Assembly: GCA_051362555.1 (NCBI GenBank)
Contig: CM120644.1
Span: 4,038,954 to 4,102,953 of the forward strand
Length of the DNA: 64,000 nt
Reading direction: 5' to 3'
Source: Lingula anatina
Taxonomy: Eukaryota > Animalia > Brachiopoda
The translations under genes were made by a program, and so were the position numbers. Positions 1 to 64,000 of the stretch are shown here, one piece after another. The notes under the pieces were generated by a model. The model was not told where the DNA came from. It saw only the letters and a list, made by a program, of their open reading frames with translations, and ran no database searches. Every line of letters begins with the position of its first letter. The first letter of the stretch is position 1.

Positions 1-586
1 AATTATTTCATTAAGTGCTCTTAAGATAAACTTACATTTAAGGAATTTAACCGTCTTTAATACGGTCTATGTTTGTAGATAAAGGACAAGATTTTAAGGT
101 TCAAAATGACTGTGGCGCATTTTCAAACGCATGAAGGATACCTTTAATTTTTTCCCTTTTATTTCACAAGATGGTCTGTTAGGACGATCTCCTGATGGTA
201 ACGGAGTCACTTAGGTAAAATTGCACGTTGTCCTCTCTAACACAATCCCACGCTAACGATTATCTTTGCTTATTTAATTTATTCGATGTAAAGTATAGTG
301 GATAAAAAATGTCATTTTTATACCAGTATGAATTTCGCAAACCCAAATCAGGATGGGGATTCACTGTGCCGTATCAAATAACAAAACATCATTTTAAATT
401 AAGATTTCCCTACTAAAAGTTGCTGAACCGTGTTGTACTGTACAAATCAATCGAAAAATTTAGTGAGCGGTGTTCATATGTGACAAAATCAATATTAAAC
501 TGAAAGAAGCCTCATGTCATACTGCAATAATTTTTGCAAAACCGACAAATTTTGGCACTAAAAACGGCATAAAATAGTCAGTAGAT

Positions 587-852
587 CAGTGACGGATTTA
601 TAGGGGGGTCAGGGGGGTCCTGACCCCCCCCCTTCGATTTCGGAAAATCCAATATGGTCTCCTCATGAAATAAGAATTTAGACTAGGTGAATCATAGTTC
701 TAAACCAGCAAATGACACCGTTCGCCCACTAAAATACCAAAATTTTTCGAGGCCTTTCAGCAGGCGGGAATGGGGGTGGGGGTGGGGTGGGGTGTCTGCT
801 TTGCATCGGCGCCCCCCCCCCCCCCCTTCAAATAATCCTGGATCCGCCCCTG
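587..852. mobile_element. hAT-like MITE
   Basis: Imperfect TIRs cagtgacggattta / tggatccgcccctg, internal G/C-run palindrome, flanked by near-duplicated gtagat / gtaaat. Superfamily inferred from the CAGGGGCGGATC-type terminus. Confidence 0.55.
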
Positions 853-3732
853 GTAAATACTGTACAGATTATGTTAACTAGACAAACAATTTTGTTATTC
901 AGTCACCTTAAATAGAACAGCCTAGCCACAATAAAGAAATAAAGAAAACATGGACCAGCCCAAACCATTATTACCCCTCCTCCCCACTCCTGGTAAGAGT
1001 CTGCATAAATAATGTAACTGAGTTTAAGCACTTTTATCGAAATATTAATGAATACTTGACTCAGCCTCGATTACATGTATACGGTATACATGTACCATGC
1101 AGTTACTGACTCGAAATTAGACAATACGTCGCCAAGGTGATTTAACTACGCCCGAGGTCAGTGACACGCACGCGGGGTAGACAACCGTGTTTTATCATTG
1201 GAGACACCCCAAAGTCTCGCATCTTGCCCTAAAATTTAGCGAGAATTCGCGGAATTTTAAGGTAGCGAGTGCGACGTATTTTCCCCTTTGACCAAGTGCC
1301 TGTTCTATTATTTCTCAATGAGACAAATAAACAACCAGATGGCTTTCGTGGCATAGACCAGAAGATCATGATACAAGAAGGTTAAAGTTTCAGTTGCACA
1401 GTATCTACGTTCATTTCAGATCAACTGTGCAGATATCAAGAGGGTAAATGCACCTTACGATAAAAACAGCCCCTTCTTACTGCGGCAAATATTGAACGAG
1501 ATATAAGGACAAACCAAGTTCGCTTTTTACCACCAAATGGAGATCGTTCTTAACCTTCAGTTTCAAAGGCTTCCTTGACACTTTTACTGGAAACCGAGGC
1601 ATATTAGTTAAATAGAAAGATACATGTACGTGTAGGTATACATATACCACTAGAGGCCAGGGCGCCAACGTACAAGAGTTCCTTATCTCTAAGACAAATA
1701 GTGAGTGAATGTTTCAACATCACGCATTTTTATATCCCTCCGTGGAGCCATTAAATCACGTGACAGGCCAAACATCAAAGAAAGTCAACTATTTATAAAA
1801 TATTGATACAAAAATACAGAAAATGTAAAGGCAAATGTCATAGTGAAATATATCATTTAATACTTGATTGACGTCTTTCCTTGCTGCTTTGTACAAGTAC
1901 TTTATTACCAATAACGTTTTGGAGGCACCTAAAGGTGCATTAAGACCATTAACTTTATGTCCATGGGCTATCTTCAAACATATCACCACTGTTTTTTTTT
2001 TCAGAGTATTTCATACAAAGAACGAGTTCACAACAAACGTAATTCTGCGCTTAAGGGTCTCACGACGAAAGGCTTTCCAAAGTACAATGTCCATCGGCTA
2101 TTTCAAAACAATGACAATGTTATTCCATATAACGGACGCTCTCGTAAAACACGCATTTCTGTGCCTGAGGGTTTCACGACGAAAGGCCACATCGCTTTCT
2201 AGAGTCCATTAGATTTTTTTCTCGAAAAGCATCAAAGTGGACCATTGCATGTGAGTAATGGCAACACAGGCCTGATCGAGGGGTGTTCAGCTTCAAGGTA
2301 CCATTACCACTGACACCTTGTAAAATACTCCAAGTGTTTGGACCATGTTAAGTGGCATTAACGCTGATGTTCACCTGTGCCCCACAGAAGGGGACACGCT
2401 ATTAATCCCACCTCGGGGCAAGGGTAGACCAAGAGGAAACCTTTTCTTAAAGATGTCAGAAGATGAAAATCGCTACACATCCTGCTTTTACGCTTTTTTC
2501 GTTGGTTCATCCAGGCGGCGTTTCTAACCTTTGCATATTTAAGTAGGCAAAGTTAAAAGTTGCCCGTCAGTTGTTAATATCCCTTAAGAGTGGCAGCAAT
2601 CACAGAGGAAGACAAAATATTTTCTGACGGAAAAGGGCATCCATACTGAGGAATATTAAGGCAAAGTATGTATGCATATATGTCAAAGACAGGACTATTC
2701 TAACGCTGAACATATCCAATCAAATTAATGAGCATTTGATCAAAACATTTTAAAGAAGGGTTCATTTCGAGCTTAAATTAACATCTTCATGGGGTTTTTA
2801 TGTTTCGATGACATGCACTCCGTAACTGGCGAGTCAGTGTGTTCTGACTGTGTTTTAATATAGTATATTAGAAAAAAATAGTTTGGGAAATTTCAAAACA
2901 TTGAATCCAAGTTCAGGGCCATATCGAGCCATGATTCGTAAGCAGGACATAATTTTTTTTTTTTGAGTAAATGGATAAGATGCGTTAAAATTACTCCGGG
3001 GTAAAGTTTGTTTGTTCTTGATCAATTATATAGACATTGCAAAATTGGCATCAATCACATGTTTGAAAATCTGAAACTTTGACACATCAAAGCGAACAAT
3101 GTGGTCTGTTTGAATTAGTTCTTCAAACTCGTGCACATAAGTAACCGTTTTGAAGATTTAAATACGTAGTCAGTTCATTTACAGACACCCCCTATTTTAC
3201 AAAATTTCATTATTCTTTATTGTGAATTTACAATTGACTTATTAATTACCTTTACAGATTTGTTTTTTATTTGAATTTTTTCTTTTTTTTATGTGCAATA
3301 ATTTTTTTTATCATCTTTGGATATTACTACTGTGGTTTAATTGTTTAGGTATTTGATGATCCCAGTGTACTAATTACTGTTTTGGTGCAGCAATAAGAAA
3401 ATGTGGCAAATAGGATTTTATCTAAAACTATTGCAACCAGCATTTAGTGAGGGAAGGAAACTGAATGACCCGTATAGTAGCAACATCTATCACTAGGGAG
3501 ATTTTAAAAAAAAAAAACTAAATCAAACAAACAAACAAAAAAAAAAAACATTCTTCTGGTCGAAAAAGTTACTCTTTAGAGACTTGTAGAAATGGCGATA
3601 AAAACAGATGAACCCTTAAGGTTAAATTGCAATCCGAGTCGAAATAGCTCATCAAAAAGCCATAAAATTATCAAACCACCGAAATAAAGTTCCCGTTTTA
3701 AGCTCATCTCTGTATCATCTCTTTCAGAAGAC

Positions 3733-6700
3733 ATGGGGCGTTCTTGTCGTCGCCAGCGGTTGTTGCTGTATATTTCACTGTTATTCGGTGTTATATACAA
3801 CCACGCAGATACGTCAGGAGGGTTGAGTAACTTGAGCGTAACGGCGGTGGTGCTAAATGGTGACAGAACAGGACATGTGAACGAGGTGACAAGGCCGCCG
3901 GTTGACCTAACCTCCTGGAAACCTTCTCGCTCCGATATCACGGTGTTCGGCTTGATCCCGGCGCCCACGCGCAAGAGAACTAGTGATACAAACACGCCAG
4001 CAGAAAAACACTCCCCCGAAAATTTGCAAAGTGGAAGACTGACGACAACGTCTTATGCCGTCAAAACGACGGGAGAAGCCTGGGATTCTGGAACCAATGC
4101 AACGTCAGCGGAAAAGATACAGGTGAATACTTCAGTGGGAACGACAACTGTCAGCTTTGACTTTGGAAGCAAAACGGAGAACACAGGCGAAGGAGTCAAC
4201 ACGCCATCAGGCAACGACACCAAAACCATGCCATTGAGCCTCCAAGACAGTGGCAAGGCAATAAGAGACTGCATCCAGAAAAATTCCATCGAGGGCATTG
4301 ACTCCAGCTACAGGTATAAATTACATCACTGCGTGTTAGAAATATGTAATAAGGGGTATGGCAAATCGGGATGTGGGTCCTTCAAGTATTTTACTTCGCT
4401 GTGTGGACGCATTAAGACCCCACAGATTAGACTTATGGCTGACGTCCCTTATTATCTAGAAAACCAAGACTGCACCTGGCATATTAATGTTCCCACGGGA
4501 TATATTGTCAATTTAACATTTGAATATTTCAACCTAGAGTTCGTTGATGGTTGCCTGTATGATCGGGTAGAGATTTATGACGGGATGGACACAACCGGCG
4601 CGCTTCTCGGTAGATTTTGTGGCAGTGCCTTTTCTTGGAGCTCCTATTCCTCGGGATCTTCTTTGACCGTTATGTTTAAATCTGACAAGTATAGAAGTGG
4701 TCCGTTAGGCTTTACAGCATTTTATGAGGCCCTGCCTGCCCAGACGTGGAAACAACACAAAACTAAACCAAACACAATATACCTCCGAGATAAAGCAACT
4801 CTAGAAGTCAATAACTCGACAATTACGGATGAATCTCAGACGCATTATATTCACAAGTTTTACGTGAGGACAGATGTAGGGAAAACGCTTGATATGCTGT
4901 GGCATATACATTCAAATGGAGATGCAAATGGTGTGCCATACGTTGTAAGAGTTCACGACGGTCCTTCAGCAGAGGCCAGTGTGTTAGTACACGTAAACCT
5001 TACGTCCGGTGAAAAGTTTGGGAACGTCACTTCAGGGACATTCCAATTTTACATAGCAGTAAGCCACGAGAAATCCAGCCAACAGACTACATTCAAAGCA
5101 AATTTTACTGGGACGTGGGCTGTTCCTTGTGTCAACCTGGAAACTGACTCAGTCCCATGTATACGGCTAAACACAAGCTGGACGGATGCTCTCGATAAAG
5201 AAATATATATGGAAATTCATACAGCTCTTACCACCTACAACATAACACAATACAACTGTAGGCCGGGTTGGTACGGACACGCTCATCATAATTATGGGCT
5301 CATGCTGCGGATAGATTTTAAAGAAGGTTACGGTTCGGAAAACGTACCAGTATTCAAAAATCCCAGGTCAAACATGTGTCCGTATGCTGGTTTGATGGTG
5401 TTTGTGGATGGCTGGGGTGACGCTGCCAAAGCCACCATTGGACCACTTTGTCATGGTGAACCATTCCAGTTTGGTGAGCTGGTTTTCCATACCCTTTATA
5501 TTGTAGTATACGTCGCTGGAGGAGCATACAATTTCCAGGGAGCTGGCTCGGTTGTTCAAGAAGGGTCCATAGAATTGGAACACATGATTCGTAAGACTGC
5601 TTTCTCAATGTTTCATCCTAATATACTGCAAGATCTCAGTAGGCTGGGTATTGAGACCTCACTGTCAATAACCAACCAAACAAATGCTGACATTGCCCAT
5701 GTTAAAAGTGTGCCTCAGCTGTCCTACTTCGACTCTGCTCCCAGTGTCCTAAACAACGCAAAGGTGGAATATCACCTGCCGGCAGATTTGAAGTATCGAA
5801 CATCAATGTTCAGATTCTATTATCACCTGGCCATTCAACCTATGTCACCAACATTTATCAACGAGCTGGACATCACTATTTCTACTGATGACAAGGTGAG
5901 TTGTCCCTATGCTGCTCGAGTGACATGCAGCTGGAGTGGTGCCAAAACTAGACTCAGACTGTACGAATTACGTCCACACTACACAAGCGAAATCTTGCAT
6001 CTGCCAGATGTGTTTTATCATTACTACTACAGGAAACATGAGACTTATATGTACCCATCACAAGATGGAAATACACGAATATATCGCATTCTGGTTAAGT
6101 TGACACATTATAACCCGTTAGATCGTTTTAGCGTCCAAATATTTATCTACCTCAATGACCCTTGTGGTCCTGGGGATTTAACTTTTTATGAAGCAGGTTT
6201 GTACTATGAGGTCACCTTCGGGACTCTTTTCAAAAACATCCCCCAAAATGGAAAGTACAGATCATACGTGTTTTCAATAGAAGATGGACCAAGTCCGTTG
6301 TGTAGCCTTGATGTAGAGCGTGTGAACTTTTGGATCAAGGAATACTTTCCATGTGAGGATGGGCCCGGTGAATGTTTAATCAACTTTGTGGAGGGGAAAA
6401 TTAAGTCCCCCTTTGTGTGGACAAGTACTTCAAATTATCGAGTTGTTTACAAAATCAACAATCAAAGTCCGATGTCTGGAGAAGACTGCAAGAAGTTTGA
6501 GGTTCAGTTCCACTTGGATCGTGAAGACAGATTTGCAGTAACTATGGCAGACACTACCAACTGTAGCGTGGCTGAGTTTGGAGGGATTGAGTTCCAAGGT
6601 AAATGTTATAACCTCGTGTATTCTGACCAGCCAATGTCTTGGATGCAGGCGAATACTCTGTGCTCCAGGACTGGAGGGACTTTGGCCATTTTCCAGACTA

Positions 6701-9700
6701 TTAAGGAGATAGATGCCATTAAGAACATCCTCATCAGGACTTGGTTTGAGGACACGGTTGTCAAAGGACATTCGCTGGTATTTATTGGACTAGAGATTAG
6801 AGATGTAAGCTAAATTCTGTTACTTATACCCTTTACCCAATGTCTGTTTTTATCTAGTTTTACTCTTGATAAGAAATTGTATTAAGGGATAGTGCTAATT
6901 TTAATTAAGCCCCACCAAACAGATCAGAATACCGGTTGCTGCAACAATTTTTTTTATTTGATGAATAACTTTTATTGTTTCTTATCATATGAGCTTTCTG
7001 AATGTTTTGTAGTGGGATACTGCGACTTGAAAATTCTTTCGGGTCCATTGCATCATATATTGATATATATCCACATATTCCAGGGTAGCAATGTTACTTG
7101 GTCTGATGGTTCACATGGTATAACCGAATGGTATGACCCCATCACTTCCAAGCACCTGCTTGATGGGAAACTAGCATTATTAAACCTCGATCCATTTCTC
7201 CGCAGTGTTTTCAACACAAAAGCTAAACAGCCAGTTCAGCGGAAAGGTAGACACTGTACCATGATGGTCCTAACAACTCCCCGTGTGTCTTCAAACTGGG
7301 TGCAAATCCCTTGTTATCTTCCTATTCCAAAGGCAGGTGCACTTTGTATGTTGTCGCTACTAAGACAAAGAAACAACAATGAAACAGACAGTTTTGCACC
7401 GCACGAAGCAGTTGGCGTCATTCTGGACACAACAAAATCAATGAAAACTGCCACTGTGGCTCCTAAGACATGCCCGAAGAAGTGGTGGAGAATTGGAAAC
7501 ACTTGCTACAAAATAGAAGACATATCCCTGACGAAAGCAAGTGCAAACATATTCTGGTGGAACAGAGGCGGTGCACTGCACGTTTTAGAAGGGTTGGTAA
7601 AAACATATTGTGAAAGATTTGGCTGGAGATTAGCCGTTTACAATGAAAATTTGAAAGATGATATTTTGAAATACATCAAAATCCACAGGCAGCCAGGAGA
7701 TATGAAGACATTAATCATGGCTGCGGACTTTGAATACGTGGATTCTGCAACTTGCAACTATGGTTCTGTAGCAGTGCATTATCCCACAGTCGTGAAGACC
7801 GAGGAAAACCCTTTAGGACACAGGTATGAAACAGTCAGTCACTAATTCCTCATTTTCCTCAATAACCTTGTTCTCATTATCCCTTTTTTCAAATGACTTT
7901 TTCTCAACATCCCTATCTCTTTAAGTGCTCTTTTTCATCACCCTCATTTATGAATGTCTGTTATTTATTTATTTATTTTACACCATAAGAAATATGCCTT
8001 CAATGTAATGCCAGTTTTATACACGGTCTGAAACGTATTTACAATTTTAGAAATATGCCTTTGATGTGATGCCAGTTTAATGCATAGTTTGACATGCATT
8101 TACAATTTTAGGTCACCAAGACAGTGGGAGATAATTAATTGCACCTTACCGGCATATGTACACCTTTGGAATATCTTTGACAGCTTGAAGTATGCTCTCT
8201 GTGAATCTGACCTTCAAATCGTTAATATGTCATGTAACAATTCAAACATTTACCACGAATGTGCAGACGGGTCTTGCATTCTGAGACACCACCAATGCGA
8301 CGGTGTCCAAGACTGTCTTGGTGGAGATGATGAGTTAAACTGCCACCTGTTGGGAGTAACGAAGACTAATTCCAACAGCCATGGTATGTGTGGACCTCAT
8401 GGTTTTGCATGTGACAAGGGGCTATGTATTCCTGTATCAAAATTTTGTGACTTCTACCCAGATTGCCCTGATGGGTCTGACGAGACACACTGCTTTCATC
8501 CCAAGTGTGATGTCAATCAGTTCCGCTGCCTCCATGGTAAATGTATCCCATTACAACATCGTTGTGACCGAATTCAGAATTGTTTTGATGGCTCAGATGA
8601 AGTTGGCTGTGGCATCACAGACTGTAGTAAATATCATAACAACAGCTTCGTTTGCTACTCTGGCAACTGTGTTTCTGACAAATATGTCCAGAATGGCGTC
8701 AGTGACTGTCCTGGTGTATTAGGCGAAGATGAATCGTGGAACAATACAGTCAAGTGTCCTTATGGTACAGTCCCTTGTGTCAATGGAACCCATGGTTGCT
8801 TCCCACCAGAAAAAGCATGTGTTCAGGAAATACTTGAGGACGGCAGCCTTGCCTATTGTACAGGTGGTCAACACCTGCAATGGTGCCAAGATTTTGACTG
8901 CCCAGGCCAAGACATGTACAAGTGCCCATCGTCGTACTGTATTAATCTACACAGTATTTGTGATGGCATTAAAAACTGTCCAGGCGGGGAGGATGAAGAT
9001 AATTGCATGACACATGCATACTCATGTCCTGGATCATTTCGTGGGAAAAAATACCAGAATTGTTTGCATTTATCAGAACTTTGTGATGGCACTGTGAACT
9101 ACTTCATCACTGAGGATGATGAAAAGTTTTGTGCTTACCCCGCTTGTCCTTCTTCGTGCACATGTTTGGGGGAGTCATTTGATTGCAGTCATCAGCATTT
9201 GTCAAAGATACCACACTATTCACTCCAACTGAGGAGTTTATCTTTTTCAGGAAATCCTTTTCATCTCACTGGTGAAACGTTTTCTCGGTTTCTGTACTTG
9301 GTGAGATTGGATATCTCTGCCTGTGAACTTTCTGACCTCCCTTACGAAGTGTTTAAAGGTCTTTTTAATGTACGAGAGCTTAATCTATCAAGTAACTTTT
9401 TAAGCATCATTGAAGGATACACATTTCAGGATATGTCCTACCTGGAAAATTTAGATTTAACTAATAACCCTCTTACCATGCTGTTGGATTATGGGTTCTT
9501 TGGCATGCAGCGTCTGGGAATGTTAAATTTGTCTGGCATGAAGATCCATTTTGTAGGCAAAAATGCTTTTGTGGGTCTTAAGAGTTTAATCACCTTAGAT
9601 CTAAGCCACAATCAAATCGATACTCTTCACAGTGGAACATTTAAATTAACTGAGAATCTTATGCTCCTGAAACTTGTAGATAACCCTTTGACTGATGTTG

Positions 9701-10755
9701 ACCCAAAAGTTATCTCAGATTTGAATCCTGAAGTTCAACTTCAAAGTAATTCTGATAGCTTATGTTGTTTAGCGTCCCATTTGTATCAGTGTTCTTCAGT
9801 AGATGGTAGTAGAAGTACCATGTGCTCCATCAACATACCCGACGTGTACTGGGAAGCTTTACTGTGGACGACTGCTATACTGATAGTTCTTGGTAATCTT
9901 GCTGTAATTGGCTGGATTTGGTTTCATAAATCTGGTATGGCTGTGCAGCATGTTGCACTCACTATTGCTGTGACAGTTTGTCAAATCCTTTGTGGTGTGT
10001 ATTTGATGTCAGTTATCGGGATGAGCTCGTATTTTGGTAGTAAGTTTTATATGCAAGCTAATGAAATGTCAAGTCCCTGGCTTTGTAAGAGTATGGCCTG
10101 TGTGTTGAATATCGCAACTGGCAGTACTTTGCACTTGATGGTGGTAATGATTTCAGAGGACATCCGACTTGTGTTGTTTCCTGATGTTGTCTTTCCAAAA
10201 ACTCGATACCTCCTGTGGTCAGGTTTTGTTCTTGTATTTTATTTCTTCATGAGCATTGCCTCAGTTGTTGGTGACTTTCACACTTCAGTCTTTTGTCAGG
10301 TGTTTGTTTATACCAAAGGAACTAGTGATGCTCTTGACTGGTTAACGATTGTTGTCAACTTTTGCCCCATCATATTTTTACTAATATTAGTGCTCGTATT
10401 GTGTTTCTCCTGGAAGCGGATAAGCAATTGGGGTCTGGAACCAGGAATCTTCAGTCGTTGGATGCGTGTAACTATCATCCTTACAGTTACCAGTTTTGTG
10501 AACTGGTTTTCAAATCTGACCGTTAAGCGCTCTGAGAGTGATCTCGAATCTGTCAATGGCCACGAATTCCTTTTCCTTCTTTCATCCGCTGTTCTAGCTC
10601 TTAACCCGTTCATTTATATTTACGGTAGACCCTGGGTTTTGGAAGTCTTACTCAAAGATGAAAGTGAAACTGATGCAACACCCAAAATGGCAGATTTTTC
10701 ATCCTGGTTTTCGTGGAAAAAAGAGCTGGGAAACAAAAGCCCAGAGAAAGAATAA
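3733..10755 (+). CDS. GRL101-like / LGR-family G-protein-coupled receptor with CUB, C-type lectin, LDLa and LRR ectodomain (~2151 aa); exons 3733-6804, 7084-7823, 8112-10755
   Basis: Three long ORFs joined by frame-consistent introns: GAT|gtaagc...ttccag|GGT (phase 0) and CACAG|gtatga...ttttag|G (phase 2). N-terminal hydrophobic signal (LLLYISLLFGVIY). CUB ~4402-4730 (CTWHINVP..VNLTFEYFNLE..CLYDRVEIYDG..GRFCG..LTVMFKSD..GFTAFY). CTL ~6562-7348 (KCY..MSWMQANTLC..GGTLA..VFIGL..WSDG..C..W..C) and ~7471-8202. ~7 LDLa (e.g. CDFYPDCPDGSDETHC). LRRNT CPSSCTC, ~7 LRRs (e.g. LDLSHNQI). 7 hydrophobic segments with TM1 GN and TM7 NPFIY. Confidence 0.9.
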
Positions 10756-12678
10756 TTTTATTGGATATCTTTTTCCGTGAATATAAACCAGAAAAATATC
10801 TCAACATTGTGGTTATAAAATATTTTATAGACTTCTACCCTTTTTTAAAACAGAAAAAGAAAGTTAATGCTTAAGATTTACAGTTTCTTGATTACACTGA
10901 AGTATAACAGATGTATCCCTCATTGAAACAGACCAATACTTTAGTCCTTAAATTGAAGGTCCCTTTTCAGTCCTAAGGTTTTTTAATGAAACCGACCCCA
11001 GGTGTATGCCCCCCTGCTTTATCCCCTGCCGGGCAGACCCTAAAATTTTTATACAGAATCTAATTCTCCACGACACCATTGGGCCTAGTTTGGTCACCTT
11101 TGTACAGATGGACCTCTTTAACTGAGAGATTGTTTGTTGACTGTGAAATGGGTTTCAGTGTGAATTGGACATAAGGATCATGCCCTAGACCTACCACAAC
11201 AAAAACAGGTCACTAACTCTCCATTAGGAATCACATTGAACCCAGTTTCTGTCCCTGCTGTTGGTAGGGATATGTAGCTTTGAAGGAATACCAATAATAA
11301 ATACAGGAACCTCGATATTGGGACATTTGGTTTCACGGTGTTGCAACATTATACATAAGTCCTAGCTATAAACATGACATTGTGATATTTTACTATATTT
11401 AAATGGCATTCAAATTCTAGAATACCCTCACTCTACATTATATAGCTCGTTATATATAACAGGTTATCCCATGTTTGTTTATGCAGTATATAGACCTGCA
11501 TTTTATCATTTAATGAACAAAAAACCTACATGTACATGTACTACCTGAGTGTTTGATTTTTTTCTTTGTTAATGTTTGGTTGGTGCCAAAACGAGGCATT
11601 CATATAACACGGGTCCATATCTTTGGTTGACACAGACACATTCAAATTGCAGGATTTTTGTTCAATGAATGACACATATATTTATATACATTTATTCTGT
11701 CAATGGAGATTATTATGTTTAAAAGGATTCTCAGAAATGTAAAGCATTTAAACTGGTCTAGTTGTAAAAACCTAGACGTCTCTTCAAGGAGCACAATAAT
11801 TGGTTTGAATTGCACTCACAGACTTCCGTAAATACATAAATACCGTAAACAAACTGGAACTCAAACGTACAGGATATGAAAAGACGACATTGCTCTTCTA
11901 GGAAAAGCTGTCTTAAAATACCCGTGCACTTTCTGTCAACAATTCACATACAGTACTCATAGGTTATCTGATTCTAAAAAGTCATGTACCCTGATACAGA
12001 ATTCATTCGTTGTTAAAACAATTGCAAAATGTATCTTTGTCATATGTTTACATTTCAATTCAGCATGTTTTTAAAAGCAGATAAATGTATACTGTCAAAA
12101 CTACCTGATTTGGGGGCACGCATGTGATGATGCAATTATTATATCTCTTTTAAACGGAAATTTACACGATCTCTACACTTTTGGCATGCAGATTGCATCT
12201 CACTAATTAATTACCCTCTACCAGGGCAACAATTTGTTTTTTTTAAATAAGATATTTACACTATGTCTTTGACTAAATGTGATCCATCTTTTAACTGTGA
12301 GAACCAAATGAGGGTATTTTTATAAACCTGTCTGTGAATATCTTGTGAAATATCAATATGTGGCCTTGATAGAGAGTACTAATTAATAGCACTTAGCTCT
12401 TTATCTGCCACTTTACTAGATCTACTGTACATCTCAATGTGAAATAAATCTTAGACTTTAAATTGAACGGGTGTTTACATTTCAGAGTTTTAACTTTTAA
12501 AAAATTTAAAGATTTACATTTAAATTTAGAATAAAAAACATTTAAAATTGTATACGGAAAGTGTTGGCTGATTTCATATTCTAGGGCTGAGATAGCTTAC
12601 ATTGCTAAACCATAGAATAACTGGCCATGTTAAGTCCACTTTGTAATATTGATTTAAGGAAGCATTCAGAGAAACCCA

Positions 12679-12909
12679 TCATACTAGCTGGATCATTCCA
12701 ACTCTGTGAGAGATTCTCTCTAAGTGCAATCACTGTAATCAGCTTAAATGTCTGACACGCCTCCTAGAGCTACTTGTAGATAATAAAACAGAGTGCACAC
12801 AAAAGTTATTACCAGCTACTCATAAAGGGATGTTAGACATTGAAGCTGATTACACTGAATGCAATTTAGCACAAAACCCCACAGAGTTGGATCGATCCGC
12901 TGGTATGAC
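12679..12909. repeat. Imperfect long inverted repeat (fold-back / old MITE)
   Basis: The left arm tcatactagctggatcattccaactctgtg...tgtaatcagcttaaatgtctgaca matches the reverse complement of tgttagacattgaagctgattaca...cacagagttggatcgatccgctggtatga; arms ~80 bp. Confidence 0.6.
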
Positions 12910-13377
12910 ATCTGAATGTGAATGTGGTCTAAGGTAGATCTTCTCAGAACAAATGTATATGACAAACCTTAATGAGCTATTGGTACTGTCTATTGATTTT
13001 GTAATTATCTAGACAGTCATAATTTGCTCCAATGATTTTGTTAAAGGGCCCCTCCAAAAAAAAAAAATAAACAAATTAGAGGATCAAAGAGGCGCTACCG
13101 CCTCCGGATATTGTACCACCAGCTGGAGTAAGCGCATTCGTATGGAAAACTCCCTCCAAAAGGGACACCACCACCAGTCTTGTGCATGACAAGCTCTATA
13201 AAATGCAATCAACAAGAGTTCTCAAAATATGCAAAAAAAATTAACTAAAAATGGTACAATCAAGCAGATTTTCGAATTGACCTGTATTTTCCTAACATTG
13301 ATTACTCCTGTGATTCTCTAGACAATAGGCCTATTGGTTTTCCTTGAAATGTGTTGTCAATGTTGCATATATGCTGA

Positions 13378-13420
<43 letters not shown>

Positions 13421-14631
13421 GGCAACACTGGGCATATCTCTGCTAGTTTTGAAGATATGAGGGACAAGAAAATATGAAAAGCTCAGTTCATGGTGAAAAA
13501 GTAGGTCAAAGGTCAATTTCAATGTCACAGTATATGACTTCCTATTCAAATTCAATAGTAACCATGGGAATTTCTTTGCCAATTTTGGAGATTTAAAGAC
13601 CAGAAAACATGTAAAAAACAGTTCATCATAAAAAGTCGGTCAAAGGTCAATTTCAAGGTCACACTTAGATTGCCAGTAAATGACTTCCTATACAAGTTTT
13701 ATAGTAGCTATGGGTGTATCTCTGCCAGTTTCGGAGATTTAAAGGAAACCTTGTAAAGTGCGGTTCATGGTGAAAAGTGGGTCAAAGGTCTATTATAAAG
13801 TCACAGTTAGATTGCCAATATATGAGTTCCTATTCAAATTTAATAGTAATTATGTGTATATCTTTGACAGTTTTGAAAGTATAAGCACTGAAAAAGTTGC
13901 AAAGTTCAGTTCATGGTGAAAAGTAGGTCAAAGGTCAATTTCAAGGTCACAGTTAAATTGCCAGTATATGATTTCCTATTCACCTTCAATAGTAACTATG
14001 GACCTATCTCTGCCAGTTTTGGAGATATAAGGAACTAAATGTTACAATTTTTGTGTTACAATAATGTGCCATAAATTTCCTACAAAAGAAATTAATTGAA
14101 ATAAAGAAAAGGTCATCTTGGTTGAAATTCTTGAAATGGGAGGTGCTCAGAAGTTCCAGATGTTCAAATTTCATGAAATTACGTCATTTTTGACCAGAAG
14201 TTGTCTGCCTCGCCAAGCCTTGTTTTATCTTCCAGTTTCGAAATTTATTACACATTACTGTATTGCACATTTTGCTTTCACCACCACAATGTACTTTTTG
14301 ATACACATAACTCGTAAACCGTTTGGAAAAAAAAAAAAACAAAAACGGAGACCACCTCCAGTGTTGGGCTTGACATGCTCTCCAAAATGCAAAAAAGAAC
14401 AGGGGCTTATTCCATAAAAGCATTCTAACTTAGCATGATACTGGGCCTTAGAATGATTCTAAGACTTGACTAGAATGGTGTCTTCATAGGAAAACCATAA
14501 AACCACAGGATCAATTTCGCCAAACAATAGGTAGTGACAGGGTGAAAGTTGAACTGAGTGCAGGCTGAGGGAAGTACTAGTCAAGGCATTCCCATGTATT
14601 CTATTAAAGCCCTATACAGAAAGTGGTCATA

Positions 14632-14824
14632 ATGGCAACTTCAGCTTTAGGGAATAGAACGAAAGCCGAATTATTCGACACAAGAAAATCTCTTCATAGC
14701 CGAATGCTATGATGAATTTAAGGACACATTAGATAGTCAACACAAGGATGCTAACACCAATGCTAGGAAAAATAAAGCTTGGGAAAGCATCCTGAATCAG
14801 CACAAGGCAAGGTTTCTTAATGTG
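14632..14824 (+). pseudogene. Harbinger Myb/SANT-like DNA-binding protein, N-terminal remnant (frameshifted, truncated)
   Basis: After a frameshift it reads RKPNYSTQENLFIAECYDEFKDTLDSQHKDANTNARKNKAWESILNQHKARF, matching the RxxN(F/Y)S..E...K..AW..I Myb/SANT-like pattern. Confidence 0.7.
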
Positions 14825-15246
14825 TACGTTTCTCATCCTATAGAACCCATCCTTGATGTTGGCCATATTTTGTGCATTTGGAAATTTCACATAATCCCCA
14901 ACCCTTGCTGCAAGAGCATTTGATACCTGATGAATCGCACGCCAAGCAGTTTGATGGAACACTTGCAAAGGGTCCCAAACAACATATTGGAAAGTGCCCG
15001 TTGCATAGTATTGCAGGGCTATCATTACCTGCTGGCATGGTAATAAGGCATGATTTCTCCTGGTAGGGTGGGTAATGTCAATTTTGACAATGTCAGTTTT
15101 CACCAAAATGCCTTCTCTGGAAAATCTGTATCTTTTTACAAGTTCCACATCATGAAAAATGTCCAACAGATTCCTTTTATCCCGAAACACTCGTTCACGC
15201 GCGTTGCGCTGCGGAGTTCCACAATTTCTAAAATTCTCCTGGCCAT
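14825..15246 (-). pseudogene. Harbinger (HARBI1-like) transposase, N-terminal remnant lacking the DDE core
   Basis: FRDKRNLLD..ELVKRYRFSREGI..HPTRRNHAL..QQVMIALQYYATGTFQ..AIHQVSNALA..YVKFP is the typical HARBI1 N-terminus; it breaks off before the GAIDCTH motif. Confidence 0.85.
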
Positions 15247-16654
15247 CCTTACACCTCGGAGGTATGAGTAGAAATGAGTTAGAATGATACTAGTGATTTA
15301 GAAGATACCCATACCTACTCTAAGTTTAGCGTGAAACTTAGAACTATACTGGGCTTAGAATGGTTTTATGGAATAGAGTTAGTAGGTAACTAGAGATAGA
15401 ATGAAGTTTAGCAACCAACTAGGGCTTAGAATGCTTTTATGGAATTGGCCCCAAGTCTCTAGTTTTCCGAATTAGAGACAGTTTTCAGTTTCGGTATCTT
15501 ATGGTTGCTACTCCCGTGAAATGCACCGATTGACCCCAAACTCACGGAGATGAAAGATGACCTGAAGGGTACGTAACACCTGCCAATAATAGGCCTATTA
15601 TGGGTTAGGTCTGTGTAGTTTCTGAATACTAGCGCAAATAATTTTGGCCCGTTTGACCTTGAAATAGAGGTCAAAGGTCAAATCCAAGGGCATATTTGAA
15701 ATCTCCACATATGACTTTCAGTCAGCCGTCTATAGAAATTTTTCCCATAATTCCTTCGGTATGGTGGATAATTAGCATTTGATTTTGCCATTTTTGGACA
15801 AGGGTGCATTGCAATGAGCGCCACACCTAGACCCCAGCACCGACGAAACCCAAATTTTATGTGGAGCGAGTTGAGATATAGATGACATAAATCCAAGAGA
15901 TGGGTACGCATGCCCTTGTAGTCATTCTAAGAGGAGAAGCGGTAACGGTAACATGGCGGCTGAGCCGGCGGAACGATCCGGACGGGACTAAAACCATGTG
16001 TACCGCCAACGCTGGTGGTACATAGATCAAATATAAAAAATATAAAAATAAAACAAACAACTACCCGATGATTGAAAGCATTGTTAGAATAATTTATTAA
16101 GCACATTGTCTACTGATCAATTCTCAGTTACAATTTATTATGGGGACTAATACAGGGGGGAGGCTTTTCCTCAAACAAGGCATAGCCAATACACCCCACC
16201 CCCTCACGATATACATGTAAACTATACAACATAATGCTGATTTTTTTTTTGAATTGCCAACTTATAAAAGCAATAATGACTATACTGACAACTGTACAAA
16301 GACTGAACAATTTTTCAGAAAAATAAATAAAAAAATGTGAAATGAGGGGAGAAATGTTCCTGTTAGCAATCTGCCTCCAGTAAATGAAACAGACACTTTA
16401 CTCCTCATAGAAAATTTTGACCCAAAAATAGCCTCCAAACTGCCTACGACATTCATACAGTATTGAGATTATTCTAAAAGTCGACCTCAGAAGTGTAGTC
16501 TTTTAGTTCTAATACACACTGCAAAACAGAAAGCTGAACTAGATCTTGGCACTTAATAAAAACAAAAGCTTTTCAAAAATAAGGAAAGAAAAGCATATAA
16601 TTGCACCACTTGTAAAGAAAACCACATTGATGTGTAGGGAAAAACATAACTGAC

Positions 16655-18339
16655 AACAAGGCAGCAAAGCTGTCAAATGTACAGACAAAGAACAGAAAAT
16701 AAAGATGCAAATAAGTGAAAAATTAAATTTTCACAAAAAACTGTTAAATTGCCAGAAAAATTTACCAAACAGACTGCGTTGCCTATTGAAGCTGTATTTT
16801 AGTCCCATGTTTCTTTCCTATAAGTTTGAGAACAGTAAGTGACATGATTTCCCTTAAATGGTCATCATAGGAGCAGTGCCCAAAATAGGGGTTTCTTCAA
16901 ATTTTGATACAACATTAAATAATGTTTAACAGCATAATGACAATCAAATGTTATTAATAAAATATTAGTAACATGGACATTCAGAAAATGTGACAAGCAA
17001 AAGTCTTCAAGATCATGGAACTTTAAAGTCACACCTTGAAAATGCCAATATGTGAAAAATTAAATTTTCACAAAAAAACTGTTTAACTGCAAAAAAAAAA
17101 AAAAAAAAAAAAAAAAACCAAACAGACTTCATTGCCTACTGAAGCTGTATTTTAGTCCCATGTTTCTTTCCTGTAAGTTTGAGAACAGTAAGTGACATGG
17201 TTTGCCTTAAATGGTCATCATGGGAGCAGTGCCCAAAATAGGGGTTTCTTCAAATTTTGATGCAATATTACATAATGTTTAACAGCATAATGACCATCAA
17301 TTTTTAATAATGAAATATTAGTATCATGGATATTCAGAAAATGTGACTAGCAAAGGTCTTCAGGCTCATGGAACTTCAAAGTCACACCTTGAAAATGCCA
17401 AAATGTAAACAAGACAGCACTGTTCTGAAATGGGTTTATTTCCATTTTTAACACTTTTTAACATAAAACAAAATAAACAGTTTACTGCCATTTTTATATG
17501 ATCAACTAAGAAAATTGATGAGATGGGAAAAATATCAACAGAACAGTGTTAAATGTCCAATTTCCTCCATTCTGAGATTCTGAACATAGTGGATGATTGA
17601 ATCTGACAAACTGCAATGATATGAGTTTATTTCCATTTTTGACACTTTATTACACAATACATGATAACAATTTTAGCATCATTTTTACATAATCAACTAA
17701 CAATGTTATAAAGATGCAGGAAATGTCAAACAAACACTTTTACGTATCTTATTGGTTCAATAATGAGACTGTTAACATGCCTAAGAATTGAATCTGAGGA
17801 AATGTGTAAAAACAGCATAACTTCTAAAATAATGGCCCAATTATACTGATTTTCGAACACAACCTGCGTTTTAGTAAGACTGACCACTCCTGTGAGTACA
17901 ATGACAATTGGCCTATCTGTTTTTCTTATATTTTGTTATCAGTGTTGCGTATATGCTGAAAAAAGTGAAAAAACAGCATAACTTCCATAAAAGTGGCCCA
18001 ATCAAGCTGATTTTCGAACTTGACCTGCGTATTATGAACATTCATCAGTTCAGTAAGTTTCAATCCAAAAAGTAAAGCGGTTTTTCACTTATCGTGTTAT
18101 CGGTGCTGCATATATGCTGAAAAAAGTGAAAAAACAGCATAACTTCCCTAAAAGTGACCCGATCATGCTGATTTTCGAACTTAACCTGCGTATTATGAAT
18201 ATTCATCAAGTCTGTAAGTTTCAAGCTGAAAGAAAAAATGGTTTTCCATTTATCGTGTTATCGGTAAAAGTGCACGGCGACGACGACAGACGCAGGTGAT
18301 GGCTATATGTACAGACACATCTGTGTCTGTACATAAAAA
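16655..18339 (-). mobile_element. Non-autonomous Helentron/HINE-like element, family B copy 1
   Basis: Highly similar to 43490-45339. Begins aacaaggcagcaaagctgtcaaatgtacagaca and ends with (gac)n plus palindrome tgtacagacacatctgtgtctgtaca. Contains an internal duplicated block and ~161-bp repeats. Confidence 0.75.
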
Positions 18340-19471
18340 GAGAACCTAACATCATCTGCTTCAGAAAAATAGAGAAATATATGACTTTCAATGGTGTGAA
18401 AACATTCAAATTGTACACAATGATTAACAACCAAAGCAGGGGAAATACATATAAAATTCACCATTTTACATTCTTAATATAGGCAAAAAGTATTAAACCT
18501 AAAAGAGGCATAAAATCTTTATTTTTCACTGATAAAAATAATACTAGAGTATCTGGCAACTTATTCCACATCTCACTTTTTTTGCACATGGTAAAACGAA
18601 TATTGTATATATATGGCAGTGTGGTTACAGCTATGCCGCTTTCAGCCTTAGCTTATCAAAATGAACTCTGATAAAATTACTTGCATCCTACAACTTAATA
18701 TTACAAAATGGTAAGCTCAAGCTTATAATTTAAATGTGTAAAAATATGCAAATCTCGACTAGAAGTGTTTTTACACACTTGCCCTAAATCACTTAGTTGA
18801 AAAAGTAGACCATACATAAACAAAAATAATAAAAAAGCTACAAAAAAAAAATAAATAAATAAATAAATACACAACAAGAACAATATATGTTAGCCTATGT
18901 GAGGTAATCTACAGAAATAAAATAAAAAAGCCAACTTCGCATCATCTGCTATGACTCCCTCTTGGATACAAAAAATGATGCCAGTTTCACCAATGATTTT
19001 AAAAAATTGGCCTCAACTTCAGGACAAAAAAAAGGTCTACTTTTGTTCAAGATAATTTCTTTGTAATCTACATGTTAGATACATAATTTTTAGCCAAAAA
19101 CATTTGCTGTGTCTTTCTTCTTATTGAACCAGGTCCAGAGAGATAAAACTGACAAATCTTGATGAAAGTAGACAAATATTTGGGTCTAAAAGTTTAAAAA
19201 TTTTGGATTTTGAATGATGAAGTTCCAGTGTAAAGTTCTTTTATGAAACTGCTTTGAAAAGGGTCAATCCTCTGATACAAAAATTAAAGGTGTTACTTAC
19301 AAAATTCAGGGACCATTCTTTCCAAATATATACAGTTACTACAGAAAAAAACTAATACTGTGACAATTAAACAATTCACTTCAGCATTCTCAGAATTTCA
19401 AAATAGTGCCCTGGTACCAAAACTGATTTGCAAAACAGACCTCAAGTTCTGTTAAAATTCAGCGAGTGTTC

Positions 19472-19476
<5 letters not shown>

Positions 19477-19529
<53 letters not shown>

Positions 19530-19696
19530 CCAACTGTTTGTGCCACTATGTTATTCTAGGTAATAAAGCATATTGGGATCACAATATAGGCAACATGCTG
19601 TACTAAAACAGTGAGACTAGGAGAAAATAAAAGCAAACACTAACATTTACATTAAAAAATGTAGAAAATATGTGCTAACAGGAAGAACACAGGATT

Positions 19697-19748
<52 letters not shown>
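19477..19748. repeat. Two long poly(A) tracts (~50 nt each)
   Basis: Homopolymer runs at ~19477-19527 and ~19698-19748. Confidence 0.9.
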
Positions 19749-19750
<2 letters not shown>

Positions 19751-22638
19751 AATAAAGTGACATATACTATGCCTTTCAATAAAGTTGACAGCTTTAAGTT
19801 TTAGAATGAAGTAAAAAAAATTCCCAACAACATATATAGTATTTGGCTCATATATCACTCAAATATCTTCAATTATTTCTTCAAATCTGTTGAAAGCCCT
19901 GGGGGAAAAAATCTGTGGGCCATTTTGTAGACATTCTTTGGTTTTGACGCATATGAACATATGCACTGTGTACTATCATGCGGCCAATTTCATCACTGAG
20001 TAGCAAGGCTGTTGGAATTATTTCTATATCAGCCTTACTCAGTATGCATATAAGAGCAAAATACTTCAGTTAATGATCATTTAATTTCAATATTGGGAAT
20101 TTTTCCTTTGTTGATGTTGGGACTTTTTTTTGTGAAATGAAAAGCACAAGTAGACAATGTGTTTCATTTCGTTTCATTTTCTATAAAGGAGATTCCTCTT
20201 TTTTTGATGAAATAAATTTTTTTTCATCAAATTGAAGTCATGTTTTAACCAAAATGAGCAGATGACAATATACAGTACACTGCAAAACTAAAGAAACTAA
20301 AATTATATCACAAATTATACTTTCCTTGTTACACTGGTATTTCACAGTAGTTGCACAAACCCTTTAAAAAGATTAAAAAAAAAAAAAAAAGGGTTGGTCA
20401 AAACTGAAACCTGTGGCTCCATCTGCTGTTAAAGCAGTTGAAAAAAGTTTTGTTAGAGAAGAGAAACATAATCAGTATCAAATAATCCCACTGTGCAAAG
20501 CATCATCTAAAGCTGTGCATTGAGCTACAACACAAGTGCCATTTTAGAAAGATAACATATAAAACTGACGCCACCACTTTGAACAATAACGATTAACAAG
20601 ATCAGCAAAAGACACTGGATTTCCCAGTCTCCTTATGCTTGTCTTGGGTGACCTTCACCTTTATAATGCACATATAATGAAAAATACTGGCAAATCTTTA
20701 GTAAATAACAGATGACAAGTTAATGGCACAAAGCAAGAACTAATATCAATGATGTGAACAAATTGCACCTATGCAGAGGGGGGAGGAGGGGGGGGGGGTG
20801 CACCATATTCAAAACGTGAGAGACCCCCTGGCTCCAGCACCTGTATTATACAGACAAAATTACAACTAGGACAACAGAATTCAACCAATGATGACTAAAA
20901 AAAATGTTGACTGACCTCTTACATCTAGGTGTTTTAGAGTTATAACCCTAAGCAGAATCTAAATATTCAGACTAGAAAAACACTCGCCCATCAGAACAGC
21001 TAAAAACATTTCAACAGTTAAACATAGAAAGGTTTCTCTCAAAATTGAGATCTGGCAGCTAGTGCCAAGGCATACAGCGCATACCTAGTGCAATATAATC
21101 CTTAATAACAATATCTTTCATAAAATACATGCCAATATACAAACATGCAAGCAGTAACATATTCATTGACCTTTATGCGTTCTTTACAGTTTTATACTAC
21201 ATTAACCATACAAAATTAGATCTTGGTCCTCAACTAGTTTCCACTACATAAAATACAAACTGGTTCTACTTGAACATATGTATATTATATGTTACAATAT
21301 CAATAATAAGTATACAAATATACTGCTGACAGGCAAATCCAGTTGGCAGATTACACTTCACGATGAGATGAAATTGTCAAATATCTACACAAGAAAAAAT
21401 AGCTACAAGCTTTTTGGCACTAAATTGACTGTGACAAAAAGGACCTTTTCAATTAAAAGCTAACAATTTACATTTAAAAACCTGTTTTTTCAATACAAAC
21501 ATTCAATTATCTGTATTCCAGATATCAGACTTAACATTATCAAACAAGACAATCTTATCAGCAAAGTAGCAGCAACTATGAGGGCAAATTTTCTTGTAGC
21601 CTCACAGCTAACAATAATTTCATCTTTTATCTACAATTTGAATAAAACATTTTCCCCCCTTTAAACCTTATACAGAATCACTTTTTTTGTACAATGTAAA
21701 ATAATGCGTTAACTTTGCACAGTAATCAACAAATAATAAGCTTAAGTCACTAACATGGAACAGATACAATAAGTAACCTCTACAGTATTTTTTCATAAGA
21801 TACTAGAAAATGCTTTCTTAACAATATGATATTGCTACCACAACTAAATGACCCAACAGCCTCTGTTAAATGTTTTGGCTGATACTTATGGTGAATCAAA
21901 ACCATAAAACAAAGGTGTATATCTGAACTTTGTAAATGCCCTCCATTTTCAAATATGACTAACATCAAGTTCTTTTCACGTTGAGCATAGCACAATTTTG
22001 AAAGTGAAGTCAAGTCCCCTGTAGCACAGTTCTGTGGTAGATTCTCTCAAAACATACTGCTACAAACAGAATGCTGTAATGATGCTTGAAGTTAAAAGGC
22101 CTTAAGGAGATGTCTTCCCATACCTTGGTATGTGTATCAACAGTTTGCAAAAGCTGCTGAGCAGAATCAATACAAAGCAGTAAAAAAATCATGATGAAAT
22201 TAACCATATGTATTCTGTAATAGTGCAATGAAATTCCTTTTCTTTTCTCCTCATTTCATGTTCAGTAGTTTTAATTCAAGGTTAATTGTTTCATAAAATG
22301 AAAATTCCTCTTTTGCTTAATTATACTGTCCTAATTGCTGTAGTTTCACTTAGAAATTGAGGCATTGAGGACAGAATAACACAGAACATATGCTAGGAAA
22401 TCAGGTGCAATATTGTAGCCACCAAACACTTATCTGAATTGTTTCGTGACCAAAAGATTGGGAAAAAAAGCAAAAACTGCAATACCAAAAATTTGGAAGA
22501 CTTACATTTTAACCTTTACTGAATTAGTTTTTTTTTTGTTTTTGTTTAATTAAGTTTGGGATTTCATCAATCATTAATATCTGAGAGATCATCACATTAT
22601 CTAAGACTCAATCCAGTTTCATTCATTCAAAGGCGTGT

Positions 22639-22829
22639 GGACTAACTAATCCTCAAAACAAATATTGCAAGAATCACTTGAAAGCATGCCCCTTAATCCA
22701 CTCATGATTTATAGATGTAATTGCTCTACCCCTGCAGGGATGGCATGCGAGGGAGGTGGGGAATTCATTAGGGAATTATGCAGCATGCTTTCAAGTGTGC
22801 CCCATATTTGATCTGCAGATCAGTTAGTC
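22639..22829. repeat. Imperfect inverted repeat downstream of the POU6 stop
   Basis: gactaactaatc..aaatat..cacttgaaagcatgc pairs with gcatgctttcaagtg..atattt..gatcagttagtc. Confidence 0.6.
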
Positions 22830-23814
22830 TGTGGATTAACTTAGCTTTGAACAGACCCATACAGCTATTCTGCAACGTTTCATGTGCAAGCTTGCCCTGT
22901 GTGTGAAGGGCGAATTCTAGCATTCCAAACTTTTGCTGCTACACAAATATACTGACTGGCAGTTTCAGTTGGCAGATTACACTTTTGCTCATAAGTACCT
23001 AGTCTGATAATACTCCTTTGATGAAGGAAGCACCAATACATGCAGCTCCACCTAGGGAGTAAGTCACTCATGCAGTAGAGCCCTCTGGGGACAAGTAAAA
23101 AAACCCAAGAGGCTCCCTGCCCCTGCTGGGATAAGATAGCTAGCTTATTCTGCCCCTCGAGATTAACTGCTGTCATGAGTCACCATCTTTTAAGGAACAT
23201 ATTGACATTTCTTCCACTTCTCCCTTGGAACTTTCTTTCCTTGTAGTCCCATCATCTCTTTCACTGTTCTTGGCACAGAATCCTCTTTTCTTCCACTTAC
23301 ACAAAAAAAGTTTTCAAATGATTTTGATTTTACAAAAAATGTCATGGATGTTGCAGCTTCTGAAATTTCTTTCTCCCCCTCTTGAAGTCTTCTCTTAACA
23401 ACATGGAAGGTATGAAATACTCTTAAAAATGTTTCTGAAAATGGTGTCCATTGCCCTTTCTTTCTCTTGTATAAATAGAGTAAACAGAGTAACTGTCTTG
23501 GAAATCTTGTTATAATCTCCTTGGAAATTGTCACTAAGTTCTACATACATCAAAACAAAACAGCACCAAAATTGTTATCTACAGCCATTTTAAACAATGA
23601 AAGCATGGTCGCCATGGCAATGGTAAATAATATTATAAATGCATGATTGAAACAACAATGAGACACCCACAGTTTCCACAGATATTGTTCCCTTTGAAGG
23701 TCATTAAAGGTCAAGACCATGTGGGTCAAGGTCGGTTCAGGGTCAATAACCTTGGTTTTCTTTTGAATGTGATCTATCTTTGGTACATAGCAATAATCAA
23801 ATCTTCCTGTTTAA

Positions 23815-23898
23815 CCCTTTCCAGTCTAGGGCTTGACCACATCTAGATGTGTTGTTTTAAATGGCACAGTTTATACCAGAACACAGGCGGAGAAAGGG
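23815..23898. mobile_element. Miniature piggyBac-like MITE (84 bp)
   Basis: TTAA|cccttt ... aaaggg|TTAA: CCC termini with TTAA duplication. Confidence 0.5.
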
Positions 23899-24111
23899 TT
23901 AAATAATGAAAAATATGCTTTGAGCTTAGGAACACAGTTCAACTTCATTCCCCCGCTGTTGGTTTTGTGTGTCATCTTTTTCCCACCTCTCAAGCCCCTT
24001 GGTGAGATTCAATGTGAGATCCAGTGCATCTCAAAAGCCTTTAAATAAAGACTGAAATTACTGTACTGGGGTGAGAATGGTGAGAATGGTGTGGGGACCA
24101 CAAATTCACAG

Positions 24112-27100
24112 TCATGGAGTCCCGTCTGGCTGCCTTAGTTTTTTAATGGTGTTTTTAAGTGCCTGTCTCTTGTTGCAGAACCAGACTCTAATAACTTCAC
24201 GGTCGTAATTCAGTTTTTCTGACAGGTCAGTCATTTCTGCACCTGCAAAAATAAAAATAAGGATATATTATACAGATATATTTATACTAAAACTGGATTT
24301 TTCAATGTTGTAATTCGGTGATTCTGAAAGTGTGAATGTCATTTATTTAAAAAAAATTAAAATAATAATGAATAAATAAAAAGAAAAAAAAATTAACTTC
24401 CAAATATAAAAAGCTCAAGAAACAGGATCCATTCTACAATGTAAATGAAGTCTGAACAGTCTGTTAAAAACAATTGTCACTTTCTATCTCTGAACCTTAT
24501 TTAAGTGGATCCCAGCTGCCTTATCATGCATCAAAGCTGACAAAAATTGTTTAGTGTCTAAGTTAGAAAGATTTACGATCTTTGGGTTAAAAAGGATTAT
24601 CTTCAATAAAATTAGGGAAAAGTCCTTCCTTAAGGTAGATCGGTTGTTACGTAATTTGACGATTTGCGCAATTTCAGCGCATCGTCAATCGTCTCTAACG
24701 ACACTTCAGTCTGTTTTATCAATTTGAGGAAATAAAACAATTATCTATAAGATAAACACACATTATCAACTTGTCTGTAACTCTGTATGATCGATACAGA
24801 TTTTCGACAACGTTTGTCGACTATGATTCCATATAGGTTAATACGACAACTGTAGCACGTTCATAGACTTGCCCTTCAAGAAATCGTTGGAATAGCTCCT
24901 TTTCCAATTTGAATTGGCACTAGAAAATGTATGACAGCTAAAGCTCACAAATTATGCACGTAGGTGCTATGTCATGTAAAGAATAAGTGTTTTAAATTCC
25001 AATCAAAGCGGCTGCGTATATTTTGAGGTAGAACGCCCTGAATGTGCTGCTGTAGTTTAGATTTCGACGAAAACCAGAAGTGCGTCGTAACCCCACTCAT
25101 TTGGACTTAGAGAAATTTAGACTGAGAAATATTTCGTAGCTTATACAAATGTTCAGAAAATGGCCATAGGGTCTACAGCTTGAAGAAAATTCACTAATCA
25201 AAATTGAAACTGCGTTATATTATACAGAAAAATTGTGCACTTCTGACCTTGACTTGTCAGTGTAAACAAAGTGTACTGAACGCACCGCAAGCAAGCACGC
25301 GAATGCCGCATTTGATACTTTGTATCAGACGCTTCATTTTACTTGACAACACAGTGTTTACGATGTCACGTTCATGTTATATTCATTAATAAATAACAAC
25401 GGCAATAAACTATTTTCATATGCATGAGAATTTCCCTTATTATTCTCTTCAATAATTTTGTTGTAAAGTTAATGGCTTACACCTTCTCATCAGTTTGACA
25501 AATCTGAAAATAGCTGAGAATACTCACTTCAACTGTTAAACATAATGAAAGTTTTAAATGTACTTAGATGTCTCTTCACACACACACACACACACACACG
25601 AAAAAAATCATAAAAAATAACGATTTAGTGAAAAACACCCATTTTCCCATTGATTTGAATGGGGACTTCCGACTAGTGCGTCACGCAGGGTGTAACGCAC
25701 TTCAACTTGGCGTAGTTCTCTTATTTGGTCGGTGACCCCCAACTTTTTTGGCAAAATTAAAATCTACTTGGATGCCTCTTTACACAAAAAAAAAAAAGTT
25801 TTTTAAAAAAATTCAAACGTTAGAAAAATCATAAAAAATAACGTTTTGGTGAAAAACACCCATTTCCCCATTGATTTGATTGGGGACTAGTGCGTCACGC
25901 AGGGTGTAGCGCACTTCAACTTGGCGTAGTTCTCTTATTTGGTCGGTGACCCCCAATTTTTTTGGTAAAATTTAAATGTACTTGGAGGCCTCTTTACACA
26001 AAAAAATTTTTAAAAAAATTCGAACGTCAGAAAGTCATAAAAAATAATGCTTTAGTGAGAAAACACCCATTTTCCCATTGATTTGAATGGGGACTAGTGC
26101 GATATGCAGGGTGTATCATATTTGGGGCTAGTTCTCTTATTTGGTCGGTGACCCCCAATTTTTTTTGCAAATTTTTAATGTACTTGGGTGTCTCTTCAAA
26201 CAAAAAAAAATTTAAAAAAATTCGAACGTTGGAACATGTAACGACCGATCTACCTTAAGTTAAAACAAATAAATCAATAAATTACCTTTTGACAAAAGTT
26301 CATCTGGCAAACAATACCATAATTTTTCAATTGACATAACATTTTTTACGCAAATTCTATTTAATATTGATAAGAAACATGTTCTCCAACACTTCGTCTT
26401 GTTAGTTTTCTATTTGGTTAAATTGGGCTCATTAACTGAATAATTAATAAATTGTGAAAAAATGCATCATATATTCAACCACATAGTTTATTCATCTAAA
26501 TAAACCAAATATTTATTCAATCTCTGTCTTCCAGGCCTTACCTGACGGATGGGTATTTCGCTCAAAATACTCGTTAAGGACTTCAAGGGCCGCTGGGGTG
26601 AAGGATGTCCGCCTCTTCCTTTTCTTAGACGGCTCACTGCCAATAAATTCAGTGAGATTGTGGACGCCATTTTTGTATCTCTCTTCTGCCTCTTCCATCC
26701 ACCGTTCTAAGACAGGCTTAATTTTCTGTGCACTCTTTGGTGTGATGTCTAGCTTCTCAAATCTGGGGAAAGACAATTTGCTCCTTTTATTGTTCTAAAT
26801 TGAAGATGAGTGTTACAAGAAAATAAGTGAAGAGGATTTTCTTTTTTTTTTCCTTCAAGTGCCTTTTTTTTTTCTCTAAATGTCTTTTTCATTATTATAG
26901 GGATACTACATTCATAATAAATCTCACTTTATAATAGTTAAGTCCGGAAATCAGATTAAAAAGTTGACTGCATTGTCTAATGAAAAGACACTTGCAAACC
27001 AATAAAACAAACTTAAATATAACATACCATTTTGGACTTAATCACAGAAAAATGACTAAATGGCAAAGCTTAAATAATCACAGGGCATTTAAGTCCTCTA

Positions 27101-30100
27101 TTTGTCTGCATAACTTCCTTTAATCACTCACCTGCAAATTGCAGACTGGCTATAGGAGGGGCCTTCTGTCGCACTCAGCGCCTGTCCCACCTGTGTCTGT
27201 GTCAATCCCAGCGAGAGGCGGCGGATCTTAAACTGCTTGGCAAACTCTTTGATCTCGTCCAAGTTGATGCCGTCTACAGTGGTGCCCTCTGTGGCATTGC
27301 TGACCGTATCTGAGACATAGGAAAGATCCACAGTCTTCAAACTCTGCTCTAAAGATTAAAGGTGTCATTGTGTTAGGTGTGGCTGCACTGGGTGTGGCTG
27401 TATTAGATTTGATTGTGTTAGTTGTGACAGGTGTGATTGTGCTGGCTGTGACTGTGATTGTGTTTGTAGTAACTGGGTATGAGTTTGTTAACTGTAACTG
27501 CATGTGATTGCGCTAGTTTTGGCTGGGTGTGACTGTGTGAGCAGTGACTCAGTGTGATTCCAAGCACTGTGTGAAGCCATGTTAGATGTGGCTTAATTTA
27601 GTGTAATTATGTCGACTGACTGTCTTTTGTGTGAGAGATAAGCAATTCATTGAAATACTGTCATTTGTTTAAGGGAAATACAATTTGTAAATTTTTTGTA
27701 ATGAGAGTCAACTATTAACTTGTATCTTACTTCATTGTGGGACATAATCTACATATTTGTCAAAAACTTAATATGTAAGAAGTGAAGAACACCCCAAGCT
27801 TAAGTGATTATGAAGAAAGATTTGAAGAAAATTAAAATATTAGTAATCATCATAATAACAACAATAATAAAAATGAACAATTACTTTATAAACATAGTGC
27901 TTCTTGATGTTTAAAAAACTCACTTGGAAGCAGCTGGCTAACATTGGCAGGCAACCCATTAATTGTGGGAGTGGTGGAGCCTGTGATAGACACAGCGACG
28001 GCGCTGGCTACCTGTGTGGTTGGTGTGTGGGTGATAACAGACGGCTGTGAGGCCTGAGTGGGGAGGATCTGAAAGGTGGTCACTGGAGGAAGGTTCTGCA
28101 TCTGCTGTAAAGATGTCGCTTCAGATCCCACCGCTGCCGCCTATAAAGACCAATCGATACAGGGATCAGAATAAGCCTAATGACTTTAAAGAATGTAGAC
28201 AATGAGAGTGACAGCTAGATATTTGATAACCCTGAGCTGACTTTGAACTTTTGGAACTAAAAGAATGACTACAACAGTTACTGGAATTTTTTTTACCAGT
28301 AAATAAGCTATTTCATAATTTTCTTAACAAAAATAATAAAAACTCAGTTCAAATTAAACTTTCAATTACAATAGACAAAAATCTACGAGTGAACTTGGTT
28401 TAAATAGAAATTGGTAAAAGATTTAGTGATCTAATTATCTTTTAAATGATGTTAACTTATTGCAACACAAAGAAACTACAATATCATTATCATTTGTATA
28501 CATTCTTCAGGACAACTGTTCAATTTATAAATTAAAAATAAAAATAATGATTATTATAATCCTTATGTCATTCACAACTCACCATTTTCTTATGTTTCAG
28601 CCACAATTTATACGTCTCCAGCTCAGCAGACTGTCCGCCATTAACTGACGTGGCATTGGCTGATGTCTGGGCTTGGGGCTGGTGCTGCACCAATGAAATT
28701 GGACCAGGCGATGCCGATGAAGGGGAGGAAGATGGCCGACTCTGCAGCTGACTGCTGCTCCTTTTCTGCGGTGTGACGACGCTGGAGGCAGCATGGTGCG
28801 TGGGCTGCATGTGCTGCTGGGCGTGTGCTGGCGGCGTGTTCTGGCTGGTGTGGTGGATGGTACTGGACATAGTAGACACGACCGGCGCTGAATTGGACAC
28901 CACTGGTTGGGCCGCAGACTGGAAGGAACAGTCACATTTGGCATAAAAAAAATTAAATAAAAAGAGGCATGACAAAATTCCAGAAACATGCATTATTTAG
29001 ATGCAGTGTTGGTGTGCTGGGATTGTATTTAGTGTGGTAGGTCTTCTGGAGCTAGTTTTGGTAAAAAACAGATTTGAGCTGGTGTGACAATTTTTTCTAT
29101 GTTGTGCAGAAATAGTGTTGCAGTGATGGGCTTTACCCAAATTGTGCAGTACACTTTCCTGTTTGCACTACTTTCAGTGCGCTAGGTGCGACTAACCTGA
29201 GATTGTAAAGCACTATTCACAGCCATTGCGCTAGGTGCGACTTACTTGAGATTGTAAAGCACCATTCACAGCCACTGCGCTAGGTGCAACTTACTTGAGA
29301 TTGTAAAGCACCATTCACAGCCACTATTTGTCCTTGAGCATTGGTGAGGTACTGAGGTAAGGTGGTTGGAGGCGTCTGGGGGACCGTGTGGCTGGTTGTG
29401 GAGTAGCTGAGAGAGCTGGGAGCAGAACTACTGGCAGGCAAACCTGGAAAGAGCCCCAAAAGAATAAAAGAAAAGAAATTATAACTGAAAAGGTTGGCTG
29501 ATGTGTAGCTGAAGTCCCATTCAAAACAGATGATCTTCCAACTAACTATTCAACAGATTAAATATGGCCGACCCCACTTGAAGGCAATGCTATACAATCT
29601 CCTAATGGTGTCCTGTCTGCCATTTTCAGGCAGAGATTTAACTGCCCATGCAGGGATGGCGTGTGTGGTAGGCGGAGACACCATTAGTAGGGTCAGTCAT
29701 ATTAGATCCACGGATTAGTTTGTCTGCTTATCATCTGTTGTGACTGCAGCCTAAGAGAACTGGGTGGGTGAAAGAGCTGAGACCAATTTCACAAAAAGCA
29801 TTTAAACTTTTTCAGCCAAACTTATTTTACTAAAACTGGAAAGAACTTTGTACTGTATGCAAGTTGTCTGTGTGATTTTACTCTTAAGAAGACTTTTTGA
29901 AAGGTTTTTTGTCACAGTTGCAAATGAAAACATTAGCCAAGACAATCACAATAGGCTCAAGGCTTTTTGGTGAAAAAAAAAGGAAAGTGGCATTTTTGTT
30001 TCATTTCCAAATGAGAGAGTAAGATTTTAGACCCAAAAACTGGCACAAAATGAATTTTATTTGTGAAAAGGGTCCCTAGTAGAATGCATTACATTTCTGG

Positions 30101-30541
30101 TTTCAAGGAGACAAAGACTGGGGTGGGAGTCTAACTGGTGGCAGGTAAAATATAGTAAACAGACTTGTTTACTACAACTGGGATCACGTGGAGGAGTGAC
30201 TGGGAGACTTGACTATGGTGCAGTTAAGCCAAGAGATCAGGGAGCAAGGGTGGAAAGGATGATAAAATGCATTACATCACTTTGATATGTTTGGCACTGC
30301 CTGAGCCATGGGCCAACATGACAAGCTACATCAAAAATACAGTGCTTTTGAAAGCAGGAAACTGATAGACCTAGCTTATTTAAAGGTATTTTATCATTTT
30401 AATGTATAAACTTACATCAAAACCCAATAGGCAAAAACTACTTACTTTTCAAAAATAGACATACATAATAATTGACCATACTTTTACTATTTGCACACAT
30501 AAACATATAGACTGGTACATGAACAGCCCGTCCTTTAAATA

Positions 30542-30591
<50 letters not shown>

Positions 30592-33500
30592 ATTGAAACC
30601 CCATACCTGCACTGCTAGGGGGCGGCCACCCCATGTTGGACATGGTTGGTGTCATGGGTTGCAGGAAACTCTGTAGTCCAGGCAGTCCAGCAGTAAGGTT
30701 GGTGGCTATCAACTGACCATTGGATGTGGTCAGGATCTGGATAGGTGGGTTAGCTGTGGCTGCCAGGGAGATAGGGATTGTGATGAAGGTCTGGGTACCA
30801 TTACCTAGGAAATTATACCACATTAAATAAAGGACTGGAAAGTGCTTTAATTTCAACCATACCTATATAATCCAAAGTAAAAGGTTGTTCTGAAAATTTA
30901 GTCTGTAGACAGGGGTCAAACTCTTTAACTGAAAAAAAAAAAAAAAAAACATTATTTTCTTTAGAAACTACCTACACTTTACAATGTTTTTATTTTAAAA
31001 AGAAGTGTGCAACATACCACATAGTTTATAGGGGATATGGAAAGCATTAAAAAAAATTAATATCTAGATTTCCAAAAAAAAAAAATCCAAACTACATTCA
31101 TTTCCAAGGGTCCATCTAGAAGGCAAAAACCATCTACCACAAGAACCTCCCAAAATGCCCCTTGCCAGTAACTCACCCGTAGACACAGGTATAAGCAGCT
31201 GCTGCATTGGCATGAGAGGGGAGGGGCCAGTGGGGGTCTGGGGGAGTGGCTGACTGGCAGCAAAGAAGTACTGGGCCTGACTTAATAACTGAGGAGTGGT
31301 GGGACCTGCCGCAAAGCTGTTGGAGTTGGAGATCCCTGCACGGAAAAAATGTGAAAAAAATATATTAAGGAGTTGTCGTAAATATTGTGTTATTTTATTT
31401 TTGAGGATATTTCTTGGTTTTTTATATTGTTCTCAAGTTTTTAGCTACTAATGATAGTGACCAGTATGAATCAATGCACAGAAAATAATGAAAAAAAATC
31501 ACAATCTCTCAATATCTTAGTACATTAGCTTTGATGACTTCCTGCCAGTAAAGTGTACTTTTTTATCTAAAGGAAAATGATTTTTAAAAATATGAAGAAA
31601 ATTATTAACAAATAAAATAAAATCAATGCCCTAAGAATACAGGGTCTGCTCTTACTATTGTTACTTTTCTTTCTAACAAAGATGACATCTTAGAGATTCA
31701 TTCACTTGAAAATCAATGAAAAAAATATTAAAAATCTGGCCAGTTTACACAACCTGATGTGGAGTAATTCTTTGGTTCGCTGGAGGAATCACTGGTTGAT
31801 CCATCATGGTTCATGGCGGGGACTGTCATGAACATGTGGTCGCTAGCGGAACTGGTCACCATGGTGATAGGTGGAAGTGAGGTTGTTGGCATGGAAACGG
31901 TTGGCAAGGTGAAGACCTGTGTTTGAGAGACTGGAGACTGAGTGGTGGTGCCAGACAGCATCACATCCTAGAAAACAAACATTTTTATTATCAAAATGTT
32001 TAAATATCATTGCAGTTGTCAAGTTCTGGTCTTGAAAACATCCAGTATATTAACCATAAAAGGGCCATGTGGAAGATCAGTTTTTATTAATACGTATTTC
32101 CCTCTTTAATATAAGTTTATCACTATCATCATTTGACATTATTATTATTTTTATTAATGTAAAATTACTATTATTAACAGGTATTATTAATTGTTACTAA
32201 CATTATTATTAATGCAAAATGATAATACATCATAATGCCTTTGCCAAGTAACAAATGCCATTCTCATTCAAATCTGAAACACTAGCCCACTTCTTTTGAA
32301 AAGAAACTCCTTGTTTACAAAATCAACCATGAAAAAAATTGATATTTAGAGTGTTTGACATTTACTCCATAAAGCATCAGTTATCTTTAGCACAGGTTTG
32401 AAAAAAGTGTACATTAGCAGGAGACTAGGATCATATTGACAGTGAATTGTATGCTGCCAGCTACAGAACTTCTTTTTTTCACTGAAATCCTGTTACCAAG
32501 TATTTTAAGGAGAAACATCAAAGCACTGGAATTTGAACCAGACTTGATGATAAAACTGAAACAAGCAACATGGTTAATTTTGATTACCAAAAAATTCTCT
32601 TTTTCAGAAATGCGTTCTGTATTCCATTAATGTGAAATAGCATATTTTCAGTTTTTAAGCAAAGAGAAAATATTACATTAGTCTGAGCAAAAAGAGTTCC
32701 TCATGTTAATTTGACATTATAGCTTTTTTACCACTCCTAGCTATTTACACTCATTAAAAACGTGATTATTTTCTCTGTAGCATATCCACACAGAAAAAGT
32801 GGAAAAAAATCCAAGTAACTGAAAGCTTTTATGTGCTTGCCTCCGGACTTCGTTTTACATTCTCCTTTTCTATTGATTAATTTCGGTAAAGCCAGTGCAC
32901 TAACATTTCCACTGCCATGAAAACAAAATGAGATTTCTCTTTTTCTCTCCCTACATTATACACAATCCAAATATAGTCCCTGATAAGAAAAAAAGTGCAA
33001 TTTTTATTGGGTGACTAACTCGCAACATATTACCAGCCAACGCTGCTCACGGCAACTTTCTATCTGTCTGTCTAAAAATGTCATGGTGTGACCACATTCA
33101 AATCAACTCAGGTTGAATGCAAATAGAAATTTGCAACTATTGTGCTTGAGTAAATGGCTGACAAAACATAAGATATGCCTCATTACTTCCAGGTATTGCC
33201 GACTGTCATTTATCTCTCCGTCAATACTGAGGAATGACTCCATAAACAGAGCTTTATTACCATTTGGTTTTAAGTTTACAGGCAATTTCTTTATTATTAT
33301 TATTATTATTATTATTATTGATGTTATTGCTGTAACAATTATTGTATTAATATTACTATAATTATTATTGATATTAAATGCATGTTCATATTTCTAAATA
33401 TGTACAGAATATATTTAATGAGATTTTTTTTTACTACAGCGTTTCCTCATCATTATGATATTATTGAAAGGTTTTCACACTTGAAAGACTGACAGATTGT

Positions 33501-34908
33501 ACATAGCTGTTTTTTCAATAAAAGCTCTTCCTTGCCAAAACTTCACTTTCCTGAAGTAGTGCTTCAATAATTGTGCTACTATAGAGCTGATATCTATATG
33601 TAACGCAACTGTTGCATAACTTCTGCTTATTTCTAATTCTTATCACTTCTTTATGCGTGGTTAAAAGACGGGACATTTAACATATAATTTCTTTTCTTAT
33701 GTGTTCAGATTGACAAAATATTTACGGGAAACTCATGTGACTTGTCAAAATAAAATTAATTAATTTTGTCAGTGTGGTTTTTTGAGTAACTTTGTTAGTG
33801 ATGATAAAATTTAGGATGCCAAGCAGGAGCCTAGGACAAGAAAGCTCCATTATTTAATTTAGTGTAATGACCTCACCATAAACTGCCCACTAAACCGACA
33901 ACAAACATGCTGAAACTATTAGTGATGCTACCAGTCATGATGAATAAAATTTTTTAAAGACCAGTACTAGTAGACAATTTAGCCCAAGAACCTGCAACAG
34001 CAGCCATCTTGTATTTATAACAATACTTTTCATAAATGCTGGTCCAAAAAATCCAACTGTTTTAAAAATATTTCAGCATGTCTGAGTGACAGTGATAACC
34101 TACTAAAGTAAGCTGGTTGAAAGAAAAAATCACTTGCATCATCTAATATTAAGTTTCCTAGGCCTGGGCCTTTCACAAGAATAGTTTTTAACAGTTTTAA
34201 GACAAATTTAAGATTGATTCCAGAAAAGAAGATTATTTCAAATTCAGGTTCTTGTCTTCCTGTAGTGCCTAAAATACACTTTAATTACAGTTATTATAGA
34301 TCTCTTAAATCTGAACAAAATCAATTTATAATATTTCCCAAAGTAATCTTTTCTTAAAAGTCTTTGTTCAGATTATATCATTGAAAAAGCAAAATAATGC
34401 CTTCGTCTAATGGAAATCTGTGATTATGGGCTCATAGCTCCACACCCATAACCAAAATGATGGCATAGGATTGAAACCCATACACTTGTGGTCAACTCTG
34501 CCAATTTTCGTGATAAAATCTTGTTCAGGGATGAAGTTATGCCCCATACCGATTGCTATCTCACCTCATAATAGAAAGGTGTTAAATTGATGATTAAAGC
34601 TTTGAGTGTCCCATGCTTATACATTGCAACTAGAAGTATAAATGTGGATATTCTATATTTTCAAGGTTTTTTTTATAGTTTTAAATCAGAACAAAGATAG
34701 ATACATTACTGAATATTTACGTGTAGGAAAAACCTCATTTTCGATACCTGGGTGATAATAAAGGGTTACAACAAAATAAAGAATATTTCGAGGAATAACA
34801 AAATACTTCTCTCACCTGCTTGATGATGGCCGAATGCGCCAGTTTGCGGGGATCTGGCTTCAGTTCTCCGTTCAAATCACTGGTTGAGTCGTTGGTGTCA
34901 CCGTCCAT
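24112..34908 (-). CDS. POU6F2: Class VI POU-homeodomain transcription factor (POU6F1/2, pdm3 homolog), ~631 aa; coding exons 34908-34816, 31967-31754, 31335-31177, 30804-30607, 29443-29295, 28918-28583, 28140-27924, 27309-27132, 26762-26542, 24242-24112
   Basis: POU-specific domain VDGINLDEIKEFAKQFKIRRLSLGLTQTQVGQALSATEGPSYSQSAICRFEKLDITPKSAQKIKPVLERWM, class VI linker NLTEFIGSEPSKKRKRRTSFTP, and homeodomain ...LSEKLNYDREVIRVWFCNKRQALKN. All ten exons join with GT-AG and matching phases (1896 nt). There is an in-frame stop upstream of ATG 34908. The low-complexity N-terminal exons are less certain than the POU exons. Confidence 0.93.
24634..26254. mobile_element. Non-autonomous TTAA-targeting DNA transposon (Kolobok-like) in the POU6 homeodomain intron
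   Basis: TTAA|ggtagatcggttgttac ... gtaacgaccgatctacc|TTAA. Purine-purine terminus. Three ~210-220-bp internal tandem repeats at ~25600-26230. Confidence 0.8.
29179..29325. repeat. 3 x 49-bp tandem repeat spanning a POU6 exon/intron junction
   Basis: Unit gcgctaggtgcgacttacttgagattgtaaagcaccattcacagccact; each copy contains a minus-strand donor. Confidence 0.9.
30546..30587. repeat. (GA)n microsatellite
   Basis: Direct reading of the sequence. Confidence 0.95.
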
Positions 34909-34922
34909 GTTGTCATGGTAAC
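34909..34922. promoter_or_regulatory. RFX X-box-like motif abutting the POU6 start codon
   Basis: GTTGTCATGGTAAC fits GTNRCCATGGYAAC-type consensus closely; function untested. Confidence 0.35.
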
Positions 34923-35189
34923 GCTCGTGGTACGACAGGTTTATGAGTGAGTTACAACTTCTGCTTTTTTAATTAGCTATTTACATGGTTCTATTCCTGT
35001 AATGAAACAAAAAATGACATACATTAACATCTTATTAAATTTTAAGTTTAATTCTTCAAAGCTGGACATATAAGTAATAAAGAAATGTGCATAACTCTGG
35101 CTCTAGATGTTGTTACTTGGATGGACTAAGCTAATTGACTGTAATTCAACAAAAACTGAGGGAAAAAACCAGCACAGTAGCCATGGATA

Positions 35190-35221
<32 letters not shown>

Positions 35222-38200
35222 CTGAAATTAAGAAGCGTACAGGAAAAATGTTGATAGTAGAGAACTAACTTTCTTTTCAACCTGTATTCAAAAGTAATTT
35301 TTACTATTTTGTACAAAAGGAATTATTTTTTTTTATCTTGACAAAAGAGACTATGCTTTTAGTACCATTTTTGGTTTGTCAGTTTTAACTGTTAAAACAG
35401 ACCAACTCTAAAAATTCAGGACAGATTTTGATACAACTTTCAGGATACATCAGAAACGGGTGAATGTAGAATAAGTTAGATTTTAGTTATGATCCATTAA
35501 TTAATAAACCAATTAGTTAATTAATTAATAATGAGAAATGAGCTACCCTGGTGGTGGTCTGTGCTCTATGAGTCCTTCTCTACCTGTTCTCTCCATAAAA
35601 TAATACTATCAATTTCAACTTAATATAGAGAATGTTTAATGAAAATGTTTTTTTTTTTATCTTCATTTGTTCAGCCTTTATATACTGCTTGTAAGCATAT
35701 ACTTGAAACACTCCATTTGGAGCTTAGCATATCGACAAAATAAAACAACAAAAACTGTTATGATCCCAAAAGAAAATGAATGCTCTTCTGTGCACTTTAG
35801 TTCCCAAGAGGAATATTTACCATTACACCCATCTCTAAAAATGCAGAACAAACATTAATAAATTTGCTATGTAAATGTTAATGAATTCGCAGACTTAGTT
35901 TCATTTCATATTGAGTACCTGGATTTTCATCATTTATGATCTTATTGCAGAATGGTTTGAACCATTATTAAGGAGTGTTCAACCTCACATCGCAATTTCC
36001 CTCGTTCTGCTAATTGCCTCCTAACCATAGTTGAAGTGCATTCCATAAATGGCCTCCTTTTCAGTTTCACGATAAATTATCTTTTAGTGCGATCTCCATT
36101 TACAAGTTTTCATCAAAATAATAGACAATATGTGAATGTGTATCCATGCTTGTCCTGTGCGGTTATTTCAATCAATAAAACTTCGGGCTGTTCACATTGT
36201 AAATATTCATTTCTTGAAATGCACACGGATGTTTAAGGAGAACATATATTACTAGTGATTCATTATTATAATCAGGTGCAAGACATCATATTTCAAAGCA
36301 TGTTTAGTTCTTTTTTTATGTTTTGTTAAATTAAATAATTTGCTGCTTTAAATCTTTAAGCATAAGCTTTATCAAGAAATAATACTGCAATTTTTTTTCA
36401 ACTTCATAAAGAGTTAACTAAATATATTAATGAGCCAATATGACTTGGCCACTTCAATTTAAAAAAAAAAATTTAACATCAAATTTGTATGAATCTCAAG
36501 AATGACCCTTTTTTTCTAGACTCCCAACTTCCACAGCAGAGACTGTTAAATTATTGAAAATTCAATTTTACAGAAACTAGAAAAAACAAACTTGCATTTC
36601 TGATGACAGGTGGTTCCTTTACAGAACCATGGACTTAATGTCAAGGTTGACATTTACAAACAAATTGTATGTAACATCACTTCTAAATTATGAAAAATAG
36701 TAAGTACCAGAAAATTGTATTAAAATGGTACTCAGTGATCTATATATATCTAGAGCTGATAAAACATCAGGACCTAACTCTAAACCACAACCAGGTGCCA
36801 CCAACTCCCTTGAAGATTATCTTGGTGTTTTATTTCATAGGTGTCACATTCAGGAGTAAAATAATCATAATTTTAAGTTAGTCCATGTGACAAATGAAAG
36901 TGTTTTCATAAAAAAACGTGGATAAACAAATATCAGAAATCATTCCTTAAGATATAATTTGTGGTTAATAATTTAATTATTTTCAAACTAAAAAACAATT
37001 TAATTCTCTTATAGTTCATGCATACCAGCAAAGTTCTTGTGAATAAAAAAAAAATAAATAAATATATAAATTAAAAAAATAAAAACATAATAATAATTCA
37101 TTAAAAAAAATTAGCCGCTATGTACATGTTTCAAGTAAAGATTAGGTTTGAGACATGTTATCTTTGATATTACCCAAGATTCACATTTATATGTTGAAGA
37201 GAAATAAAATGAAAAAAACTAAGAAAATAATTCTTATTTCTCAACTTTATGTAACAAAATTCACCAAAAGACATTAAAAGCATCAAAAGGTCCAAACTGA
37301 GACAGTTAAAAAAATCTTTTTTATGAAAGAACAAGTAAAAACCTAGTCCCATGCATACCCATATAATTCCACATATCCAATTAATTACTATCAATAGTAT
37401 TCCGCATTGTAACATGTAAGATCTGCAATATTCTGAGGAAAAAAAAAGATCAAAAAATCAATTGCACAAACAAATAAATAAATAACTTCCAAAAACATCT
37501 CAGTTATTCTACAATCCCTGTAGTCACCATATGGTGAGCCTAATCCATAATAAGATGTGCCCCACACAAATACTTGGCTAATCCAATAGTATGATGATAT
37601 ATTAATTATATCTCTAATTTAACTAATTACATATGTCCATTGATGCTCGCTCCCAGTAATATTCATCAGCAGGCAGATGCAGCATACTTACCTCAACGTG
37701 CCGCCATTTTAAATGCGAATATACAATTTTGCGTCTGTTTCCGAGAGCCACATACATCGCACATAACATCAGTCACCCTGTGGGATTGATCTATGACTAC
37801 GAAAACCTCGCCGCGTGGATGGGAATTTTGTTCCTAAAGCCTGTCCAATGAAATAGGATGATAATGAAACAAAATATAGGTCGCCATTCTTCTGATTATC
37901 ATGTACTTTCCAGGGCGAATATCATTATCCATTGGTTGGGCACCCCCAGACAGCCAAGGATCAATATTCCTGGAAGCTGACCAACACTGTACAGTTTCTG
38001 TATCACACGAGTGTTTATCCTGCTCTGGGGCCTTGCTTTAAAATCAGCAGCCACTGGCATGGACATTTGAAGCACAGGGTTCCCATCCCAATGATAATAA
38101 TAAAAAACACCGATTATGCAGATGCCTGGCCCAGTCTAAGAAACAACTAGCCAACAGTGTGCATAGTACAGTATGTGTGAGTTCAAATTCTGTGACTGTC

Positions 38201-41096
38201 CAATCTCTCCCAAAGGTGAATTAAATGTTATCCCGCATCTTATTTGTTCCTGTTGGACATACTGAATGCGAATCATGTGTTGTTGTTTTTTTTTTTGAAA
38301 AATAAATATTAATAAAGCTGCCACCTCTTAAAAAACAAAGGAATGAATAAAACAGACAAAAATAGATAAATAAAACACAAAAGCATGCAGAGAGCCTGAC
38401 CACACCAGTAATAAATGTTTTCCTTCTAATTGGCCCTTCCCCAGCATACTGAAAAGCAGAGATATCAGTATTTGAGATTGAGTGGGCCAAAATTGATTGG
38501 TTGAGGATATTAAAATGCATCGACTCTGCAGTCGTGCCTAATGGATGTGCAGTGGCATATATAAATATATTGCTGCCGCCGCAACGCCAATAATTTGAAT
38601 GGTATGGCAAAAACACTTCTTTATTTTTCTTCTGTGGGAAGTGGGATATACAATATATCACCTAATCTCATCAATTTCTTTTCAAACCAAAAAGAAAGTT
38701 AGCGCTGAGGGATACCAAGTATTTGCTTTACGGACATAATTACAACAGAAATATATTGTTTTGGATCGTAATGCCTACAGAAATTTCACACAAACCTAAT
38801 TTTACCATTCGTTTTATTTTGTGTGCATTGCAACTTAAAATAAAATTTTGGGCATTTAACTTTGGTTCATTCTGAAAGTGACCATGTTAGCATTAATCTA
38901 GATCACGAGGATGGTACTTAATTGTAAAACTTCCTCATTACTTTCAGTGGTGCCTTATCTTATTTGTAAAACATCTCTATACAATTACACCATGAGCCGA
39001 TTTTATTAACTAGTTGGAAATAAACCATGAGTAATCCCTGCACTCTAGCTGATGGTACAATTACTAGTACTTCCCAGTATTTTATTCAATTAGATAGTGA
39101 CTTAATTTATTTGATTTATAAAATTTAGAAAAATGAATTATTTGTATACTTCCTAATAGACCTGTTATGAAATATCAATTGAAGTATTGTTATTCTTATT
39201 AACAAATTTTTTATTGATTTATTCTATTATTATAATTTCTATGCATAATAAGTGCATGACAATTTTGTAATATTAGATTGTGAATTTCTATGAAAAAGAT
39301 AATTCTTGGATATATCAGTGGTGATACATTAAAACATTAAAATCAAAACAATTAAGAAAACAAAATCTTAATGAGCCAAATGACTTAATAACAACTCAAA
39401 AATAAACACACTATATTATCAGAACATATATTTGCAATAATATGCCACATTTGGATATTCCAGTAGCAGTGAATAATAGAATACAGAGCATCATTTGGCC
39501 CAGCTTTCATCTCCCGCTCAGTTTGCAGAGGTGGAAAGAAAAATCAATACCAACTAAAGCACTGCCTAGATTAACATTTCAGTTATAAGTTACACTATGC
39601 TCTCACGGGGGCCAATAGCTATTACTTCAGGTCAAGAAATGGATTCAAGAGCCCAAGGGATTATACCCACTCAAATGGCTTTTAGGAATCCATGAACAGG
39701 GCCTTATAAAGGACCCTCCATGTCACAGCAATGTATAACAAATAATGCCCATGTTGATCTCTCAAGTGCTTTCTAAAGCATTTGAATTCACCTAATTATG
39801 GCAAATCTGAACAATTTTATGACACCAAAATGCAATTATCATTTTTTTCTTTCTTCCGTCTCTCACAATTATGTTCAATATATTTGCGTTTCTTGCCAGG
39901 CTTGTATGTCTGGCAGTGCAGAAATGCAATTAAACCACATTTCTTTAAGTCCTCTCCAATAATGATCAATTGATTCATCAAATGCCATAGATGATTAAAA
40001 TAAGAGTCCAATCATTCTGCATTGACAATCTCTAGTTGCAAACGATTCTCCCTCAATAAAGATATCAGAAACAATTCTCTCGCCAAACTTTTTCATTAAA
40101 CCGAGAATACAAAAGAGGCTGCCTATAATAAATGGAATTATCGCCACTTACGTTCCCGCACCTGGACCTAAATGAGGGCTTGATTACTAGGAAATCATAA
40201 AAATCCACCTCATTGGTTGATGCCATGACACTGATTACTAGAAATGGTTTTAATTATAAAAGCCAAGAGCAAACACCTTTGGTTGACTTTGGTGTAGTGT
40301 GGATTATATTAATCCAAATCACTGCCCAGTGAGAAATAAATAGACCTGAGGTTAATTTCATAAAACACCTGCTCTAGCCTGAACATTGCTCTAAACTTTC
40401 AGACCAAAATTTAAGTATATTTTGAGCTAGGATATATCAGAAATATATATGGCATACCGTACCAGTTTTATAACAAGAAAAATATTCCTTATCTTCCACA
40501 TCTAAACTTACTTTCTGAGAATTTGGGTATTTTTGTTTAAAATAAAACTAACAAGCCAGGGTTTGATTAAGATCTAAATTTTGACATTCCTGTCACACTT
40601 TTTGCCACTTTACTGTGGACAGGCCCATGTAGTCCCTAGCATTTGTGGTGCTTTTTAATTTTGTTGCTATTGCTCAATAGAAATTTTTACAATTTTTAGA
40701 ATTTAAGACTTAAAAAATATAACATCTGTAAAATTCAAAATTCTCCATCATTGAAAAGATTGATTTATTATCATATTTATTAAATAACCATCTAATAGAT
40801 AACCACCAAGACTGAATTGATTCTAAGGCTGCAATCACAACCGAAGTTGATCCACGGGTCAAATATGGCCAACCCACTTGAAAGCTTGCAGCACAATACC
40901 CACGAGGAATGTATTCAGTGTCCATTAGGAGACTACTGGTATTTGTCAAGTTTGAAAGGTAAAAACTGTAAAATTTCATCGGTCTCATAAATTTCTTCAA
41001 AAGAGGATTTTCTGCCAACGTAATTTTTTTCGTTTTGAAAATTTCGGCGAGTTTTAAAATGGGCCTCTCCATAATTCTGAAAAGTTTGTCACTTAA

Positions 41097-41433
41097 AGGG
41101 ATAATAACTCTTTGTTTTGGCCAAAAAATGAATTTTCCTGGAGTAAACAACAATTTTCCCATACTTACCAATGGTTAATGAATCCATTTTTACATTCAAA
41201 GTTAGTCCCTGGTTTTTTTCTAAAATGTTTGGTTTTTTGTTAAAATCTCTTAAGAGATTCTAACAGAGTATAGCCATCAATGGAGGTCACGTGGTCTAAA
41301 GACAAGCTCAGATATCAGAATAATAGCTATAACTGCCGTTTTTGTGGTAAAACAGAATGTATTATATTTCTATGAGTTATTCACAATGTTTTTATTGTGA
41401 AATATAGATCTCATATGAAGAGTTATTATCCCT
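41097..41433. mobile_element. Kolobok-like MITE, copy 1
   Basis: TTAA|agggataataactctt ... aagagttattatccct|TTAA: perfect 16-bp TIR. The 5' part is homologous to 46036-46190. Confidence 0.8.
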
Positions 41434-42696
41434 TTAATATGGCCATATTTTTCAGCTCAAACATAAAGGTAATACATCAGCTGATTCAAGACAATGAAAT
41501 GATCAAGTTATCATTGACAATAACGCTCTCAATTGGGGAAGGGAACAATAGTGAGCTACTGCGAGTGGCTACTTACTGGTAGACATGAACCATTTAACTA
41601 TATCGTTTAAAAGCAAAAAGTTGGACTTCCTGTAACTTTTTAAGAAGTTACAGATGGTAATTTTAGAAGGCCTGACACCCAATCTTGGGAAAACCCTGCA
41701 TGCAATAAACATTGATATTAAGTGTAATGTTAAATATGCCGTGTCCAGTTTATTATGTAAGGTTGTAATTAGGCTTATCTTGACCCCTTTCCTCTATCTG
41801 CAGGTATGTTTCTTACCAAAAAAAAAACAATTTTCAACTTTCTTTTCAGGAAAGTTAATATAACGAAATTGAGATGCACTAATAAACAGATTATCATTTA
41901 CCACCAAAAAGTGACTTTAGAAGTAGTGATAAATATCCTGCAATATATGTGGAACAAGGATGAAAGCCGATAAGGATAAAAGCCCCAAGGTCTGAGTTTT
42001 AAAAATTTAGTCATATCCAAGAGCCACGGAAAGATAATTTAGAAAAATTTTGTTGGATTTACGCAATTTCAAATATTAATTAATTTTTAAGCAACAAAAT
42101 TTTCAAGTTTTTACCGTAAGTGGTTCAGCCATATTTGAACCATAGTCTTGTTAACCTGCTTTTCAGTTTTGTTGGTACCATTCAATAGGAGTGTTCTAAT
42201 TTTAAGAATTTATGTTTTAAAGAGGTACAGTATTTGTACTTTTTTCAATCATAAATTCCCATTTGAAAAGATCAAGTCATTATCATAATAGTCTCTACAA
42301 TTGGGAAGTTTGTCAATAGGAAAAAAACTAGACAGAAAGGCTAGCATATGAACACAGAAAGTAAACTTAAGACTTAACAAAAAGCGCCTGGTTTTATATC
42401 TATTGGTAGAGTATCTATTGGTAGAGTAAGGGAACATCTACATGCAGAATCAGATTTTCTACTTCTAGAATGTGAACACCTACAATAGGAATATTGATAG
42501 TAGATTCCACAAAGTTGAACCCATTGATTCTAATACTAGACTTATTACAGAGAGTCCAGTAAATCAGGTGAGAATTGCTGATCAATTCTATCCCACTGAT
42601 CAGTAAATAGAGAAATGATGAAGAAATGCAAATCCACATTTATTAACTGCTCTCTGACCTGTCTGTACATACTGGGCACTCGCTTGCAGAGCGTGC

Positions 42697-42698
<2 letters not shown>

Positions 42699-42734
<36 letters not shown>
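42699..42734. repeat. (GA)n microsatellite
   Basis: Direct reading of the sequence. Confidence 0.95.
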
Positions 42735-42738
<4 letters not shown>

Positions 42739-43489
42739 AAAAATAAATCTGAGATGGCCCAAGGAAACTTGTATTAAAATTTACCCAGCAAACTCTTAAA
42801 TATTAAAATACTAATATTCATTGCTTTAAAAAAATGACCAGAATGCTTCAATTTCTAACTTTTATCTTAGGGTCCGGCTCATGTATTAATCACGTGTCTG
42901 TGGCCATCAAAATGGCTGATGCATGGCCTGGGACAATTCACTCTTCTTTCAATTTCCTCCCTTTCTCAGGAATAATTAAGTAACCATGGCAACCTCTCTA
43001 TCACTGTGCAAATGATTCTGCATGCTTGATTCTATTTATAATTATTTTTTTGTTCGAAAGTGCACAGTGTACTGATCTGTATACGACTGTAGAAAAAAAT
43101 CGATTGGTCTTTTTCCCCCCTACTTCTAACCCATGCTTTCAGGTCGTAGCTATTTATTCCACAACGATACGCTTGATATGCATTTATAAACCTTTCTGTC
43201 CTAAGAGGGCGCAGCCAGTGAGACAAACACTGATATTTTAGAAGAGAAAAAAAATCAATGAAAGTCCCATTTCTTCTGTAGTTGAAGCTATGGACTGTCC
43301 AATCTTGCTATTTGATGAAAATCTATATTTCAATTCTGAATAATCCAGCAGTGATAAGCCAGCAGAGTGGAAGACACACACACACATTTGTCCAGCTAAT
43401 GATCAATGAGGGTCAGGAAAAAAACTAGACAGCAAGGCTAGCATATGAACACAGAATGTAAACTAAAGGCTTAAGAAAAAAGAAAAAAA

Positions 43490-45339
43490 AACAAGGCAGC
43501 AAAGCTGTCAAATGTACAGACAAAGAACAGAAAATAAAGATGCAAATAAGTGAAAAATTAAATTTTCACAAAAAACTGTTAAATTGCCACAAAAATTTAC
43601 CAAACAGACTACGTTGCCTATTGAAGCTGTATGTTAGACCCATGTTTCTTTCCTGTAAGTTTGATAACAGTAAGTAACATGATTTCCCTTAAATGGTCAT
43701 CATAGGAGCAGTGCCCAAAATAGGAGTTTCTTCAAATTTTGATGCAACATTACATAATGTTTAACAGCATAATGACAATCAAATGTTATTAATAACATAT
43801 TAGTAACACGGACATTCAGAAAATGTGACAAGCAAAAGTCTTCAAGATCATGGAACTTCAAAGTCACACCTTGAAAATGCCAATATGTGAAAAATTAAAT
43901 TTTCACAAAAAACTGTTTAACTGTCAAAAAAATAATAAATAAATAAAAATACCAAACAGACTGCATTGCCTACTGAAGCTGTATTTTAGTCCCATGTTTC
44001 TTTCCTGTAAGTTTGAGAACAGTAAGTGACATGATTTTCCTTAAATGGTCATCATGGAAGCAGTGCCCAAAATAGGGGTTTCTTCAAATTTTGATGCAAT
44101 ATTACATAATGTTTAACAGCTTAATGACCATCAATTTTTAATTATAAAATATTTGTTTCACAGATATTCAGAAAATGTGACTAGCAAAGGTCTTCAGGCC
44201 CATGGAACTTCAAAGTCACGCCTTGAAAATGCCAAAATGTAAACAAGACAGCACTGTTCTGAAATGGGTTTATTTCCATTTTTAACACTTTTTTAACATA
44301 AAACAAAATAAACATTTTACTGCCATTTTATATGACCAACTAAGAAAATTGATGAGATGGGAAAAGTATCAATAGAACAGTGTTAAATGTCCAATTTCCT
44401 CCATTCTGAGATTCTGAACATAGTGGATGATTGAATCTGACAAACTGCAATGATATGAGTTTATTTCCATTTTTGACACTTTATTACACAATACATGATA
44501 ACAAATTTACCATGTTTTTTACATGATCAACTAACGATGTTGTAAAGATGCAGGAAATATCACACAAACACTTTTAGGCATCTTATTAGTTAAATAATGA
44601 GACTGTTAACATGCCTAATAATTGAATCTGAGGAAATGTGAAAAACAGTATAACTTCTAAAATAATGGCCCGATTATGCTGATTTTCGAACTCAACCTGC
44701 GTTTTAGTAAGATTGACCACCCCTGTGAGTATAATTACAATTGGCCAATCCGTTTTTCTTATATTGTGTTATCAGTGTTGTATTTATATTGAAAATAGTG
44801 AAAAAACAGCATAAATTCCCTAAAAATGGCCCAATCATGCTGATTTTCACACTTGACCTGCGTATTATGAATATTCATCAGTTCTGTAAGTTTCAAGTCA
44901 AAAGGTAAAATGGTTTTCCACTTATCGTGTTATCGGTGCTGCATATATGCTGAAAAAAGTGAAAAAACAGCATAAATTCCCTAAAAGTGACCCGATCATG
45001 CTGATTTTCGAACTTGACCTGCGTATTATGAATATTCATCAGTTCTGTAAGTTTCAAGTCTAAAGGTAAAATGGTTTTCCACTTATCGTGTTATCGGTGC
45101 TGCATATATGCTGAAAAAAGTGAAAAAACAGCATAAATTCCCTAAAAGTGACCCGATCATGCTGATGTTCGAACTTGACCTGCATATTATGAATATTCAT
45201 CAGTTCTGCAAGTTTCAAGTCAAAAGGTAAAATGGTTTTCCACTTATCGTGTTATCGGTAAAAGTGCACGGCGACGACGGCGACGACAGACGCAGATGAC
45301 GGCTATATGTACAGACACATCTGTGTCTGTACATAAAAA
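43490..45339 (-). mobile_element. Non-autonomous Helentron/HINE-like element, family B copy 2
   Basis: Same termini as 16655-18339. 161-bp internal repeats (ttgacctg at 44853, 45014, 45175), one more unit than copy 1. Inserted in an A-run. Confidence 0.78.
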
Positions 45340-45365
45340 GAATGAGCTTGGGTTCATACAGACAG

Positions 45366-45367
<2 letters not shown>

Positions 45368-45404
<37 letters not shown>
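45368..45404. repeat. (CAAT)n microsatellite
   Basis: Direct reading of the sequence. Confidence 0.9.
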
Positions 45405-45405
<1 letters not shown>

Positions 45406-46035
45406 GGTAGAGTGCCCGATCCCTAACTTTGACTGCAGTCAGTGTCATTGTTTTTTTTTTTATTCTTGATATATATAAGCTTCATCTCGAGTGCCTTCCA
45501 AGAAAATCTATGAAAGTGTTTTTTTTTTTCGCTCTTATGCTCTTTTTTTCAAACTCTTTCACACAGCCTACAGGAAGTTATGATCTTTGCTGGAAAAAAA
45601 AAAAAAAAAAAAAAAAACTGCATTCACTAATGACATCCTTTCTCAAAATAATGTTTTTTATTATACAATACCATTTCAAGGAGCTAAATCTGGAATAGTG
45701 TGGTCACATAATATTCATATCCAACTCTAATCCTGTATGCTCCAGGAAGTCAGGGGTTAGAAAGACATTTGTCGTTATAACAGTATTCGCCTGCGTAGGA
45801 AGGATGTTTTGAAAAGCTACATGCTTCTAATTGATCGGAAAAAATAAAACAGAGGAACAGAAAAGAATGTATATCAACCTCAAGTAGAACTTCTTTCACA
45901 TATCAATTGTTGAATTGTTGGAGGGATGTCTTGAAAAGTTACGTTTCTAATTGATCAGGAAAAAATCAAAGGAACAGATTAAAAATTATAAATCTGAAGA
46001 GAACTTCTTTCATATATATCAACTGTTATGTTTAA

Positions 46036-46682
46036 AGTTATAATAACTCTTAGTTTTGGCCAAAAATTGAATTTTCCCGTACTTACCAATGGTCAACGAC
46101 CCCATTCCGGCATTCAAAGTTAGCTAGTCCAGGTTTTTTTTTCCTAAACATTTGGTTTTTTGTCAAAATCTCTTAAGAGATTTTAACTGACCGAGCCCTC
46201 TCTGACACTGCTTAGTCATGCGATATCGAGCGATATTTTCTGGTAACCTACTAAAAACTGCAGGAAAAGCAGACAACAACAACAACACTATAACAATAAT
46301 ATAAGATTCATAAGATATATTCGTCTTATTGCTCAAAATGCATTTATATGTACAATGTGTGCAATTCTGGGCTTTTCGATATCAGATGTACTGTACAAAA
46401 ACTCGCAACTTATGTCTGCGGATTGCATCATGCGTTTGGCGCCATATGTTATTTTAGTCTCAAATGAACGTGAGAATCCGCGTGACAACTCAACGTCATT
46501 GGCAACGGATGCCTTGACAACCAGGAAGAAAGGCATTGAAAGCCCTATTGACAAGCACAGATTTTAGTTTTACTACAAAAACAGCCGTTTCAGTGGAAAA
46601 TGCAACAGAATATATTTCCATGCATTGTTTACAATGTATTTCTTGCAGAATTTCGAATTTCAAAGGAAGAGTTATTATTGCT
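46036..46682. mobile_element. Kolobok-like MITE, copy 2 (longer variant)
   Basis: TTAA|agttataataactctt ... aagagttattattgct|TTAA. Shares 5' sequence with 41097-41433. Confidence 0.75.
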
Positions 46683-47489
46683 TTAATGTTTATTTGAATT
46701 ATTTCCATTGTTTTTATTCATATTCATTTTTATTTATTATAAACTAATAAGAATAATTAAGCTTTAAGTACTTTTAAGACTGAGATCTATAATCATCACC
46801 ATTCCAAACTGCTGTTCAATGGCTTCAGGATGAAACATTTCATACATTATAAATTGTTTATCATGAACCTTTCTGAAGAACATCTTTGATCATAATTTCA
46901 GAATTTGGATTTGCTTTTTTTGTTCAAATCAAATTAAGAACAGTTTTATAAAATAAAGGTATTATAATAAATGAGTGTAAACACTAAGCATCAAAGGAAA
47001 AGTGTCAAAAACAATCAAATGATCACAATCAAACGTATTGGTGTATTTTAGCCCATAATTTGCCCCCTAGTATTCTCTACAATTTTGTCTACCTTAACGC
47101 ACCATTTCCCTTTAAAGAACATAAACTATGTCCAAGAGAGAAACACAGACAAAACGTTCCAGGGTCAACAATTAAAACAAATCAATTTCCAGTATATTTT
47201 TCATTTCCTGACTATCAATATTTCTCAGTGCACTGCAAGAATTCTGATATATTAATCATTTATTGTGCCTCTTTATCCTATACGCTTTCTGTCTTGAACA
47301 CTTCTGGATATAATTCTATCACAATTTTGAGTAAAAGGGGTTTATAATAAGAATAAACTCGAGACTTAAAATTGCTAGTTCAGTTTCTCTGTAATATGAT
47401 GTTCTAAAGGTTGCAGTTGTCTCCACCCAGCTGTTTTAAACATCTAAGTAAAAAGGTGGCAGGTGCCAGACAAAAAAAGACAGATAAGT

Positions 47490-47585
47490 GAGAGATAAAG
47501 ATGACAGAAGAGAGAAAAAAGAGAGAGAGAGAGAAGTGTGCAGAGAGAGAGAGAGAGATGACAGAAGAGAGAGAAAGAGAGAGGT

Positions 47586-47655
<70 letters not shown>
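47490..47655. repeat. Compound (GA)n/(CA)n microsatellite
   Basis: Direct reading of the sequence. Confidence 0.95.
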
Positions 47656-47660
<5 letters not shown>

Positions 47661-48484
47661 GCATGCAGGTGGTGGCTGTATGAACACAATTACCCAGTAT
47701 TCTGTATACAGTGACATTTGATTAAGTTCCCCAGAGACAGCCAGGATACATTAGGATGGAAATCCAATTAGCATAATTGAAGCCCAGCATATGAATAATA
47801 CATCAGCATGGCCTGGTGCTCCATGATATGAACAGGGTCGGGCTGAAAAAAACACAACCACTCATCTTGCTGACATGTGCACTAATGCACTGTAGCTGAG
47901 ACAATAACGCGGCTTTCTTCATAAATAGTTTTACAGATTTTCATACTTGAAAAAAAAAAAAAAAAAACATTATAGACTGTCTAAAAAATTGCAGTAAGTC
48001 ATCTAATATAACACTAAAAGTCCTTACATGAGAAACACGCATAGTTTCTTATGAATATCATAAAGGTCATGGCATAACATTTCAGAAAACGAAAAAAAGA
48101 AAAGAAACTCTCAAGAGGCGATCAAATTAACACCATTATACCATTTATGTACTGGTATAAACATTTTAAGGGGAAATGTTGGAACAAAAGAAAAACAAAA
48201 AAGAAGAAAAGAGGTGGCAACATTTGAGAACTGCCAAAGAGACACTTAACAAAAGCTGTTTTTGCACTGCTGACACTTTCCCCCAGCAATGTATCTGATT
48301 AATTCCAAGTTATTGCACCATTATCTTGGCCATGCTTATAAACTTCTGAAAAGGTCTCTCCACTTCCATTAAATACAGGATGAGACTAAAAAGAGATAAA
48401 TTACCTCTTGGTTCCAGGAGGCCTTAAAGCATCATGTCAGTTGCAACCACAGGCGCAATTAGGGGTAAGAGGTGAGGATGCAGT

Positions 48485-48972
48485 GTGGGGGGGGAGGGTC
48501 TGGAGATTGAGGTGGGGGATGAGGAGGGTGAAGGGTGGAGGGGTGGGGGGTGGAGATAGATGTGGGGATGAGGAGGGTGAAGGGTGGAGGGGTGGGGGGT
48601 GGAGATAGATGTGGGGATGAGGAGGGTGAAGGGTGGAGGGGTGGGGGGTGGAGATAGATGTGGGGATGAGGAGGGTGAAGGGTGGGGGGGTCTGGAGATA
48701 GAGGTGGGGGATGAGGAGGGTGAAGGGTGGAGGGGTGGGGGGTGGAGATAGATGTGGGGGATGAGGAGGGTGAAGGGTGGACGGGTGGTGGGTGGAGATA
48801 GATGTGGGGATGAGGAGGGTGAAGGGGGGGTGGGGGGTGGAGATAGATGTGGGGATGAGGAGGGTGAAGGGTGGGGGGGTCTGGAGATAGAGGTGGGGGA
48901 TGAGGAGGGTGAAGGGTGGAGGGGTGGAGGTGGAGATTGAGGTAGGGGAAGAGGTGGGTGAAGGGTGGGGGT
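48485..48972. repeat. G-rich minisatellite, ~41-49-bp unit, ~10 copies
   Basis: Unit ggagatagatgtggggatgaggagggtgaagggtggaggggtggggggt; starts at 48552, 48601, 48650. Confidence 0.9.
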
Positions 48973-51432
48973 GACAATTGGTAATGTTAAGGGGGTGAAT
49001 AACAATGTATTATTGTCAAAGGAGAAATGACAAGACCCCTTCCTCTCTATTTTTAATAATTTCTGCTTAATTTCTATCCTGCTGCCATTTTCCTACATTT
49101 AATACAAAGTCCAGCAAATTTCTAGAAAAAAAAATCAATGGAGATACTATCTACTGGACAATGAAGAGAATGATGGCTTAATGCATCCAGTTCAGACAGA
49201 TACAGAAGAAAATCACTGATATGGTTTCAGAAAACATACAACATTCCGTTCCATCTTCACCCTGCCTTGTCATCAATAATCAGCTCTGTCCATGGTCCTG
49301 TTTCACTAAAAAAAAAGCCTCAACCTGCAAGTTGGCTAACTTTTAGACTGCTAAGTTAAGTCTACTAAGTTAAGTCTTCTTTGACCCCAGATTAAAAAAT
49401 GGCAGTAGACCAATTACATTTCATATTGTGCCTGTTTTATAGCAAGAAAGACGCTGCTAATGTTTCAGAACATAACCTTCTTTATTGAATGGAACATGCA
49501 TTTATTCTGAACTGAAATAGACCAAATCCTTGGTCCAAAGTTTATTTAATTTTCGGGTTTCACTTCTTTGGTGAATTAAAGCAGCAACTGAACTGAAAGC
49601 ATAAAATGTCTTTCCGTGTCAGGCAATACACAGACATATCACATACCAATGAATACTTTTAAATTAAAAATCACAGACCGGTTTACAATCATCATCATGA
49701 ATCATCCATCTTCTTGACAATGCTGCACATTTCTCACATCACTGTACTTGACAAATAAATTAACCAAGTGAAAAACAAAAATCAATTCAGTTGTATGTTT
49801 CGACAGTTCTAATGGGGATCGGCCCTTTTTTTTTGCTTAGACAGATTACAAGTGGACTTTGATTAGCTGTGACACTGAAACTGATGAATATTTGAAATAA
49901 TTCAAGCATATCAGGGGATAAAGATTGGATATTGCAAGGAGGACGGATTTTCTTTTTAAAAAAATCAAATTCTGTGATGTCTTCTTCATCTTCAAAATGA
50001 ATCTGGACTAAAAGACATTAAAAGAATTTCAGAAATTAAGTCATTAAACTTTTTTTCACTTTTTACAGTAATTATTCATAAAGTTATAACTGCTAATGCT
50101 TCATTTTTCAAAATGCATCATTTTTACGCTCTCTCTAAAGCACACCTTTTAGCATACACTCGGCTTTTTAAAATTTATTTTTGAAAACCCTGTCACACAT
50201 ACTCAAGAAATGGTACATAAAGTCTATCAAATATATTTATATATTCTGAGTAACTACGCGAGTACTGTACTGTACAAAATGGCCTGGAAGTCAGACGACG
50301 GGTCAATGTTGACGCTCCTTAACCACTGATGCCAGAAACCAATCTCAAAAAGAGGAAAAAATCGATAGAAACCTTGTTTGGTTGCCCAGTCTATCAGTTG
50401 GTGCATTATCATAGATTTATGAGAGTTGGCTGGCAATTGGCTTCAAATCTCACATCACCAAGTGGGCATTCTGCAAAATCTGAAATCACTCGTGATTAAT
50501 TTCATTTTACATCATATGTCTGGTGTGTCTTAACATTATATTCATTTCCTAGTATTGTAGCATTCTTCATCTATCACATTCAGTCTTGTTCCATGCCCAA
50601 AACTAAATTGTCAATACATGTGTTCTTAGACCCCTGAGAAACCAGTTGAGAAAATTTTGATAACAAATTCAAATATATATAAAATTGCAATGGGTTAGTA
50701 AAAAGAAAATCTGCTAATGATTTGTCATTTTTTCTGGTTTTACTATTCAGTGTCTTTTTTATCAGTTTAGAACAAAATCAGAGTGTTGTGGAAAACGGTG
50801 AGAGGGGCATACCAGATAAAAAGAAATAAAAACTTGGAACACCATACCTTTGAAGGAAAAAAATCTAAACTGATAGTAAAGATAGCAGTGTTCATTAAAA
50901 AAAATGTCTGATTTTCCCTGACTTTACCCAAGTACTTTAACTTACAAGGGAGTGTGCCAGACAATAAAGCTAATTACAATAACTGCGCCTTTGCAAGAAT
51001 CGCCACTGAGATAGATCGATCTTTCTAGTATGCTAACTTCTATTCTGAACACAGCCTCACTGTGCATGTGTGCACAAAACACGTGGAAACATAAACCTCT
51101 TTTACGATCTTCTTCTGTTTAAAGAGGAAGAATAGTTTTGAGTTACAATTGATGTTACAAATAAAAACAGATGGAAAGACACATTAGATAAGAATAATAA
51201 AAGGTTGCATACTTCGCATGAACATGACTTTTTGTGCGGCACCAGCAAAATTGTTCAAATATGAAGGGCAGCTGAATTTTCACTGTGGGATTTGGTTTCC
51301 CTTTGCTGTGTGTGAACAGGGAAGCAAATCAAAATTTTTACAGGAAATTTGAATTTGAAAAATCCAGATTGTGAATGAGGTATCAGAATATTCTAATTTT
51401 TAACTCACATTAAATGCTGCTACATGGTTAAA

Positions 51433-54400
51433 CTAGAGGATCAGAGAGGCGATACCGCCTCCAAATATTGTACCACCAGCTGGAGCAAACGCATTCGTAT
51501 AGACCACCACATACACAAAATAAGGGACACAGCCACCAGTTTTGTGCTTGACAAGCTGTAAAAATGCAATCAACAAGAATTTTTTAAATATTGCAAAAAA
51601 ATATATATGGTACAATCAAATTTAAGTTCTTCGTAAGGTAGGTCAAGGGTCAATTTCAAGGTCACAGTAAATTGCCAGTATATGACTTCCTATTCAAGTT
51701 CAAGAGTAACTATGGACCTATCTCTGTCAAGTTTGAAATTAAAAGAGAAAGAAATTAGCAGAGTTCAGTTCATGATAAAAAGTAGGTCAAAGGTCAATTT
51801 CAAGGTCACACTTAGATTGCCAGTATAGGACTTCCTATTCAACTTCAATAGTAACTATGGACCTATCTCAGCCAGTTTTGGAGATAAAAGGGAAGCAAAA
51901 TTTGCAAAATTCAGTTCATGGTGAAAAGTAGGTCAAAGGTCAATTTCAAGGTCACATTTAGATTGCCAGTATATGACTTTCTATTCAAGTTCAATAGTAA
52001 CTATGGACCTATCTCTGCCAGTTTTGGAGATTAAAGGGCAGAAAAGTTTGCAAAGTTCAGTTCATGGTGAAAAGTAGGTCAAAGGTCAATTTTAAGGTCA
52101 CATTTAGATTGCCAGTATATGACTTCCTATTCAAGTTCAATAGTAACTTTGGACCTATCTCTGCCAGTTTTGGAGATAAAAGGGAAGCAAAATTTGCAAA
52201 GTTCAGTTTATGGTGAAAAGTAGGTCAAAGGTCAATTTTAAGGTCACATTTAGATTGCCAGTATATGACTTCCTTTTTAAGTTCAATAGTAACTATAGAC
52301 CTATCTCAGCCAGTTTTGGAGATAAAAGGGAAGCAAAATTTGCAAAATTCAGTTCATGGTGTAAAGTAGGTCAAAGGTCAATTTTAAGGTCACATTTAGA
52401 TTGCCAGTATATGACTTCCTTTTCAAGTTCAATAGTAACTATGGACCTATCTCTGCCAGTTTTGGAGATTAAAGGGCAGAAAAGTTTGCAAAGTTCAGTT
52501 CATGGTGAAAAGTAGGTCAAAGGTCAATTTTAAGGTCACATTTAGATTGCCAGTATATGACTTCCTATTCAAGTTCAATAGTAACTTTGGACCTATCTCT
52601 GCCAGTTTTGGAGATAAAAGGGAAGCAAAATTTGCAAAGTTCAGTTTATGGTGAAAAGTAGGTCAAAGGTCAATTTTAAGGTCACATTTAGATTGCCAGT
52701 ATATGACTTCCTATTCAAGTTCAATAGTAACTACGGACCTATCTCAGCCAGTTTTGGAGATAAAAGGAAAGCAAAATTTGCAAAATTCAGTTCATGGTGT
52801 AAATTAGGTCAAAGGTCAATTTTAAGGTCACATTTAGATTGCCAGTATATGATTTCCTATTCAACTTCAATAGTAACAATGGACCTATCTCTGCCAGTTT
52901 TGGAGATAAAAGGGAAGAAAAATTTGCAAAGTTCAGTTCATGGTGAAAAGTAGGCCAAAGGTCAATTTTAAGGTCACATTTAGATTGCCAGTATATGACT
53001 TCCTATTCAAGTTCAATAGTAACTATGGACCTATCTCTGCCAGTTTTGGAGATAAAAGGGAAGCAAATTTTGCAAAGTTCAGTTTATGGTGAAAAGTAGG
53101 TCAAAGGTCAATTTTAAGGTCACATTTAGATTGCCAGTATATGACTTCCTATTCAAGTTCAATAGTAACTACGGACCTATCTCTGCCAGTTTTGGAGATT
53201 AAAGGGCAGAAAAGTTTGCAAAGTTCAGTTCATGGTGAAAAGTAGGTCAAAGGTCAATTTTAAGGTCACATTTAGATTGCCAGTATATGACTTCCTATTC
53301 AAGTTCAATAGTAACTTTGGACCTATCTCTGCCAGTTTTGGAGATAAAAGGGAAGCAAAATTTGCAAAGTTCAGTTTATGGTGAAAAGTAGGTCAAAGGT
53401 CAATTTTAAGGTCACATTTAGATTGCCAGTATATGACTTCCTATTCAAGTTCAATAGTAACTACGGACCTATCTCAGCCAGTTTTGGAGATAAAAGGAAA
53501 GCAAAATTTGCAAAATTCAGTTCATGGTGTAAATTAGGTCAAAGGTCAATTTTAAGGTCACATTTAGATTGCCAGTATATGATTTCCTATTCAACTTCAA
53601 TAGTAACAATGGACCTATCTCTGCCAGTTTTGGAGATAAAAGGGAAGAAAAATTTGCAAAGTTCAGTTCATGGTGAAAAGTAGGCCAAAGGTCAATTTTA
53701 AGGTCACATTTAGATTGCCAGTATATGACTTCCTATTCAAGTTCAATAGTAACTATGGACCTATCTCTGCCAGTTTTGGAGATAAAAGGGAAGCAAATTT
53801 TGCAAAGTTCAGTTTATGGTGAAAAGTAGGTCAAAGGTCAATTTTAAGGTCACATTTAGATTGCCAGTATATGACTTCCTATTCAAGTTCAATAGTAACT
53901 ACGGACCTATCTCAGCCAGTTTTGGAGATAAAAGGAAAGCAAAATTTGCAAAATTCTGTTCATGGTGAAAAGTAGGTCAAAGGTCAATTTAATGTCACAT
54001 ATAGATTGCCAGTATATGACTTCCTATTCAAGTTCAATAGTTACTTCGGACCTATCTCTGCCAGTTTTGGAGATAAAAGGAAAGCAAAATTTGCAAAATT
54101 CAGTTCATGGTGTAAAGTAGGTCAAAGGTCAATTTTAAGGTCACATTTAGATTGCCAGTATATGACTTCCTATTCAAGTTCAATAGTAACTATGGACCTA
54201 TCTCTGCCAGTTTTGGAGATAAAAGGGAAGAAAAATTTGCAAAGTTCAGTTTATGGTGAAAAGTAGGTCAAAGGTCAATTTCAAGGTCATAGTAAGATTG
54301 CCAGTATATGACTTCCTATTCAACTTCAATAGTAACTATGGACCTATCTCTGCCAGTTTTGGAGATATAAGGGACTAGATGTTATAATTTTGGAGTTACC

Positions 54401-55364
54401 ATAATGTGCCTTAAATTTCGTACAGAAAAAATTAATTAAAATAAAGAAAATGTCATTTTGGTCAAAATTCTTGAAATAGGAGGTGCTCTGAAGTTTCAGA
54501 AGTTCAAATTTGATGAAATAATGTCATTTTTGAACACAAGTTGTCTGCTTTGCCAAGCCTTATGTTTTATTTTTCCAGAGTTCAAAATTTATTATCCATT
54601 ACCGTACTGCACATTTTGCTTTTACCACCAATATGTACTTTTTGATACAGCGTAACTCGAAAACCGTATGGAATACAAAAAAACCGAGACCAATTCCAGT
54701 GTTGGGCTTTACATGCTCTACAAAATGCAAAAAAGAATGGGTCTCTAGCATTAACGGTTCCCGAATTAGAGACAGTTTTCAGTTTCGGTATCTTATGGCC
54801 GCTACTCCCGTGAAAATGCACCGATTGACCCCAAATTCATGGAGATGAAAGATGACCTGAAGGGTAACACTTTCCAATAATATTATTGGTTAAGTCTGTG
54901 TGGTGTCTGAATAACAGGGCAAAAAAAATTTTTTTCGTAAAAAATTTCATTTTTTTGAAAATTTTGGCCCATTTGACCTTGAAGTAGAGGTCAAAGGTCA
55001 AATCCAAGGGTATATTTGAAATCTACACATATGACTTTTGGAAAGCCGTCTATAGAAATTTTTCCCATAACTCCTTCCGTAGGGTAGATAATTAGCATTT
55101 AATTTTGCCATTTTTAGACAAGGGTGCATTGCAATGAGTGCCACACCCAGACCCCAATACCGACAAAGCCCAAATTTTACGTGGAACGAGTTGAGATTAT
55201 AGGTGACCTAAATCCATGAGATGGGTACGGGGGCCCTTACCGTCTAGGAGGAGAAGCGGTAACAGTAGCCGTCCGGCGGAGCCGGCGGAGCCAACGGAGC
55301 CGGCGGAACGATCCGGACGGGACCGAAACCATGTGTACCGCCAGCGCTAACGCTGGTGGTACAA
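51433..55364 (-). mobile_element. Non-autonomous Helentron/HINE-like element, family A copy 2, with expanded 146-bp satellite
   Basis: On the minus strand it ends in hairpin gaggcggtatcgcctc + CTAG|tt. Sub-TIR tgtaccaccagc, terminal palindrome tgtaccgccagcg..cgctggtggtaca, and a (ccggcggag)n microsatellite. Collinear with 13076-16022. Confidence 0.8.
51640..54375. repeat. 146-bp tandem satellite array, ~19 monomers
   Basis: aggtcaaaggtca recurs at 51784, 51930, 52076 ... 54265 (period 146). Confidence 0.95.
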
Positions 55365-55442
55365 TGACTTTAGTAACCAGTGAGAGTAAGAATCATTGTC
55401 AATACAATCACAGTTTGCCCTTGGGGATACGTTAAAAGACTG

Positions 55443-55473
<31 letters not shown>

Positions 55474-56829
55474 CACACAGGGTAGCCAATTAAATTATTT
55501 GTGGTGCTGCTCAGTAGGCTAAGATTTATAGCTTACTAGTACTTTGCTTAGGCTCATTTTTGACTTGAGTCATTTTATGAAACAGACCCAGAAACCAACA
55601 TAAAGAAGACTAGATCATTATCAAAACACATTCCAGGTAGACTTCAGGTAGGGCAGTTTCAAAGTAGATTTTAAGATTTCACTTGCCACTGGACTATATT
55701 AATTAAATGGAATAGAGACGATCATTCTCCACATGAGTCATATATAGGACTTGAAGCCCTGAAATACAAAGGCAAGTCTGGATAAAAATGTCAACTGCAG
55801 TTTTCTGGAGATGTGCCTCCATAAAAATGAGAATGATCAATCAGTAAACTGTCATGCCTAATGAACTAACCTTTTGTGTTTTTCCAGCGAAGACAAGTAC
55901 TTAGCTGAACGCAAGGCAAGTTTGGAGGACTGTAAAATCTGCAAATTCTAAAAGAAAGAGATGGCTTCAGTTATTTTATAATAATTATCATGTTAAAGAC
56001 TACTTAATTAAACTTGAACTTGTAAATTAAAAAAAAGTAGAAATTAAACCAAAGTCTAATATACTTTTTGCATGTGTTCAACTATACCTTTTTTTATAAA
56101 TTTTAAAAATAAAAAAGTAAAAATTATAGACTACATAATTTTAAAATCATTTTTGCATGTATTTGGATAATATTCTCAATTCAGTGATAGGGGCACTCAT
56201 CAACTCCTGATATCCCACCAGAATACATGCAGGGCAAATATTTTACCAAACGCTAAACATATCCATGTAAATGCTTAGTATAAGATATATTTGACCAAAG
56301 AAATTATATAATATGTTCCAGTGCATTCAAGGTTGTAATTATCCAGCCAAGCTAAAATGCTGTCTCAGAAACAGCCCAGATGTTTTATCTTGGAATACAA
56401 GCTAACACAGTCACGACCCATTAAACAGGACACTTATGGTCTGGAAGACAGGTAACACAGTTTATAATGTACTTAATGGCAGAAATCCAATAAAGCCACA
56501 TGTTGGAGAATTGAAATATGAACTCCCACAAGTGAACCCAGATATATTAAAACCATCAAAATGTAAACCTTCAAGGCCCTCAAGAGTCCATCTGTTTTCT
56601 CTAATTCTACACAATTCTCACATAAATTGCCAATCTTTTATAAATCAGCTTTCAGCTTTGTGTGTATATATCTGATTACTGTTTTTCACTGCCTTAATTT
56701 TCATCACTTTAACCTGCTCTATTTCTGTTACAAGTGCATATCTAAACTAAGTACATATCTCTGAAAATCAACCTATAGGGAAAATAATAATCTAACTTGC
56801 TGTAATACATTTCTATTATAGCCTAAAAG

Positions 56830-57420
56830 TTTCTTCCATCAGCCCTCAGGAACTCAGGGTACAGTTTAATTGTCACACCAGGGAAATTATAACCCATTTA
56901 TGTTGAAACATTTCCCATTATGGCATAAAACACTCTTTATCAGCCCTCAGAAACTCAGGGTACAATTAGCTTGTCCCATAGGAAAAATCATATTATCCTA
57001 TTGTGCCAACACATCCCTATTACGGCACAAAACAGTCTCTGCCATCCTTTGGCAATCCAGGGTAGTTAATTGTAATAACACAGTAATTAATTGTAATAAT
57101 AAGTTTATTGAGCACTAAATGGTATGAAAACATTTGCAGGCTCACTAGACTACATTATTTACACAATATATAAAGGATATTCAATTATAACCCAGTTATG
57201 CCAACACATCTCATTAGGGCATAAAACACTCCTTATCATTCCTTGGAAACTCAGGGTACAGTTTAATTGTCCCACCTGGAAATTATAATCCCATTATGTT
57301 GACACATCCCCATTATGGCATAAAACAGTCTTTACCGTACCTTGGAAACTCAGGGTACAGTTTAATTGTCCCACCAGGGAAATTATAACCCTGTTATGTT
57401 GACACATCCCCATTATGGTA
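56830..57420. repeat. Diverged ~100-bp minisatellite (5-6 units)
   Basis: aactcagggtacagtttaattgtc..ggaaattataaccc..acatccccattatggc recurs at ~56850, 56952, 57055, 57248, 57346. Confidence 0.85.
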
Positions 57421-57908
57421 TGCCAGAGATAAGCAACAGTTCATTTCCTTAACAATATTATAGCCAGACTCCCCTGTCACCTATATATCACTGTGCACTG
57501 ATCTGGGGGAATTATACTTGGTTCATAGATAATGCAAATTTAGAATATTGATAGAAAGGAAGCACAGCTGTGCTTACCCCCCCCCCCCCCCCCCCTCTCC
57601 CTTGCACCCCACCCCACAGACATGTTATATGTATTAATATGAAAATTTTAGTTTTTTTATGAATGAAACTCAAAATAAATAAATAAATACCAACAAATTA
57701 CAATTTACTATAGATACAATTTACTTCTGTGCTTGTCAAACCATCAAATAGGTGGAATATTTTGTCACTCTAACTTTATTGTCTGTACTACCTCGACTAT
57801 TATCAAAAATAAATCCCAAGTGTCAAATAAAATAGGAATCCACATAAAAAAGAAGCCATATCTTTAAGCTTAGATATTACTGATATTAAGCAGTCATAAG
57901 ATGTCTGG

Positions 57909-58315
57909 CTGGAAATGTGGCCAGGTAGCATATGTTAAGTTAAGCTGTCACAAGTTGTGTGGAAATGTTACCAGATAACACATATCAGACATGAGAATAG
58001 GTAAAAAAAAAATCTGAACAGATTTTATTGCAGATCTTGACGAATCTCAGGAACAATAAGAATTGACTTAAAAAACGCGGAATTCTGTTTCTGCGGAGAG
58101 ATCATGTCTGACATGTTAAGTTGAGCTGTCACAAGTTGTGTGGAAATGTGACCAGATAGCACATATAAGTTAAGCTGCCACTAGTTGTGTGGAAATGTGA
58201 CCAGGAAGCACATATATCTTAAGCTGCCACAAGTTGTGTGGAAATATGACCAGATGGCACATTCTAAGTTGAACTGCCACAAGTTGTGTGGAAATGGGAC
58301 CAGAAAGCACTTTAG
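57909..58315. repeat. ~49-bp minisatellite interrupted by a ~125-bp insertion with inverted ends
   Basis: Unit aagttgtgtggaaatgtgaccagatagcacatataagttaagctgccac; the insertion at ~57985-58111 is bounded by tcagacatga / tcatgtctga. Confidence 0.8.
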
Positions 58316-59229
58316 ATGTTGCAAGCTGTATGAAAATATGAAAAGACAATCCACTGTTAGTGTCACTTTGGCAGGTTCTTTTTATCTCATTCATCAAGAT
58401 CAGTCAATGGTAAAAAATGACATAAATTTATGAATCAAGTACTGGTATATCTTATTTTCTTCATCTGCTGTATCTGGTCTTTATCAAGAGCTTTTTTTTT
58501 TTTTTTTTTGTAAAATTCTAGATGATATTGCCAGTCTGCTTACTGTTTTTTCTTTTTTTATCAAACCTGAAATGTCATTCTGTAAAAGGTAAAACAAACA
58601 CCAGGAGATCTTTGGCAAGAAACACTTCATCACAAGAATAATTTAGATGTTATTTAAAGTAATTGGTTGTTTACAATCGAATTGTGTTATAAACCTAAAA
58701 TAAAATACAATCAGTACAAAATACTGGAAATAAAATACCACTGCATCATCTCATGTTGTAATCTATATATTTTTATCCAAGTACTATAAAGTCTAACTTT
58801 TTCTTTTAAATTATCTTTATTTTGCTTTAATTTTGATTTTATTTTCATATTCTAGAATTGTGCATTATATTTGACTTAATATATTTTTGATCCCAATTCT
58901 ACATGGATAACTTCAAACTTCCATTCATATTACAATGCTTCATGTTTGTTTACCTTTTAGTTTTACAATGCAGAAGAAATATAAACAAGAGTGTAAACAT
59001 AACCCAGCCATGTAAATAAACTTAGCATAAGAGCATGTGAAAATAGTGCATTATGATCAGGCATCCCAGTTTGTCCCAATGATGTAGAAACTGCTGGGTA
59101 GCAAACATGTGTACAAGCACTACTCACTGACACAATCAACAATCTGATCATCATACGCATTCTCAGCTGATTATGAATGCCAACCCATTTTATTTTTATA
59201 ACCCACAACCGCGTTACCGCTTATAAATT

Positions 59230-60065
59230 ATGCTAAATTTGACAGCTCTTCCCATGTCCAACACATCGTTACTCACTCGACGTCTAATGTTCGCTCGATT
59301 TCTCGCCGATTCTTCCCTCTGGCAAGCTCCTGTAGAACCAATCTGGTGAATTTTTCCTGCAAATCCCAGAGACCGGTTAAATGACAACAAAAGACCAGAA
59401 AACGCACATGTCTATTACCAGATAAATTATGATAATAAAATGATTAATATTTTAGTATTCTCAGTCAGTTACCCCTAATGCCGCCGGCGAATCAAGGAAG
59501 ACAAGACGCAAGATTAAATTAGCCCACTTACGATACACGTCGGCAGATTTTTTCATCGAATCTTCAAGCACATTCTTTCGGTATAGAGTTTCAGCATTCG
59601 GTGGAAATTGAGAAATGCAAATGAGGTTTGGGAGAGGGACCATCCATTAGTTGTTATTTACCAAAATATGAATTGGTGAAAGTTTAAATATCTCTCAGAG
59701 CATAAAATTCACGGTTTATATAAATCATTACTGTGAAGCTTTTCATTATTTAAAATAATTTTAAAACATGGTCCTTTTTTAGTTGCAATATGCTCCAAGA
59801 AATTTGTCTCAGCATAATGAATGATCCACGACTTCCGCCGGAAAGCAATGGCAAGAAACAAAAAAGTCCCCTTACAGAACACAGACTTCTTATACAAAAT
59901 CTTGGTGATTGTCCAAATACAATTATAGTACATAATCAAAAGACCATAATAATGCATAAATCTAAAAAATCAGGATATAAGAGGGAAAAATGGCGGATGA
60001 ATTTTTATGGACGAGACAAATAGGTCATCGAGGTCTAACTAGGTCATTTGACGTCACGTGCAGCA
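59230..60065. promoter_or_regulatory. Candidate bidirectional promoter region (VPS41 + / POU6 -)
   Basis: Locally CpG-richer. YY1-like AAAATGGCGG at ~59987, overlapping TGACGTCA/GTCACGTG at 60049-60060, octamer ATGCAAAT at 59615-59622, and minus-strand donors GTAAGT (~59531) and GTGAGT (~59276). Confidence 0.45.
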
Positions 60066-63000
60066 ATGGCCGAGAAAGAGCAGTTGGTTAGTATGCTAAA
60101 ATATTTTAGGATATCATTTGTGTTTTAGAACGGTTCACTATGTACAAACTCATGTGACATTCAATCTGCTATACTGGTTGCTTTTCATTTCTACTTGGAT
60201 CAAATAGATATTGATGTACGCCCTCTGTAATGACTCGCCGAGTCGATGAAGTTCGAATTGTTTACATATTCCTCATGCTAATTTCCAAGTTGTTTATTTC
60301 CTGATTACTGTTTTGTGGAAAATGTGATGACTGGCAATAAAGGAATACTTAAACGGTGTACTGGATATTCTATTACTATCCGAAAAAGTTCAGTTCTTTT
60401 AGCTTTGCCTGTTCTATTTAACCGAAGAGCGTCTTACAGTGACATTAGTTCCGTTCTATATAGCGTCCAGTTCCAGGATAAAACGTTGACTGGGGTAGTG
60501 CTAACACTAGCCAATTTAGCCAAATGCTAAAACTGACTGAAATTGGCTATACAAAAAAGGCTTGATTTGACATGTTTTAGCCAAATTATAACTATTTTGA
60601 TAACAAATTAACAAAAATGTGGTGATTTGGCTAAGCAAAAAAAAATTGCTAACGCTACCCCAGGACACCCTGAGCTTCAGAGATAACTTGACACTAACCT
60701 CTTCACAATAGCCTATCTTCATCGTGTCAAGTTACCTCTGACGAAAATAGTTTGACCTAGTTTATATAAGCCAATCGAATCCAAGTTTCAAAATTTTTCA
60801 CCAAAGTTTGGTGAAAACACTGATTGGTTGACCGTCAATCGGCAATCCTCGGCTGATTCTGCAAGCTCCATACTAACAACAAGGTTATTGTCGAGTGCGG
60901 AGACATCCGAGTAGTACCGAGTGCATAACCGTACACAAAGAAAGCATGGCGTCTCCTACGAGTGACTCCGTAAAATAATGTGTTAAGTTATCTCTTGATT
61001 CTTTGCAAAATATGAGTATATCGGAATTGAAACCAGAGCAGTTTGAGGCCCTGCATCATTATCTACTGAGGGATGATGTATTTTGCGTGCTGCCCACAGG
61101 TTACGGCAAGTCCCTGATATTCAGCCTTATCTTTGATTGGTCCGGATTTGAACAAAGCGCACTTTGACTCGTTCGCGTTCATTGGCTAGATCGTTCAATG
61201 AGTCATTGAGTGCGGGCTTTAAATTTGATTGGCGGGCGGCGGGGGCAATCGAATGTGGTCAGAGGTAACTTGACACGATGAAGGTAGGCTATAGTGAAGA
61301 GGTTAGTGTCAAGTTATCTCTGAAGCTCAGGGTGCCCCAGGATGACAAATATAGGAATGAAAAAAAAAAAAATTACACTTTGAGCTCATAAAATAATTTT
61401 TATTTTTGTTGTATGAAGTTACATAAGCAATGTTATGTATTTATTTTAAGCCTAGTGATGGTGGCTCCTCTGTAGAAGATGAAGGGAGCACAGAGGAGGA
61501 AGAGTCAGAGGAGGTACAGTTTTGGAAAGAAATATTGGCACTTTAGTAATATCCCCCATCACCATATAACTCTGTAAATTCCAATACCTTATTTAACTTA
61601 ATTTGCATGGTGACTGTCTCCTCTACGTAAGTAAATGAGTTTGGCAAAATTATTTAATAATATATGAAAGAAAGATGAAAAATAAGTTGGTAAATTTCCC
61701 AAATTAATTTGTTGAAATAGCAGAGATGTTGATCAAAATTATCATCTAACTTAAGTTTGATTAGCATTGATGAGAGAGTTACAGGGTAAGGGGGGGGAGG
61801 GTACTGCAAAAGTACTAAAATCTTAATAAATGAAAAATGTAAAAAATGTAAAAATAGAAATAGATACATGTAAATGAGGGACAGAGGAGAAGTAGAAAGG
61901 TGAAGTTAAACATCCTTCTCTCCCCTTGCTTGGTATCCTGGATGTTTAGTAATAAACAAGCAGTTATAACCATGCCAAGACTTAACATTTCTTTCACATT
62001 GACTATAACAGTTGAAATGCTCACATTTTCTCTACTTTACTTCCATACAGTCTCAGATGATATTTATTTCACTATTTTGCTTCTGCCAATATACCTCTAT
62101 CTCTGTGACAGGAAGTGGAACCAAAATTGAAGTATGAGAGAATCCAGAATGATCTTACAACCATTCTACAGAAAGAGGCTGCTAGTTGTATGGCAGTTCA
62201 CCCAAAGGTAAAGCTATAGAAACGGTAAGGACTCCATCTTCTTAGTGGGGAAAATTATATTTTACTGCTACTGTATTTTTTATAATGAAAATCTTAAAGA
62301 GAGAACATTCCTATAAAGTTGTAGCAACAAAACTAAAAAGCAGCCTACCTAGGCTTATAGTTCTGTTCTATATAGAAAAAGAACCACGTGCTATAAGGAA
62401 AAATGAACTTTAATGATTCCAAAATTATGTAGCAGAAAGACAGATAATTTTCCTCATTGAAAAGATATAATTAATATATATGTTGAAATAACAGTAGAAA
62501 CAACTTGACAGCACCAAGTTATATATTAATTGATATCTGTTATTTATTTGTTTATTGATTTTTCTTTCAGTTCTTAGCCCTAGGTACTCACTGGGGAGGA
62601 GTGTATATATTAGATCACAGTGGTAACAACATCAGAAACAAGGAGAGGAATCCAGTAAGTTAATGTCTAAGTTTAACTCTGAATTTTGAATTCAATTCAA
62701 GTATTGACTGATTGTCTCCATCAAGAGATGTGACGTACCAAGAAACAATTCTCTTCTGTATGTTCATGGGAATTCACTAGACTTCTGTTTTTTGATTATT
62801 CTCATTTTATTTATCTTGTTACTTAAGTTATTCAAATAAATAAATAAATAAATAAATAAATAAATAGATAAATATTATAAAAAATAAAAATAATAAGAAT
62901 GAAAGAAAACTGAATATTATACATTTAGTTTTTTTTTTTTACTTTTCAGCATTCCACCACAGTGAACCAAATCAGCATAGACAGCAACGGAGACTACATG

Positions 63001-63656
63001 GCTAGCTGTTCAGATGATGGCAGGGTACGTGGTACGGTAATGGCTCTGTCATTTCAACAGGAAAAAATTATCAGTTTTTCATATATACATTAATATTTGG
63101 AATCATTAAAAATGCATTTCTGTGTTGCGTGCTTTTAATGTATAGAATAAAACTATTTGGTAGTCTGCTTTATTACTTAAAAAGGTACAGTATCTGTAAA
63201 ATTCATTATTTTCCTTGTTGAAGTGATCAAGCCATTACCATAGATTAAAAGTAAAATATTTAGAATTTTTCTTTGACCCTATTTAGCCAAACAACTCCTA
63301 AAGATTTATGTGTTAAAAATTCTGGTATCTGGTAATGACTAAGTTTAAAGTTAATGGTACATTCCATGGGTCTTTAAATCCCAAAAATGCTTATTTTTTG
63401 CCATCAACAGCTTCTTATGAAGTCTTTCATACACCATGCAGAGTTTACAGTATCATTTCCCTCTTTCTTTATTTCTTCTTTCTATATACATATACTTGGT
63501 TGAATCTTATATTCCCATCAGGTTGTCATCATAGGCCTGTATGGCTCAGACAATAATCAAGAGTTCCAGTTTGATCGTCCAATCAAAGCCGTGTCCCTGG
63601 ACCCAGGATTTTACCGCCCTAACATGGGGCGACAGTACGTCACTGGAGACGAGAAG
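60066..63656 (+). CDS. VPS41: Vacuolar protein sorting 41 (HOPS subunit), 5' partial; exons 60066-60086, 61451-61513, 62112-62207, 62571-62654, 62950-63024, 63522-63656; continues beyond the window
   Basis: Spliced translation MAEKEQL|PSDGGSSVEDEGSTEEEESEE|EVEPKLKYERIQNDLTTILQKEAASCMAVHPK|FLALGTHWGGVYILDHSGN..|HSTTVNQISIDSNGDYMASCSDDGR|VVIIGLYG..FDRPIKAVSLDP..RQYVTGDEK matches the VPS41 acidic N-terminus and WD40 start. All introns are phase-0 GT-AG. The first exon is the least certain. Confidence 0.93.
60490..60663. mobile_element. Small MITE-like inverted-repeat element adjoining the Academ-like insertion
   Basis: ctggggtagtgctaaca ... tgctaacgctaccccag, with internal ttagccaaat / atttggctaa motifs. 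Confidence 0.45.
60666..61334 (+). mobile_element. Non-autonomous AcademH-like DNA transposon with RecQ helicase remnant, in VPS41 intron 1
   Basis: ~77-bp near-perfect TIRs (caccctgagcttcagagataacttgacactaacctcttcac...), exact 8-bp TSD ccccagga (60658-65 / 61335-42), CA..TG termini, and an internal helicase motif I. Confidence 0.8.
60946..61167 (+). pseudogene. RecQ-type SF2 helicase N-terminal fragment (stop-interrupted, truncated)
   Basis: MASPTSDSVK*CVKLSLDSLQNMSISELKPEQFEALHHYLLRDDVFCVLPTGYGKSLIF: Q-motif plus Walker A LPTGYGKS. Confidence 0.8.
62833..62866. repeat. (AAAT)n microsatellite
   Basis: Direct reading of the sequence. Confidence 0.9.
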
Positions 63657-64000
63657 GTAAGAAGGATGGGGGGGACAACAGACTTCACTGATCAGATAGT
63701 GTAGACACTGGTGTTTGTCTGGAGGGTGTTTGATTCATCTTAAATTGTAGGTGTAATACTGCCATTTTGCTTCATCTAACGACATTGAAAAATGTAGTTA
63801 TTGATGAAATAAAGACACTCAGCCAGCCCCTGTCACCCACCCTGTCGGCTCTTATATATTTGCTAGTTGAATAAGCTCCCCCCCCCCCCCCCAGATAAAA
63901 CATACATACCCTGCCCCCTGTGGATATGCCAGTGTACTTAATACAGTGATATTTGCACCCAACAAACACAACAAAATGTTCATTCTTCCAGCTCACTCTT

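What the first reader, a model, noticed from the sequence alone, without database searches (positions are those of the whole stretch)
3733..10755. Giant mosaic receptor: CUB + two C-type lectin + LDLa + LRR ectodomain on a GRL101-type 7TM
Seen: one spliced ~2151-aa ORF, of which ~1850 aa is extracellular. Known: Lymnaea GRL101 and RXFP-type LGRs have LDLa + LRR + 7TM only. Here ~1300 extra N-terminal residues add a S/T-rich stalk, a CUB domain, ~600 aa I cannot assign, and two CTL-like domains. Inference: a pattern-recognition or carbohydrate-sensing GPCR that couples immune-type recognition modules to an LGR scaffold. Similar architectures may exist in automated invertebrate annotations, but I cannot name a characterised one.
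Basis: partly seen in the sequence, partly recalled or inferred. Interest (0 to 1): 0.8.

Follow-up and report, generated by a model that had tools for sequence, protein, structure and literature searches.

The report
Giant invertebrate receptor with eroded switch
This intact animal gene encodes a predicted 2,151-residue cell-surface receptor from a widespread, unnamed invertebrate group related to the snail receptor GRL101; its outer binding modules are well kept but the key residues that normally switch on G proteins are lost, so it likely captures or presents a ligand rather than signalling in the usual way.

Summary
In detail: three GT-AG exons join in frame to 2,151 aa with no stop. Both introns cut C-type-lectin-like (CTL) domains, a Lingula protein aligns across both joints, and the first intron recurs in 11 related loci, so this is one gene. 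The architecture is not unique. CTL+LDLa+LRR+7TM receptors are published for Biomphalaria (PMC12297450). CUB+CTL+LDLa+LRR+7TM proteins sit uncharacterised in databases for Saccoglossus, Patiria and Nematostella, and ~2,000-aa relatives occur in metagenome contigs. About half of the 'unassigned' 600 aa is one supported and one marginal degenerate CUB; ~320 aa stay unassigned. The CTLs lack the Ca2+/sugar motifs, so 'carbohydrate sensing' is unsupported. The overlooked feature is the 7TM. It keeps 19 of 82 family-invariant residues, against 91 of 121 in LDLa+LRR. Arg3.50 is Asp, and the ECL2 tethered-agonist motif is lost. Such erosion is family-wide, but 30 of 30 divergent relatives keep Arg/Lys3.50. 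Best reading: a GRL101-like receptor that likely binds ligand without canonical G-protein coupling. Splicing and expression are not shown. New variant of a known kind; interest 0.4.

The parts
3733..6804 (+). Coding exon 1 (aa 1-1024): signal peptide, S/T-rich segment, CUB region, first half of CTL1
   Evidence: ORF 3688-6813
3733..3816 (+). Predicted signal peptide (aa 1-28); an acceptor-like tract ends at 3727, so an untranslated exon may lie upstream
   Evidence: read from the sequence; no predictor run; inference
3820..4257 (+). S/T-rich N-terminal segment (aa 30-175, 29% S+T)
4402..4734 (+). CUB1, canonical (aa 224-334)
   Evidence: Pfam PF00431 E 6.6e-20
4765..5118 (+). CUB2, degenerate (about aa 345-462)
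   Evidence: hhalign of the query/Lingula pair to a 96-domain CUB alignment: probability 84%, score 33 against a best shuffle of 17 in 40
5128..5592 (+). Probable third CUB-like unit (about aa 466-620), marginal
   Evidence: cysteine pair aligns to the CUB pattern but the score is at shuffle level; third CUB clear in the relatives' profile, probability 90%; Atlas lead CUB 0.86 for the Lingula equivalent
5593..6552 (+). About 320 aa still unassigned (aa 621-940)
   Evidence: no significant Pfam hit; 0 hits for aa 335-940 among 1.84 billion representatives; no CUB signal
6562..7350 (+). CTL1 (aa 944-1113), split by intron 1; lacks EPN/QPD and WND motifs
6805..7083 (+). Intron 1, phase 0, inside CTL1; position shared with 11 related loci
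7084..7823 (+). Coding exon 2 (aa 1025-1271): second half of CTL1, linker, most of CTL2
7471..8202 (+). CTL2, strongly degenerate (aa 1154-1301), split by intron 2
   Evidence: 13.6 bits against a best shuffle of 6.5 in 500
7824..8111 (+). Intron 2, phase 2, inside CTL2
8112..10755 (+). Coding exon 3 (aa 1271-2151 and stop)
8233..9132 (+). Seven LDLa-type modules (aa 1312-1611); modules 4 and 7 have each lost both cysteines of one disulfide pair
   Evidence: Pfam PF00057; cysteine list; alignment; disulfide pairing recalled
9145..9744 (+). LRR N-cap and 6 clear LRRs, probably a seventh (aa 1616-1815)
   Evidence: highest-confidence part of the model
9745..9849 (+). Short type-C-like hinge with four conserved cysteines, partly eroded
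9844..10665 (+). Eroded rhodopsin-type 7TM (seven predicted helices, aa 1849-2122)
10159..10161 (+). Position 3.50 is Asp1954 where class A receptors have Arg
   Evidence: fixed by two anchors, Cys3.25+25 and the ICL2 proline
10294..10305 (+). ECL2 reads C-Q-V-F where LGRs have C-hydrophobic-P-hydrophobic
10603..10617 (+). NPxxY motif, intact
10666..10755 (+). Short cytoplasmic tail (about 29 aa) and stop; no kinase-like extension; first AATAAA downstream at 11296

Best explanation
This is an intact, predicted 2,151-aa member of an invertebrate radiation of GRL101-like (type C2 LGR) receptors with a CUB-CTL-CTL-LDLa-LRR ectodomain, and it likely binds a large protein or glycoprotein ligand at the cell surface without canonical G-protein coupling, acting as a capture, decoy or co-receptor protein. 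Shown: open three-exon frame, domain order, homology across both introns, conserved intron, loss of Arg3.50 (to Asp), Asp2.50, Trp4.50, Asp6.44, Pro6.50 and the ECL2 C-phi-P-phi motif. Inferred: (1) the gene is spliced and expressed as modelled; (2) the CUB, LDLa and LRR modules and the sugar-site-less CTLs bind protein surfaces; (3) without the ECL2/hinge tethered agonist that activates RXFP1 and without a basic residue at 3.50, ligand binding would not open a normal G-alpha site; (4) the retained helices, disulfide and NPxxY would keep folding, surface delivery and perhaps internalisation or partner binding. Family placement about 0.9; the uncoupled mechanism about 0.55.
For: One gene: both introns fall inside CTL domains; Lingula XP_013411659.1 aligns in one piece over aa 287-2041, 438 of 1815 columns identical, E 1e-142; Saccoglossus XP_006813017.1 aligns over aa 901-2131; 11 ORFs in the 48 related loci end in the first half of CTL1, and all 11 have a phase-0 GT donor just after the same motif. 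Kept as a protein: no stop in 2,151 codons; two LDLa modules lost both cysteines of a pair together. LGR fold: seven helices; top Foldseek rows are LGR4 and TSHR (E 2e-13 to 9e-13); VIA-align to RXFP1 7tmw Z 21.2, rmsd 3.4, 257 aligned. Uneven constraint: 91 of 121 invariant LDLa+LRR positions kept against 19 of 82 in the TM; longest TM branch of 28 rows. Arg3.50 lost here and in Lingula (Cys) but Arg (28) or Lys (2) in 30 of 30 divergent metagenome TMs and Arg in 7 of 7 canonical ones. PMC3873998 (passages): this Arg is kept in 93% of human class A receptors. RXFP1 preprint 10.1101/2022.01.22.477343 (passages): ECL2 Phe564/Leu566 and hinge Leu402/403 are required for signalling, and the motif is shared by human LGRs.
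Against: No functional data. TM erosion is family-wide (8-20 of about 46 invariants kept in the full-length divergent relatives; L028 and L031 are as eroded as this gene), so erosion alone does not show uncoupling. Asn1.50, Cys3.25 with its ECL2 partner, Trp6.48 and NPxxY are kept, as is, by my manual count from Trp6.48, a basic residue at 6.35; an Arg lies two places after 3.50. Some class A receptors signal without Arg3.50 (recalled). TM confidence in the model is only about 30-70 pLDDT and the alignment held five LGR relatives, so the fold match is partly circular. The 30 relatives are largely paralogues from few assemblies, not independent. The tree does not resolve this gene's place. No splice-junction read was seen.
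Confidence: 0.5

Rival explanations
1. A working sensory or immune GPCR with a non-canonical switch: the mosaic ectodomain binds environmental or pathogen-derived molecules and the divergent 7TM still couples to a G protein or arrestin.
For: NPxxY, Trp6.48, Asn1.50 and the disulfide are kept. GRL101-like genes are expanded and expressed in tentacles and palps of apple snails (PMC6573481), in starfish sensory tentacles (PMC6267866) and triton tentacles (PMC13403566). CTL-bearing ones lie in a schistosome-resistance region (PMC12297450), and GRL101-annotated genes appear in differential-expression tables after infection (PMC13619432).
Against: Acidic residue at 3.50, where 30 of 30 divergent relatives keep a basic one; ECL2 motif lost; very short TM5-TM6 loop and weakly hydrophobic TM6 (best 19-residue mean 1.23); no sugar-binding motifs. 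In PMC12297450 the validated variant lies in a neighbouring Zn-RING-IAP gene, not in the receptors.
Confidence: 0.32
2. A paralogue under relaxed selection on its way to becoming a pseudogene, little or not expressed.
For: Extreme TM divergence; many related loci carry frame breaks (these may be assembly errors); almost no reads on exon 3 in four RNA runs in which nearby repeats were deep and the neighbouring POU exons had about 1x.
Against: No stop or frameshift in 2,151 codons, intact splice sites, paired cysteine losses, and erosion confined to the TM while hydrophobic helices persist. Only 6-30% of each run was read and tissues are unknown; sensory-cell receptors are often rare in bulk RNA (general knowledge).
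Confidence: 0.12
3. A true GRL101 orthologue acting as the second receptor for an IGF-like peptide (Veenstra's hypothesis).
For: Multi-LDLa + LRR + 7TM order matches type C2 LGRs (PMC8286064, PMC4079206).
Against: 7 rather than 12 LDLa modules, extra CUB/CTL, TM only 17-19% identical to canonical relatives that are 39-46% identical to each other. PMC8286064 found one GRL101 orthologue per ambulacrarian species studied, whereas this layout comes in many divergent copies.
Confidence: 0.04
4. Two or three separate genes (a secreted CUB/CTL protein beside an LDLa-LRR-7TM receptor).
For: No junction reads were obtained.
Against: Each intron cuts a CTL domain; the exon 2 and 3 frames show no signal-peptide-like start; single annotated proteins span both joints; intron 1 is conserved; no AATAAA/ATTAAA within either intron.
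Confidence: 0.02

Closest known systems
Biomphalaria sudanica SudRes2 GRL101-like receptors (Nat Commun 2025, PMC12297450; passages and rows of Supplementary Data 7 seen)
   Same: CTL + LDLa + LRR + 7TM in one chain; few or no introns; proposed there as pathogen-sensing GPCRs.
   Different: Those are about 860-1,300 aa, carry InterPro GPCR signatures (IPR000276, IPR017452) and have no CUB entry in the rows seen. This one is 2,151 aa, has two CTLs and two or three CUB-like units, and escapes Pfam 7tm_1. No tandem copy lies within the window. Orthology not tested.
Lymnaea GRL101 / type C2 LGR (as described in PMC8286064, PMC4079206, PMC11863921; passages seen)
   Same: Several LDLa modules, about six LRRs, short hinge, rhodopsin-type 7TM; orphan.
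   Different: 12 LDLa and no CUB or CTL in GRL101; here 7 LDLa, about 1,300 extra N-terminal residues and an eroded TM core.
Uncharacterised database proteins: Lingula XP_013411659.1, Saccoglossus XP_006813017.1, Patiria XP_038053125.1, Holothuria KAJ8026620.1, Nematostella XP_032218080.2
   Same: CUB, CTL, LDLa, LRR and 7TM in one chain. Lingula is collinear over 1,755 aa of the query and also lacks Arg3.50, Asp2.50 and Pro6.50, with a similar C-Q-x-F ECL2.
   Different: The four non-Lingula proteins keep canonical TM motifs, add other modules (kringle, F5/8, EGF, MAM or pentraxin) and have long tails (kinase-like in Nematostella); this protein has a tail of about 29 aa.
Human RXFP1 (type C1 LGR; PDB 7tmw; bioRxiv 10.1101/2022.01.22.477343, passages seen)
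   Same: LDLa-LRR-short hinge-7TM scaffold; predicted TM fold superposes (Z 21.2, rmsd 3.4, 257 aligned).
   Different: One LDLa; activated through ECL2 Phe564/Pro565/Leu566 and hinge leucines, with Lys at 3.50. Here these are Gln/Val/Phe, an eroded hinge and Asp.

Membership tests
Type C LGR (by descent) | LDLa module(s) N-terminal to the LRRs | tested here: met
   Pfam PF00057, then PF13855, in exon 3; feature as stated in PMC11863921
Type C LGR (by descent) | LRR array with N-cap and cysteine hinge before TM1 | tested here: met
Type C LGR (by descent) | Rhodopsin-type seven-helix bundle homologous to LGR TMs | tested here: met
   13.3 bits on a profile of five relatives against a best shuffle of 8.9 in 500; seven helices and LGR/class A fold matches (partly circular). 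Pfam 7tm_1 gave no hit.
Type C2 / GRL101-like in the broad sense | Multiple LDLa modules | tested here: met
   7 by cysteine spacing, 5 by Pfam; usage as in PMC4079206
GRL101 orthologue in the strict sense | 12 LDLa repeats directly at the N-terminus | tested here: not met
   7 modules preceded by CUB/CTL
GRL101 orthologue in the strict sense | TM groups with Lymnaea GRL101 in a tree | not tested
   No GRL101 sequence was held; in the 28-row tree this gene is the longest branch and its place is unresolved
SudRes2-type GRL101-like proteins (PMC12297450 definition) | GPCR TM + LRR + LDL + CTL in one protein | tested here: met
   definition
SudRes2-type GRL101-like proteins (PMC12297450 definition) | Common clade with the Biomphalaria genes | not tested
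Canonically signalling LGR / class A GPCR | Basic residue at 3.50 (D/E-R-Y type motif) | tested here: not met
   Asp1954 by two anchors
Canonically signalling LGR / class A GPCR | ECL2 C-phi-P-phi tethered-agonist motif | tested here: not met
   C-Q-V-F
Canonically signalling LGR / class A GPCR | NPxxY and the Cys3.25-ECL2 cysteine pair | tested here: met
Canonically signalling LGR / class A GPCR | Measured G-protein coupling | not testable with these tools
   needs cell assays
Ca2+-dependent sugar-binding C-type lectin | EPN or QPD motif plus WND motif (rule recalled) | tested here: not met
   CTL1 has QPV and WVQ; CTL2 has neither; Patiria and Holothuria keep QPD at the same place

The most novel reading that the evidence does not exclude
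A pseudo-GPCR among LGRs: a branch (this gene and possibly Lingula's) of an unnamed, pan-invertebrate family of ~2,000-residue CUB-CTL-LDLa-LRR receptors has kept its binding arm but dismantled the G-protein switch, and serves as a decoy, scavenger or co-receptor beside signalling paralogues, as atypical chemokine receptors do in vertebrates. The ~320 unassigned residues could be an undescribed extracellular domain.
Probability: 0.4. Interest if true: 0.62.

Novelty: new variant of a known kind. Interest (0 to 1): 0.4.

Why it matters
GRL101-like receptors are orphan, strongly expanded in some molluscs, tied to sensory organs and located in a schistosome-resistance region of snails, yet no mechanism is known. 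This gene shows that (1) the CTL-bearing design called unique to B. sudanica belongs to a wider family with CUB-extended ~2,000-aa forms; (2) some members are invisible to Pfam 7tm_1, so GPCR censuses would miss them; (3) at least one member has lost the core activation residues. That makes a direct test possible: compare coupling of this 7TM with a canonical paralogue. If it is uncoupled, these repertoires would include decoys or co-receptors. As one more uncharacterised mosaic LGR, it is of moderate interest only.

Tried and rejected
RNA: no RNA holder listed. Eight of the nine runs with the same species label were laid. X1, X2, X4, X7 on 1500-12500 at 95% gave 0 reads, with no control for the organism. 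X3, X5, X8, X9 on 7500-27499 at 90% gave depth 0 on the gene except 0.03 and 0.08 in one bin each, no junction, with repeats deep and the POU exon bins at 0.04-1.7. Inconclusive. No whole genome was held, so copy number is unknown. Single-sequence AlphaFold of aa 210-940 failed (pLDDT 31) and was not used. HMMER of aa 335-940 against 1.84 billion representatives: 0 hits. Word search with the hinge+TM alone among long proteins: 0 of 1,432 candidates. The exon 1 search gave 3 cubilins and 1 Nematostella mosaic among 4,588 candidates; the LDLa-LRR-TM search gave 18 of 2,290, of which 4 are family members. The idea that all 600 aa are four cryptic CUBs was not supported: aa 621-940 scored at shuffle level; the joint alignment was out of register and its segment scores were set aside. 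A profile of 13 metagenome exon-1 ORFs detects only CUB1 of this protein (14 bits); aa 335-940 scored 0.4, within shuffles, and the Lingula N-terminus was not among the top rows, so homology of that region to those loci rests on layout and the shared intron. No paralogue in the window. Atlas hits come from the Lingula homologue, and the CUB hit is a lead under 0.9. Literature: ten searches listed no paper describing a CUB+CTL+LDLa+LRR GPCR family or an LGR lacking Arg3.50; most listings were seen as titles only, and the library lacks most subscription papers. PMC11521371 and PMC2246102 (passages) held nothing on this architecture; the latter reports CUB, CTL and LDLa on amphioxus adhesion GPCRs, a different class. 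One scanned supplement of PMC12297450 was not searchable, and bioRxiv supplements were not read. Counts: 33 TM-bearing ORFs from 32 of 48 loci were aligned (L043, partial, and 15 loci without a TM were left out); 11 partial rows were dropped from the tree.
Full report
1. Observation. The window is animal DNA. On the + strand, exons 3733-6804, 7084-7823 and 8112-10755 have GT-AG introns of phase 0 and 2 and join to 2,151 codons plus stop, with no internal stop. Pfam finds CUB (aa 240-329), a sub-threshold Lectin_C (aa 967 on), five LDLa stretches and LRRs. A profile from relatives' CTLs confirms CTL1 (63.5 bits) and a degenerate CTL2 (13.6 bits; best of 500 shuffles 6.5). Cysteine spacing gives seven LDLa-type modules, and six LRR cores match a pattern. 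The S/T-rich part (aa 30-175) follows a probable signal peptide, which I read by eye.

2. One gene. Intron 1 falls inside CTL1 and intron 2 inside CTL2, so neither exon group encodes whole domains alone. Lingula XP_013411659.1 aligns in a single piece with aa 287-2041 (438 of 1,815 columns identical, E 1e-142), and Saccoglossus XP_006813017.1 with aa 901-2131. A scan of metagenome contigs gave 48 related loci from 60 pattern matches. In 11 of them an ORF ends in the first half of CTL1, and all 11 have a phase-0 GT donor just after the same motif as here: 9-15 nt in ten loci and 12 nt in this gene; in L040 the pattern caught an earlier match, 24 nt away. L005, L007 and L022 hold an unbroken ORF of 940-980 aa followed by a second ORF of 980-1,110 aa ending in a TM, so about 2,000 aa is a normal size for this group. 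RNA gave no test of splicing.

3. The unassigned 600 aa. Residues 335-940 have no hit among 1.84 billion representatives. Profile comparison of the query/Lingula pair with 96 CUB domains gives a second, degenerate CUB at about aa 372-461 (probability 84%, score 33, best of 40 shuffles 17). A third unit at about aa 521-577 has the CUB cysteine pair but scores at shuffle level. In the relatives' own profile, three CUB-like units appear in the same order (67%, 13%, 90%), followed by about 350 aa with no match. The Atlas ranks CUB clusters first for the Lingula equivalent (0.86, a lead only). So two CUBs are supported, a third is probable, and about 320 aa remain unexplained. Direct similarity of aa 335-940 to the metagenome loci was not detectable.

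4. The lectin-like domains. CTL1 has QPV where Patiria and Holothuria have QPD, and WVQ at the WND position; CTL2 has neither motif. By the usual rule, which I recall and did not look up, these would not be Ca2+-dependent sugar-binding lectins. Binding of protein or of sugar at another site is not excluded.

5. The 7TM. Pfam 7tm_1 does not hit it at E<=10, and phmmer finds no PDB relative for it alone. It scores 13.3 bits on a profile of five relatives (best of 500 shuffles 8.9). AlphaFold with six sequences builds seven helices at modest confidence; the top Foldseek rows are LGR4 and TSHR, and the bundle superposes on RXFP1 (Z 21.2, rmsd 3.4, 257 aligned) as well as on other class A receptors. 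It is 17-19% identical to relatives that are 39-46% identical to each other. Of positions invariant in Patiria, Saccoglossus and Holothuria, it keeps 91 of 121 in LDLa+LRR but 19 of 82 in the TM; Lingula keeps 90 and 38. Lost: Asp2.50, Arg3.50 (Asp1954, fixed by Cys3.25+25 and by the ICL2 proline), Trp4.50, Asp6.44, Pro6.50 and the ECL2 motif. Kept: Asn1.50, Cys3.25 with its ECL2 partner, Trp6.48 and NPxxY. The RXFP1 preprint (passages) shows that ECL2 and hinge residues are needed for signalling and states that the C-phi-P-phi motif is shared by LGRs, with an alignment of the human ones. PMC3873998 (passages) puts Arg3.50 in 93% of 282 human class A receptors.

6. Against over-reading. Erosion is a family trait. 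Thirty divergent TMs from the metagenome loci also lose many motifs (Asp2.50 in 9 of 29, Trp6.48 in 10 of 25, Pro7.50 in 11 of 25), and two are as eroded as this one. What they keep is a basic residue at 3.50, in 30 of 30. This gene and Lingula are the only two of 39 rows without it. The relatives are mostly paralogues from a few assemblies, so they are not independent. This gene groups with Lingula in a six-row ectodomain tree (98/96, both long branches), but its place in the 28-row TM tree is unresolved.

7. Still a protein. There is no stop or frameshift. In LDLa modules 4 and 7 both cysteines of one disulfide pair are missing together (pairing C1-C3, C2-C5, C4-C6 recalled), which random decay would seldom give. 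All seven helices stay hydrophobic, TM6 least.

8. How it likely works. The chain would be secreted to the surface and anchored by the 7TM, with an arm of CUB, CTL-fold, LDLa and LRR modules that likely binds a large protein or glycoprotein. Lacking the ECL2/hinge trigger and the basic residue at 3.50, binding would not open a normal G-alpha site, so it likely captures, internalises or presents ligand, or partners a signalling paralogue (0.5). Rivals: a working sensory or immune GPCR with an unusual switch (0.32), relaxed decay (0.12), a true GRL101/IGF receptor (0.04), separate genes (0.02). The ligand and tissue are unknown.

9. What is known. Type C LGRs are defined by LDLa before the LRRs, with C2 for GRL101-like receptors (PMC11863921, PMC4079206; passages). 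Lymnaea GRL101 has 12 LDLa and six LRRs (PMC8286064; passages). PMC12297450 (passages and supplement rows) describes a cluster of 12 GRL101-like genes in B. sudanica, ten with CTL+LDL+LRR, calls the CTL unique to them, and proposes pathogen sensing; its main text does not mention CUB. Expansions and sensory expression are reported in PMC6573481, PMC6267866 and PMC13403566 (passages). CUB+CTL+LDLa+LRR+7TM occurs in uncharacterised entries of Saccoglossus, Patiria and Nematostella by Pfam, and in Holothuria with the CTL seen by alignment. Ten searches listed no paper on the CUB-extended form or on an LGR without Arg3.50. I file this as a type C2-like LGR by descent, not as a GRL101 orthologue and not as a shown G-protein-coupled receptor.

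10. Context and verdict. No paralogue lies in the window, though only 3.7 kb are visible upstream; the next gene seen is a POU-homeobox gene on the other strand. The eroded signalling core is the part worth a test. New variant of a known kind; interest 0.4.

Noticed in passing
window 26400-32000, - strand: Multi-exon POU-homeobox gene (Pfam Pou and Homeodomain at 27131-27355 and 26516-26794), class VI-like by my recall, with low RNA depth in four runs.
   Followed up: partly
window 14651-15289: Myb/SANT-like ORF on + (PF13873) overlapping a transposase-like ORF on -; looks like a PIF/Harbinger remnant (the transposase label is by eye; Pfam gave no hit).
   Followed up: partly
window 51668-54382 and 13439-14042: 146-bp satellite of about 19 units, with related copies 38 kb away; the family is abundant in polyA RNA, with strand bias in the stranded runs.
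   Followed up: no
window 16703-18268 and 43538-45262: Two dispersed repeat families shared between these places, with 353-bp and 161-bp internal periods; heavily covered by RNA reads.
   Followed up: no
P0004, P0011, P0015, P0017 C-terminal tails: The canonical-TM relatives have long tails; in Nematostella the tail gives weak kinase hits (E 0.005). This gene and Lingula lack such a tail.
   Followed up: partly
L006, L007, L011, L012, L015, L017-L020, L029, L032, L035: A subfamily that has lost the ECL2 cysteine and Trp6.48 yet keeps Cys3.25 and Arg3.50.
   Followed up: partly
L024:1-10328: Two family members in tandem, so clusters exist elsewhere.
   Followed up: no
L047:3097-6192: Unrelated 1,032-aa single-exon ORF with a beta-helix-like N-terminus, a cysteine-rich middle and a multi-pass membrane end, beside a family member (seen by eye).
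   Followed up: no
window 60663-60757 and 61243-61337: 95-nt inverted repeat, 91% complementary, 485 nt apart; possibly a MITE.
   Followed up: no
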